In this document: in pieces, positions 1 through 64,000 of the stretch
Layout: each line of letters starts with the position of its first letter
Position numbering within the stretch: the first letter of the stretch is position 1
Origin: Catajapyx aquilonaris
Taxonomy: Eukaryota
DNA: 64,000 bases
Assembly (NCBI GenBank): GCA_000934665.2
Contig: KZ538082.1
Coordinates: forward strand, 1 to 64,000
Direction: 5' to 3'
Notes under the pieces: model-generated
Database searches by the model: none
Seen by the model: the letters and a program-made list of their open reading frames with translations, nothing else
What the model was told of the DNA's origin: nothing
Position numbers and translations under genes: made by a program

Positions 1-199
1 TGCACATGACGCAAACTGGTAATTGGAATTATTGTTGCGAATTCAGCTTCAATGATTTCGATGGATAATGCAGTTATTTGACCAAGCAAGCGAGCCAAAA
101 ACAGTTCATTAGCCGTCTTAATATCAAACATGTTTGAAATAATGTTTAAATGTCTGATTGTCTGCGCTGTAAGTATACATACAATATACATAAATCAGC

Positions 200-1440
200 C
201 ATACATATAGCCATCATGCCTTGTGAATTTTCCTGGAAGCCCTGTGGTTTGCAAGTGCTTGACAGGTGGAAGGTAACTGACTGAGTTGTGCCTTTTGTGC
301 TATAATTATGTTGGAGTTGGACCTGTGGCCGTGCAGGTAATCTTGCCTGGTCCTCTCTCTGACCATTTCATACTATTAAGTGTGACTTGTCATGTACTGT
401 ACTTCTGCAGCTGATAGTGCCTGAAGCTATGTGCGTGTATGCAAATGAGCAATTAATTCCTTAGGGTCGAATTTTCGTACCACTGCACAAAAATTCCACC
501 CGTAGTTGAAAATAATGGCACCCTTTACAGAAAGCAAGTAATGGTATAATAATAATCATAATCCTGGGGTAGTGCTTGACCTTACGGTATGCAGCACGGA
601 CCTTTATTGCGTTGTGCATTTTGGAACCTTTTTGCTAAGCGCCCGGGCCCACGGGCAGGATGACAGGAGGGGATGTGCAAGGTGCAGTGCAATGTCGTAC
701 CTCTGGTCATTTTGTGAACACCCCCGGGTGGTTTGTCTTAAAGGAAATACCACCTTAGACAAAGCCAGAGATGACCCCGAACTCTGCACGAGATGAAGGG
801 GGTAACCGGGTAACCCCGAGCTGGGATCGAACTGTGGGCGCGTACGTTACCGCAGCGCCACTCCCCCTAAGTAATGGTATATACAACATCCACAATTTAA
901 TTCACCTTGCAGAAGATGTCAAGAAGTTTGGCTCACTTGATAACTTCATTTCCCTTTGAAACCTTTTTGTACCAAATCTAAAGAATGCTAAGAGCCACTC
1001 ATCATCCATAGAGATGAGAACAATATTAGTGAATATAATTCGTGAACAAAATAATTATTATAACGTACACATTCTCTGTGTGTCTCTCCAGTATAGTAAA
1101 CTTCACCATTTAATTGAAAAATTCTGTGATGATAGCTTTTGTTTTTTAAAGGATACTGTAAGTGCAGCATTTTGAAAAGCATGACAGTGATACGTGCTGT
1201 ACATGGTGGCTTATGAATGCAAATGGAGACAAGACGCTGAGTTCTTCAATTATCCTTGTAAAGCATCAATGTTGGGTATTACTATGATACAGTGTGAGCC
1301 ACTTCAAACACCATTGAAGAGATATTCTATGACAATACTGAAATGTCAAGATGTAGCCCTACCTTCCAGCAGGGATGGTACACAGGTGAAAGAATTCGTT
1401 CCCCATTTTGTCATGATTGTGCTTGAACATGTTTTGCTAC
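200..1440 (+). mobile_element. Degenerate CACTA/EnSpm (CMC)-type DNA transposase relic, interrupted by a SINE at 549-868
   Basis: Collinear broken motifs typical of animal EnSpm-like transposases: PCEFSWKPCGLQVLDRWK (~218-272), GPV..., DHFILLSV (~361-384), TLYRKQVMV/YNIHNLIHLAEDVKKFGSLDNF/SFPFETFL (520-975, across the SINE) and FFNYPCKASMLGI (~1242-1280). Stops and frameshifts throughout. Boundaries approximate. Confidence 0.75.
549..868 (-). mobile_element. tRNA-derived SINE, family A, copy 1
   Basis: The minus strand starts GGGGGAGTGGCGCTGCGGTAAC (A box) and has GTTCGATCCC (B box) and an (ATT)n tail. Flanked by a 13-bp direct repeat AAGTAATGGTATA at 536-548 and 869-881. Collinear with the copy at 61457-61790. 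Confidence 0.85.
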
Positions 1441-3226
1441 ATCTGGGAAAACCACAAGTAATTATTATTATGCATGTACGCGTAGCAACAGAATAGGCAG
1501 GAATGCTTTAGTGACGAACCTGGCTTCAGATGTTTGTGATAATATTATTCATCAACATTTTTACAGCTTCACACAACTGCTTGTATTTCTCAATATTTTA
1601 AATTAATTAAAAATTAAAACATGCTGGCAGATCTCCAACAAGTAAGAAAGACCAGCATTCTTATTTTTGCTGCCGCTCATCAGTTGGTGTGCCATGCGTC
1701 TTACATGAAGGACAGCATACTCTGCTACATACTTTGATTTTCCCTTACACAGGCGGCTCTTGCTATAAAATGCTATGTAAATGCATCGTACAAATATTGT
1801 GCATTTACACAGTACTGTATAAATTATGAGTAGGAGAATGTAAAATTTGAATCAAGGATGCTGTGAAGACGGTTTTTGAATTACTTTTTGCTGATTAATT
1901 CAATTGATCATCAGTTGTAGTGGTGTCAATAAAGATCAGTGCAATGGGATGTAAAAAAATACTTGCTCATAGTTTATTCATGACCTTTCTACGTGTATAA
2001 GTAAGGCCATACAAAGTTGCATGCCTTTCGCCACTCTTTTCAACAAGAGCTGGGTATCAAAATGTTAATTATGTTGCATGGTGCACCGTGGAGTTAGCTG
2101 CGAGGCGTGGAAGCCTTTGTTTACGTTTTTCTATTGTTCTTCGGCTGTTGTTTTTCCCAAAACACCGGGGTTTTTAGTAGGGGAGACTTTAATTTAATAG
2201 AAAATTAATAGTCACGGGGACGCCTTGGGAGTGCAACGCCGAATATTCCAGATCAAGCAATACAAAGGGAGGGCGAGGATGCGGCAGGAAGTGTGCAATA
2301 TTTCGTCAGAGGGTAACAATGGGCATGGGGGCCTTGCCTTGGCACTAAGAAAATACTGGGTGTTGCAATTTTCATTATTTCTCCATTTTTCACACAAGTA
2401 CGCCCTAAGCTTGTCACTGCCTAAACGCAAATGTGGCGCAGTTCGGAACAATGTGACGTCAAGGAATTTTTTCGCATAAAGATATGTTTTTTTGTTAAGT
2501 GTGGATCGTGCTAGAAATGGGCGTGGACACTTTTCCTAAGGAGTTTATTAAGGTAAACCGCAGCTCGTTTCCCGGATCAGGAAAATTATATCTAACTTCT
2601 GCCGGCATATCGGGTTATATTTTTGTTTTTGGTGGTCAATTTTGCGGTTTCTATTTTCATTTTCAATGGTTATGCAACTCCAATTTTACCGGCACATGGC
2701 GGAAACAAATTGCGGTCTTGTTCTAGAAAGGTGTTCAATGCCATTTGTGAGTAACAACATCCGCTTTACCTGGAAAAAAAAACTCGCTTATGCATCACCT
2801 GAAACATTTATTTACAAATGTTTTTATTGAACTCTTTTCAAAATAAATAATTGCATATCAAAAGGTACAAAATGTTCGTATAAGTAGTGAAGAGTAATGC
2901 TGAATTTACACTTTCACAAGGCAATTAATGGCATTTAGCATTGCTGCTGTAAAACCTAGTTACAAGCATGTTACGTCGACTATGAGCTTTAGCATGATAA
3001 CAATGGCTGAAGAGTTTATCGCCACTTCATAAACTCACCTGTATAATTTGATTTTAATTTTAAATTTTAAAATGCAACAAATCCTTGATTGACAATGACA
3101 TCCTGGCACTCCAGGCTCCCTATTGCACTGCGGGCATCAATAATGTAAAATATTACTTTAGGGGGAAGCATGTTCATTACTCCGTCAGGTTGTGCTGTTT
3201 GGTCATGACGAAACGGCAAACGACCC

Positions 3227-6200
3227 CTAATAACTGCAAGAATAATTCAATATTATAGATATTTGATGGTTGGGTAAAGCAGAAAAGTGCAACTGACAAT
3301 AAGATAAAAACGTGTGAAATTTACCACTGAACATATCGCGTGAGATCGCACAATTTCCGCCTCCTGTCGAAAAGCATCCCGGGAGGGCACGTGAGAAGCA
3401 TTGCTTGGTAATCGATGCAGACAATGACCAAACTGCAGTCGCCAACCACTGGAAAGTATCCACTACGAGCTGGGCACCGGTAGTTAAGCAGCGTGTTTGC
3501 CACTAGAAAAAATCAGGCATTAGGTCAGTGCAAAGAGTGTGTGTCATAGATGCCATCAAGCATTGTTAGCTTTTGTTTTCTGTAGGAGATACTGCAACAT
3601 TTTCTTTAGATCAGAAGGTGATAATGTACAAAATTAATATAACGGCCTTGTCCTTCTTCACTCGTAGTCATAATCTATTCGGTACTGGAGGTCATTGGAA
3701 GCACTAGATGTACCTGGAGCATCTGCTGGATATGGCTTGAGCTGCCCATAAGGCGCCTCCAATTCAGACGCAGGTATGTGAACCTGGTGCTTGTTACCTC
3801 CACTGCCTCCGGATGGCCTACCACTGCCACTGCTTGATAGCCTGCCACTGCCACTGCCTGAAGGCCTACCACTACCACTGCTGGGATAGCCTCCTCCTCC
3901 AGTGATTCCAGGTGACTCATCAGAGTCGCCGTGGTCAGTGTCCAAAATGTCCGTCTTAGTCGGACGGAAGGGAAACGACGACGGCCTGACCACCGAGGTG
4001 TCTTCGATGTATGTAGAGTACCCTGGAGCATAGTCAGCGTACGGAAAAGGTGGCCTTCGAATAATGGCTCCTCCGCAAGGAGTCAGGTAGTCATAGTTGC
4101 ACACTTTCAATTCCTGTTCAAGAAGACAGAGCATTAGTTACTTTGCAATAACACCAGATCTATTCTAGATATACCTGGCTATAAAAAGTTCCGGCAGGAC
4201 ATCCCTGCCTGAAGGCCAGTCCTCCAACGCAAGTGATAAACTCCGAACAATTGTACGCACTTGCGAACGTTCCGAAGGCTTTTGGACAAGGCGATCCATA
4301 AGGCACTAAAGGTCCTGTGGAGGAAAGTATGTCAGACACACCATTTCCTTTACTACGCATAGATGAACATACTGGACAGTCGTCGTCCAGCACATCTGAC
4401 GTTGCTGGGGTAGTCGCAGACGGGCTTGAGAGGATGGTCGTTAAAGAGCAGGCCTCGAGGACATGTCTGAACAGCCACATTACCGTCCCAGCAATTGTAG
4501 AATTTGTCACAGTAGACGTCGTGTGGGTACTGACCACGAGAACGTGAGCATTGGGCTTCAATCTCTGAAACTTCAAATATAATTTTTAATTATATATGCC
4601 AATAGTGTACTGTACGTCACAATTGTGTAGGACCAGCAAGTACCATTTCCTGCACTAGCCCGACAATGACGTGTTTATGCTAAAGAAATGGGCGTGGAAT
4701 TAGGAAAACAAATTGAGAGAAGGAAGGAAGGAGGTGCAAGTGCAAAATCCTGTTTCGGTACCGAAAAAGGCGTCCGTAATTTAAAAGTGGGCGTGTTCGC
4801 CCGATACATTCGATCTGCTACTTTACTGATCATGTTCTGAGACTTTGGTCAAGAGGTGCATTAGAGCAGAAAATCTACTTCCCCCATGGTTCAGCCTGTC
4901 CCATCACGCTTAATTGCCCTTGCCGTTTTACGTTTCCCTTATGAGGAAGGCCGACCTGACTTGAACTTGGATCCAGATGAGGGTTCTACCTGTCGGTCCC
5001 CCAAACCATCAAAGGGCCGCCCAAGGCATTGCCCGGCTCATTTCATTCAGGTAATGAGAGCCGCCTTGCCAAATTTGATATTAGGACGATGGACCTTGAA
5101 GTGGAGGTATAAAGTGAGGATTCGCACGATGTTATTCTTTTCTTGCCGTGTTCTAGGTGGGTGGGATTCATTTATCATTCCTTGAACCTGTCCTAATTGG
5201 GCGGAGATTGTTTACCTTCCTGCCTCTGAGAGAAACTAGCGAAATATACAGGGTGACGTAAAATGTACCAATTTGCATATACTTACAGCAATATACCAAT
5301 TTGCATCATCATGTGTATAAAGTGACATCGTATTTCACAAATGCAATGTCTATATAATTTTAATTTCGGAATAGCACCAGAAGTATAAATTAAGCCATCG
5401 AATTAGTCACAGCAAGGATGACACCTACAAAAAAATATGCGGTACAACCTTGGCAGTTATGACACAGCCAGGTAACGGATTATAAAATGTATCGCCCTCC
5501 TCATTTCGCCTTGAACCATGATGGGATGGACTTTTTGATCTGTCAGCGTGACTTGTCCGAATCGCCCTCGATGGTATTGTGGACCAAGTGTGACCAAAGA
5601 GGGTCCCGGCGGCCTTCCCCAAATCACCGGGATCCTGGTGGTGGGCTGCTGGACATGGAGCGGAGATGGATGTATGGACGCTTTGATTCGCGATTTTCCG
5701 AGGTGGGACACGCCTGAATGGGCAATTCACACGGCGCAAGAATCTACAGGGTGGGCCTGCTTCCCCGGACTACCGCAAGGACGAATATATTGTAAGCTCC
5801 ACTCCTATTTTATGTCACTTCCATTCTCAGCAGACGGTGACGTATGCTAATAAGAAAGAGGACTCCTCCCTTCCTAATTTTGGCGAATAAAAAGGCACAG
5901 AGTGCGTTACGCCACAAGCGACAATGAAAAGGGAACTGGGATATTTGCGTAATCTCTAACCTCCACATGACGGTAATGAGTTTGAAAACAATGTATGTAT
6001 TACTGGTAATACAATCGTAAATCTTCTCGTAACAATATTAGCCCCCATAAGAAACTAATTCACGATTCGTATGGCGTGTCGGGAGTGAAGCACCTTGATT
6101 TGGATGTTGTGTGGGAAACGGAAACATTTCGTGCTCTATTTACTCGGAGTAGGCATTGACATTGGTTTGCGACATTCGTGTGGAATGTCCCTGTCATGTC

Positions 6201-7073
6201 CTTGTCCCAGCGAAATATTGCGTAATGTGTGATGGTCAGTTAAATACAGAAAAAAATGGGCGAATTATTATGCAGTTATGGAGTTCATCAAAACACTTCA
6301 TGTGTCTTTTTATGTCATGGGGACTAAAACCACGTTTCTATAAACCTCAACTGCACAGTAACTTTCCTAATTTTTAAAATGATGGTAATTAATTATTAAC
6401 AGGATTTGCAATTTCTGCTTCGTTAGGGTGAGATTAATGGATTCGAGAAGAACTGGTCTCATTACAGATATTAGTATCGTGGAACTAATAATATATCGGA
6501 CATTATATCACATATCTTCGCAAAAGGTGCAAGAAGTCCGTGGACTGTTAGTTGAAATCCGATATTGGCTAATGAACCAAGTTAGGCAGAATTGGGCCTA
6601 ATTATCTTGACAAGTCTCAAAAAATGTAAGGGAATTTTTCATTACACCTAGAAATACAAGTTCCCGAATGTACGGTTTTTACAGTTAGTCCACTTTTAGG
6701 TGTGCCCATCCAATTACGATCGCCTATGTCAGCTAACGGACCGAACGAAGTTTTGGACGGCTGTCTAATTCACGTCAGATATTATTCGAATATTCGAGCA
6801 ATTTCACAGGACAAAAGTGATCTTGACACACTGCCAATATAAATAAGAAAGACTTGACTGAGATATCTACCGTTCATAGTGGGTGCCTCAACACTACCAC
6901 AGTTACATGTGTACGCCCACAAATTTATCAGTAGTAGTCCTTCGTAGAAAAGATGTAACGAGTGGCACGCAGACCATGTAGGAAGTGATGGACTCACCCA
7001 GAGATAGGGCGATGAGCACGAGAGCAGTACGAAGCACCGTGGTAATCATGGTCCAGGCAGAAGTGCAGCCCAT
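3227..7073 (-). CDS. Divergent obstructor/CPAP3-like protein (3 ChtBD2 domains, E-like) with a long Gly/Ser/Pro linker between domains 2 and 3
   Basis: Exons 7073-6998 (signal peptide; alternative ATG at 7049), 4564-4373 (EIEAQCSRSRGQYPHDVYCDKFYNC...VRC), 4314-4175, 4113-3714, 3502-3325 and 3233-3227. All introns GT-AG and frame-consistent. Three 6-Cys domains; the last Cys codon is split TG|T as in the paralogues. Confidence 0.85.
3814..3890 (-). repeat. Coding ~24-bp imperfect tandem repeat (SGSGRPSG-like units)
   Basis: About three copies of ggcctaccactgccactgcttgat-like units on +, encoding SSGSGRPSGSGSGRLSSSGSGRPSGG on -. Confidence 0.75.
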
Positions 7074-7129
7074 CCTCCCGGTTCCTCTTGCTGGGCACAA
7101 GTGAGCGAATTGCTAGCCAACTACCTGGA

Positions 7130-7165
7130 GAATGACGAGTCCAATGTCACGGCCAGCCTTTTATA
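7130..7165 (-). promoter_or_regulatory. TATA box + initiator of the divergent CPAP3 gene
   Basis: TATAAAA at 7165-7159 and Inr-like TCATTC at 7135-7130, canonical spacing, about 60 nt upstream of the ATG. Confidence 0.7.
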
Positions 7166-7809
7166 TATCGGCGGGGGTGGGAATACTCGAGCTCAGAAGT
7201 GGGGGAAGGAGGGGCAGAAACATGGCAAGGCCAGGGCAATGTTGCTCCTCCTCTGCATCTCCTTCTTGTGGCAATGATATTTTTTATGGTGTTGGACGCT
7301 TCTTGTGCCGATCAGTTGAGGAGTGCTGGGGCGCCGAGGTCACAGGTTCCCAGGCCTGTCCTTCCCCATTGGCAGGTTCGGTTGTGAGAATTGTCCAGGT
7401 TGTGGTCATCACTGGGGAGCCAATCAGGAGGTGCCAGAGCAGGGACATTATTGCAGTGCAAAACCTGTTGAGTTATTCTCTACTTGGGTTCTGCTCCGGC
7501 ACGCGAGCAATTCATTCAAATTTGAGCGTAAATATCTCTTCCCTTGAAGTGTCATTTTAATCGCATGTATTCAGCACGCACATTGTGTGAACAAGATCAA
7601 TTGTATTCTTGACGGAATATGAAAGAGCTCATCAAATTCAAGCATACAATATAGGGAGTTGTTTTCCAATTACAGAATCTGTATAGTGTGTGGTCCAATT
7701 TTCCACATGAACGATAATACTGCAAACACTATACGTGTGGCAAGAGCATGATCGGTGCCTATTTTTACAGCACAGTTTGCCTTAAATGGACATATCTTAT
7801 TAATTTTTT

Positions 7810-8500
7810 ATCATGCCGGAACACGCAGCCTGTAATATTGCTGGCTGTACCCACTTTTCCCCGCACCTTCAGGTAGGTCCATCTCCCACAGGTGTCGATT
7901 TTATGGATAAGGAATTGATAAATCACGTAGAGAACAGGTCTCATGACGAATCCCTTAAGGAAATGACCATTGAGGCGGACGTGGGGGTCCCCAAAGGGTC
8001 ACGTAACTTGGATGATGGGAAATGGTCTCGCCTAGTAGGTAGGAAAGTGGAGGAAGGGCAAATTGTGGGCCTGCGAACGAAGACGATGATAATATTTGGC
8101 TGTGGCCATGCCAAGGCCAAGGTCGATCTCCGCTCATGTGTAAAAGCAAGGAACCGACGACGCCGATGGAAAGTGGGCAGAATTACGATGGGTGAGATAG
8201 AGATCCAAGAAGTAGATAAGAGGGACAGGAGTCGTAAGCCTTGGAGGTGCGGTCGATTTTCTCAGATAACGAGTGTTCCGCATCCGCTCATCATTAAGGT
8301 TAAGCCCAGCGATGCCTGGAAGGACCTTTGACGATGATAAAACTTGGATTGCAAGTAAAGAAGAACTGTTTCAATTTTGTGATTAACCTCCACCAGCGGA
8401 AGTCCGTAGAGGCCGTCTTGGTTGCAAGGACGATGGTGTTATATTGTCCTCTCCAGAGGTTTTATGGATGTGGTAGCCGGTCCAGATTGGAAAAAAACTT
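7810..8500 (-). mobile_element. Probable degenerate L1/Tx1-like LINE ORF2 C-terminal fragment
   Basis: Broken minus-strand peptides HRPCNQDGLYGLPLVEVNHKIETVLL (resembles the post-RT GGLGLP motif) and YQFLIHKIDTCGRW. Many stops; weak motif-level resemblance only. Confidence 0.35.
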
Positions 8501-10086
8501 GATTTCTATTGATATAAACATGGTTGAAGTAAAACCTGCTTTTAAGCAACCTGGCTTCTGTTTCGCAAAAAAAGGCAGAACCTTCTAAGAATAATGGAAG
8601 ACGTATGCCATTGACTTGATGCAACGGGGTTTTTTCATGTCTTTCCTTATTTTTTGGTGGCGTGTGGCTGCAGCCAAGCAACCCAGAAGAGGAAGATTCT
8701 GCGTTCATGTCGGGGATGCGTGATGTCTCTGGATCATAAGCATGTGACACGCTGAGGATTTCAAGTTTGGTGCTCACACTGTCAATGACATTGTCAATTT
8801 CACGTTTTTGTAATGCATCTTGACGTCCTTTGGGCTCACTCACCCCGGAACGTGGTAACACTTATATAATCATCTCTTGCGAGGAAATGCATGTATGCTG
8901 TCAGCATCCAGAATGGAACACGCTTTGGTTGGTAATGTGCGTGATGCAAATGATTTTTACTCCACATGTTACATTCATTTAGTCCTGAGGGTTGGCCACC
9001 GGTAGTCACATCTCTGCCTGGAAAGAGAAACAGTGGAGACTACGACTCAACGGAACTTCATGTTCCATTAAGAGTGCAGTTGGAATGTCGTGAGGATATT
9101 TTCTTATGTGAGATTGGACTAGCCACAGTGTTGCATTACTCTCATAAGACTCACTTGTCACTTGTCAGTCATGCATCATGGCATCATCTGAGAATTCTCT
9201 TTATGCAACACTGCCATATTTGCCTGGGAAGATTGCTGCCGTGATGGCAGAATGAGCTCTTTTCAGTACTCGCATGCGTGTAGGTACTCAATGCATAAGG
9301 CAGCTGACTTTACAGTGCCTGCGTGCCGCACTGAATCTGTGAGAGGAAAGAGTGATGTAGCACCATGACTTAATGCAAGTGTGAAAATATACTGCAGTGT
9401 CAGGGTTTGAAAATACAAAGGCAAATGTAGATTCACGTATTTATTACGTATTACATGTAGAATAGTGTATACTTATCATAGTGACGTCGTATCATCATTA
9501 TCAAGCTTTTCATCATGCATCGAGTAACATGGCATGACTTCGCTGCTGGCCTTAAGTGTTTGCCATTTTTCTTGGTAAAATTAAGTAAAATTATAGAACC
9601 GCCAGGAAAAAGATATTCCAGTGAATCCGAGATGGGAATTTAACGAGAAGGCATAATTTTAAATCCAAATTTATCGTTTTATGGATGCGGTTTTTCTGGT
9701 GGGAGAAAACAATAGCATCATGAGAATATCCAAGTTAATAAGCACACCCTGTATAAAACTAATTTACACTTTCTCTACAAAAAATGTAATCACTGGTCCG
9801 GGTGTGTCGAACAAGTACGACAGTGGTCATTAAATTACGCAACGCAATTCAGGATATTTTTGACGTCTTGTCTCTCAAGGGCACTGTGAGACTTGGTATA
9901 GATTATCTACGTGCTCCATCCCGCAAAATCATTACCCACTTCTATTGTACAGTATATCATATTTATGCGAAGAGAGTTAAGAAAACTGCATGTTCTATGA
10001 CAACATGATCACAAAAGAAGCGAATTCCAAAGTACCCTAAGTCCATTTGTGTTGATTTGAGAAAGGGTTTTTGTTGGCATCAGGTA

Positions 10087-10262
10087 CAGTCGGTTAAACT
10101 CGTTAAAGGATTTCCTTACCACATGAGGCGAACAAATTAGCCTCCAACAGAGGTGCTACCTCTCGCTCCCTGATGCAATGACTCGCTCTCCCCTAGCTAG
10201 CACCTCTGTTGGAGGCTAATTTCTTCGCCTCATATGTGGTAAGGAAATCCTTTAACCAACTG
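10087..10262. mobile_element. Palindromic MITE, Tc1/mariner-pogo-like
   Basis: Starts CAGT, ends ACTG and is flanked by TA on both sides (10085-86, 10263-64). Near-perfect inverted arms gttaaaggatttccttaccacat..gaggcgaa.aaattagcctccaacagaggtgcta with a spacer of about 40 nt. Confidence 0.8.
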
Positions 10263-11289
10263 TACATGGACTTATATGGCATTGGGAAAACTCTCCGATT
10301 TTTGCTCTTGTACTTTAGGGACATTTGGTGTGTTCTGACCTCAGGAAGGGAGATGGGGGGTACCATAAGCTACCAATTGACGTAGTGTGCTCATTTGTCA
10401 TGAAAATGGACTTAGGGGACTTTCGAATCCGTCTCTTATTTACTTTCGCTGTGGAACAAATCACAAATCGTTCACACACAGATCCCTGTTGCAAAGAATG
10501 TGTCTGTTTCATTGCGGAAGTGTACCTGTCAAGTCGAAATGTAACACTTAGTCATATTTTCTTGCCAATTGGTCCATTACCTTTTAAAAAAAACTTTATA
10601 ACTGATAGCTTATATCCGAACATACAGGTTTATAACATCGGTGTAGGTGTCATTACTTGACTCTTTACGAATGCAACATACTACTTATTCAGTTTAGTAA
10701 CCTGTACTACATTCATTTCCTATGGCAGTGATACGTTATCCTGGTAATTTAAACGTTAACAATCTTAAGATTTGACTAGAGGGGCGGAGGGGACACATAA
10801 TGAATGTGGAATTTCTAGTCTAGGAGCTATTGTAATATGCCTGTTGTACCACAATTACTGTCATTATTCTTTTATTGCATGGAAACAACGTATCAATTAC
10901 TTTTTTGTAGGTTGAGACTACGGAACCGATATTTAGTAGATTTTTGCTAATGTTACTATTAATAAGTGCGACCTAAGACATATTCAGTTGATGGAATTGA
11001 CATGACCTTTCAATCATGCACTTTCATCTCTAATGTTAGTCAGTATTGCATTCCAGTGCTGACTACTCCAAATAAGTCGGATAGAACTTTTCCAGCAGCC
11101 ATTGTCGCGAGTCACCACAAACAAACCGCACGTTACTCGTTACATAACATACACCGTAATTGCATTTCTTCAAAGGAAGATGCGCTGTCCATATAATTAG
11201 ACAACTGGATTGACAATGACTCGTAATGCTCGTAATGCCACACCTAACTCAAGGCCGGTAGCACCAATTTGCTACAAAATTTCGCAACT

Positions 11290-12171
11290 CTCCTCTATAC
11301 GATTCGAATCCTTCCTTCTCCTTGAACCTGAACCCGCCCAAACAACCACCCATATTTGCATACAGCTTTCCAGCGAACAAACAAGCCACAAGATATGCGA
11401 TTGTAAGTGGCGATGAGGACCCCCAAAGTCTCATCCTTGTCGTGGAGGTCCTTCAGATAAAAATCCAGCTTCCTGGCGTAATAAATCCCTCAGCCCAGCA
11501 TTTCCCCATCGGTTAAGGGAATAAAAGGGAGAAAAGAGGTGACTGCACTGAGCCGTGGAGGAACAAAAGCAAGCAGCCTTGGTGTTACGTGGGAGTCACC
11601 CTCAAAAGTCCACTTGCACACGTTATTAGTAGTGCAAGGGTGCGTAACCACCACAAGGACGGAAGATGATAGCCTGCTCACACCTTCCTGCGTGCGCATA
11701 TTATATTTTGTCAAAATTTGCCAAGGGTGCGTGTGTCGCACCTCGCGCAGACGGATCACAGGGGTGTCATTTGCCTGGCTCCAGAGCGAGGCGTTTTGTC
11801 AGGTTAACAGCCCACTTGTACAGAGGGACAATGCAGGTTGACGTGGAAGAGGCAGGTTGACGAGCGGGGAATAAATAAGGAGTGGCGGCTTGTCATGTCG
11901 CGACAGTGAAGGAGTTTGATGGGGGTAATATTGGGGAAAACAATGGCGGCCCTTGTGGAAGTTCGTGGCACTGCGCCTGAAATTAGGTGTCTACTATATA
12001 GGGTGGTCACGAATTCTTCTGCCAATATGATACAGATGGTAGGTGGTAAATATGGAAGAGGCTGGCGACGATCCGTTTTGGAGATGTCGACCTTTGACAC
12101 CAACAATGTCTATCCTGACAAGTATGGATAACCCCTCACATACCTGCATTGCTGGTTGCCGGGGTCAGGCG
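11290..12171 (-). mobile_element. Probable degenerate Tx1/L1-like LINE 3' fragment; its 5' end forms an inverted repeat with 12198-12385
   Basis: Broken peptides GLSILVRIDIV..K, YHLYHIGRRIR..PQYY and a terminal LFVRWKAVCKYGWLFGRVQVQGEGRIRIV*, resembling Tx1-type ORF2 C-termini. Confidence 0.4.
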
Positions 12172-15100
12172 CTCGCACTGCCAGACCGTTGCTCAACCGC
12201 CTGACTCCGGCAATCAGCAATGCAGGGATGCACGGGGGTATCAATTCTTGTCAGGATAGACATCGTCGACGTCAACGTTGTCGCCGGCATTTCGGGTCCA
12301 TGCCATGCTTCTTCCATATGCACCCCATACCACCCATATCTTTTTGGCAGACAAATTTGTGAACTCCCTGTATGTACTGTACATTCGTCTGACTTCACAA
12401 ACGTATTATTTAGTGAAACAACTTACCAAAATTCTCCCATGGTGTCAAATCAAGTAATTTTGAGAGGTGTTAACCCAAGTGAATCATTGAGAATGCACAG
12501 TAGGACAATAAAACTACCAATTAGACCACGCAATGGCCGCACTTAATCATAAACTCACCCAAGCTTACACTACTATATTCCTTCTATAATTTTCCATACC
12601 GTCGAACATTTCAGCAACATGACCTTCATGACTGTAAACCATAATGATCTTGTTGGGCACGAAAAATTGCCAAAGTTAAGATCAGTAGCAAGGTCGGAGT
12701 CGTTTATCGCACTTTTTTTCACGCGACATTTCCTTCCACATGTCATCATTCTTGGCACGCTTAATTACAAAATCATTACCAAAATGAAGCTTTGAAAGGC
12801 TCCAGGAAGCCACCTCAGATTACATTTTAAAATGAGCTTCTGAAATTAGCATCACCCCTGTATCAACCTGGAGATTGACGTGCAATCCAGAGTCTCAGTG
12901 TAGTTCCGCAGATTGTTCCCCACCAGCAAAAAGTTCTGGTAAATCTGTGCAGCTTGGAGGTCACTTTCGGCGAACACCGCCTTTTCGATGAAAGGACGCG
13001 GATCAGCCATGTTTGATTCCACATGCAATAATATGCTGCATGTAAAAGTACGATGCAAAAGCGACGATGACTCGTCCAACTAATTAGTCTCGGTACACTG
13101 GAGAGAGAGAGAGAGAGCCCTTCCATTCTGTTCAGACACGCAAAGTTTTCGTCTTGTCATGGCCAGCTTTTAGCAAAGTCCTGGAGCGATAAACGAAGTG
13201 TATTCTTGCACGTGCCTTAGGGGTTGCTGGATCTGATACAAACCGCAAGCTTACACCAATTGGATAAAAATTGGGGAGGGTTCTGACAGGAATGTGCTGG
13301 GAAACCGTGACACAGCACAAGTGTGGCTAACATTCGAGGGGACAGAATTAGTTGGGTCTTTTTTGCACGATAATTACTGGTGAGGTGAAACAAGGTTCTT
13401 TCACGGACATGCGTGGTAAATATGTTCCCACACTTTTTGTGCGTTTTGGTGCACCAGCTTTCCATTTCTATTTTGGCGTGTGGTCTGTAGGCTGATGTCA
13501 GATCGGTTGGGACAGGATTTATAGAACTATATAAAGCTGGCGTGACAACGCCCAACATTTTTGCCGAATCGCTAATATTATTTTTAAATGTTAGCGGTTT
13601 CTTAATTTCTGATTTGTAATTTTTTATGAGTTAAAAGGCTTAAAATAAGTTGCGCTTCTATTGCATACGTTGCCACTATAAGCTTAATTGGCATGTGCAT
13701 TATTACGCTATAGTTATACCACGTCAGGGTGAGGCAAGAGGCTCTGCGAATAGAGAAATGGTAGAAGGCAAATTAACGTACCTAATTGTATAAAAGCTCG
13801 CTGATTAATAGTCATTCAGGATTTTAATTACAGGAAATCTAAAAGTCACGAGAAAAATACTCACTCGTAACATGGTAACGTTCTGTGACAGGAAAAAAAA
13901 TTATAACGTAGACTCGTAGAGCGTAGACCTTATGGCCCTGAATGAGTGGTTTCACTGTATAAACTGAATGTATGAAAATCTTTACATTATTGTATTGAAT
14001 GCCACGAACGTTATCGATGGCACTGATTCTATGAAGTATAGTTCTTAGGTGCATACTCTGTAGCCTGTAGATGACGGTGGCAATTACAGTTTGGTGATTT
14101 TCCCATGAAAATAATATAAAATGCGGCCATGCTGTTTAGACCACTTTACTACCACAGGTGCTTGGAATATTGCATAACCGACTTGCTTTTAATTTGTTAG
14201 CCTGACAGTAACGGACTGTATTGCTAATGTGATTTAGTTTCAATTAATATTTTACCTGAAGACTACTCGTGTAATATAGCCTAAGCTGTTAGTGACACTG
14301 CCATAGATAATCTAGGAAGAACCAATGGTTCTCTCAGATATCGTGCACATCAAATAATTTCTCTAGGTAAAGATAAGAGATGCATTATTAGAAATCTCGG
14401 TAACTGTGTCAGTGCTAACGCATAGTCCTATTACTTCAGTCATATACCCATGCCACGATTCTATCTATGTATAAAGTTTCCAAGGACGGATAAATCCTAA
14501 CCGTGCTGAGGCCAGCTGTAAACTGTACAAATTATCGTGGGTAAGACTATCATACTACTGGTAAGCTCATATAAATGAAATTTATTCTTGCATTAGGGTT
14601 TTATAGTTACGGAAAGTAATTCATCATCTTCCACATACACTACGTTGGTCAGTATATCTGTATATAATGGGCACCGTAGATATTAAATCTATGATGGGCA
14701 CTTACGCCATTTATTGACCTGTCCCGAGAAAGAGCCACTACAAGTATTCATAATTTCTGGCTGGCAGACTTCATTACCGCAGCAATTTCCTTTTGATGAC
14801 TTCACCAGGCACGTAGCGAAAGTATCCTAACGATTAGATGACCCTCCAACGTGGCTTATTGGGACGAGTTTTGTCGCAATCAAAGGATATTCCATCAGTT
14901 TTTCGCGTGGGGGATATTGAAACATGACAATTCCCAGCCAAATATGTGTGAAGGGTTTGGGTCTTGACATAAAGGTCAAGGATTCTCCTCCTTGTCAGTC
15001 GTATAGTCTATACAAATATTACTGACCACTCTGAGTAACGCGTGAGCACTTTCTTTACCTTAGAAAAATTCCAGAAATACTGCTTTCAAGTGGCATTACG

Positions 15101-17683
15101 CAGAGGTCTCTTTACATTTCGGCTGTAAAATGAGCGAAATCTTATATACAGGTATTTATTTTTATATGAACGTAGTGGTGTTCATCTGCACATTTGAAAT
15201 GAAAACAAAGTGAATGGGTATAGAGATACCGGTGATCCCTAGTAGGGAAATGATGTAAACTGTACCAAACCAAATCAACCACATACCGTCGGTACTTAGA
15301 GAATAATTGCATGCGGTTCTTGCGTGTGGTCTAGGCTACATGCATTAAAAACTATAACGCCGAGATATTTTTAGCAATGTTATTAACCAGATGACGTTAG
15401 AGTCTTCTAGAAAACAGGATGATCTCAGCTCCACTGTATTTTTAATGCTTCTAGCACTGATATTTATGTGAGAACGGCCTGCAAAAAGATCATCACTGGG
15501 TATATTAATGTTGCTTTCATTTCTTCGGGAATATTTGCTTCTATCAGAAGATGGCAGTAGTGGGCTGATAATAGTGACGCGGGAAACTTACCTGTTCCGC
15601 CAAACAGTGAGACATCGCCACCTGGTTGTATTGAGTTAAACCAACTGCACCTGCGTCCATGGCACAGGTGTAGAATCATGTGAAACAAATGCGCAAAAAT
15701 TTCATCCTGAAAATAAATCATAAGCGCAATGAAAAAAGTGCAAATCACATCTTGCCCCACTTCACATACGAAACTCCTACACGTCGATGCACTGCATTAT
15801 TAACTTCATTTGTTTGCATGAGAAAGCTTCTTCTGGCTTGGCATGATGAGCACAGCCGGCCAGAAGTGGTGCAACTTTTCTGCCGTAATTCCTTCGCCTT
15901 CTGTAACACACGACGGTACCGAGTACGACTAGATTCCTTAGGAACTGGTTTTGTCTCAAGGACGTCAATATTGCACCCGAACATAGATGAATGTTACACG
16001 TGAACGAAAGGAGATTGACTGGATTTTCCGGATAGAAAATCTTCTTCCAAAAAGTCCCTTCACCTATTACTTCTGACCTTTTCCCTTTTCCTCCCACTAC
16101 TGATATCCAAGCAACTAAAAAAGTAGATAAACTAGGTCACACATTGCATGTAATGATAATTACCCGCTAACCACGTGTTAGGTAATTCGTCGCGTTGAAT
16201 CAAACGCATCAGCAATATGGTACAAAATATTGTGTAATATGCAAGTTTCCTATAGAACGTTCCTCTCGTGACTTGCATAGAATCCCAATGTCTGGGTGAA
16301 TATTTCTAAGAGCAATAGGAGGCGGTGAAAGTGAAGGGAAGGCCGGCAGGTAGGTGGTGTGTGTTATACAGTAAGTTTTGTAGGGCATGCACCACTCTTT
16401 CACGCTCGTTTTACTTAGGCACCTTTTGCTATATACGTGCCTCAGCTGAGCGCACCTTCTCCCCAAAATTTATAGTCCCCTTGGCTTCACATCGTACACT
16501 TCCAGTTCCTTGCATGAGTTTCCGTGTCATGTTGGTGTCAGGCTTCCTTGAATTAGGAGCCCATCCGTGCAGTCAGCGAAAGGACCAGGAAGCTGAAAGT
16601 ATAATTTACAGTGGAAAAAATGGGAGATTTATTTACTTGGTGTGTTTGTCTTTACAGTGTGCTGATGACATTGCTGCTTGGATGTTAAATGCCATATTTG
16701 ATGTCTATAAGCTTTGATTTCCCCAACTTAAGATGAGGTGAAATCTGAATTTTACTATTATTGTAATCATATAAATGCCTTTAGAGAGGTTTGTTACAGT
16801 ATTATTTTATGCCTTTAATGCTTGTGTATAGGAGCAGCGATTAGACATTGAACGAAGCCTAGTGCTCAGAATCAGGATATGTCTGAGGCAATTAAATGTT
16901 AGAAATCGCAAAATCGGATCGGGCAATTGTCCTCATGGAGACTAATAGCTATGGAACCTTTCAATGACTTGCTAGTGGAAATGAGACCTTGCCCTAGTAA
17001 GCTAAAGGTTGCATTTTCTGCCCTGCGGTCGCATTACTCATTAGTCATTGGTATTGATTGCTACTATTATTGAGATTGATGCATGTATTAGTCTGCCATT
17101 GCGTCATGACATTGTAATCCATGATGTTTAGAACTGCCCTCTCAAACGAATATGTGGGCGTCTTTTAAGCACTCATTGTGTGCAAAATTGTACATGTCAC
17201 TGACCTATCAAGTATTCTTTGGTGAATTGCTTCTAGAAATTATTACATAATGCATTACGAATATCCTTCCTGAGAAGTTAGTTGATTCAATAATTCTGTT
17301 CTGACTTAAAGTTTGTATTGTAAGCATTAGTGAAGTAATGAAAGCTATTCGGAGAATATTTCACTATACTTTAACTTGCTTCTTTTATATTTATGGCTGA
17401 TTATCCGTTTCGTAGGAAAATGGGATGTTATTGTTTTTGATTATATTATATTTTGTTGTTCATAACAGGCGCAAAATTTTCAGCGGCTCACACTTCAAAC
17501 AAAGGTATGGGAAAAAGATAATGGCTCCGCAAACATAGATAAGGTGATAATAAAATAAGTCCATGTGCTCTCCCTTTCCAGGGTCTTAATTACGGCCTCC
17601 TGCTAGAGCATACCATCTTCACGTTTGGCCTGGCCTTTGTCTTAGTGTGAATTCCCAAATTGGAGGCTTGTTAGAAATCTCTT

Positions 17684-17928
17684 TATAAAAGACGAGAGAA
17701 AGTGACTACTCGAGTTTGCATAGCAGTGCAGCCTGATTGCGTGTGAAGGTCGCTTTTCCCACGAGACGTTTCACTGGAAATTTGGGCAAACCAACAGACG
17801 AAAGAACGAAAGTCAAAGGTCAAAGGGCCACTTTTCTTTATTGAAGTCCTTGCCAACTTTTGTTTTCACCCCTTTTTTCGCGCTGTCACAAAATTGTCTT
17901 CCAGTTCTGTTTTTTCGAAAGGGTAAGC
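17684..17928 (+). promoter_or_regulatory. Candidate TATA promoter with a non-coding first exon
   Basis: TATAAAA at 17684-17690, then an ATG-free stretch of about 210 nt (17712-17922) ending in the donor AGG|GTAAGC. Confidence 0.4.
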
Positions 17929-20519
17929 GTATTCAGATTTATTTAAAGAACTGAGCCAATAAACAGCTGTGTAGCACTTTCAATGGGCGTAATAAATAAA
18001 TGTCAATTCATGTGTGAGGAGTTTTTAAAAGTTAGCTAATGTGTAATATGTGGAGATTTGCGTAGATTTTGATCTTTATATTGTACTGTAGTAACGCAAT
18101 AGGACACTACAGTACCTCATTATATTGCTCGAAATACTGTCTACATATTAAGCGTGTTGTGGTTTAACCCTTTTTGTGTATTGACATGCTTCTCCCGTAG
18201 GAAAATGTCATTATGTTATTGTTTTCGTTATTTTCAAGATTTTAGGCTATTCCAGGCATCAGTCAAGTTGTTTGTTGATGTCCTGAGTTGAAACAGCATT
18301 GTGATCATAATAATGATTATTTATATTATGAGCTACAAAATATTTCTTTGACTTTGAGCGTGACATGTTGCGAGATTGTGATCGTTCTTGCTATTTGAAA
18401 TGTATCAGCACAGATTTTCAATTGAGAACGATATCTAAACAGAGCATTGAATAAAACATCTCGTTATTCCCACGAATAACTATGTGGTATAGTGGACTAG
18501 GCCACGATTCTTCGTATTGGCTGAAAAGTGGCAAGTGAATGTAACAAGCCTCACCAGCGCATTCCTCCATCATTCCAGAATAGTTGAAAAATAATCTTCC
18601 TCATATCAGCCACTTTTGACCACAAAAGTGCAAAAAGATGGGCGTGGGAGGAAGTGGTAACAGGTGAAAGGAGGAGACGTCTGCGGTGAAGAAGGAGAGG
18701 AAGGAAAGAAGGAAAAAAATATATGATGATTCTCAGAAGAGGTAGTTATATCTCTCAAGGTCTAGCCGCATGCCAGAGGCTCCGTCAGGGAGTGCCGAAG
18801 AAAAGATCGCCTCCAGTGGTGACAATTTGGCTGCAATACAAACGATAGTGTGTGAGTGTCTCCATCAAGGCGAGGAATTTTGAGAAATGTATTCAGGCTA
18901 TACATCTGCTATTGTTTCTGCCTGGGCGACATTGCGCAAGAATAAAAAAATAACTAGGCCATCTACTAGGAGTTGTCACAGTCTAGTGGTTTAGACAATG
19001 GTTCAGGCACGTTAATTCCCCGTCCAGAAAACCTAATAAGAATTATTGAGATGCAGAGTAATCGTACAATGAGGAACAAAGAGATTATGAACCGGTCTGT
19101 TCGTTTGCATATAGAAGGTGGTCGTAAAATATTCAGAAACAATGGTTCGCATACTATTTTTCACAGGGCAGGTTGCTATAACTCGGTGACCGTGTGTGGT
19201 GTCAGCCATTTCCGAAAGCAGATCATATCGTCGTGATTCCGTTACACATTAAAATTTTAGTGTGCAAGGTCTTTTGAAACATTATTAACGAGGCCCTGGG
19301 ACGATATCACGTTTTTACGCTCCAGATGAGTCCTGAAACTTTCTGAGGGGCAGTTAATTGACAATAAAGAAACGTTGCCAAAAAAACTAAAGGAAGGTCA
19401 CCACGTGACATTGCAGATTTGTTCCCGCCCAAAACGGAATCTCAGGATTTTCATTCAGCAGGATATGAATGTAGGTCATATTCGTAGTAAGTACCGTATG
19501 TGGTGATTCAGATCTGCCTTACTCATTCCGATTACTATCCTCATTGTCAGGACTATTAGACAGAAAAAAGGCAGTGGGTTGGGTGTGGCAGGTAAACGGG
19601 TTCGAGTGATGTCATTATCACATAGGCATGAAGTTTCCTATGGGGGAAAAAAAATGAGTTATTGCGTGGGCATTCTTTGGGGTTATTAAATACGGTAGGC
19701 ATTATCGGATGTGTTAAGTGGCCACGGTTCATAAAGCTCTGAAATTCCATTCACTTTAGGGGGTGAGAGCGAGGTTGAAATTTTTTGGGCGGAAGAGGAA
19801 AGGGCCACTGTCCGGCCTTGCAGCAGGCAACTACCTCATGACGGCCAGCACACGACGACATGATTCATGGATCGGATATAATTACTCTGTTAACTAATTG
19901 CGAGCAGGGCACTTCCGGCCTCTTCATATCGAGAGTGAAAGCGTCAGTTTGAGATCATTTAACCAACCGAGAGACAGAATCATTGTTAGTCGCAGCCATT
20001 ATCGGTACGTGCTGTTCAGCTCTGAGAAGGACAAGAGAGAGCAATTTATGGGAAATTGTTGCAATGTCCCTCACTAATGGCGAAACATGGGGAGTAAGTG
20101 GAGTGATGAATAACCCTGCCAATCATGGTACAGAAATTGCAAAATGAAGATGATGTCGAGCAGGATGTTGTGTAATAACATAATGATGATAATAATAATA
20201 GTTCGCATGGGAGAAAGTATAATATTGCTTCCTTTTCGGAACCATGCAGCGGAATAATTTCTTAACCGATGCACAGATTGCATTGTTACTTACTATGGAG
20301 GAAACAAAAGGTGCATGGTTACTTGCACTGACTAGTTTTAGCAGTAAGGCGTGGATAAATCTCAGAGTAATAATTAAGAAAAATCCTGCAATTAAGTTTA
20401 ACATTTTGCAATGTAATGCGTCAACATTCATGTACTTGTAATGCAGGTTTCGTAAGCTACGTATCTTGTGATTACACCTGATCTGGATAACATGGAGATG
20501 ACCAAGAGTAGTGGCGTTG

Positions 20520-22230
20520 GGGCTAACACGCCTCCAAGGAAAACAACTTTTACTAGTCCTTTGCACTGCTGGGTGTCCGTTTAGCATTGGAAGTCTGAAA
20601 CGTCTTTGCTCCATTTTACACGTCACCCCTTGAGGAAAACCTGCTGACCAAGGGCAACGTACATGATCTTCCTTTTGGCCATGTAGGAAGCCACCAGCAG
20701 CCTCAGAGATTGATGCCCCCGGACTGGTCATCTCCAGGAAGGAGACAGAAAATGGGCACCTTCGTCCTAATAACCAGGTTCAAGAATCACTGCCATAGGC
20801 TCGGTTTTAACCATGGTCATGGATATATAAATTGCTGATTTTTCCGGGCTTTGATTAGAGTCGGTTGGCAGCTCACGCAATAACATTTTCTGTTCGTCAA
20901 TTGAGTAAATTAATGGGTAGGCTAGGATTGCCAGGGGCCTCTCTTTCTCATGTCCCGTGTTTAATAATTTTGAGAGGAGACAAAAATGCTGGTTGTGAGA
21001 ATCACTTGTTGTCACGCCGCATTTTTGGGGGAGATCAAAAGTCAAGACACTGCCAGATTTCATCTCAAATTACTATTTTGATTTGGCTGAGGGCGAGCCA
21101 AGCCTGGATAATATGAGCTTAGGATTGAAATTATAGTTTTCCGTGGTGGGTTAGCTCAAATATTTCATACCTAATCTGACACTCACGGTTATCTTTGTGA
21201 CAGTGAGTTAAGGGCCTGCCTCTATCTGCTGGCCTCCCAGGCAAGCTATCAACGTCTACAACTGACACAATGCATGTGCATGACTAAGTCACAGTCACAT
21301 TACAAGAGCCTTAATTTGTTCAGTAACACACATACCAGGAAGACCTTGAACTCAGTTGTACTTGATATCTTACAAGCCTTTAAATTGTGACCAATAATCT
21401 TTTGAAAGTGAACCCACCTTTCTAATATCAATCGCACTTTGGAGCATAAAAGTAGTGCGAATTTAATCATTCTAGCACCTTGAGTATTAATTTGCATAAC
21501 CCCAGGGTTGGAAAATGCCATTGTGGAGGACAGCCGATGGCGACCTTCTCGTGGCCTTTTGACCCTATTCGGAACATAGCTCTGAAGAAAGAACCGCCGT
21601 TCTTCCTTCCCAAAAGGTGTGTCTCTGGTCGTCCTCGGCAAGATGGGGATGGGATTTTTGGATAGTGAGCGATTACCCTCGTTTTTACAGCTTTGACCTC
21701 CATACGTGCACCGAATTGAAACCCCCAAGTGGAAATAAGTGTGATGAAATCTTTTGGGTAGTTGTTTCACTTTTTCCTTCGCCTTCAGTCGCCCAGAAAG
21801 GAGCCTCAAGTTGTCTCATTGATGAAAAGAGACCCCTCTGCCAGAAAGCCAGGAGAAAGTTGTTGTTCGGCCTCACCTGTCCAGCTAGGTGCACATAATG
21901 TAGGAAGGTCTCAACCCAAAAATAGACCTCGGGGGCTATCACTCTACAAGCCTTTTTGACCCTGTTTGAAATATCTGGACAGGATAACGTTACTTTTGAG
22001 GGACGGTCCACAAAAATGACTTTCTTCGAACAGACGGAGAAAGTATGGCCGTCACGATTATTCGGATTGGAAGAAGTGTGTGAGAAATCCGCAAAACCGA
22101 CTCAGTCTGATGTATGAAGTTGGGGACAATGCATCCGGAGGAGAGAAAAAGTTTTAAGAGTCGTGCAGCTGAGCTGGTAACGTAATCCTTTGTGTCCGGC
22201 TCTGTTTGGTCAGGCCAATGCACGCCTTTC
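20520..22230 (-). mobile_element. Probable degenerate L1/Tx1-like LINE ORF2 fragment
   Basis: Minus-strand RLLKLFLSSG...SFLW(D)RPSKVTLS resembles the post-RT 'W...LS..G...FLW...kv' region. It continues as broken ORFs to ASYMAKRKI near 20670. Confidence 0.4.
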
Positions 22231-22827
22231 GGCTATAATAATACTCTCCCCCCGGAAGCGGATAAGTGTTTTTTCCTCTGCACACTATGTGCAAGTCTCT
22301 AAAAGGATTTGAATAATAAAAAAACTAAACTCTAGTAAAAGTTGAAAAATTGTATTTCCCTACTACAGTAGAGCCTGAACCGGTTCAAATGCAAATGACA
22401 TTTTATGGTGACATGATTATTACGTGCTCGTCTGTAGGCGGAAAACAAACGATGGAATTCCACCGAGTCATGCAAAATCATGCACTTTCATACTATTGGT
22501 GTTATGTCAAGCCTCCTTGACTATTCACATAATTAACATTGCTGTCTAGTATTTCCTAGCTGCCCTTAACCCACATTTGACTTGCTGTCCTCAGATTTGC
22601 CTCGTTACATATGACACCAATTTGTTGTAAAATTGCAGTCATAATTGTGTTCCAATTTAATTAGCAGAGGACCCAGAGGACGCCGGGTATCCACCGCTAG
22701 AGGCGCTGTCTGGCATAAGAGTAGGCCAGGGAGGGAGCTCCGTTGGGCATTGGGAGGGCAAGGAAGAAGGAAAGCCCCCCCTCCTTTCTTTCTTTCTTTC
22801 CGTGCGATCCATCCAGCCGCAAGCCGG

Positions 22828-22864
22828 TATAAAACGGCCCCCGTCGCCTGAATCGCGGTCACTT
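22828..22864 (+). promoter_or_regulatory. TATA box + initiator of Gasp
   Basis: TATAAAA at 22828-22834 and TCACTT at 22859-22864; ATG at 22937. Confidence 0.7.
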
Positions 22865-22936
22865 TGTAAATTCTGCTCGGGGTCTCTTGAGTGAGAGGAA
22901 CTAGGGTGGTGTCCGCGCATTGTGTTGTCCCTCAGG

Positions 22937-25900
22937 ATGAATCGTCCCATACTTCTAGTGCTCCTCGGAGTGCTGGGTTCTGGTATGTACCATCTTTCAT
23001 CAAAAGGGTGGGAGGAAATGAGCAACAATACTGGTCGTATCGGATGCCAACACATTGTTAAGTCAGAGTCGATCAATCTAAAAAGGATTGTCTTAGTGGA
23101 CATTAGAGTGAAAGTTGTCAGATGCTGTGAAGAAAGCACCTAAGACGTCCTAGATTCACCGTGTACTGTTTCTGTCAGATGAAGTTTGCGACTAAGAAAG
23201 TGGGTGTTATGTTTAGGAGTATGTCAGACCATACATTTTAACTGGAGTCCGTGAAAGTCCAAGTTGTGTCTAAGTGAATTGTAGCCTACGAGTTAATTAT
23301 TCAGTGAATGCGCTCTGATTGCGTTGATGGTGCTATGCATAGAGTAAACAGTTTACTAGGTGTTGTTTTGATGTACAAGTAGAGTGTGACTGGTAGAAGA
23401 ATGTAGTTTAGTTATTGAGTAGTGATCATTGAAGCAAATCGGGCTCGAAGCAGAATGAAAGTTATATACTTTCCAGACGTGAACTTTAGGGTTGGGCCAC
23501 ATTTTGACACTATAGATTGGTTTCCGCGTTTCCCTACGTTCCTAGAAAAGGTCATCGGTAAAATGTCGCTGCCCGGGGTTGACATAATTGCATAACATCT
23601 GACCTTTACGTCCACTTTCGCTTGCAGAAATGTGCATGCATATTTAAATCGCATATTCGCATAAAGGCAATGAACTTGGTTCATCACAATTACTTTCAAG
23701 GTGAAGAACATCATGCTAATGCACCCCATACATGAAGCGTGATTGATGAACATCTTTCAAGCCTCTAGCCATTTACAATGCACAAGATTGGCCACCTAAA
23801 GTGTCGGAATTCCCCACCAGAGATTAATGAACCACAATAGCCCATCCCATTTGATTTCACACTCTGCAGTTTTATGTAGGGTTACAGACCCCTTTCAAGT
23901 ACATTCTAGGCCCTTCAAGGTTGCCTCAATTCTTAGGTTTTCACTTAAGTACAGTATGGTGTTTTCCGCTCTAGATGGCCGACCTGACATGCGGTACCAG
24001 CTGGTAGGCGTGGATTAATTTTCCTCCTGATTTCAACACGAATTTGAAGGTGCCGGTTTAGAGACTTGAATGCGCCAGGCGATAACGAACTGTCCTTGTA
24101 CACTCTGCTTATCAGGACTGTCCGCTAGTGTTCGGCTTCGTGAGCGTGTAATTTGGTCCTGCGCTCACTTTTCAACGGTTCAGATCATGCAATTAAGGTA
24201 GTTCTACCTTTATGGTTGGGCATAGAACTGAGAGAGGACAAATAGATTTCTACATAGTTTCAAGCATCATTGCTTCATGGAGAGGTTGCAACAGATATGT
24301 GAAAATATTGATTTGATGTCTTGCAAAATGTTTTCAGGTCAGAATGTTACCCTCTTTTTTTTTGCCAAATTTCAAATTCGCAGGACAGGTTTGGGTGGCA
24401 TTTCGTTGCCTTCGGTTATTATTCATGCGGCATTAGCATGTGGGTTTTGCAGTCGTGATATAGGAGTGACACCTCCAGTGACATGAATCGGGAACCACCT
24501 CGTTTTCAAAGAAGAAGAAAACATGCAAAGGAGTTCAAAAAATGCCTTTGAAGGCCGTCCTTGCTGTGCATTAAAAAAATACCGAGACGGGAAGTAAGAC
24601 AACAGCGTGCGCATGGCCAGGCACGCCCAAAAAATTCGCAGGTCTTCTCACGGTCTGAATTCTTGAGGACACGCTTTTTCTGTCACGTATCCCCAGTATT
24701 TCAAGGCTTAGAGGACCACACTAGGATTCCATAGAGTCCATCTTCCTCGAGTGAAAGTGATGTTTAAATGCGGGTGTGTACACAGCTGGGTGAGACCACA
24801 CCCAACTGGAATGTTGTTACTTCCCACGTAACTGGTCCAGATACCGGTAACCGAAATGCGAATTACAAACAAACGCCTTTAGCTCACTCAAGATGGCCAC
24901 TTTTATTGCGAAAAGGGTCAAACTTTCCAATTATGCTTGCTTATTTCCGGGGGATTGGAGGATGTAGGTATGTGTTGATGATGACGACGTTGGGTGGGCT
25001 GTTGCACCTCCTCTTGAAGAACTTACCACCGTGTCCTTCCGCCTTCGGCTCAAAGGGATTGCGGTAATAAGAAAGGAGAGGGGGCCTCTCCCGAAAAACC
25101 TTCCAGGAAGGGCGTCGTGAGTGTGTTCAAGGGTGCGGCAATGTCCAATAGGATCTTATAGTAGGTGTGGCCTCTGTTAAGTCAAGGAACGCTATGTGGG
25201 TCACTTGCACTTTTTTTCTTGTTGCGCCCCATTACACACCTACTGTACGTAGTGATGCTGACCAGTGTTGGGCTTCCGATACGTCTGTTGTTTGTTTCCT
25301 AGGCTGGAGACAGGCTGGTATTTGGATATGCAAATACAAGTTTGGCTGCAGTTTGGTAGTGTTTGTGTAGTTGATTGCACATTTAGATTGTTGTTGGCAG
25401 AGGTTTTTAGTACGTGACACACTTCTTGGCTCTGAAGATAAACTTCGCTTTAATGTCTTAAAAGAGCAATTCGTAACGCATTATAAATCTGACACTAAAA
25501 TTGTAATTTGCATAATGCCTGTTAGTTACGTTGTATTATATGAAATTAAGAGTAGAACATTGGCTGAGAATTTTGTTTGCTGTCGATCTATTGATTGGAG
25601 AAAGCTACTGAATTGCCTTTGCATATTATACAGTACATTTTGTGAAGAGAATACCTGCCCTATGGAATACATACGCAGCTGTCATATGTGCAGTGAACTT
25701 TTAAAATATTTTCATATTTGTGATTTGTACGACGCCTTCAATGATGAATGTACCAACCTTGGAATGTTGTTGTTTTTAACACCGAACTATTTGCAATATG
25801 ATTTACTGACTCTTAAAATATTCCTGTCGCATTAAGCAATTTTTGTACACAATAATTAATCAATTCTTACAAAAACAACAACAGTCTGAGGTCTAAAGTC

Positions 25901-28900
25901 ACGAGTGCGCTGCATCTACTATTAATATTCCCAAGTGAAAGTGAATGCTCGCTCCTCTCTGTACATAATACCACCCATGAACATAGCATGTACTTCCTGT
26001 CACTCGGCATTTCTTCGTCCCCTCTTCAATGTACTAAACCTTTTCCAGCCATAAGCCAGGAATTCCAGTGTCCACACGAGTTCGGCTTCTACCCACACCC
26101 AAGATCATGCGACAAGTACTGGAAGTGCGACGCAGGAGTCGCAGATCTCAAGACATGCGGAAACGGACTTGCCTTCGACAACAGCGACCCAAAGTTCCTG
26201 ACCGAAAACTGCGACTATCTCCACAACGTCGATTGTGGAGATAGGACACAACTTGGTAAAATATTTAAAAAAAAATAACATTGCATGTTTTTTTTCAGTA
26301 TGGTCTACGGACATGGTTGCTTTTTCTTGGGGGCTTCTACTAACATTGCGAATGGGTGTGATTGTGTTCATATGTGACATGACCCACTGTGCCCATCCCG
26401 TTACCGTCCTTGAACCCTATGTGGACGGCGGCGTTTTCAAAATCGGCCTGAGGAATTGCTTCGGGAAATCAGCAGGGTGAAATCGGGGCAAGGTTGACAG
26501 AGTTTCCTTTTCCTTATTCTTTTTTATCCACCTCTCCCTCTCACCTGAGGGGGCTCCACCTTAATTTGGGCAAATAGGAAACACACCTGGGAGCCAGACG
26601 GCCACATTTCACGAACTTGTTTCTAACCTTGCTGGGTCGACTTTCGTCCCGACTATTATTATTATTGAGCGTATGTTCACATACATTTTTTTTTTAATTG
26701 GGCGGAGGCTATGGCGATTTTATTGCGCGTGGCAAGTAGGCGTGAACTGATCGTGAGTAAGGAAATGCATTATTTGAAGCAATACAGAACTTGCAGTCTG
26801 TTAATTTATTATTACATAAAATCACCGCATTAATATTTAAAAAGTGCCCAAGGTGAGCTTCTTCTGAAATCAGTAGCAGTGTCTGGCTTCTGTTAAATCT
26901 TCAGGATCACTGTTTCGCTCCAGATACATAAAGCAGATGGCGATAAACATCCAAAAATGACCAGTTAACAAGAAGGGCGTTTTCAATCTCGGCCCACTTA
27001 CGGTACCGTACTCAACTGTTTCACCGTTACGTTGGTGGTGAAGGACGAAAGGAAGGAAAGAGAATCGGAAAACATGGTCAACACCCTTGTAGAAACCGAA
27101 AGTGGCTCAATGCCAAGGCCATCTTTCTCTTTGGCATCCACCTAGAGAAAGGGGGTTACTTTTCCCCGTGGTCCAGATGGTTACGTTTTCCATTTCACGC
27201 ATGATGGATGGATGCGCCGTCTTCCATACAACTTGTGTACGTGTTACACTGCCCCATCCTCATTCCTACATGACCAACAACCCATGACAGCTCAGGACAG
27301 ATTTGGCACATATGTAAATTGGTGTGGGTCATCACAGTTAGGCGCACCGCTGGACAGCGGCTCAGAGACACATTCCAGTGTCCAGAGGCCTACGGCTTCT
27401 TTCCTCACCATCAGCAGTGCGACAAGTACTGGGAATGTGCAGAGGGAGAAGCGACATTGCGCTTGTGTCCTAATGGACTCGTCTTTGATACACGCAACTA
27501 TGGAATAGATGAATGCAACTATATGCACACTGTTGATTGTCAGGGCAGAAATCAGCTTGGTAAGTTGTGGTGGAGGGTAATTTGCAGGTGACATTGTCAG
27601 GTACGTATACACATTAAATTGGGGACAGTACATGCTTTCCATTCTTTTGGGTCGTGGTATGTGGTAATGGTTGTAGAATCGTAGTATGACTTATCGAAAA
27701 AGAACAACTTTTGTTGTCTGGTTATGGTGGACCTGACTGAACTGGAAAGTGACAGTAAAGTCTACCTTGACTTTGTTTTTCTTCTACAATACTTGCAGTA
27801 GTCGTTTTTATAGCATGTTTACAATGAGCGAACTTTTAAAAAAGTACACCGCATAACCTTTCACGTAATACTGTGGTAAATGCTTCATCATGCAGAAATT
27901 TTCTTGAAAAAAATTATAATCAGGTCATGGTAATGCCATTAGCCCATAACCAATCAACTATGCTATTAAACTCTACCTTCGGCTGCGGGTTATTAATTTT
28001 ACGAATATGCTGTTAATTTTTTGCATAGGCTACAGCCTTCACGATGCTCAGAAATAAACGTAATAAATGTAATGTTTGTGCGTATGAAAGTAACGTAAAT
28101 TTTTGTGAACAAACTATTCAGTAACTGTCGAGTCAGTAAGCAAATACATCTTGGAAACAATTTATTATGCCATTCAATTAATTTAATTGTGCACAGGGCA
28201 GAATTAATTAACGTTTCTTTCAACCCTGCAGAACCTCCAATTAGGACCACCAACTGCCCCCGTCTGTACGGAATCTTCCCCGACGAGGAGCGCTGCGATG
28301 TCTTCTGGAGCTGTTGGGACGGCGAGTCCAACAGGTACCAGTGCTCCCCTGGACTGGCCTACGACCGCGAGGCCCGCGTCTGCATGTGGGCCGACCAGGT
28401 CCCCGAATGCCGCCAAGATGGTGAGTGACAAATTAGAAGTTCATTCAGACTCTAACCATCCACGATGACCATCCCCCAGAGGCTGCTGGAGGATTCAAGT
28501 GCCCTGCTAACAGCGAGGCTGCAGCCGCCGGCACCTTCTCTCGTCACGCCCACCCAGATGATTGCAGAAAATACTTCATCTGTCTGAGCGGCAACCCCAG
28601 GGAATACGGATGCCCCATCGGCACCGTCTTCAAGATCGGAGATGATGAGTACAGCGGTTTTTGCACCGACCCAGAAGGCGTGACCGGATGGTGAGTCAGG
28701 CCTGTTCCATTGTAATAACCGGGAGCTAACCTGTTGTAATTATTTTAGCGAGGACTACTATGGCGACTTGGACCTGAAGAGCCTGAAGAAGAGCGAACTT
28801 CTTCTGGGTCTTGAAGGCGAGGTGAGCAGCAGGCCCGCCCCGAAGCCAATCCTCCGCCGAAAGGAACTCCGACCTGTGCAGACAACACCTCCACCACCTC

Positions 28901-29220
28901 CACCACCACCAACCCCATCACCACAGAGACAACCATCTCGTGTCTCTCCAGCCCTGTCTCGCCCAACATCCAGCCCCCTTCGCCCCGTGGCCAGACCCCC
29001 TCCACCACCGCCAGCACCACAGGCCTCAGCGACTCCGACCATCCTTCGCCCGTCTGTTCTCCGCAACGACAGGCCCGCACCGACGCTGCCAGCCCCTGCA
29101 CCCACCTCCCGCACCGCCTCGTCACTCACCCCCAGCTCTGCCACCAGGGCCTCACCAGCTGCCACTAGTGACAAGCCCACAGAGATCAACGACGAGTACT
29201 ACTACTATGACGACCAGTAG
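22937..29220 (+). CDS. Gasp: Gasp / obstructor-C / CPAP3-C, secreted chitin-binding protein with a Pro/Ser/Thr-rich tail
   Basis: Exons 22937-22982 (MNRPILLVLLGVLGS), 26049-26255, 28232-28420, 28480-28690 and 28749-29220. Diagnostic Gasp motifs: SCDKYWKCD..LKTCGNGLAFD..TENCDYLHNVDCGDRT, LYGIFPDE.CDVFW..RYQCSPGLAYDREARVCMWADQVPEC, FSRHAHP.DCRKY..EYGCPIGTVFKIGD and CEDYYGDLDLKS. Confidence 0.95.
27338..27559 (+). CDS. Gasp: Second (alternative) domain-1 exon of Gasp
   Basis: 222-nt phase-1/phase-1 exon: FQCPEAYGFFPHHQQCDKYWECAEGEATLRLCPNGLVFDTRNYGIDECNYMHTVDCQGRNQL. Intact 6 Cys; donor G|GTAAGT at the same position as in exon 26049-26255. The acceptor (CACAG) has a weak pyrimidine tract; an alternative same-phase AG lies at 27294-95. 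Confidence 0.8.
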
Positions 29221-30939
29221 ATGTTGCTGCCAACTTGAACTTTACAGGTGTCAACAGAGGGTGGTTTCACATCTGATTTCTGGTGTACCAAATCGTGTGT
29301 GAAACCACTCGGATTAATATGACGTGATGACAGACAATACCTGCCCACTACATGTGAGATATCTAAGATAGAGACTGGCATGAGATTCTCGCTGACTTGC
29401 CATGCCACAGACATGCGTAGTCGCATTAGACATTGACAATATTTAACTGATGGACCAAACTTGCTACTGTTTGTTGTGTGGCTCACATTATTGTAGTTAA
29501 CGTGACACTTGTTACACAGCCGCGTTCAGTACGGCGTCGATCGACGCTAGTTATAATTTTGTACCACAAATCTAAACTTGGTGTCTTCGGCATGTGCGTG
29601 CTCTGCCCCCTTCTTATGGGTGTGTTAAAAAATTTCAAGAACAAAGTTTATTGGGAGGTTGCGTTTCAAGAAAATGTCTCTCTCTCAGCAACCCCACCTT
29701 TTTCCATCAACTTCCCACCCCATTACTCCGCCCCCGGATGCCTGAATACATGACCACAAAAAATGACGGTCTGGCCCTTTTTTGTGTTTTTTTTGGAGAT
29801 GGCCATTATACAGAGACAAGGAGCTGCCCAAAGTCGGATAGTTGAGAACCAGAAGTCATCCATCATAAGGAGATGGGCTTTTGTTATCTGTCTCTTAATG
29901 GACTGACAAATACATCTTTCTTCGTCTCCGAAGACATGGAAGGGTAGATCCTGGACACATTTTTTTTTTCAAAAAGAAGTTGGCCTATTATGAGCGGACA
30001 TTATCTCTTATCATCAGTCCCATAATTTTTTGTACGCATTTTTTGTCTATTTCTCATTTTGAATAGAAAAAAGAATGTGAGGTATTGTTGCAAGTTGTGA
30101 TGTATGAATCTGCATGTTTTTGTAAATAAATGTGATTCAAAATTTTTGCGCTTTTATTCTTCTTGTGTTTCCTAAACATTTGCACATCTTGTTAAATTTT
30201 GTGTAGGTATATTCGTGTGCCCAACCACTGCACCTCACAGGTCCTGCGTTAATGATGGTTTTTGTCAAATGGAAAGTGAGTATTACAATATTGACATCTT
30301 TCAACGAGTAATCAACATATCAGTAAAATTCTGTGGTGCTGAGGTACGGCATGGATTAGAATGTTTCGCAGCAAACATTGCGTACAGCAGAAGAATATGA
30401 GCACAAGGTGTTTGTAAAGCAATTGGCTACATTACAGAGATCTGAAATCTCTGTGATCAGAGTGACATTCGAATGATGTTGAGGTATGAAGGTTTGAATT
30501 GTGATGATTGAATTGACTCTAGTGGGATCATGCTTTGTCACAAATTCTATGTTACGTACTGTAATTGACGGCCTTTTCGCAAAACAACTGTACTGTAAGT
30601 TTATGCCAAAAATATTCGAAAATGGGTTTTTCGATATTTCATGTATTTCCCACGCTGGAGAATAAACTCTTACGCAAAAATCACACATGTCTGCCAAGAA
30701 ACGAGCCTTTGAAAATTTGACTTGCACAATGACAGCCCCCTTTAAATTTGTTTATGATGTTTTGTTTTGTTCAGTTATTTCAATAGGCATGACTGTGGAA
30801 ATGCCACTTATTTGTTGCACTCAATAATTTAATACATGTCATCAGGAACGTATCAATAAATCTCTGAATTTTCGACTTGCAGATAAGTTATAAAATGTCA
30901 AAAAAGGCTGCAAATTCTACGCGGCTATAATATTGTTAT

Positions 30940-31600
30940 GGCAGCCTATATACAACTGACGCTTGGACATCAGAAAGTACACTTTGAGGACTGTAATACC
31001 CAGCGACCAACTCAGTTTCACGCCCTACATGATTACGATTGTTCCGCTGTATTCAGGTATTCGCGGACTGCCTTATTCAAAAAATTGTGGAATTTTTTCT
31101 CCGAGTTTTCTAGGACAGGCCATCCAAGAATTCCATAATGACTGTCACACCTCATTGTGTACTCATTTAGAACATATTAAAATCTGCAATGCCACCATTA
31201 TCTGCACGCAGAGGATTGTAGCACCATTACTGCTTGGGAATGTTGTAAATAAAGTAGGCCTGATGATGCACTGCAGTGGTGTAAAAAGCACTACTGCTTA
31301 TATATTGCGCGAATGTGAAATGTGTAAACGGTAAACGTATTATTTGATGGACTGGTCATCCTTGTTCACCTTTTGATAGGCAAAAGACTATTTTACTTTC
31401 TCTTGTGCGATTAAGACAGGCCATTGGCCTCGTCCAACATGAATACATATTTGGGCAAAGCTGTCTACATGTGTAAAGCAGCCAATTACTTACTGTTTTT
31501 GCATATTCACCACATTCTTCTTTATCCACCAACCTTTAGTAATACGAGTGTGTAGCAATTTTTAATTTGCCCAATGATGATTATAGGTCATTACAAACAG
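30940..31600 (+). mobile_element. Possible highly degenerate Mutator/MULE transposase relic
   Basis: Collinear weak motifs YTLRTVIPSDQL, FHALHD..SAVF..RTALFKKLW, RG..HHYC, AIGLVQHEYI and LYPP, echoing MULE DGTF..QL.TIH..P.vf / GC.FHY / AL.fvP. Confidence 0.3.
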
Positions 31601-34462
31601 GATATACATGACCAATGTGAGGAGAAGCGAAAATCTATTGCACGTGGAATGGAAAAAATAATGCACCTTCCAGAACGAAATTATTATTTTAAGTACCGTA
31701 TGTACAATTTTAATATTCTGAATGAAGAAAAATTGCAATTGCTCATCAGTATATTCCATATTAATGAAATATTTGCATAATTATATTATAGAACAAAGTA
31801 TACACTACATTTTGTCTTATTATTTACATGTAAAATTCAATTAATTCATCCAACTAACTGCTTCAGGAGGTTTCATTAACTATTTGAAATCAGCAATTTA
31901 ATATCGCATCATTTGACGTCAGAGTTACTGCATGCATGATCAAAGTTATATTTTCTACTTATAGGTGATGTAAAATTACAGCCCCTCTTTTAACCCAATT
32001 CCTTCTAGGCATCTAGGGTGTTGCAATTAAAGAATAATATCACAGAGGCAGGGTCAAAATGCATCCTGGTTGTAACACACGTTACTATCACTTTATTGCT
32101 TTTTAGAGAGTGTTTTCCCGCAGTTGTGAGAATTTAGATGACTTTAGCAAAGGCAAACTTGCCTGCAACTGGGCTTGCATCCAGATAAAAACTTGTCCTT
32201 TGGAGGAATTTCTTTTGGTCCTGGCATTGGATTTTCTATTCACTTCTCTCGTAAATTCCAGAACCTGTTCACAATGGAATTTTTCCTGGAACAAACTCGG
32301 CTACAGGTTCTATTGTAAAAGCATGCAAAATAACCAATACACCCATTCACACAGATCTGGCAGTATCAAAGTGAAAAATGTTGAATTTGGCGTGGGTTTA
32401 GGCATGTAGTCAACCCTCTACATGTGGAGTATCTTCAATCACGAGAAGAATATTTATATTCTTCAGAGGGTGTAACAAGCGAAACAACGGCACAGCAATT
32501 TCGTTTTAGAAATCCTCATACCACCCAGTGTAATAGTAGTTTTCCTTATATGGGAAGCTATTGAATATTCGGTTTAATAATAGTTTCAAAGAGTGGATTA
32601 CTATTTTCGTAATAACTATACGTCCTTCGCGATGCAGAGTGGCTTGGTCATGCTTGAATTCTGTCGGAAGAATAGTTGGTGATTTGTGAAGGCCAACTTC
32701 ATCCAGATCGTGGAATGTCATGGCCCGCTCCTCTATTTTATTGCATGACATGCGAAAGAATCCAGTCAACCAGATCCCGTTGTCTGCAGTGATTTTTGCC
32801 ATCTTTATTTTCGTCCCATTTCTTTTATAGATCCATCTCTTGTCAACATGTCCTGTTTATGTCGATGAACAGTTGTCAGTGTACCGTAAAAATTATATAA
32901 ATAGCCCTGTAGCTCTGAATACCGTAAGATAAAGTTTAAATATAACAGAGTGTATTCTGATTTTTCAAAACATTGTTTTTTTGAATGTTTTGCCAGTGTA
33001 AATGTGTGTACAAAAGCTCGCCTAGCTGCACCTTTTATCTTATATGTGTAGGCCTATACAAAGAGCAAGAAGACAGATGACGTTCTAGTAAAATTTTAGG
33101 TTTTGTAGAACAACAAAAATAAATTTTGTTCAACTTATTAGGCAATCCATTTGCACGAATGAAAGTAACATCATTTTCCTGCTTGATGGTGAAAGGACAT
33201 GCAGGCTGAAACATTTGCCATCATTATCATCATCGAAAACAACAGCAAAAAAACAACGAAAAAATATTACGCATGACCCTACACAAAAACCTACCTTCAA
33301 TTATTGCATGAAAATGCCTGCTAATGTGTCAGTTTAATTTTAATATTTCAATAAAAATGTCAAGGCTTCAGATTGATTTGACAGTAGGCTATTTCAATAA
33401 AATATTTTGCGGAACTGATATGAAATCAATCAAGAAATGTTGAATACTTGTATACGTAGAACAGAGTTCTATTAATATTGTTATTTTTATTATCGCTCTA
33501 GAGTTTTCAAAAATTCACAACTCCTGACACATACTTTTTGCAGAGTGATATTTACAGCTGATGAGACGTGCAGCAGAATAGATAAAATATATACATAACA
33601 TTTTAATGACTCAGACTGGGTTGCGCGCGTTATTTTTACACTCGCCATATGCAGATGGCTATAATACAGTGTCCTTGTTTTCACCTCATTTTCTTTTTAT
33701 AGGCCGTTTGCGGAAGGTACATACCAAATGACTAGTAAAAATCTCGAAGATTTACGATACGGAAACAAGTGTCGCGGAATAACAAAACATCAAGTGCGGG
33801 CACGTGATATTATGTAACCGAGCCCATAGGTTTCTCTTGGCCCACCTGACCCATGATTAAAAGACATCACCTGTCAAAGACTCTCCTCTTAGGCAACTAG
33901 CCCTATAACTTTCTTTCACCGCCGCATCCGACCCCCTCACCTGCATACCACCAACAACAAAAACCAGATTCTCAAAACCAAACAAGATCGTCTGGAATAA
34001 TTGCCCACATTTCTCACACATAACAAACGTGGTGCCGATCAGTTTCGAAGTGTCACATAATATTTAGCGACGTGTCGGTATGTTACACAGGGTGCAAGTT
34101 TTTTTGATTCTCATCGTAGATGGCTATAGACACGATCCTAAAAGTAGGATGGCAGGTTCCCCCTCGGGGTACCCTCAAGCCTTTCACTTTCGAAGGGGAG
34201 TTACATAGTTTGTCTAGCTCATCTCACCTGTGCTGCTTCTTCCTGCTGCGGGCAGGTGGTCACATGGGGGAGAGGGGCAGGTTGTTGAGAAGGTGAAGGG
34301 GTGGGTGAGAGAGGGAGAGAGAGAGAGAAAGAAGAAAAAAAAGAAGAAAGAAAAGACGACCCCCTCCTCGGAGGCTTGCATACTCATATCTCTGGCTGCT
34401 TCTTCGTTTGGAGCACATTGTGTACTGTGGAGCTTCGGTGGTTGCTGCCCACGTGTATCATC

Positions 34463-37439
34463 ATGTACTTCGCCGTACTCACCTTGGTCCTCTTCGGATC
34501 TTCAGGTATGGGAGTCTGCCTGTATACGGGTCAAGTGGAAGGGGATGTTGGTTTTTGCTACTTGTTTTGATGTTTTGATCGTTCGATGCCCATTAGTATG
34601 TCAGCATGGATTTTCGTATCTTTTGAGAATCTGCCAAATAGTTACATTGTGCTCAGGTCATGCAATATTTAACCAGCCAAATGAATTACTTGAATTTTGA
34701 GCGCAGTTATTTTGAAATGATTTTCTTAGCCATATGCCCCCGAAGAAAACCCAGATTCTAATGACAGACAATATACTACCTAATCTCACGATTCAATTAT
34801 TTTGAATTGACAAGCTACTGATAAAGTATTGGTACTCGAACTGGTCCTGCATTACGCGTTCTATATATTTAAAAGAAACTCCAGGTTATTGTTTACTACG
34901 TGCCTACCTAATTTCTCATGATTATTCAACTCACAGAAAAATAATAACCAGAATTATAGTCTGATGCAAAAATCTAAGAGTAAATAATGATCATCAATAA
35001 TAATTGCACAAAAATCGGAATTGTGAGACCTTTACCAGAATTTTTAAATTAATTTGAGCTTACATATCACGCAACCGCGCTTAAGGAAAGGGATTTCGCA
35101 TTAACTTGTAAGTATATTTATTTGCATTATTCCAAGGCGGTGTCTTTTTTTGCATTGAACAAATATTTAAATGCTAAAGAGCAGGAAGGGAAAAAGGAGT
35201 ACTCAGCGGTCACTTTGCATTCTTTATGCGTTTAGTGCCTGTAGCTAAGCGATGCTGTAAATTATCCATAAATTGCACCGCACATAGGCTAGAAAAGGAG
35301 AAACTAAATGACACAGAAACATCTCTATGGCGTGTGCAGTTGCAAGTATTATCTCATGCAAAACTGCTCACACACTAACCGATTGTTATGATACTTATCA
35401 ACAAGACAGTGCTTGATAATAATTTATTATGCATCACTGCTCTCTGTAATCCAGCTTTGCTGACTCCATTAAGCCAAGTAATCCAGCAAACTGGATTCGG
35501 TGTGAAAGTTAGACCCTTCTTAAGATCTCCCCCACCGCACACACTTCCTCTATAGCTGAAAATGTTCACTTAAGCCCACCCCTTTCACCAACCACATTTT
35601 ACATTTTTGTCTCAGTCTCGCACGAGAGCCATAAAACGCCAGGCATTTCCCTCCAGGAAGAAGATGTCTTGACGCAACAGAAATTATTGTATTATTCAAC
35701 CACACGAGAGGCTGTTGAGAGAGAGATGCCAAGGACATCATTTCTGTTTGGCCCCTCTTTTGCAAGGCTCGGGAGCCAACACTTTCACCCAAATATCCCC
35801 CGGGCTACTCACTTTGCATTAATGGGTGCCACCTTTTCTGCGAATCATCGCGTCCTTCATTTCTCTGGATTCTTACCAGAAAATTTTTGTAAACCAGTAC
35901 ATGCCTCGTGGATTATTCATGCGACCTGTTATGTGCACCCCCCCACAGAACTAGAAACCGACTTGGAGGATCGCTTTTGGATGGGACGAGTAACATACAA
36001 ACACACACTCAAGCTGGGAAGTGGGTTATACCAGTTTTTTTCGATCCCAATTTAAAGTTTCACTTTCATCAGAGGACCGCTTGTTTAGAAAGGCCACTAA
36101 ATTATGCACGAGAAAAAAAATATTGGAAAGGAATTAATGGGTGAAGAATGGACCTTGAAGATGATACTGCCCGGCCATGGTTCCTCGTGGTTGATCTCCT
36201 TGACCTCTGGAGAGAGGTGGAAGCCCCTTCGATGAGATTCCAGTCTAATAGGGTTTTGTCACGAACACCTTAAAAAGAAACTACATGAGATGCATGCATC
36301 TAGGCCTCCAGCTCATGTATAATTATGAATGATCGAAGACATCCTGCGATAGTCATTTTTTAATAAATGATTGATGTTATTGTTCCAGTTTTGGCTCAGC
36401 AATCTTGCAAAGATGAAGGGCTGTTTCCGGACCAAGAGCAATGTGACGCATACATTGAGTGTCGTAATGGAGTATCTGAAAGGAAGCTGTGCCCTGAAGG
36501 TCTAGTCTTTGATGACCGCTGGAACCATTTTAGATACCCCTGCAGCTACCCTGTGGACGTGGATTGCGGCTCCAGAAAACGGCTACGTAAGTTGGATACC
36601 TTCCTATCACGTACGACCTTCGACTGATTTATTTCAGGTTGTGAGACGTTACCTGTGTTTACGGACCTGACTGTTACCAATTTTTTACCTGTCTTGAAAT
36701 CGACTCTTAACCTTCAGAAGAAAAGCTGAAGAGTGAAATATAACCAAGGACATTTCCTATATACACTGCCGTTAAGCGAAGGGTAGCTCTTGAAATGTCA
36801 ATATTTGACCTTCCAGAGCCTCCTCAGCCTACAGCGCAATGCCCTCATCAGTATGGGATGTTCAGAGCTAGCGATTCACCTGCGGACTGCGGTACATTTA
36901 TGAACTGCGTAGGAGGTGTCGCCTTTCGAATCAACTGCCCTGAAGGACTGGCTTTCAGCGAGGAGCGACTCAGTTGTCTCTGGCCTGACGAGGTGACCAC
37001 CTGCGATACTAAAGGTCAGGGTTATTTCAACAGACGTAGACATGTACGTGATGAAATATTCACACCCACACGTTGTTTTTTTGCGCAGCCTTCTTAGGAC
37101 TGGAATGCCCCGGTCAGACTAACTGGTTGGAACTGATTCTGAAGGGACATCCAAGGTTCGCCCATCCTGAGGATTGTCGTCGGTTCTTCACTTGCGTCAA
37201 CGGCAGAAGTCCTCGCATTCATGTTTGCGGGGAAGGATTCGTATACAACCAGAAAATCCTAACTTGCGATGATCCTGAGAATGTTCCAGGATGGTATGAC
37301 CCTATTTCATTTATTTTGCAACGTAACATGCTGTGACATATTTATTTTTATTCTTAGCGAGAAGTTCTACCCTCAAGAGATTCTGGATGCCGTGAGGAAA
37401 CTTGCGCGATTCCGAGAGGAAGACAACCAGCTGAAGTAA
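34463..37439 (+). CDS. obst-E: Obstructor-E / CPAP3-E
   Basis: Exons 34463-34505 (signal peptide), 36389-36586, 36817-37014, 37089-37293 and 37358-37439. Motifs QCDAYIEC..KLCPEGL.F..YPCSYPVDVDC, CPHQYG..CG.FMNC..CPEGLAF..WPDEV..CD.KAFLG and CVNGRSPR..CGEG. Confidence 0.92.
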
Positions 37440-38881
37440 ACGGACTTTTATTTTGTACCTTATTGTGAAGCCATCATTGTTGTTGAGCGACATGTTGGAC
37501 TCTTTGCTCAAGTGTGCCAATAAGAAGAGAAGAAAAAAAAATAGGCATTAACATTTTTCCAGCGTAACAAATTTTCATTCCGCATTATAGAAGTAGGACA
37601 TTTGGTGTCGACACGCCGTTTTATAAGTAAAGAAAATAGATGTTGCGATGTAAAGTACCATGCTGAGCTTATTGCATGGTGTTCAACTTGATTTATCACT
37701 ACCAAATATGACAAGCACGTTTCAACCATGTCGTGACATCCTGTCTGATAACATATTCTTAAAGCCGATTGTGAAGAGCCGGAAGTGATCTGAACTACGT
37801 TTTTGTGTGCCAGCAATAAACCCTCATACCACAAATTGTGTTTGAGTGCACCAACAAGCCACGTTTTCTCCCTCCTAGACCTTGGGACCAAATGTGATCC
37901 TAATCGTGCCGCAACCATACTAGCTTACTTGCCTGGGAAAACGGCCTATACGCCAGGATGAATCGGCTTTCAATGTAGTGCAACTTTCCAATGTATGAAT
38001 GGAATATTCTGGTTTTGTTTACTCCGAAATTGTACTACATAATTTACTCCGCATTATTGTACACCTGCATGGCCTTTTCACATTTCAGTAACTAAATCAG
38101 ATGATTACACAGGCATATTTATATTGTTCCTTACTTTGAAATATACACATATTCCCATACAATGCTTAGTCTTTCACTGATTCAATATGGCAGCATCTGT
38201 ACATCACTTTCAGTCCATTTTGATTTCTAGCCGCACCATCCGTCGCCCGAAATCCCGTTATAAATAGGGCCTATCGGACATACCATCGAGTGACGACGAT
38301 GACACTTCCTCCTTTCATTTCGTGAGGGAAAGGCATAAGGACCGGGTGCTGTATTTTTAAGGGCATGCCACGCTGGTATTCACTCCATGGTGCCAGTACC
38401 ATAATTGAGGTCGATCTCCGCATCTCGACAAATATGATAATCCATTGCCCTCGTCGCGGTATACCTCTATGAACTTGTCCAGCCAGAAATCAACGTAGTA
38501 CTCCGGAAGTGTCGTCTTTCCTAGAACTATGTGGCCTGGCCACTTTGTAGAAAGCTCACGTCCTGTAATTCTTGGGGCGGGAAGCAAATAAGGCGGTAGC
38601 CGAAACCAAAGTAAGAAGGCCGTATCGCGTGAAGACAACAAGTTAACAGTGCAGCCACAGGTGGTGCAGGAGAAGGACGCGCCTTTAAAGTTCTTTGCCT
38701 GCCCTTGAAAGAGATAGCGACCAACAGAGTGAGAGAAAAGAAACATCGTCCCACAGGTAAATTGCATCGAGATAAGAAAGGTCCCGTTCAGAATTACTGG
38801 ATCTGGGTCAGTCAGCCGCTTACCTGGTGGTCACAGGCTCAAGAACAGCATACGGGCAGAGGAAGTTGTTGAGAGGACACC

Positions 38882-40707
38882 ATGCAAGCAGGCTGCTGGA
38901 GTATTTTGTTGACCCTCTGCGTGGTACTCGGTGAGTATAATTATTTTCCGCCTTTTACTTGGCCTCAGTAGATGTCTCTTTAGCCTTGAGTAAGACAATG
39001 GCCTGGTTACAGCGGCGGGTCAGCGGCGGGCGCCCAGACCTAGGGCAAGAACCAGCACCACCACAGAGAAGGCGGCTGATCTGACGGACCACTGCCCGGA
39101 ACCAAATGGTTTCTTCGCAGATGCCTACCAATGCGATCGGTACTACGAGTGCATCAATGGCACAGTCATTGACCACATATGTCCAGATGGATTTGCATTC
39201 AGCGATTATTCTATCTCTGTTGGAAAGTGCGAGTTCAAGTTCGCAGTGGACTGCAGCGACCGACCTGAATTACGTAGGTCGAATTTGCACAAACCTCGAC
39301 CTTGTTCGATACATATTTTTAAAAAGAAATGCTAGCATCTAACGGTGCATCGCAAGGTCAGGACAATGGAAGCGTGAATGTCTAGCGTACCGTTAAATCA
39401 AGTGTTTTTTTTCCTTCTCGACAGAGGTGCCTCAACCGAGCTTGCATTGCCCGAGAAAGAACGGGTACTTTCCACATGAGGAGGAACATATATGTGACAA
39501 GTTCTACTACTGCGTCGACGGAAAATTCAACGCTCTGACGTGTCCAGGAGGTCTGGTGTTCACCGACGTTACAGGAACATGCACCTGGCCCGACGAAGCC
39601 AAAAGGAAAGGGTGTTCCTCTGAAGGTGAGGGGTCACCCAGATTGACAATTTGGCCGTCCGCTTCATTAAAAAAATTTTACCCGCATCTTGAATGCAACG
39701 GAGAAGAAGCACCTTTCACTTTCGCAAAACTTGATTTTCCGACCGGATAGGTGTGGGCCCATACATCACTTTGTTACATAAGAAAGGCCAGCCAGCACTT
39801 ACCACTCAGCAGTTTCCTGCACTCAGTAGCAGTGTCCCTGCCGTTTTTGTACAAAAGGGCAAAGATAGGATAATATGCTTCTACCTTTCACCTTTCCCCT
39901 TCACTTCCTGCTTAACGGAAAAGGCCATGAAACGACATTTGAAAATGGGGTCCTCAGCTGACAACAAATCCTCTAGCGGGAAATGTCTCTTTCAGAGGTG
40001 TTTGATTTCAACTGCCCTCAACCACCTGCTGGAGCCCCAGCTAGCACTCTCATGGTGCATCCAAGGTTTCCGGATCCCAAGGACTGCCAGTTCTTTTATG
40101 TGTGCATCAACGGCAATGTTCCACGTCGCAACGGATGCAGCATCGGCCGCGTCTTTAACGAGGTCACCCAGCAGTGCGACGAACCCAAAAACGTGCCAGA
40201 GTGGTACGTAAAAGCAGGCTTTGGAAAGAAAAGAAACGGAAAAAAATGGACATGCAATCCTTCGCGTGACCCGTCTGTCTATTGCCTTCAAGTGCTTCAA
40301 AGTGGATAGCATTCCTGCTGATCACACTACTGCATTCCTGTCTGTTCAAGTTTTGCTTTCACGATTGTTTACCAGCAGCTGTAATCGTTCTGTTTGGTGT
40401 AAATTCGTAAATTTGAGAGTGCGTAATGTTAGAGAAAGTTCGGTTTTGAAAAAAAAAATTGGCCAAAAAAAAATACCCTTCAGGAATTTGGTCTGCCCTT
40501 TGCCGATTTCACTTTTAGCCACTGCCTGGCTGCTGCACACGATTAGACATGTTCTTGCAGAACTTCAAATGATGAAACGAGTTTATTTTAGACACTGATA
40601 TGTTTCTCTCTTACAGCGAAGGATGGTACAAGGGAATTTTGGACTACGACGACGACGGGAGCATCACGAAATCGGCCAAGAATCGGGCTAAGGTCAAGGC
40701 CGGTTGA
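38882..40707 (+). CDS. obst-B: Obstructor-B / CPAP3-B
   Basis: Exons 38882-38930, 39013-39273, 39425-39625, 39996-40203 and 40617-40707. Motifs CPEPNGFFADAYQCD, PQPSLHCPRKNGYF.HE..CDKFYYCVDGKFN..TCPGGLVF and VFDFNCP..HPRF.DP.DCQFFYVCING..PRRNGC. Confidence 0.93.
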
Positions 40708-41244
40708 AGGACCTTCCATCGTTAATGCATTTCCCATTACTCCTTCCCTTATATCGCACCATGTAACCTGTTGAGTAAAAAAAAAAAGAATTAAAAAACT
40801 GTTCGTAAAAACAAATATCTGTCACCTTGTTAGCAGGAAGAAGAGTATATTACACAGTGTACACAAAGCCGGTGAATTATGCTCTAAACCCCAAAGTAAG
40901 GCACCAGCTTTTCACTTTCTCCTCCCAGCAAAACTCGTTCTGACGTCACACGGACTGCTGACCCCGCTTTCTTTTACCGAACGCATCTGCGTCGTCAATC
41001 GAGGTTGTCCATTCCAGTCAATTGGCACTGGATCAGAGCTGACCTCAAGTAGCCAACTCCTCCTCCGTAAAAACCAACCCCTTACCAACCACCCCCATGG
41101 CCAAACCCCTCCTTCTCTCTTTCTCCTTTTCTTTCTCTTTGGGGCCTTTGCAAGCATAACGGGGGAGAGAAATGTGGGTCGGAAACAGTATAGAGGGATG
41201 CTGATCGTCCTCCTCAGTTTCTAGGAGGCCTTCCAGCAGTGAAG

Positions 41245-42444
41245 ATGTTTCCGAGGCCGTTCCTGCCATTTTTGCTGCTCACACAGGCGTTGGTTGCACG
41301 TGAGTAACCGGCTTTGTCTTTACAATGCTAGGTCTGAAATGGGCTTCTTACAGAGAGTGCGTTCGTGTGTCCTGAACCACATGGGTTGTACGAGGACGAC
41401 AAGCAGTGTGATAAGTACTACGAATGTATCGACCGAGTAGTACAGGTGAAGCTGTGTCATGACGGGTTGGTGTTTGACCCCGAGAGTCTCAAGTTCGAGC
41501 CGTGCGATCATCCTTTCAATGTTGATTGCGGAACCAGGCATCTGCTACGTATGTACAGTATAGCGCACAATGCAGGACAAGGCTAGAATGGTGTTATTTT
41601 TTGCAGAGGAACCACAACCTAGTGGTGTTTGCCAACGTCAAAATGGAGTCTTCCCCCATCCGGATCCGACCGTATGCAACATATTTTATACTTGCATTGA
41701 AGGAAAGGCTACCAAGATGACCTGCACTATTGGATTGCACTTTGACGAGATTAGGGGCAACTGCGTCTGGCCTGACGTGTCTGGAAGAACCGGCTGTCAG
41801 GTCAAGTCAGGTAAGATTCTTTACAGACTCATAAAAAGCAGTTTTATAAACAAAAACTTAAATATTGCAGAGGTGATTGATGGCTTCTCGTGCCCCAAGG
41901 AGCCTGTGATTGACGCCAATGGTCTCTCAATACCTCATCCAAAATTCCCCCACCCAACAAACTGCAGGAAGTTCTTCGTGTGTTTGAATGGTGTGACACC
42001 AAGAGAAAACGGTTGCTTTGAGGGAGAAGTTTACAACGCGGTCAAAGAAAAATGCGACGATCCAGAGGAAGTCCCTGAATGGTAAGTAACCCGACCTCAA
42101 TACTCAGAATTGCTTCCAGTGGCATATTTGGTGACTTAAATGGTCGTAGCCCCAATGATATGACACGACCTTGCCGGCTACTTGGAACCGAGGATTGTTA
42201 TCGGGGGTATAGCCAAGGTGACACTCTCACCTCCTAGTCACGTCCTTCTCCATGGCATTCCATCAGACTCCAGACGAAGTTTGCATACCGGAACGCCTTC
42301 AGCAGCTAATGAACTCTGTGTATAATTTTTTTATTGTCATCCCACAGTGAGGACTGGTACAAGGACACCGCTCCACCTCCTCCTGCCCCTGCTGCTGGTG
42401 GTGGTAACCGACCTGGTGGTGGCCGTCCCAATGGCCGCCGATAG
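41245..42444 (+). CDS. obst-A: Obstructor-A / CPAP3-A1
   Basis: Exons 41245-41299, 41354-41548, 41607-41810, 41871-42081 and 42348-42444. Motifs DGLVFDP..CDHPFNVDC, HPDPTVCNIFY.CIEG.A..CTIGLHFDE..CVWPD and HPKFPHPT.C.KF.VCLNG..CEDWYKD. Confidence 0.92.
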
Positions 42445-45400
42445 ACCAATGCGAAAGAGGGTGTGTGTGCAAGTGATGAATGTACGACTGTCATCAGGGA
42501 CAACGGGAGGAGGATGCAGGATCGCGTCACAAGTCACGAGGGCCTAATTTTATAATCTGTAATTTGTCGTCACAATAAAACAATTTGTGTTAAAGTACTA
42601 TGTTTACCAACTCTCGTCCCCTAAATGATGTGTCTGCACCAACAATGCCAGTGTGGAGGAATATTATGCTTGCAGGTGGATGCCAAAAATGGAATTATAC
42701 TCTTACGTATACTCTAAAACCATAAAAGAATTGAAACTTTGGGTACTGGTACTGATATAAAAATAACAGTTATGATAGCTATTAATATCAACAATGACAC
42801 TATCAATGGCGTTGTAGCGACACTACTACCCCAATTCCACAACTGGAACTGTAGTTTCAAAAGAATGTCCTACAAATTTTTTGCGTTAAAGTTACGGTTA
42901 CATTTTCCGATTAGGCCTCTTTTCTCACAAACTGAAAATTTAAAATTGGCTACTACACACAGAAAAATTAAACCTTTACGCTAATCATATGACTGACGTA
43001 AGAGCAGTGAACTGATATTGTGCAGCTCTATATACTGCGCATATTAATTATGAATTGTGAATGAACTAAAAAAGAATGGAAATTTTGGCTTCATGTTAAG
43101 TTTGTTGATGGTGTAATGCAAATACAGTATTTGAAACAATAAAATACTGTACAATAACGAAACATTATTATCCAAAATTGAAAACATTCTTGATTAGCAG
43201 AAGCCGATGTAAACAATATAGCAAAATTATGGAATAGAATAAAGCTTCTAAGATGTTACAGATTATGTGTGTTTAATACCTCCAAGAAAGTGCAAGTTGT
43301 TGAAGCAAGGGTCTTACATCCGGTTGCTTTCAAGAGGAACTAGAATAAGGTTACCAATGCGTGCGATTTACCAATGCAACATTTTTAGCAGTTAAGGAAA
43401 CTTGTTCTTGGTCCTTCTATAAAGCCATTTACACGCTTCAGCAAAGTTATACCGCAAATCTGTAACTGTATACCGGCAGTGATATTTATACGCAATAGGA
43501 TGCATTCGGGCGATGTATACCGGTAGTTTTATGCACAGCAGTGCATGAGAAAGTGTACTTTAGGAAATAAAAGTCCAACACTAATCCTCATTATCTGTAA
43601 TCATAGAAAATATTGGTCATTATTGTAATAATTATGCATAAAAGGATTATCTTTTCTCTCACCGTTGCGTTGGAGAGGTATAGGGTCTAAAATTCAGGAG
43701 GTTAATGACTCCATTCCAGAAAGATGTCGATACTGCATATGCAGCTGCAGTACAGTTGTTAATCTCGAGCCACGAATTTCAAACGCAAGGAGACATGATT
43801 TCAGTCCCAATTCATGATTCAGGAACAAAATAAGTAGGAATGGGACTCGTCTGAGAGGGGGGTATTGCAATCATGGAGATATACGTAGCCTACAGTCATA
43901 ATGACTGTACGAGTTCATAATAATCATAATTTGAATCGAATCCACTTTTTCCATAAACGTAGAATTCACAGTTACCTTTGTATAATATATTGTGGATGAT
44001 GAGATACATTGGCGCGGGGCCTTTATGGTCGGGTCGCCGTAACTCTGACACAGTTACCTAGATAAGTGTTAATATCAAAATGAGAGATTCTCTATTTTTG
44101 GCCTCATCATTTCTTCCTTGTTACATATGGACACTAGATGGTTCTAAATTTCTAATGGCCATTAGGCCTACTTGTTAAACCTTTATAATAATATATAATG
44201 CGACCCTAAGTGCCACATTCGATTTTCTAGAAAATTGTTGGGTAAAGCTCTGATTTTTTTGGAATGGCCATCTCCTCTCACGTCAGTTGTCTCACAGAGA
44301 AGTTACATTCCCTATAAAATTGTTTGAAAATAAGAGGCACAAAAGGCATAATATAATCTTCAAGTTCAAACTATATCGTAGTACCGGTACCTACAAAGGC
44401 TGTTGAGAATGACTAATCATTCTGTATTTCAGGTTTTCAATTAGTACCGTACCAAAATGCTTTCAAGGGAAGACACGTTAACATATATAAATGTCAAACT
44501 ATGAAATTACAGTTTCAAAAATAATACGACTTGTTTTAAAAAGCACCTATAAACGACCTCATTTGAAAAAGCAAACGAACAATTATTACGTTTACAAGGC
44601 CACAAAAACTCGCACATAAATCTTATAAGCTAGTTATTGCAGCCTCTATGAGTTACTCCAGCGTGAATTAATAATAGCTTAACAACCCAGTGCAGTTCTA
44701 CTGTAGCTAATTGAAATTGTTTGCCAGTCTGAATGGCATAGTGCGCACTGTAGACACACTAAAAAAAGAGGAGGCATCAAAATTATGGTACGGAACCATC
44801 ATTCACGCCTCGTCTGATTTTCGCATCCTTCTTCATCTCCGGTCCAAAAGTTGAGACTTGAGACTGTAAATGGAATAAATCTTCGCGTGATCGGACACCT
44901 TGAGCTGACTGCTCCAGTTGGCAGCTGATGTCGAGGCTATACCCCAAATGCATACAATTTTGCAGACCTTGAAAAAGGCTCTACCGGCTGGCATGTAGGT
45001 GATTCGGCAGAGTGGATTCCTCCCAGTCCACCACCCCCTAATTTAATCGTGAGCATCAAGGTCCAAGGAGGAACCCTGTAGCGTGGGGAATGACCAAGTT
45101 TCCAAGTACATAGTGGCATTGGCATCGGTGCCAACCGGAATTTCCAGCTTGCAAAATGCTATTCTATTTTTGGAGCATGCTATTTTGCACTAATGTTCCC
45201 AGCCCTTGAAAGGAACTTGGGTGGGGAGAAAACTGGAACTGAAGAAAGTTCATGAGGTTAAGAGAGAAGGCGCCTGCCCAAATAATTCCGCTACCTGCCT
45301 CCCCTGGCCCAATCAGGGTGACAAAACAACTTGCATAGTCCCGGTAGTGGGAAAGTGAAAGCCAACAACACTGCCTTTTAACAGGGTGTCCCATCAGTAG

Positions 45401-46256
45401 TTACATCTTTGGTCTACCCTCAGAAAACCCTTCAGAAGGCCCCTTCTTTCTAAATAAGGACCTGCTGGATACAACCCCACCCTCTTTGCATTCCATAGAT
45501 TATAGCAGTGCACAGTAGAATATCAATTGCTGAAGCTGGCAGAGCATGTTGAACTACATTCTCAGGTATGGTACAAACTGGCGTAAATTTCAGAGTTCAC
45601 GCGATGGTGTTATGAAGCAAGACATGGTTCGAAGCTTATTAGGAGGTATCGACATGGTCATGGCTGGATCGAAAAGTAGGCCCTGCTGGAAGCGAGTGGA
45701 ACCGGCGTGTGTGGTCATTCAACTTTCTCGGCAAGACTTGGCTGGCGTCCATCCCATTGCAAACCCCCCCCCCCCCNCCCCCCCCCCTCCTCCTCGTCTT
45801 TGAACCCGTCCCACCCCGCCAAGATTACCCGCAACCAACGCCTCTAGGGCCCGACAACATTCATTCGCAGGATAGCATTTTTTGACCGGATGGAAACATT
45901 TGCGTGTAAACTATTACATCAGTAGTTGTTTAGTAGGGGACCTGCTCACTCTCACTTTTTCCTCTGATTGGAAGGAAATGGGTCGAGCGATGCGTTGTCA
46001 CCTTCCTTTTGGAACACTTCCAGAAGGCAACCAATTGGAGAAAGAAGTTGAAGGGGGGGTTGTAGGGGAAAGGTGTTTCACTTTTCCCAGATGGTCGAAT
46101 CCTCCGACGGAGGCACTCCGATCGGCTGGGGTATGTATGAATTCACGGCCAACTGCGCACGCCAAGTGAGCTCCCAAGCGAGGCAACAGCTCCAACTAAA
46201 ACTAGGTGCCTGCCCCCGTGCACAACCATTCCTCAGGGTGACTGGCAGCGGACAAG

Positions 46257-47959
46257 ATGAAGATGCTTCTTACACTACTACTGCTGGCTCTCGCGGCTGT
46301 TGGTGAGTTATGGGCCATTCTTCTTTTAGAGTGTGGGGGACAAGCGACCTTGCTCTTGAGATGGATTGATTCTTTGCTCTTTACATTTGATGAAATTTTT
46401 TTATCGGACCATGGACATTGTTGATACCTTCGCATTTTCATTGTAGCGGACTACACATCTGATATTCTTTTCAAAAGGATGTGTTTTCTTTTATTGGCGT
46501 TGATTTGTAAAGGAGACTTCAATGATCGTATGGAGCAGTAACGTACTGTTTGCTAGGTGTTTCTTACTAGTGGGGCATCCGGCTGCTCGACATTATTTTC
46601 TCACCTGCTTGTATGCTTCATTAGTAGTATCAGGCAATCAGCTTAACTACTATGAAATACACGCCCATTGCTATCACAATCATTCTGCCAAATGTTTCAC
46701 AGTCACTTTTCGGTCAGTTGCGGTAAAGCCTTTCCTATGCACATATTACTGCTCTTTCCTTACGTGAAAATTTCATTGACATATTTTTGTGCACAAAACT
46801 TCGCATGAAAGCGCTTATGACATAATTATGTGTTTTCCTCAGGTTCATACGCCCAGTTCCAGTGCCCAGAACGTAATGGGTTCTTCCCTGATAGAAAGCA
46901 GTGCGACAAGTATTACGAATGCTTAGACAGCCACCCTGAACCCAAATACTGCCCAGACGGTCTTGCATTCGAGATCAAGAACCCCAACCACGAGAGATGC
47001 GATCTTCCATTTAACGTCGACTGTGACGGAAGGACAGAATTCCGTAAGTGTTACGTATCATTCTGGATTCTACGCAACCGTTCTGCTCTCAACCTTGCTC
47101 GGTAACGAAAAGGGACAAGCTTATTTTTGGATCCAAAACTTTCACTCGTTCCCTTGAAAGCATCACTTTCCCTTTGTGGACAAGTCTTACAAGTCAAATT
47201 GGTGGAGGTTGACAAAGAAACCGTTCCCCCCCCCCCCCCCCTNNNNNNNNNNNNNNNNNNNTTTTTTTGCTATAACATTTTATTTCCGTTCCCAGAGGAG
47301 CCTCAGTCCTCGGTTCAGTGTCCTCGTAAGAACGGCTTCTTTGCCCATGAGGACGCTCAAGTTTGCGACAAATTCTACAATTGCGTGGATGGGAAAGCGA
47401 ACGAACTGTCGTGTTCCGCCGGATTGGTTTATGAGGAAGAACGAGGTTCCTGCGTCTGGCCACAGGAGAGCACCAGGGAAGAGTGCAGGCATCCTAAGAA
47501 AGGTGAGTCACACTGACGTTTTCCAAAAACTATTGGAAATTCTTTTTCTGTGTTTGTGGTTCTTCGTCTCGCTTCATGGAGTTAACTCGGGTAATTTTGC
47601 GAGAAAAGAGAAAGCAAGGAACAAAAAAAAGAGGGTCTATCTTACAGAAAAGCTGGCCGATGGCTTTTCGTGCCCTGACGAGGAGGTGATTGGCGATAAT
47701 GGACGTGTCATACCTCATCCAGTGTACGCCAATCCTAATGATTGCCAGAGGTTTTATGTCTGCCACAACGGTGTTCAACCTCAGGAAGCAAGCTGTCCTC
47801 CAGGAACTGTATACAACGATGTCAAATTCAAGTGTGACGAGCCTGCCAACGTCAAGGGATGGTATGTCTCTTAGTCTTTATATACATGCAACTTATTACT
47901 GACAAATTTGCTTGTGTTTTAGCGAGGACTGGTTCAAGGACGAGACCAGGAGGAAATAA
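46257..47959 (+). CDS. CPAP3-A2: CPAP3-A2 (second obstructor-A-class protein)
   Basis: Exons 46257-46302, 46843-47043, 47296-47502, 47648-47861 and 47923-47959. A2-type motifs PNHERCD, CDKFYNCV.G..EL.C and KL.DGF.CPDEE.IG..GR.IPHP. The class label is from recalled insect A2 sequence. Confidence 0.85.
47243..47261. other. Assembly gap (19 N) between poly-C and poly-T runs in an intron; a single N also at 45777
   Basis: N bases in the sequence. Confidence 0.98.
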
Positions 47960-49569
47960 AGTGATGTCAAGAAGAAGACGCGAAGGAGCAGCTCTCTTGT
48001 GATTGTGTGCAGCGAGTTACTGAAATGTGCATGTGAAATCAGTTTTTCCAGATTTTTGGGACAAGTAAATATGATATTGTGACGGACAACTTATTCGACG
48101 ATGGATACAGTTGGAATCAAGGATTGTTTTGCAATAGTTGCATTCACAAATCTGCATTAAACTATTTTTTGCAACTGCCATTAGTTGGTAAATGTCTCCG
48201 AATAATTATCAATAGTGCGTAGATTGAAAACCTCACAGAATTCACCTCTTGTTCATTTTAAATCCATAGTTGCCTATTGTCTGTCATGTTTACAAATAAA
48301 ATCATGTTTTCTACCAACGTGTTTGTCAATTTCATCTGTGTTTGAAACTGCGAAAATAGAGGATACTTTCCCGCCTTATGTGGTGCACAGTAAGTATAAT
48401 GTCGCAACACATGTGTCATATTGATAGGAGAGTGAATCATGACTTTCTCTGATACTCTAGAAAAAACGGCTAATGAAAGATGGTAAGCGTCTAACTTGTA
48501 ATTTAGCTGAGGGCTAAACCTGTCTTTTCCAGTAAACAAAAATCCGCAAAATATATGCAAGTGGCAGGACTTTCACCCATAAATGAGACCGGTAAGAAAT
48601 AACTAGAAGTTCAATGACCAGGAACCAGAAGACAAGTGACATTTAAAATTGCGCAAAAAAAAAATCCCTGCATATAATCGGTGAACTACTCTACCTTGCC
48701 ACAACATCCGAGGTGAATAAAATAGCATTGAGGCAAATGACCCAAATGCTAGAGGCCTTCAGTAACAAAATAGAACAGAAGGTGTTTCCCATCGAAAATC
48801 GCTTTAGTGCATTGTATTGAAACAATTGGCGCAATCAAACTTATAGGCCGATACAAATAAGACCTGTGCTGCCGTATAGTATATGAAGGGTGTTGGCATC
48901 CGAAAGTGGGCCGTCCGCCTTCGAGGACAGGTTTGCAGAGGAGAGAAAGGAGTGCTAACATAACGGTTTTTCGATATTTCGACCGGGAGTTACTAAGTAG
49001 CAATATTGCCAAAGGGGGAGATTCTTCAAAAATAAGCGGTGACAAATATGAGGTTAAGAAACAAACCTCATTGTTGGAAATTTGAAGACACTGCTAATTG
49101 TTTCTTTGTCCTCCGACCTTGTGGTCGTGACAGTCATCCTTCGGCGACACTGCTGACAAATTCGCACCTTTGGCCAAGAGGCTGTTACGGTGGTTAGCTC
49201 AAATCTGCAAAAGACAACTCCGGAACTACCAAGATCTGGTGACCTCCCTTAGGGGGGAAAAGTGCGTGTTAATGAAGAAATTATGTTCTTAGGATAAGCA
49301 CGGATGACCCTTTCTGGGGCGAAGAGTCGAACTGGACTGCAAGTTGCTCTCAGGATTTATTGTGCTAGTGATTGTGGTTGGTTGTGGTTGGTGATTGGCA
49401 TCCGGAACAGTTGGATCTGACGATTGAAATAGCACGAGGAAACGCCACTTGGGGGCATTGGTGAGGCACTGCTGCGGAGGTTGGTCCAAGGAGGCAGACA
49501 GCTGATATCAGACATCGTGCTCACTGGTCTTACACTTGGCTCACATATTGCACAGGACACTGTGCAACC

Positions 49570-51304
49570 ATGGCCTTCACATTGGTGCTCACTCTGGCTC
49601 TTCTGGGCTATGGTAAGTTAACTACCATCTACCTGCTTAATACATTTCATACAAAAAAAGTCGGCCAAATTGATAACTCGTTGTAATTAATGAATTACAC
49701 AACCGGCATTATGATAATGATAATGTTATAACACCCACCCAGAAGGCCTGTGAATAACCTCATAACGCCTTTTAAAACTCATTGTCTTATGAATGGCATA
49801 TTTTAGACTCGTCATCACATCACCATATGGCTTTCACTTTTGAGCCTTTTAAGCAACTCACACGCCTGTAAAGAGGACCAACCTGAAAAAAGTAGCACCC
49901 TGCCAATAATTACCTGCCTCTTCAAAAACCAATATTGCCTTTCCAAAACTACTCTCGAGCTAGAGAAAAATGTGCAAATATCTATTTAAGACAATAAAAA
50001 AAGATACCCGCGGCTGCTCGGTCTGGTTTCCTCACCGACCTGTTGGCCTAGCTTCCAAGGCCTCACTTGGGTGTGTCTTGTAGTCCACCGTTTCTCTTTT
50101 TCTCTTTCTCTCGGTCCCTTTACGCAGATGTTAATTTAACTACAGAGTAATTATGCTAATATGGCCACGATTTACAGCACGGGTTCTGGTACTTTGTGCG
50201 AGCAAAATTGTGTTATTTTAGTTTAAGATAGTCTTGATTGCTGACGCAAGGAAAAAAAACAGTTTTTTGTCGCCTTGCGTGATTGTCAGCCATATATCGC
50301 AATGATCAGTCACACAGAAAACTTCCTGTAATCATTGTATAGTCTATGTAAATTATGCAGGTGCCTGCGATGACCATTACACAATTTATGGCGCTGATAC
50401 TGATACAAGACACTAATAATTTATTATCGGGATTTCAAAATTAGCAACAAATAATTTGAATAAAATTGTGCCTAAAATCAACGGTTTATTTTCAGTTCAT
50501 GCTCAGTATGGATTGCAAGGCTGCCCCGAGCAGCACGGCCTGCAGCTATACCCTCACGAGTCATACTGTGACCACTTCTACAAGTGTGCCAATGGAACTC
50601 TAACTCTGGAAATATGCGAGAATGGTCTTCTCTTTGATGGCAAAGGGGCAGTACACAACCACTGCAACTATCACTGGGCTGTACACTGCGGAGAACGCAA
50701 ATACGAGCGTAAGCACTGTTTTAAAATTGTACCGCAACAATGACTGAAAACGCCACTCTTGTTACAGTCGTCGCCATTTCTTCTCCCGGATGCGAATTCC
50801 AATTTGGAATCTACCCTATCGACCACGGGTGCCACACCACCTACCACAAATGCGCCTATGGGATTCCATATGAGCACCCATGCGAGCCCGGCCTAGCCTA
50901 CGACCACAAAACCCACTCTTGCAATTGGCCCGACCTTCTCTTGGACATATGCGACCCTGAATGTAATGTTTGCCATGACTTGTGCTATTATTCGTATTGA
51001 CTGCTGTTGTCCTTTCCAGCCGTTGTGGGTTTCAAATGCCCAGATAAGATCCCACCTCATAGTCCATCTAGAAAGTTTCTGCCTTTCCCTCGATTCCCGA
51101 TCCAAGGAAGCTGCGACCAGCTGATCACATGTGTGAATAAGTATCCGCGTCTTATCACGTGCGAACATGGAAAATTCGTGGACCAACACAGTCTTACTTG
51201 TCTGGATGCTGACGAAGTGCCGTCATGGTAAGTTCGTCTGCTGTGTAATGGTTATTGTTAGGTTGTAATATGTTTTGTTCATTTTCAGCGCCGGCAAGAA
51301 GTAA
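49570..51304 (+). CDS. Peritrophin-A: Peritrophin-A / obstructor-D / CPAP3-D1
   Basis: Exons 49570-49612, 50496-50708, 50768-50962, 51020-51227 and 51289-51304. Motifs NGTLTLE.CENGLLFDGKGAVHNHCNY.WAV, CEFQFG.Y, GLAYD...CNWPD.L and VVGFKCP..FPRFP..C..LITCV..PRLI.C. Confidence 0.94.
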
Positions 51305-52387
51305 GCTCGAGTGTTGAGCCGTTCCATCACTGCTGTAATTTGGGAAAATAAATCTCGGGGCTTACTGGGAATTGGGTTTCTAAACAATTCCCTTTTATTG
51401 CTGCTAATATTTTATTTACAGGCATGATTGTCCATTGGACAGAACAAGCGTGCTCAACTAATCGAAGCTATAAGGCCATCGTACCGTATAGTTATATGAT
51501 GACTCAGTCTAACTGGAATTTTTGTACCTTTCCAGGAAGACAAACCTCCTGTATTGTGAAGTGTACATATTTTGCTACACTTTTAAAATGGGGCCATGAA
51601 TTGGGTTTAAAATGTTACCTGTATAATCTGTATCATTATTCCTGGCAATATGGTCAATAGGGCATGGGTTAAATTCTATGAACTGAACAATGCACAATTA
51701 CAGAAAATGCTGCTAGAAAATGTGTCCATCTAAAATGTGTACCAAAAAATTACTCCTAGATCTTTTCACGACCCACTAGCCAGTATAGCTACATACACTT
51801 TATAATCAGTGTCATATTATCCAACAGTCACTGAGGCGCTGAAATTTGGAACACAAAATTATGCCAAATATGTTTCTTACATAGTTTAATAGGATAGTAT
51901 AGCGTAACGTGTTTTTGAATTTTAATATCGACCACACATTCGAATGAAAAATAATATTCCGTAAGGTTTCAGATTTTAGGAAGTAGGTTAGGCATCTGTT
52001 GAATTTACTATAATTATAATAGTTGATAAGACATTCTGCCTCATATGCTATCTCGCCGGGTATTCGTTGCTACATTCTTAGTACGATTCACACGACTTCT
52101 TTCTTCTTGACATTCCATGTTACCCAAAACGCATAGTACAACGTAAGACAAAATTCACACACATTAACATAAATGATCTACAGCTTGTCAAACTCATTAT
52201 AAATCATTTTGTTCATCCTAAATTCAATTACATGGACACTCTCAGTCCATGTTAAATAATAACCTGTCCATTCTTCAACAAATAATAATAAAACATAGAT
52301 GAAAACTAGAAAATCGAAAGAAGACGACTGTTTCCCTTCGATCAGGTAAAGGGGTTCAATTGGTGTGTGTCATCCTCCTCCTCCTCC

Positions 52388-55300
52388 TTAATTCCTGGTT
52401 CGGAAGCGTCCCTGCTGGTTGCTGGCCTGCTGCTGAGGCTGCTGCTGACTGCCGAGGTCAGCATTGTCTTCTTGGAACCTCGGCCTGGACGGACGCTGAA
52501 GAGATCCGTCGGCGTTGTTACCACCTTCCTCCAAGGGTGGAGCAATGGTGGTGGGGACGTCGCAGTCCTCGGTCGGAGGAAGGACGCATCTCAGAGACCT
52601 CTTGTCGAAGACCAGCATGGCAGGGCACCGCTGAAGACGAGGGTATCCTCCTTGGCACTGCCAGTAGCGGTTGCAAGACTTGCCCAGAGGAACGTTGCCG
52701 TTGGCGTCGTCCTTGCACAGAGCTGGAGGCAGGAAAGGAGATAACACATGTTTCAGGCACCTTTGGGTCGCGTGCTACTTTGTTGCTAGTTCACATGTAC
52801 TCTATGCATGCATTAAGTGCTTCCTTGCTGGGGAGGAAATTGTGTGTTGGGATCGTTTCCGCTGGTTGTTAACATGCAAGATACTGTATCTTTGCGTAGA
52901 TTTCACGCCTAATACCAGAAGTATTGTTTTGCGTAGATTGCAAGATTGGTAGATTTCACCAAATTCTGTGTGAAATATTACGAAACGTTCCTCTGATAAA
53001 GAGAAATTATTGAACAGACCGAGCAAGAACATATGTGAATGGACAGTAATTTCTGAATTTCCAAGATAGTGCACTGCCCATAAGTTCCTAGTTCAAGAGG
53101 GGAGCACAAGTTGCTCCTCTACCAGTTGGTTACTGTTCATATAACCTTTTCCCCTATACATTTCTTTGGCCTGGGTAGTGTGCCATAACAGTCACGTTAC
53201 AATGGTTAATAACTCCACCAGGCGTTTGGTAAAACTTGGCATGCACACGATACCCTGCATGTGTAGTCAACACATTTCAGAATCTAACCTTATAGCAAAG
53301 GAGCTGCAGCCAGCCTTTCAAACTGAATCTCGGTAACATTGTAGGAGAAAGAACACAACTTAATTAAGTTTGATGGTATTTTCCAGAACGCAATGATTTC
53401 TGCCGAAAGCAATATTACTGGCATTAACCTACCAATAAATATTGTTGATATAACATGTTACTAAAGTTCCTTCTCATGATAAATAATGCGACAAAGAACA
53501 TTACTGTACATTGCACTAGGCCTATTTGCCTCATGATTTGTAATGTGGACATTCCATGAAAGAGATAGTCTATATCAGCCCGAACTTTCATATAACTCGA
53601 CACAATGCATTATTCATGCAGCATCTGCATACACCCCACCCAGTTGGTATACACTCACGGTGCTTTTGGCATCCTGGTACATTTTCTGGCCAGTCGCAAG
53701 AGTGGGTATCTTCGTTGTAAAGCAGTCCTCCGATGCACTGCAGTTCGGTGGCAGTTCCGTTCCAGCATGTCCAATAACGCGTGCAGGAAGTCTCATGACC
53801 GAAGATTCCGTACAGCCAGTCGCAGTGTTCCGTTCCAATGGGAGGATCTGCGAGTAAGCAATTTTTCCTTATTAGCAATCAAGGTCACCGTTTACCATCT
53901 CCTCTCTACATAATTTGTTCACAATGACCAGAAGAGTGTAGGAAAGTAGCCATGAAAAGGTTGTTAACACGCCATTATTTTTGCATGCAAAGTGTTTCGT
54001 GCTTAATGAAGAATATATAAACAAAAGAAACATTTTCACATAGACTAAGTATGTATATACAATAGGAGATCCACACAGGCGAGGGAGGACTTTCAGTTTC
54101 CTTCCGGCGACCTCCTTCCTACAGAAACAGAAGGGCAGAAGGTAACGAGTGACCACGTCACGAAAAACGGAACATGTTAGAAGAGTCCATCAGCACACAG
54201 AGGAAGGCAGAAGAGTGTCCAACGGGCCAGACGGTGTCATCTTCATCGCCGAACTTACTGGCATGCTGCTTTCCGTCACAATAATTGCTTCTCCATGGAT
54301 AGTCACAATTGTCAGCCACCCCTCGGTTCCTCCCGGCAAAGACAAGTCCGTTGGGGCAGTCGAAGAGTTCCGGCTGTCCTCCGATGCACTCCCAGAACCG
54401 GTCACAGTAGGTCACATCTCCGACGACCCTGCTCTTGGCCTGGCACGGGTCAGCCTGGTCGTTCCGCTGCCCTACACCTGAGGAACCAACAAAAAGGTCA
54501 GACAAGTCATGCTGCGTGTTACTCACTTCTTTTGGGCCTCGTGCTGCAGTCCACCTCGTAGTTGTAGTTGCACACTTTGAAAGGAGAGGACAGGCTTACG
54601 AAGCCGGTGTAGGACAACCCATTGGGACAGTCCCGGACCTCCTGCTGCTTATTGTCACCCACACAGGCGTAGTACTTGTCGCAGTACTCCTCATGCGGTG
54701 CGGTCTTCGATTTGGTCGTACATGCATCTTGTGTCATGGCTCCAGTCGAAGGGAAAAAGAACATGAGGTAAGATGAAACTCTCAAAGAGAAAACGTCAAA
54801 TCTCGGTCGACAGATGCCATATGCCACGCATGTGATTTTCACGCTTAAGGTTATGCAGAAAGAAGTGCAGCTCTTCACGAGGCGATGAGCAACAAGGGAT
54901 CATTTCTTTCCGCCAGTTTTCAAGATGAGCGCCCAACAATCGGCCCACCAACCTAATTGCTCCAGGGAAAGCGCTTTTGGTGAGAACCTTGACTACATTT
55001 GGACCCCCCACTTGCTTTCTCAGGAACATACGGACCATCGATGCGCAGCCCAAGAATGTTCGCATGATTTTCCCTATCGGTTGGGCAAGCCAGCAGTATG
55101 GTGTCTGCTGCATGCAGTTGGGAGGGGCAGAATCCACCGAGGGTCGCCGAACTCCAAGTGGGTGACTTGGGCGAAAGGGGCCTCAACTACTATGCACACA
55201 CACATTTACCTCCAGGTCCTTTCTCTCTGCTCGACGACCGCCGGAAGTTCCAGCTGCTTCTTACTACTGGAAATGTAGCCTCCAAGGATGCAATCACTCC

Positions 55301-56592
55301 ACTTGACATTCAACTATTTTTTTAGTCAATTTGTATAATCTAAAACCGGTTCAAGAATGCAAGCTTGGGATCAAAAAGCCAGCTGCCCTCCATTATAGCT
55401 GCGTTAATAATACACGCCAGGCTGCATTCTAAGCACCATCGTAAAAACGCTCCAAAGCGGTTTTTAATTGTCTGCAACATGGGAGTGAAAGTGTTTCTAA
55501 GAATATGAGGACATTTCTTCAGGAGAATCTGAATGATTTGTCTCGCCATGTATTGGTTCTTCATTGAAGACCTTGGATGCCTCGGAGGCATGCCAGGCAA
55601 GGAAGGGCATTTTCACTTTCTCCAGAGCGTCTCCGTACGTGTGCAGTACGGTACACTGGATGGGTGTGCAAGCGGGAATAAATATTCCGAGGCCTTGGGT
55701 TTCGCTTCAGAAAAACACTTTACTGGACACTTTCTCCTCATTAAAGGGTGATCCTCCTTTTTTTCCCCTGCCCAATGCCAAGGGCTATTTCTGGAAGTTC
55801 CTGGTGGAACAAGGTGATGTTTGTCATTTCTGGTAGGCATTGTTGCACCCACTTCTTCCTTCACATTTTATGAGTTAATTCTCGTTTGTACACACTGTAG
55901 GTGGAGAGGCAATTAACGCCCATATCTGCCCACAAGTGGCGGTATTTTTCTTTGGAAGATTTTACATGTCTTGAACTTTAGATTATAGAGGCTTGCCCAC
56001 CATGGGAATTTGTACGCAGACGGAAGTGTCAGATTATGTCAGGATGGCACAACGAGGACCTACAAACAATGGATGCAAATGGCTATTACAGTGAAAATGA
56101 AATTTGAAGTGAAACTGGGAACTTTCGAGGGCTTCCTAAAGCGCCTTTCTTTTATGCCAAAGAAAATAAGCAAAAAATGCTTTCACGTGCATGTAATTTG
56201 CCAGTGCAAAGAACACTGCTCTTACAGAACAAAGACTGACAGACACGACATTGAAAGTGATATTAACATAATATTTCAACATGTTAGTAGATACAATTGT
56301 TTTCTAATGACTTGAAAAACCTAACTGGACCCACCTGGCAATTCAGCAAAAACTAGTCGCAGATCTTCATACTTTTATGGAACCAGTCGATCGCTGGCCA
56401 TAAAGTGCCAATTATCCTTGAGAAGATACCAAATGACTTTCATATTGAATTGCGCATAGAGCAGTCATTGAACTCGAGAACTTCATGTTCTATTGCATAA
56501 CATTCTTGCATTTTTCTTATAACATAAATCGTGACAAACTCACCATTGGCCACCAGCCCAACAAGCAGCAATCCTGAAGCAAATGCCCACAT
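52388..56592 (-). CDS. CPAP3-D2: CPAP3-D2 (obstructor family), Gln-rich C-terminal tail
   Basis: Exons 56592-56544 (MWAFASGLLLVGLVAN), 54477-54259, 53847-53659 and 52722-52388. Motifs VVGDVTYCDR.WEC..DCPNGLVFAG..CDYPWR, PPIGTEHCDWLYGIFGHETSCTRYWTCWNGTA and NGNVPLGKSCNRYWQCQGGYPRLQRCPAMLVFD. Confidence 0.93.
54527..54739 (-). CDS. CPAP3-D2: Second (alternative) domain-1 exon of CPAP3-D2
   Basis: 213-nt phase-1/phase-1 exon: MTQDACTTKSKTAPHEEYCDKYYACVGDNKQQEVRDCPNGLSYTGFVSLSSPFKVCNYNYEVDCSTRPKR. Six Cys intact; donor A|GTGAGT; atypical acceptor (ttcccttcgactgGAG). Confidence 0.78.
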
Positions 56593-59500
56593 GACTTCCT
56601 TCCTTCCTGACCAAACTTCGAATGGAACACCTCGCGCCTAGTGAGAGTCTGCTGAAAGAGTTGGAAGGTCGTCCCACTCCAACCAGACGCTGCAACTTCT
56701 TGTTACTGTTCCTCAGACGTCAATTCCAGAAGCTGTCGAGGATGAACCTTCAGCGACCACCACTTGAGTTGGGTCGCAACACAGTAATACCGACCTCCAG
56801 CTCTTCCTCACCGATGTCTTATAGGAAACTGGGCGAGGTCCTCCATCTCCCCTCCTTCTTGTTGGCCACCCTCCTTCTCCATCTCCCCGTCCCAACCCTT
56901 CCCTCCCTCCCTCCCTCCAAAAGCACCCCACACCCCCTACTGAAGGACTCTCACCTTCCTGGCCAAGTGACCTCAATCTTCACTCTTCCACGCCGCACGC
57001 CAACCTTCTTCATCAGTCTGATATGCTCGGGACGCAACAAAGACATGGGGTGAGGGGTGGTAAGGGAGGGCAAATAAATAAAAAAAAATGTTGAAAAGTG
57101 AGTAGGCTTCCGACCGGTTGCAACAGATGCTGCAGCCACTTCTTGGACAGCTTCATTATAAAAGAGACGTCAAGTTCAGTCCCACGCCCATGGTTGTTTT
57201 ACTGATATTGCATTATTGCTGCCATCAAGGTCCATTGTTGAGCTCTGATTTTAAAGGGGGCGAAAAGGGTTGGAGGCAAAAAAGTGGGTTTAGGGTGTAT
57301 TCAAAGCTCGAAAGTGGCATCACATGCAGATGATCGTGTTAGATGCTTGCGTTCAATTCGCATGTACTTAGATGATGAAAAAAAAACATTTGGGAAAAAG
57401 TTATTACTTTCTATAGATTTTTTGTGCGCAATGACACATTTGGAACATTTGCATGGCTTGGGATGAAATCAAAATTTAAAGCAATTTTTGTTACAAAGTA
57501 AGTAAAACGCTACTGTTAAATTTCACAGCAGGACAATAAATTGCTGTACACAATTAGATTACGCGTACAAAAAGCATCCCGGTTTTGACAATGTGTGTCA
57601 CATGAAGTGCTGTAATTCAAATCAAAGCAAATCATACAATCTCTTTGATCTTAAGATTCCAATCACCCTTGGAGATTAGAAAGGGGGGTGTCTTAACCTT
57701 GCAGTTAATATAATTGGTATAATTTGTCTGGAAAAATAGTTTTTTTCATATTGATGGCCACTCTGGAGATGAGATTTGGAGCAGAGTGAATCTTCTGCAC
57801 ACAGTTAGTTTAGAAAGGAAGTACTGCAAGAGAAAGGAGGAGGTGAAAATCGGCAGTAGGAGGTGAGAACATTCCTATCTTAAAAACGATTCACAAATAG
57901 GATAAAGGGAGGAAAATTGACCGTACTAGATTTCGTGGTATTTCCCTCTATTGTAGGGCCACACATGAGGAAGTGCTCTTGTTACGTGACTTGCTCCATA
58001 TTGAATCTAGCGTACTTTCTGTTGGAAATCAGCGAACATTATACAAGCTCAGGAAAATTAAGCGATGCCTCAAAAATCTTTAACAGTCAGTAATTTTAGG
58101 TCAAGATCAGACAGAAAAATTCTCATATCCAGACACGCATGCATACAAAGAGACTCATAAATCAATTTCATATGCTGCACATTTTAGTGTCTTACACTAA
58201 TTATTTCAAAGTAGGCTGCAATCAAACGGCGGAACATCAGAGAAATGGTCAATAACAGTCCTTTCTCTTCTTTGCGAATGGTTTTCACGCTCTTGACTCT
58301 TTTCCCCTTCTTTCCTCATTTGCCTGTAATTTCTTTAAGAGCAAAAACAAACCTTTTCATCCTCCCTTGCCGTTAAAATGAAAGGGGGCTTGATACCCAA
58401 AATGAGGGTTGTCCTGCTCACAACATTTGACAGCGAGGTTATACAAATACGGACATGAACAATACCCGAAGAGACGGGCTAATGCTTCGTGTGCAATATA
58501 GGTCGCCATACACCAGTGGATAACTTCGACCTCATTATTCCGGTTATGAAAACCAGCAGACATGAATTTATATCTTCCCACGATTGAATTAGACGAATGA
58601 GAATGGTAACGAAGGGCATTATAATGTTGACTTTTCTTTTGGCTCCCATCACTTTGAGGAAGCAAAAGTGTCCTCCACTTTCACTTAGCAGAAGAGCATT
58701 ATATTGCTCACGTAGCCAGAAGTCCAACAGCACTATACAGTAATAGGGAATGTATACTGGGATGAAAGCCAGGCGACAACACACATGTTTATTTCAGACT
58801 CTGAAGCGAATGCATCACGTGGATGACGGCTTTCGACCAGTTTCTCCCAGTTGGAGGTCGAGCTGCATCTTTCACTCAGACTCTTACTTCTTTTGGCCTA
58901 ACTTGGCGACCTAGACCTTCAAAAAAGAGATGGCATCTGGTTAGGAGAGGCATGACTTGTTAGTCCGGTCTATTTTTGGGTGCTTGTCCGTGAGAATCTT
59001 CTTCGGAAGATGACTTACAATGTGATGGTACGTGAAACTAACCGATTTGTATTCAATGCAGTGACCTCACCGCATCGTAATGGTTAACCTTCACCTTTTT
59101 ATAGGTTCCCTGGCATTTTAAAAAGTGTTTAAAGATATACAGAGTTTATGGTAGGAAATAGGCTAAAATTAATCACGAGCGACCTACTCCTCCAGGCTAT
59201 GGAAACCCAACCTGTCCGCCAGCTCCCCAAAGAAAGGTCATCACAGTTTCAAATATTATTATAGCTTTCTACCTCGCACTAATTGGAAAAGCAGCGATCG
59301 AATGATAGTATCCGACGAACCATGTGACCAAACCAGATACCTTGCGCTCTTTTACGATGTCACCTCTCTTAATAAGGACTTACTCTGCAAAAATTAATAA
59401 CAAACGAGCTATGTCTGTGTAGGAAAGGAATTCTTAAGTAATAATAAGCAATACACTTCCGCTGTTTGGTTGGAAATTAATTATGTGTAGAAGCAGAAAA

Positions 59501-60185
59501 ACTGCTTTCACTTTTTCTGGCTCGAGTCCTTCCCCACTCTCACTTTTCATTGCGTGTCACAAGTTGGTACTCTGGTTAGGTACACACACTATACTTGAGG
59601 ATCAGGACTCGGCACATACACACCCATACACAATAAGTGCTTCCGCGCTTCATTTTAAAAGTTATGTGCTTTTTTGCCGGCCTGAAGTCTGTTCTCGTCT
59701 TCTTTGACCTAGTGTGATGGCCTACTTTGATACACTGGCATCTGGAAGAGGAAGCTGTTAATTAGAAAGATTCCCAGGGTCATATAATATGTAATGTTTG
59801 ATTCTGATTGTCCTGTCATTGGCTGCGTTAATGGCAGCCAAGCCGTAAAAAGAAGGTGGTTCTTGAGTTCCAATGGCCTAGTAATAAAATACTACTTTCG
59901 CTCCTTACGTGAAAAAACGTGCAAAGTGATCGCACCAGGACATGGAATCGCAGGCCCCATTGAAATTACGCCACCGTCTCACGATATCAACCATTTCTTT
60001 GTAACCTGTGGCTTTTTTCCCGCGAGCATAATGTACTTGGTAAGGACATAAATCTACTGGAAAGCATGAGCAATACCCGATCGACTGAGCAGGAAGTCTT
60101 GGTTCAAATCGAGCGGGTTTCGATTCATCTGGCAACCACGCTTAGACAGGACCATTCACCTGGCAACACTTGACAGGCCAAAGCA

Positions 60186-60196
60186 AAGATGGCGGC
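60186..60196 (+). promoter_or_regulatory. YY1/Pho-type motif AAGATGGCGGC at the 5' end of mRpL30
   Basis: Matches the YY1 consensus common just downstream of housekeeping TSSs. Its ATG opens a 6-codon uORF (60189-60209). Confidence 0.55.
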
Positions 60197-60341
60197 CTCC
60201 TGGTCCTGAAAACGAGTTTTGTGATTCGCATGGTTCCAGGATTGACCTGCTCCCGTTCTTCCTAGGTCAGAGGTTAGGGTCACTCTGGAGTTGTCATTTG
60301 GGCTTGTTGCATGTCAGCTAATTTGTTTGCAGTTGCAGGTC

Positions 60342-62336
60342 ATGATGATCCGAGTTGCTGCACATTTGCGGTTGCTGCAGCCGCATGCATGTGGTGCTAC
60401 ACCAGTGCTGAGCAGACGGTATGCTTACAACAGGGGCACACGAGATCCGTCTCAGCATGGACTGACCTTGAAGGGTGATCTCAACAAAGCTATCAAGATA
60501 TCGGGAGGATTTGAGTATTGGCCCAGGTTAGTTGTTGTGGAGAGAGAGCTTCCCGTAGAACCATTTTGAAGGCAGGTAATGATTGTATGCTTTGTAGACA
60601 TAAGTTCAGATGGCATTGCATAATGATCCAAGCTAGTGGGTTACTCAACTACCAGACATAAGATTTTTGGCATTTAACGTCTGCCATGTTCACTTGAGAT
60701 AAAGTAGCCTAATAGTGAGCGGTTAAGATTATGTTTGAAAGATTAATTATTTATTCCACCTTCTAATTCCCTACATGGGGTTGAAGGCCACCAGCCATGG
60801 GGCATGAAGCCATGGGATCAAACTTTGCTTGGTCATAGGGCATTCATGGGACAATATTATTATTGTTTGTGTCCCTTGGTAGGTTAACCATTCTGGTTAT
60901 TATACAGGGCGTTCCAGAGTAGTTAACTCTTTTAAAGCCTTAATCAGCTTACGTTAAAGCAGGCTCTTTCCAACAATAAATTTTATGAGTTAGAAGAACT
61001 GCTAATATTAGGCACAAGGACCTGTCCACTAATGAAAAGGATGTCATGCAAACCCTGCAGTGTATTACAATCAGCGTGATTTGGTAGAGAGTTTGGAAGT
61101 TTCAAGTCTTTTGCTCCTGCATATAGTTATGTAACAAGGCAACATGTGTATCTTATGTGAAAGTGAAATAAGAATTCTTAATGGCTTTGTTATTTTCCCT
61201 TATTTATATTTAGAAACAATTACAACAGGCAGCTGGTACATTTACAAGTCACAAAAAGAGGAATTTGTGGTGTAATTCTTATTTCATTTTCCAACTGCTG
61301 GAAATATTGAAATGTGTTGAAAAGGCCCATTTATTGGTCAGACTGAAGGCCAAGCAAACTGGAGGTTACAGAACCTTTATTACAATGATCATTCATCTCT
61401 GGGCAAGAAAGAAAACATTTTCCAGTTGTTCATATGCGTGATTTGCTTACGGCAACTGGGGAGGCGGAGTGGCGCTGCGGTAACGTTCGCGTCCACGGAT
61501 GTAAGGATCCCGGGTTCGATCCCAAGCCTGGGCTTGCCCCCCTTCATCTCATGCAGAGTTGGGTCGTCTCTGGCTTTGTCTCAGGTGGGATTCCTTAAGA
61601 CCAACCACCCTAGGGAGTTCACAAAATGTACCATATGAGTAATTGCACTGGACATTGGACATCCCCTCCTACTAATTCCTGCCTGTGAGCCCAGGCACTT
61701 CGCTAATGGTTCCAGTCATGTACAAGTTAATAATAAAGGTCCGTGCAATACCTCAAGAGGGGTCTAATCACTACCATGAATTATTTTTTTTAAAGCAAAA
61801 AAAGGTCCAAATGTCAAGAGGGAAAGGGTTACATGTAAATTTATATTTTAAATTGCTGCTTTCATTTAGATACCCTGATGTCGAGGATCCTCCACATGAG
61901 CCAACCAAACTTTTTATGATCAAGAGGATAAAACCACTAAAAGGCCAGCCTTACTGGGACAAAGAGGCATTAAAAAGATTCGGCCTCGATGGTCCTGTAA
62001 GTATTTAGAGTAACCTATGACTTGGACAGAGTTTGACATACCTAATTACAGTATCGTCAGGTGGCCATTGTGAAGAACATCCCAAGTGTGTGTGCCGCAC
62101 TATACAGACTCAAGCACCTGATCAAGATCACCCCTATCACTTTCCCTAATGGGCTACCTGAAGAAGGCGACTACCTGGGAACAGAACTAAGGGAGAATGG
62201 AGAGTTTGTTGTGTCACAGAAGCTGAAGGTGGATCCAAAAATGTTGGAGGAGCCAAGTGAGGAAAAGAAGCGATACACTATGGACAAAGACACCTTGAAA
62301 AGGAGGCTTATGCTTGAGTGGAACAATCCTTGGTGA
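60342..62336 (+). CDS. mRpL30: Mitochondrial ribosomal protein L30 (uL30m)
   Basis: Exons 60342-60526, 61870-61996 and 62052-62336. Basic presequence, then motifs YWPRYPD..DPP.EPTKLF..RIKPLKG.PYW.K..L..FGLDG and IVKNIP.V.A.L...KHLIKITPITFPNGLP....GT.L.ENGE. AATAAA at about 62370. Confidence 0.93.
61457..61790 (+). mobile_element. tRNA-derived SINE, family A, copy 2 (mRpL30 intron)
   Basis: A box GTGGCGCTGCGG and B box GGTTCGATCCC. The body (ccttcatctc.tgcagagtt..ctctggctttgtct..gttcacaaaatg..aataaaggtccgtgc) matches the reverse complement of 549-868. Confidence 0.85.
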
Positions 62337-62474
62337 AGTGAGAGTAACATGATGGCATCTCTAGTTATGAATAAATAATAATTGTACTCTTTAATTTTAC
62401 CATGGATTGTCATATTTGCATTGAGGCATGTGTTAGGGCAAAGAGTACATATTTAGCTTTATAAATGATGATTA

Positions 62475-62838
62475 GGGGAGACTTGGTGGCTGAGATGGTA
62501 ACGTCTCAGCTTGCTGAGTGAAAGGTCCCAGGTTCGAACCCCACCCAGGAGTTCCCATTTCCCATTTCCCTGCGTCAGGAGGGTCTCTGACTCGTGCCTT
62601 GGAGGCCTCGGGCAACCTAGCCTCCAGGGGGACTGCACATGACCCATTTTCTGACATTGCACCCGCACCCGTGTCTCTTCCCCCCAAAAATCCCATCCTA
62701 ACTCCATGTCCTTTCTTCCTTGCACTGGAGTTGAAGAAAAGTATAACAAAATTGAATTTAAGGTGGTTCTCCACCCCCCTAAAAGAGCTCCGTTAGAGCT
62801 CTCTAATAGGGTAATGTTAAAAACAACAACAACAACCA
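62475..62838 (+). mobile_element. tRNA-derived SINE, family B
   Basis: A box GGTGGCTGAGATGG, B box GGTTCGAACCC, (CAA)n tail, and a 7-bp flanking repeat ATGATTA at 62468-74 and 62839-45. Confidence 0.75.
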
Positions 62839-64000
62839 ATGATTATGTGTGATGTTGAATTTTCAGAGATGACAAGGTCAATTTTTATAACATAAGAATG
62901 AGACTGGTTGTCAATTGCAATATGCCATGTGATGGGGTATGTCACAGTGTGCAGTCATGTACAGACTATTATTGATTTCATTTAGTGCCAGTTTCAGTGA
63001 ACAAAAGCTATATATACAAGGCACCATCAAATATGGCTGTTGAAACCATTGGGCTAAAAATGATTCACAATCTAATATTGTTACCTGTGGACGTTTTAAA
63101 TTTTAAATATCATTATCTGCACTATTTCTAGTTTTAAGTCTCTGTTGATTGCGCTTCTTGTGCAATTGTTGGGGAAAGAAGTACAGCAAATATCTGCTCA
63201 TGCACTCTTGAATTTATGAGCACTACCAATTCAATACCTTAAGCTTTGTAGCACCAAGAGCTAATGGTAGCACACATTAGTGTCCTATTCATTTCTGGTA
63301 GGATTTTAAAATTCCATAACTTTTTATGCATGGGAGCAATTCCACGAAAATGTCAACATGACAGCCATGGAAAAAAAATTATCATAGGAGAAAATTTTCT
63401 CTGCACGTTCAAAGGGCATAGTCCAAATTTTATTGCAGTACACAGAGACTCTCGTTTCGTACATGTGTGAAGGTGTGGAGACGACGTACACATGTGACTC
63501 ATTTTGCATGGGTGCACAAGCTCACTGAGGAAGCACACAAAGAAACGGTCGTCGCAATTTGCACATGTGACTTGCTGAAATGTATCCGCGCAGAATAGTT
63601 ACCTACGATTATCACAGTGCAAATGTATATGCGGAAAAACTAGATTGAATATTTCCGGAGTTACACGGACCAATAATCAGTCACCCCTCCCTAGAACGGG
63701 TAACGTCCGTAATGAGAACACGACAAAGTTCCTGTCACATGGAGGGTAAGTTGTCGATCGCCACCATTCTTCGTATCTAATTTTGGGTCATCAAGGGAAA
63801 TGATGTGATGACACAATTTCCTGAAATTAATGTCCATTAATTGGGCTAATGTGCGTTACGGACGTTAGCTGTTACGTCCGTAACGGAACTTGCTCGATAT
63901 CTAACTGCATCCAAAATGAATAAACATGAACATAATCAAGACCACACAATGCAATCATATCATGCCAATTAAAATGCGGCGATTAAATGCGCCAATTAAA

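Follow-up and report, generated by a model that had tools for sequence, protein, structure and literature searches.

A Diverged Second Domain-1 Exon in the Gasp/Obstructor-C Gene of Catajapyx aquilonaris, a Probable Regulated Alternative Exon

The Gasp gene of Catajapyx aquilonaris was found to carry, between the exon encoding its first chitin-binding domain (2a) and the exon encoding the second, another diverged but intact domain-1 exon (2b). We consider it fairly probable that 2b arose by tandem duplication of the domain-1 exon, has been retained in working order as coding sequence and serves as an alternative exon under regulation. The analysis covered a window of 64,000 nucleotides (contig KZ538082.1 of assembly GCA_000934665.2, positions 1 to 64,000), to which all coordinates refer.

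Gene Structure and Transcript Evidence

Judged from its sequence, the gene at this locus is assigned as the Gasp/obstructor-C (CPAP3-C) orthologue of pancrustaceans; in its product, a signal peptide is followed by three CBM14 domains and then by a Pro-rich tail. Its parts are the following:

22816..22982, + strand: exon 1, 5' UTR and start of the CDS, ATG at 22937 (contig piece 22816-22981/2, joint to 26048/9, GT..AG)
26049..26255, + strand: exon 2a, canonical domain 1 (CBM14), 207 nt, phase 1 at both ends (in the spliced contig; Pfam CBM_14 44.1 bits)
26256..27337, + strand: intron 2a-2b, 1082 nt, GC 0.44 (blastn for a repeat element gave the self match alone)
27338..27559, + strand: exon 2b, diverged intact domain 1 (CBM14), 222 nt, phase 1 at both ends (Pfam CBM_14 41.5 bits; skipped by the contig)
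28232..28420, + strand: exon 3, domain 2 (CBM14), 189 nt (contig piece and joints; Pfam 48.8 bits)
28480..28690, + strand: exon 4, domain 3 (CBM14), 211 nt (contig piece and joints; Pfam 35.9 bits)
28749..29220, + strand: coding part of exon 5 (contig piece 28748/9-29800, sequence and translation)

Exon 1 encodes MNRPILLVLLGVLGS and ends one base into the next codon, and the hydrophobic signal-peptide region in it was recognised by eye from the sequence rather than with a predictor; the 5' limit of its contig piece, at 22815, may stem from the repeat filter. The coding part of exon 5 includes the last Cys of domain 3, an EDYYGDLDL motif and the Pro-rich tail, which ends in ...NDEYYYYDDQ before the stop codon at 29218-29220, and the exon runs past 29800 as 3' UTR.

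The transcript evidence came from run X1, a small run of unrecorded kind with a single contig of the Gasp gene. This spliced contig (2055 nt) aligned with 0 mismatches and 0 gaps and joined 22982>26049, 26255>28232, 28420>28480 and 28690>28749, all four junctions being GT..AG; the first two had been among those proposed in the original prediction. As the contig passes from 26255 to 28232 across 2b, it follows that 2a is used, that 2b is skipped and that 2b is not constitutive, which excludes the constitutive inclusion of both exons, named beforehand as the case that would speak against alternative use. No transcript containing 2b was found in this one small run, represented by a single contig of the gene; since rare variants are lost from contigs, this is weak evidence against the use of 2b.

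The exons derived from the contig encode a signal peptide followed by three ChtBD2 domains, as in group C of the obstructor/CPAP3 proteins, and exon 2a sided with Gasp/obstructor-C rather than with groups A, B, D or E. It was 75-84% identical to many insect and crustacean proteins named Gasp, Obstructor C or, by automatic naming, obstructor-E, and in the trees it was placed inside the Gasp domain-1 clade (support 95/98), with other genes of the window outside.

Homology and Coding Potential of Exons 2a and 2b

Both exons lie where they had been predicted, as splice sites and CBM_14 matches showed. The CBM14/ChtBD2 profile (Pfam CBM_14, PF01607) was matched by 2a (E 2.3e-11), 2b (E 1.5e-10), exon 3 and exon 4, with the scores listed above and a gathering cut-off of 22.1 bits. 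A regular-expression scan located complete six-Cys units with the spacing of the family at 26069-26236 (56 aa, 2a) and 27379-27540 (54 aa, 2b). By profile and cysteines, 2b is read as a complete chitin-binding-type domain, for which chitin binding is predicted.

BLASTP aligned 2a and 2b with 32 of 68 residues identical (47%, E 2e-24) and one 2-residue gap, and the motifs CDKYW, NGL.FD and C.Y.H.VDC..R.QL, previously described as conserved, were all present in the comparison. Nucleotide direct repeats of 70-79% identity, 1304-1310 nt apart, also connect the two exons, whose resemblance is far beyond chance. In each of them, two leading bases complete a codon and one extra base remains at the end. 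These adjacent homologous exons of similar length and the same phase, with 47% protein identity, form a duplicate pair, which bears out the claim of paralogous, frame-symmetric tandem domain-1 exons in a Gasp/obstructor-C orthologue. Tandem domain-1 exons were likewise confirmed in another gene of the cluster. Exon 2b opens with a T-A-G-Q peptide, within VRRTAGQ, a putative signal cleavage site according to the original prediction, and the stop-to-stop ORF around it (27274-27591) has no in-frame ATG, which agrees with the earlier statement that 2b could be expressed only by splicing.

Selection on Exon 2b

Between 2a and 2b, pS was 0.82 (saturated) and pN 0.32, with identities of 71, 65 and 39% at codon positions 1, 2 and 3, respectively. 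Neutral evolution was simulated in 20,000 runs, in which a copy diverged to the observed nucleotide divergence: the frame stayed open in 5.5% of them, all six Cys were kept in 0.015%, and both were kept in none of the 20,000. The simulated protein identity had a mean of 28% and a maximum of 44%, against 32 of 66 aligned codons (48%) observed. Since synonymous sites are saturated, positions 1 and 2 are conserved and the simulations never keep the frame together with six Cys, 2b is not a decaying relic, and long-term purifying selection has kept it as a coding domain.

With a GC content of 0.51, 2b stands out as a GC island from the introns on either side (0.44 and 0.36). Its GC3 of 0.52 compares with 0.61-0.81 in the confirmed exons 2a, 3, 4 and 5, and with 0.47 in the short CDS of exon 1; the low value relative to exons 2a, 3, 4 and 5 fits low expression, or a recent relaxation.

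The Same Layout in Petrolisthes Gene Models

Gene models of the porcelain crab Petrolisthes cinctipes predict the same layout, with canonical-only, alternative-only and both-domain isoforms. The locus Pcinc_014041 has three public models (KAK3881522, KAK3881523 and KAK3881524), which have the signal exon and domains 2-3 in common: P0220 contains the canonical domain 1 only, P0259 the alternative one only, and P0260 the canonical followed by the alternative. In P. manimaculis, the model P0258 of Pmani_024500 (KAK4303491) contains the alternative domain 1 only. According to the available text of the genome description, these models are BRAKER 2.1.6 predictions, with training on gill RNA-seq (PMC10849366). 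Those of P. cinctipes extend into an adjoining protease-like gene and reach 1199-1277 aa, and no printed description of the models was seen. Both outcomes anticipated in the original prediction, a swap of domain 1 and a change from three to four domains, occur among these P. cinctipes predictions.

As in Catajapyx, the crab gene has the canonical exon first, then the diverged one, both upstream of the common domains 2-3 and downstream of a common signal exon; Val is likewise encoded at the junction leading into the alternative exon, and the alternative domain has the shorter Cys1-Cys6 span of 54 residues found in 2b. Both Petrolisthes species have an intact alternative exon, which holds seven of the eight differences of a 240-residue alignment. 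The alternative crab domain aligns with 2b free of gaps, where 2a requires one of 2 residues. However, the crab isoforms are gene predictions, and the alternative domain is only 52% identical to 2b (33/64), no higher than 2b is to 2a. A clade of 2b and the crab alternative exon was missing from the best tree and was not rejected (p-AU 0.295); site patterns counted six for orthology, three for independent duplication and none for the third pattern.

The crab models also bear on whether 2b could belong to a separate transcript, with its own promoter and a signal-peptide exon within the 2a-2b intron. The only signal-like candidate found in that intron, an ATG-started ORF (26313-26388, MVAFSWGLLLTL...), does end at a GT of the right phase. 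However, this donor (GTGCCC) is far from the consensus, RNA cover of 26313-26388 was absent in run X1, and the alternative-only crab models use the common first exon, with an identical MRYLVAIFLFIAAT start. We regard a separate transcript as highly improbable.

Splice Sites, Predicted Products and Exclusivity

The splice sites of 2a are ...ccttttccag/CC (acceptor) and TTG/gtaaaata (donor), and those of 2b ...gtcatcacag/TT and TTG/gtaagttg. Among the acceptors of the gene, that of 2b is poorest in pyrimidines (pyrimidine fraction 0.45, compared with 0.65-0.70 in the four RNA-confirmed acceptors), and the 2b donor, GTAAGT, equals the consensus; an alternative in-frame acceptor for 2b lies at 27296. 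Exons that depend on an activator typically combine a weak 3' splice site with a consensus donor.

If 2b is a regulated alternative exon, the spliceosome would skip it by default, given the weak acceptor combined with a consensus donor, so that the 2a form of 374 aa would be the main product. Exon 2b would be included in some tissue or moult stage. It would then either replace 2a, giving a protein of 379 aa with three domains and a different N-terminal chitin-binding module, or follow 2a, giving 448 aa and four domains; the form with neither exon is also open (305 aa). Exon 1 would provide the signal peptide to every form, and a device for strict exclusivity would be unneeded. Swapping or adding a domain 1 in this way would be expected to alter the binding or the organisation of chitin by the protein.

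A strict mutually exclusive pair, in which each mRNA carries exactly one of 2a and 2b through competing long-range RNA pairing or exon-specific repressors, was weighed against this regulated use. Tandem, homologous exons that agree in phase and differ little in length, here 207 and 222 nt, usually mark substituting exons, a 2a-only mRNA exists, and alternative-only models are found in two Petrolisthes species. Against it, the intron of 1082 nt between the exons makes steric hindrance inapplicable, and, as the lengths of both are multiples of three, double inclusion or skipping stays in frame and triggers no decay. In addition, no splice-site-masking duplex at the four sites exceeded shuffled controls (crude mononucleotide shuffles, which equalled the observed energy in 4/30, 6/30, 9/30 and 19/30 cases). 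The inverted repeats around 2a and 2b were short and chance-like, such as the pairing of 26364-26387 with 27324-27347, which covers the 2b acceptor (24 nt, 71%). Finally, the crab model P0260 includes both exons, and for this reason strict exclusivity is perhaps not needed. An exclusive pair seems to us quite unlikely, and exclusivity between 2a and 2b may be unnecessary or unenforced. The argument of the original prediction that neither steric hindrance nor NMD could act on frame-symmetric exons about 1.1 kb apart holds, all combinations being in frame, but its corollary, that exclusivity would require a regulatory mechanism, is weakened by the both-exon crab model and by the RNA pairing results.

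Survey of Other Arthropods and Phylogeny

A six-Cys scan of 43 metagenome arthropod loci with a Gasp domain 1 revealed no second domain-1 exon in any of them, and tblastn on the 18 of these loci of at least 2600 nt gave domains 1, 2 and 3 only. Eight loci (L001, L006-L009, L011, L012 and L014), several of them near-identical copies of one species, had domains 1 and 2 separated by a long intron. Every complete domain 1 in another 10 protein clusters, with 29 members, was of the canonical 56-57-residue type.

In word-indexed searches for relatives of 2b, longer proteins gave 20 candidates, of which one passed (P0001, 46%, an obstructor of another type), and no candidate appeared among proteins of similar length, and the 252 pattern matches in metagenome contigs included no relatives. 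HMMER with 2b against 50% representatives, a clustering level that would merge isoforms, returned 2468 matches at E<=0.001, mostly multi-domain mucin-like among the 150 matches listed; the three-domain matches fetched were 40-45% identical to 2b, and the Gasp-type ones bore a 2a-type domain 1.

This absence at 43 other arthropod loci and the lack of close database relatives are in line with 2b being a silent relic, that is, an exon that once worked, or a piece of a tandem gene copy since lost, which is now unspliced and has not yet decayed. The sole transcript contig, which skips 2b, the weakest acceptor of the gene and a GC3 below that of exons 2a, 3, 4 and 5 point the same way. However, the open frame, the six Cys, the in-phase splice signals and the strong Pfam score are all present despite saturated synonymous divergence, inactivation would need to be very recent, and two crab species have the arrangement in intact form, with gene models that treat it as expressed. 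A silent relic is in our view unlikely, and we retain a regulated alternative exon as the preferred reading.

The domain phylogeny that had been proposed for deciding whether 2a and 2b are sisters disfavoured this relationship but did not reject it (p-AU 0.09): 2a grouped with decapod canonical domains (support 96/90 in one tree and 85/82 in another), and 2b branched at the base of the Gasp domain-1 group, where the trees lacked resolution. The Cys1-Cys6 span of 54 residues in 2b and the Petrolisthes alternative exon is also that of the myriapod and mite Gasp domain 1, with which both share the residues GFFPH, an L before Cys4 and CNY. The 56-57-residue form was found in every canonical domain 1 examined, from insects, springtails, decapods and other crustacean-like sequences. 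These patterns allow the speculative and rather doubtful proposal that the exon pair is ancient, the duplication having preceded the longer canonical form. Some malacostracans would then have retained an "ancestral-type" module beside the derived one, making three- and four-domain Gasp proteins, and hexapods and copepods would have lost the spare exon. If the pair is indeed old, it would document how one domain-1 sequence gave way to another in Pancrustacea.

Implications for Cuticle Proteins and Annotation

To our knowledge, Gasp/obstructor-C is the most conserved chitin-organising protein of the cuticle, and the identity of its domain 1 is 75-84% from flies to shrimps. A second, selectively kept version of this domain with about 50% identity would allow one gene to produce cuticle-matrix proteins with different or extra chitin-binding modules, which could suit different cuticle types or moult stages. 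Exon 2b probably yields such variant proteins, as the crab gene models also suggest, and these models also point to free combination of the exons. Where gene predictors and orthology pipelines settle on a single one of the two exons, as they did for the two Petrolisthes annotations, spurious "fast-evolving" orthologues would result.

Relation to Known Exon-Choice Systems

As a probable regulated alternative exon, 2b would be a new variant of the exon-duplication splicing known in the obstructor/CPAP3 family. In the mutually exclusive exon clusters of arthropods, e.g., Dscam, choice is controlled by competing RNA pairing. These clusters resemble 2a/2b in their tandem homologous exons with preserved phase, but differ in that docking/selector pairing was undetectable at 2a/2b, where the both-exon crab model also argues against exclusivity.

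Within the family, obstructor-E of Drosophila melanogaster has variants a and b, in which two similar alternative exons are joined to a common first exon (Tajiri et al. 2017, PMC5226733), so that two protein variants are likewise made by exon choice. As far as the available text describes it, the swap far exceeds domain 1, and the gene is paralogue E instead of C/Gasp. A closer case in terms of orthology is that of the alternative exons 5a and 5b of CPAP3-C, reportedly defined by Jasrapuria et al. in 2010. In the available texts on Tribolium castaneum and Nilaparvata lugens, isoform-specific RNAi phenotypes are reported for these exons (PMC3504105, PMC5960286, PMC13073896). They share with 2a/2b the orthologue group and the existence of two forms of one exon, but concern the fifth exon and not the domain-1 exon.

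Among the main texts of the literature searched, no paper on an alternative domain-1 exon in Gasp/CPAP3-C was found. In the study of decapod CPAP3 proteins (PMC5799365), the terms isoform, alternative, splic-, exon, Gasp and CPAP3-C were all absent, and the available portions of PMC10387574 and of the preprint 10.1101/2020.08.03.234682 contained nothing relevant to domain-1 exon choice. In decapods, isoforms X1 and X3 have different C-terminal tails, a difference that we infer to be tied to exons 5a and 5b, and the RefSeq isoform X2 of Macrobrachium, Palaemon and Procambarus could represent a domain-1 swap.

Structure of the Gasp Gene and Its Second Domain-1 Exon

A 2055-nt contig from the public run X1 aligned to the window with no mismatch and no gap. 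The four GT..AG introns of the plus-strand Gasp gene are missing from it, which suggests spliced RNA as its source. The exons, including the paralogous exon 2b, are the following:

22816-22982, plus strand, exon 1; ATG at 22937, encoding MNRPILLVLLGVLGS and one base; X1 contig
26049-26255, plus strand, exon 2a (canonical domain 1), 207 nt; CBM_14, 44.1 bits; X1 contig
27338-27559, plus strand, exon 2b (diverged domain 1), 222 nt; CBM_14, 41.5 bits
28232-28420, plus strand, exon 3; CBM_14, 48.8 bits; X1 contig
28480-28690, plus strand, exon 4; CBM_14, 35.9 bits; X1 contig
From 28749, plus strand, exon 5; stop at 29218-29220; X1 contig

Exons 2a, 3, and 4 encode one CBM_14 domain apiece (Pfam cut-off, 22.1 bits), and the string ...LKKSELLLG... 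is contiguous within exon 5. Significant matches to 2a were found for 104 of 105 candidates, from insects, springtails, and decapods. Because 2a is 75-84% identical to proteins named Gasp, Obstructor C, or (automatic naming) obstructor-E, and groups with decapod sequences in domain-1 trees (support 96/90 in one, 85/82 in another), the gene is, judged by its sequence, the Gasp/CPAP3-C orthologue of a pancrustacean.

As originally predicted, exon 2b is a diverged paralogue of 2a. It has an AG acceptor, a GTAAGT donor, and the phase of 2a, both exons starting with two bases that complete a codon and ending with one extra base. It keeps six of six cysteines and aligns with 2a at 32 of 68 identical residues, with a 2-residue gap. 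The stop-to-stop ORF around 2b contains no ATG, confirming that it has no start of its own; joined to exon 1 it reads ...LGS-V-RRTAGQRLRDTFQC..., so that exon 1 would supply the hydrophobic signal region. Use of 2b in a separate transcript appears very improbable. All exon combinations are open: 374 aa with 2a only, 379 aa with 2b only, 448 aa with both, and 305 aa with neither.

Selection on Exon 2b and Its Possible Expression

Between 2a and 2b, synonymous sites are saturated (pS 0.82) with pN at 0.32, and identity is 71, 65, and 39% at the first, second, and third codon positions. When 2a was randomly mutated to the observed 2a-2b nucleotide divergence, 5.5% of 20,000 neutral replicates kept an open frame, 0.015% kept six cysteines, and 0/20,000 kept both, with a mean protein identity of 28% (maximum 44%) against the 48% observed. 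In addition, 2b forms a GC island: its GC fraction is 0.51, that of the flanking introns 0.44 and 0.36. Taken together, these data indicate that purifying selection has maintained 2b as a chitin-binding domain over the greater part of its existence.

The X1 contig, the single one examined, joins 26255 to 28232 across 2b; thus, constitutive inclusion of 2b, and with it of both exons, is excluded. No 2b-containing RNA was present in this contig, which says little on rare or stage-specific forms, since contigs drop minor variants. The GC3 of 2b (0.52) is lower than in the RNA-confirmed exons 2a, 3, 4, and 5 (0.61-0.81; 0.47 in the short coding part of exon 1), and its acceptor has the poorest pyrimidine fraction (0.45; the four RNA-confirmed acceptors have 0.65-0.70) and is combined with a consensus donor; these features point to a low or conditional use of 2b. 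A silent relic would likewise be missing from the X1 contig; nevertheless, the evolutionary evidence for a live 2b is stronger than the RNA evidence, and we consider a relic unlikely.

Comparison with Petrolisthes

The decisive comparison for this layout came from porcelain crab gene models. In the cluster listings of decapod matches, three public protein models of the Petrolisthes cinctipes gene Pcinc_014041 have their first 14 residues and domains 2-3 in common; they are given here together with one model of P. manimaculis:

P0220, P. cinctipes: canonical domain 1
P0259, P. cinctipes: a different domain 1 in place of the canonical one
P0260, P. cinctipes: canonical domain 1, then the different one
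P0258, P. manimaculis: the different domain 1 only

As in the window, the canonical domain comes first and the alternative second, Val is the residue where the alternative exon is joined on, and the Cys1-Cys6 span is 54 residues in both the crab alternative domain and 2b, compared with 56 in canonical domains. Across 240 aligned residues, 8 distinguish the two crab species, 7 of them within the alternative exon, which is intact in both despite these differences. BRAKER is not known to output alternative transcripts unless hints back them. Version 2.1.6, with gill RNA-seq, was used for the Petrolisthes annotation (PMC10849366). The P. cinctipes models (1199-1277 aa) are imperfect, as they run on into a neighbouring downstream subtilisin/proprotein-convertase-like gene (PF00082, PF01483, and PF16470 beside PF01607 in P0220), probably through gene-model fusion; the P. 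manimaculis model ends after a short tail, ...LRGLGLK.

Exon 2b and the crab alternative domain share 33 of 64 residues without gaps, no closer than 2b and 2a. Among the four sequences, 6 sites and a common 2-residue deletion pair 2a with crab canonical and 2b with crab alternative, 3 sites group by species, and 0 support the third pattern; three of the six may be ancestral states, as they also occur in a millipede Gasp. In trees of about 60 alignment columns, 2a fell inside the Gasp clade, and 2b and the crab alternative domains branched at the unresolved base of the Gasp-like group. The sister relationship of 2a and 2b raised by the original prediction costs 14.6 log-likelihood units and is disfavoured, not rejected (p-AU 0.09); a clade of 2b with the crab alternative domains costs 5.2 (p-AU 0.295). 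The alternative exons of the window and of the crabs could go back to a single old duplication or to two that arose in parallel.

Proposed Splicing of Exons 2a and 2b

The 1082-nt intron between 2a and 2b rules out steric hindrance, and frame-dependent decay does not apply to combinations that are all in frame, both as originally argued. A regulatory device enforcing exclusivity was considered necessary on these grounds; this part of the interpretation is weakened, in contrast to layout, phase, and frame. Inverted repeats at the locus are short, and for the strongest duplex at each of the four splice sites, between 4 and 19 of 30 shuffled controls did as well. In an imperfect 24-nt inverted repeat (26364-26387 with 27324-27347; 71% complementary, 9-bp perfect core), the first arm lies some 110 nt past the 2a donor and its partner covers the 2b acceptor, but the pairing is no stronger than chance by shuffled control. 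As P0260 combines both exons, the absence of strict exclusivity appears the simpler reading, and a strictly exclusive pair is doubtful, even more so than a relic. We rather favour 2b as a regulated alternative exon, not strictly exclusive: inclusion through its weak acceptor would depend on an activator, and 2a might be skipped independently, giving up to three products.

Alternative Exons in the Cluster and in Other Arthropods

The window (64 kb, GC 0.43) carries at least eight obstructor/CPAP3-type genes, densely clustered on both strands, with 18 complete ChtBD2 units and one spurious match in a six-cysteine scan. Besides Gasp, they lie at:

4392-4550, minus strand
36406-37246, 39093-40156, 41368-42034, 46863-47814, and 50522-50952, plus strand
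52562-54722, minus strand: tandem domain-1 exons 54722-54546 and 54445-54278; domain 2, 53824-53669; domain 3, 52717-52562

Two short N runs (45777 and 47243, 20 N in total) are assembly gaps, the latter between domains 1 and 2 of gene 46863-47814. Duplicated domain-1 exons were found only in Gasp and in the last one (54722-54278). Its two copies are sisters in the tree (99/84) and are linked in frame over only ~49 nt of intron (54526-54478), whereas the confirmed Gasp introns measure 58-59 nt; so short an intron could itself block their joining, or the product may just be a four-domain protein.

No second domain-1 exon appeared at any of the 43 metagenome loci that encode domain 1 of Gasp, including eight with a long domain 1-domain 2 intron (insect-like, several redundant) and copepod- and springtail-like loci with contiguous domains 1 and 2, nor by tblastn in 18 of them (>=2600 nt); in ten more clusters, with 29 members of branchiopod-like, springtail, and copepod-like type, domain 1 was always the canonical one.

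Alternative paralogous exons are already known in the family. In Drosophila obst-E, a shared exon 1 is followed by exon 2 or exon 3, which resemble each other, to give variants a and b (PMC5226733); CPAP3-C of Tribolium and Nilaparvata has alternative exons 5a/5b, with isoform-specific RNAi effects (PMC3504105, PMC5960286, PMC13073896). No alternative domain-1 exon of Gasp was found in the literature searched, and a decapod CPAP3 paper (PMC5799365) does not mention splicing; the arrangement is thus present in public crab models, yet undescribed as far as this search reaches.

Decapod Gasp isoforms X1 and X3 (P0192/P0251, P0257/P0196) differ in their C-terminal tails, long and Pro/Ala-rich or short (...LRGLGLRK), which may be the counterpart of the insect 5a/5b alternative. 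Finally, P0230 (KAB1731726.1), a crustacean-like, Gasp-like arthropod protein of 271 aa with three ChtBD2 domains on a 986-nt contig, is filed under Klebsiella pneumoniae and is almost certainly contamination of a bacterial assembly.

Follow-up and report, generated by a model that had tools for sequence, protein, structure and literature searches.

The first chitin-binding module of a three-domain CPAP3/obstructor gene of Catajapyx aquilonaris is encoded by two tandem exons, 2a and 2b, that we regard as probably an old mutually exclusive pair, with the joining of 2a to 2b probably blocked by the 49-nt spacer that separates them. The arrangement is most likely old in arthropods and most likely yields two alternative proteins. 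Judging from sequence, the first chitin-binding module is very probably swapped in the Catajapyx gene, and we infer that both exons would be in use in this species. Proteins of the CPAP3/obstructor family serve to organise the chitin of arthropod cuticle. The initial annotation had interpreted the locus as an exon swap enforced by steric hindrance, and these two parts fared differently. The swap held, given the pair and the isoforms found in relatives, which provide good support for the predicted mutually exclusive use of 2a and 2b. The steric mechanism is plausible and is something we infer from spacers of 47 and 37 nt in relatives and from a 29-nt donor to branch site distance in Catajapyx.

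The window, by which we mean the whole stretch of DNA that was analysed, is 64,000 nt long (contig KZ538082.1, positions 1 to 64,000), and the gene lies on its minus strand. The exon/intron model, which is based on homology and GT/AG borders, has the following features:

56544..56592, minus strand: coding part of exon 1, giving MWAFASGLLLVGLVAN and the first base of the codon that follows; donor GTGAGT at 56543
54740..56543, minus strand: intron 1, from exon 1 to exon 2a, 1804 nt, length and ends determined by script
54527..54739, minus strand: exon 2a (ALT), 213 nt in phase 1/1, encoding the alternative first chitin-binding domain with six Cys
54478..54526, minus strand: spacer intron between 2a and 2b, 49 nt, GTGAGT...CTGAC...CAG
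54259..54477, minus strand: exon 2b (CAN), 219 nt in phase 1/1, encoding the canonical first chitin-binding domain
53848..54258, minus strand: intron from exon 2b to exon 3, 411 nt
53659..53847, minus strand: exon 3, phase 1/1, encoding the second chitin-binding domain, which reads (N)PPIGTEHCDWLYGIFGHETSC...GCQKH, CBM_14 E=2.7e-14
52388..52722, minus strand: exon 4, third chitin-binding domain and low-complexity C-terminal tail, stop codon included, CBM_14 E=2e-12

The ATG of exon 1 is read at 56592 and its last base at 56544, and its product, a signal-peptide start recognised by eye from its hydrophobic core, is common to both candidate isoforms. When exon 1 is joined to 2b the intron additionally includes exon 2a and the 49-nt spacer, and when exon 2a is joined to exon 3 the removed stretch is 54526-53848. 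Members of the CPAP3/obstructor family have a signal peptide followed by three ChtBD2 domains in tandem, with short linkers between them, and end in a short C-terminal tail of variable sequence; in the exon model a signal start and three ChtBD2 domains are present with either 2a or 2b. Note that the RefSeq name 'obstructor-E-like' carried by relatives is not regarded here as an orthology call. The initial annotation labelled the gene CPAP3-D2, a putative assignment for which there is one indirect hint: in Table 1 of PMC3504105, D1 and D2 are the only groups listed with chelicerate orthologues, and exon 2b has a chelicerate relative in Tachypleus (E=2.7e-15).

A minus-strand reading confirmed the two tandem homologous first-domain exons at 54739-54527 and 54477-54259, both of which are phase 1/1, as had been proposed, and multiples of three (213 and 219 nt). 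Their domains are identical at 18 of 42 residues (43%, E=4e-12), and six Cys are present in each of the four CBM_14 domains encoded by 2a, 2b, exon 3 and exon 4. Against the curated Pfam cut-off of 22.1 bits, the CBM_14 match scores 24.1 bits for 2a (E=4e-5), 34.1 bits for 2b (E=3e-8), 53.4 bits for exon 3 and 47.5 bits for exon 4. The 2a domain carries a PHE-x-YCDKYY signature, which is characteristic of the first domains of chelicerates as well, and the translation of this exon ends ...DCSTRPKR. In regards to splice sites, 2a has the acceptor ...ttctttttcccttcgactgGAG/CC, which is weak with a G at -3 (GAG/CC), and the donor A/GTGAGT; 2b has the acceptor ...ttggttcctCAG/GT, which is a strong CAG, and the donor A/GTAAGT. 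Exon 2a also contains a second AG in phase 12 nt downstream, giving an alternative exon start at 54727.

Each exon brings its own signal-peptide end, as the initial annotation had stated, with exon 1 plus 2a reading A-MTQDAC and exon 1 plus 2b reading G-VGQRND (ends ANA/MTQ and GVG/Q, respectively). The same is true for a metagenome contig, L003, where the ends are ...SFILAQ/KS (ALT) and ...VSTSAQ/KK (CAN), and for Tigriopus, where they are ATSGQ (ALT) and VSAQ (CAN). Therefore, each of the alternative exons should join exon 1 directly. A promoter or start codon belonging to 2a itself was considered and rejected, as translation from the only upstream in-frame Met, reading MFFFPSTGAMTQ..., leaves insufficient length for a signal peptide.

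In the mechanism that we propose, exon 1 would supply the signal-peptide start and would be spliced either to 2b, with its strong acceptor and highly conserved canonical domain, or to 2a, with its weak acceptor and faster-evolving domain. The chosen exon would then be joined to exon 3, and the product either way would be a secreted protein with three chitin-binding domains, differing only in the first module. Joining of 2a to 2b would probably be prevented because the distance from the 2a donor to the 2b branch site is too small for U1 and U2 to be accommodated together on one intron. Steric interference of this kind has been proposed for exons 2 and 3 of mammalian alpha-tropomyosin, and also for C. 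elegans exon pairs with short spacers.

The pair is ordinary in kind, though little described, and exon 2a is no local oddity. A HMMER search of 1.84 billion representatives with exon 2a returned 174 proteins at E<=0.001. A word-based search found no longer proteins related to 2a; relatives were reached by the full HMMER and profile searches. Exon-sized ORFs among the 2a matches are 52-59% identical to it over residues 3-70, with Orchesella cincta and Artemia franciscana as named sources, and an ALT-type exon was found overall in Orchesella, Artemia, copepods, lobster, crab and isopods. Of 17 aligned sequences, at least 15 have a phase-1 donor at the same place as 2a, and the other two have tails too short to judge. 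These ALT ORFs (again at least 15 of 17) end in R-x-x-R/H followed by S[KNE] and then by unrelated residues, the pattern that read-through of a phase-1 GTAAG/GTGAG donor would produce. A contig search with an alignment of the seven closer ALT sequences yielded eight related loci. No relatives were found in the genome contig collection scanned with the ALT and domain-2 alignments, or in the viral contig collection scanned with the domain-2 alignment.

Exon 2b has 52 matches, most of them 65-79% identical to it and belonging to three-domain 'obstructor-E-like' proteins. Nearly all of these relatives are ~250-320 aa long, and 12 of the 12 that were fetched have three domains. In the tree, the canonical first domains from insects, crustaceans, L003 and the window group together with support of 98/96, and the ALT domains of the same genes fall outside this group, which indicates that the duplication is old.

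The spacer at 54526-54478 was determined by script to be 49 nt and is shorter than the other introns modelled, in agreement with the initial annotation. Six other short introns, modelled in plus-strand genes of the window, measure 58, 58, 59, 59, 74 and 131 nt, and the remaining introns of the gene itself are 1804, 411 and 936 nt. The spacer contains a single YTRAY motif, CTGAC, whose branch-like A is 29 nt away from the donor, as had been stated, and 20 nt away from the acceptor; the two 58-59-nt window introns that bear a YTRAY motif have donor to branch A distances of 35 and 39 nt. The short spacer recurs in relatives. It is 47 nt as read from DNA in L003, and very short as well on a Tigriopus-like contig, where it is deduced to be 37 nt from ORF P0295 (no other solution was obtained, and 13 of 15 residues agree with this one). 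Bounds deduced from protein read-through in three further sequences (P0107, 41-65 nt; P0115, 31-67 nt; P0211, 21-123 nt) are not counted as support for a short spacer. Tight ALT-CAN spacing is not universal, as two loci (L006 and L007) have an ALT-like exon without a canonical or domain-2 exon within ~3 kb downstream.

Known short-spacer systems offer a comparison for this margin. The available text of PMC4165533 describes C. elegans egl-15 exons 5B/5A and let-2 exons 9/10 as having spacers of 14 and 30 nt, the minimum being ~40 nt. These resemble the Catajapyx pair in having homologous multiple-of-three exons, an intron near or below the minimum, and double inclusion that would remain in frame. 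They differ, as far as that text goes, in having a clear margin, whereas 49 nt in Catajapyx against a local cluster at 58-59 nt is a narrow margin drawn from few introns (n=6). In flies, the portion of PMC5762160 available to us quotes minima of ~35 nt from 5' splice site to branch and ~15 nt from branch to 3' splice site, and reports that introns of 40-50 nt do splice, at a slower rate; on that account, 49 nt is not proven too short.

The splicing of such fly introns is also an argument for a rather unlikely alternative, in which the exons are mutually exclusive but exclusion is enforced by competition between the weak 2a and strong 2b acceptors together with regulators or RNA pairing, the 49-nt distance then being incidental to a tandem duplication within a gene of compact structure. 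The ALT-like exons of L006 and L007, located at least ~3 kb from any canonical exon, point in the same direction, as does the P0211 spacer, which may reach 72 nt or more. However, a spacer below 50 nt occurs in three lineages (49, 47 and 37 nt) with sequences that have no similarity evident by eye, and the other short introns in the window cluster above it at 58-59 nt. As for RNA pairing, the start of intron 1 (56480-56494) and the tract upstream of 2a (54755-54769) form a 15-nt, 87% complementary pair, but this is one of eight such pairs in 2.8 kb (the region 53800-56600 contains eight inverted repeats, one of which, I3, involves the tract immediately upstream of 2a), and a 131-nt segment around the spacer folds no better than shuffled sequences (z = +1.5). 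We retain a probable steric blocking of 2a-2b joining as the preferred reading.

Annotated products in relatives show a single choice between the two modules. Tigriopus californicus has two RefSeq-annotated isoforms, XP_059094159.1 (X1), which is ALT-D2-D3 (D2 and D3 being domains 2 and 3), and XP_059094160.1 (X2), which is CAN-D2-D3. These share MENFKAKLLLLFSILVS and everything from domain 2 on, and differ only by the swap. The 'obstructor-E-like isoform X2' of Panulirus ornatus (XP_071546403.1), likewise a RefSeq annotation, is ALT-D2-D3. The Tigriopus and Panulirus cases resemble the Catajapyx gene in having a shared N-terminal signal start, then an ALT (PHE-x-YCD) or a canonical (YCDRYWEC) domain, and then identical domains 2 and 3. 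The copepods differ from it in that their ALT exon adds a ~75-residue linker before the domain and has an extra Cys within the domain. A crude motif classification of 90 profile matches gave 54 ALT-D2-D3, 14 CAN-D2-D3 and three ALT-CAN-D2-D3 proteins, along with a single genomic read-through ORF of the ALT-CAN type and 18 sequences that were partial or of other kinds. The first-module swap that had been proposed from the window sequence is thus supported by an ALT/CAN pair in other pancrustaceans, by the Tigriopus isoforms, and by the 54 of 90 matches in which ALT is joined directly to domain 2.

These same data make it very unlikely that both exons are included, always or often, in a four-domain protein. 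Such a protein is physically possible, because 2a and 2b are multiples of three in the same phase and their joint product (...RPKR-S-VGQRND...) is in frame without an internal hydrophobic stretch in Catajapyx. There are also annotation models with both domains in Chionoecetes opilio, Armadillidium nasatum, A. vulgare and Orchesella cincta, and in Tigriopus californicus, where TRY63299.1 and a EukProt model contain the two. Every one of these models is, however, a non-RefSeq genome annotation, as are all three ALT-CAN-D2-D3 proteins (two from GenBank and one from EukProt), and the RefSeq annotation of that same Tigriopus locus has two isoforms of three domains each. None of the 87 other profile matches shows an ALT and a CAN domain together ahead of domains 2 and 3, and the length of nearly all 2b relatives fits three domains. 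Finally, the canonical exon opens with a signal-peptide end in L003, Orchesella and Tigriopus, which would be misplaced inside a protein. The ab initio four-domain models of this gene are probably wrong and could be corrected by annotators; an exon switch would account for such predictions in several crustaceans and Orchesella.

It is highly improbable that exon 2a is a decaying relic in Catajapyx, open by descent and no longer spliced in: its end branch (0.68 versus a median of 0.1) is the longest of any ALT in the tree except for one barnacle sequence, its acceptor has the G at -3, its top identity to any relative is 59% and its score is barely above the Pfam cut-off, but ALT domains evolve fast in all lineages, and 2a has kept 71 open codons, a consensus GTGAGT donor, six Cys and 13 of the 13 invariant columns counted across 18 aligned ALT exons. 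The earlier description of this exon as strongly diverged but intact is thus accurate on both counts.

If the mutually exclusive reading is true, a first-domain switch is common to springtail-like hexapods, brine shrimp, copepods and decapods, and two chitin-binding specificities would have long been kept in one gene. The recurring spacer of less than 50 nt would then make it possible to study, in a clean natural setting beyond vertebrates and nematodes, how mutually exclusive splicing may be controlled sterically. A more far-reaching version, which we offer tentatively and consider doubtful as a whole, is that a sterically locked switch predates the split of copepods, malacostracans, branchiopods and hexapods, with the spacer (49, 47 and 37 nt) as a conserved device. 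In this version ALT would be the ancestral chelicerate-like module and CAN a pancrustacean innovation under much stronger constraint. ALT would have been lost in insects, a loss proposed because no named insect is present among the ALT matches. The R-x-x-R at the end of the ALT exon could also make the ALT isoform a substrate for a proprotein convertase, freeing a single-domain chitin binder.

Our literature search, which covered main-text material from sources other than Jasrapuria et al. 2010, the original CPAP3 paper, did not turn up any account of alternative exons for the first domain in genes of this group, nor any paper on the Tigriopus and Panulirus isoforms, which are database annotations. 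Two related cases are known. Drosophila obstructor-E belongs to the same family and likewise has one first exon followed by tandem homologous exons used as alternatives, and the accessible portion of Tajiri et al. 2017 (PMC5226733) reports that its a and b products differ in function and control body shape, and that the pair is confined to Brachycera with 0.1-1.1 kb between the two ORFs. The Catajapyx pair was considered as a case of this a/b type and found not to be one: each fly alternative exon encodes, according to the same portion, all three chitin-binding domains, whereas in Catajapyx each alternative exon encodes one domain, only the first domain is swapped, domains 2 and 3 are on shared exons, the two alternative exons are 49 nt apart, and their age as a pair is far greater. 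In Tribolium CPAP3-C one exon is also used alternatively (5a/5b) to give two three-domain proteins, and these partly compensate for each other as described in the available part of PMC3504105; this gene is a different paralogue and the exon concerned, the fifth, is a different one.

The gene under study lies on the minus strand and carries, downstream of a short first coding exon, two tandem exons that each encode a first chitin-binding domain, namely the alternative exon 2a (ALT) and the canonical exon 2b (CAN).

Features of the gene, in order of transcription
56592-56590 (ATG) to 56544 (last base), minus strand: coding part of exon 1, encoding MWAFASGLLLVGLVAN plus one base; donor GTGAGT
Exon 1 to exon 2a, minus strand: intron 1, 1804 nt
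54739-54527, minus strand: exon 2a, 213 nt; CBM_14 match of 24.1 bits, E=4e-5
54526-54478, minus strand: spacer intron, 49 nt
54477-54259, minus strand: exon 2b, 219 nt; CBM_14 match of 34.1 bits
Exon 2b to exon 3, minus strand: intron, 411 nt
53847-53659, minus strand: exon 3; CBM_14 match above the curated cut-off
Exon 3 to exon 4, minus strand: intron, 936 nt
52722 to the stop at 52388, minus strand: exon 4; CBM_14 match above the curated cut-off

Every junction of this model is in phase 1, and all four larger exons exceed the curated Pfam CBM_14 cut-off of 22.1 bits, with exon 2a the weakest. Exons 2a and 2b share 43% identity across 42 residues (E=4e-12). The sequence reading, the phases and the CBM_14 matches thus bear out the tandem pair of first-domain exons 49 nt apart that the initial annotation described, and the junction residues given there were reproduced, with exon 1 reading ...LVAN-A-MTQDAC into exon 2a and ...LVAN-G-VGQRND into exon 2b.

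Exon 2b as query matched 52 longer proteins, most at 65-79% identity and nearly all of about 250-320 aa, from insects and crustaceans, with weaker matches in horseshoe crab. Those with names are called 'obstructor-E(-like)', 'chondroitin proteoglycan-2' or 'chitin-binding type-2 domain protein', and in the relatives inspected in sequence three domains follow a signal peptide. Further CBM14/obstructor-type genes occur on both strands of the window, about six on the plus strand (26000-51300) and one on the minus strand (4150-4600, near 4.4 kb), and the window is therefore a CPAP3/obstructor cluster. For the putative label CPAP3-D2 that the initial annotation gave, the one pointer is that Table 1 of PMC3504105 names chelicerate orthologues of no paralogues other than D1 and D2 (D2 here being a gene label, not a domain). 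Several neighbouring obstructor-type genes seem to have been merged into one model in a database protein of Strigamia maritima (P0207, 1095 aa). A run of N at about 47243-47262, following poly-C inside an intron of a plus-strand obstructor-type gene, is probably an assembly gap; N in the window totals 20.

How the two exons are used was read from relatives, by searching proteins of 267-2000 aa with an ALT-exon profile. The 90 matches were sorted by a crude motif classification, where D2-D3 denotes chitin-binding domains 2 and 3, which both forms share.

Layouts of the 90 profile matches
ALT-D2-D3: 54, among them a chelicerate-like protein and a barnacle one with a single first domain of intermediate type
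CAN-D2-D3: 14
ALT-CAN-D2-D3: 3
ALT-CAN, genomic read-through ORF: 1
Other or partial: 18

Tigriopus californicus shows the swap most clearly: RefSeq isoforms X1 (XP_059094159.1, 355 aa) and X2 (XP_059094160.1, 288 aa) have in common MENFKAKLLLLFSILVS and all residues from NPRISTEHC on, and the part in between comes from an ALT exon in X1 and from the canonical one in X2. A Panulirus ornatus 'isoform X2' also has the ALT layout. The three ALT-CAN-D2-D3 proteins are non-RefSeq genome-annotation models (GenBank Chionoecetes opilio, GenBank Armadillidium nasatum and EukProt Tigriopus), and the two domains are also fused in GenBank Tigriopus TRY63299.1 and a partial Orchesella model. Since the four-domain Tigriopus models conflict with RefSeq X1/X2 at the same locus, the fused models are likely annotation errors. 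Database entries with such a fusion are P0061, P0208, P0210 and P0301 (Orchesella cincta partial, Armadillidium nasatum, Chionoecetes opilio and T. californicus TRY63299.1). Two metagenome contigs, L001 and L002, look like spliced RNA because ALT is joined straight to domain 2, L001 continuing into domain 3. Given the isoforms of these relatives, a swap of the first chitin-binding module is very probable in this gene, and this part of the initial annotation's interpretation stands.

The same arrangement was found in DNA on a further metagenome contig, L003.

Features of contig L003
ALT exon: 294 nt
Spacer intron: 47 nt, GTATGT...CCCCGTAG
Canonical exon: 255 nt, domain close to that of Orchesella
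Intron after the canonical exon: 135 nt, then domain 2

In L003 a hydrophobic stretch and an AQ|K site stand at the start of either alternative exon (CLLLMGSTSPSFILAQ|KS in ALT, FAAAFLIVSTSAQ|KK in the canonical one), and in Orchesella and Tigriopus each alternative exon likewise starts with its own signal-peptide end. An exon with such an end fits only directly behind exon 1, which argues for mutual exclusion in L003, Orchesella and Tigriopus. The argument is weaker in the window because the exon starts are short there (A-MTQ for 2a and G-VGQ for 2b).

Exon 2a is one of an old family of exons. Among longer proteins, a word-based search gave no match to it; HMMER over 1.84 billion representatives returned 174 proteins at E<=0.001, many of them long multi-domain proteins matching in pieces. 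A subset of short ORFs is 52-59% identical to 2a over residues 3-70, and in at least 15 of 17 aligned sequences (the tails of the other 2 being too short to judge) homology ends directly after R-x-x-R/H then S and K/N/E, as would be produced by a gene caller reading through a phase-1 GTAAG or GTGAG donor. Named sources of exon-sized ALT ORFs are the springtail Orchesella cincta and Artemia franciscana. Across 18 aligned ALT sequences, 2a among them, 13 columns are invariant, one being the His of P-H-E-x-Y-C-D, which is absent from the canonical exon.

In a tree of 61 first domains (57 columns, many forks unresolved), all 22 canonical domains, from insects, crustaceans, L003 and window exon 2b, form one clade with support of 98/96. 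The ALT counterparts from those genes fall outside it, so the duplication is older than the split of the lineages carrying both exons. The ALT domains do not form a single clade and have chelicerate first domains nested among them, and the only first domain from a centipede groups as sister of the canonical clade (90/80). Window exon 2a is placed among Artemia and Orchesella-type ALT exons on a long end branch (0.68; median 0.1); of the two copies, the canonical one evolves slowly. Among the ALT matches there were no named insects, a weak negative.

Steric mutual exclusion is a known splicing mechanism, and its enforcement by the 49-nt spacer, the other part of the earlier interpretation, is plausible only. 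The sole YTRAY motif of the spacer is CTGAC, and, as had been noted, its branch-like A is 29 nt from the donor. Six other short introns of the window, modelled from homology and GT/AG, measure 58, 58, 59, 59, 74 and 131 nt, and in the two with a YTRAY motif the distance between donor and branch A is 35 and 39 nt. A paper on splicing kinetics puts the fly minima at about 35 nt for the donor-branch distance and about 15 nt for the branch-acceptor distance, and reports that fly introns of 40-50 nt do get spliced, at lower speed (PMC5762160). In C. elegans, 14- and 30-nt spacers of mutually exclusive exons are taken as unspliceable, with a minimum of about 40 nt (PMC4165533), and a human criterion for donor-to-branch distance is <50 nt (PMC5740500). 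Judged by these limits, the 49-nt spacer lies at the edge of the steric limit and not clearly past it.

The short spacer recurs, which raises the steric idea above a guess: it is 47 nt in L003 and a deduced 37 nt in P0295, a Tigriopus-like genomic ORF whose read-through tail, after a shift of one base, agrees with the beginning of the canonical exon at 13 of 15 residues (AG and TG are possible at the junction; the solution is single). The three spacers have no evident sequence similarity by eye. Counted against the steric idea are three more read-through ORFs that give the spacer only as a range (41-65, 31-67 and 21-123 nt) and metagenome contigs L006 and L007, where about 3 kb of sequence beyond an ALT-like exon contains no canonical or domain-2 exon; likewise none was seen on L005, with only about 1.4 kb downstream. 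The lone exon on L006 and L007 reflects either long introns in that organism or an exon of another gene. All five contigs L004-L008 have a well-kept ALT-like exon, ...EDPCKLTNVKTT[PT]HVTHCDRYYAC...REKR, with donor GTAAGT.

The exon 2a acceptor is poor (GAG|CC), and that of exon 2b is strong, with a good pyrimidine tract and CAG. A second in-phase AG (AAG|AT) lies 12 nt inside exon 2a (54727-54739); an exon start at 54727 would drop A-M-T-Q and give ...LVAN-D-ACTTKS. Both candidate 2a acceptors are weak against that of 2b, and L003 has the same contrast (AAG for ALT; pyrimidine tract and TAG for the canonical exon). The frame is preserved whether both exons are included or both are skipped, and nonsense-mediated decay therefore has no means of enforcing the 2a/2b choice. 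Folding of the spacer region is no better than that of shuffled sequence. A 15-nt inverted repeat, 87% complementary, pairs 56480-56494 (intron 1 start) with 54755-54769 (the tract directly upstream of 2a); with 8 such pairs in 2.8 kb, it may be chance.

The pair is not new in kind. The initial annotation pointed to isoform pairs in some insect CPAP3 genes, and two are described, Tribolium CPAP3-C 5a/5b, a known precedent of alternative exons (PMC3504105), and Drosophila obst-E a/b, whose layout is unlike that of the window (PMC5226733). This same pair is already annotated as RefSeq isoforms in a copepod, and the ALT form as isoform X2 in a lobster. The literature searched held no account of the pair's age, its presence in a hexapod-like genome or a recurring spacer of <50 nt, and these three points seem undescribed.

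An R-x-x-R motif stands at the ALT exon end, directly before the domain 2 junction (RPKR at 54528-54539 in the window); its first Arg is kept in at least 90% of 18 sequences and its last Arg is invariant in 7 closer ones. The canonical exon ends in ...GKQHA, without R-x-x-R. R-x-x-R is the shortest motif for cleavage by a furin-type convertase, and the ALT isoform might be cleaved between domains 1 and 2.
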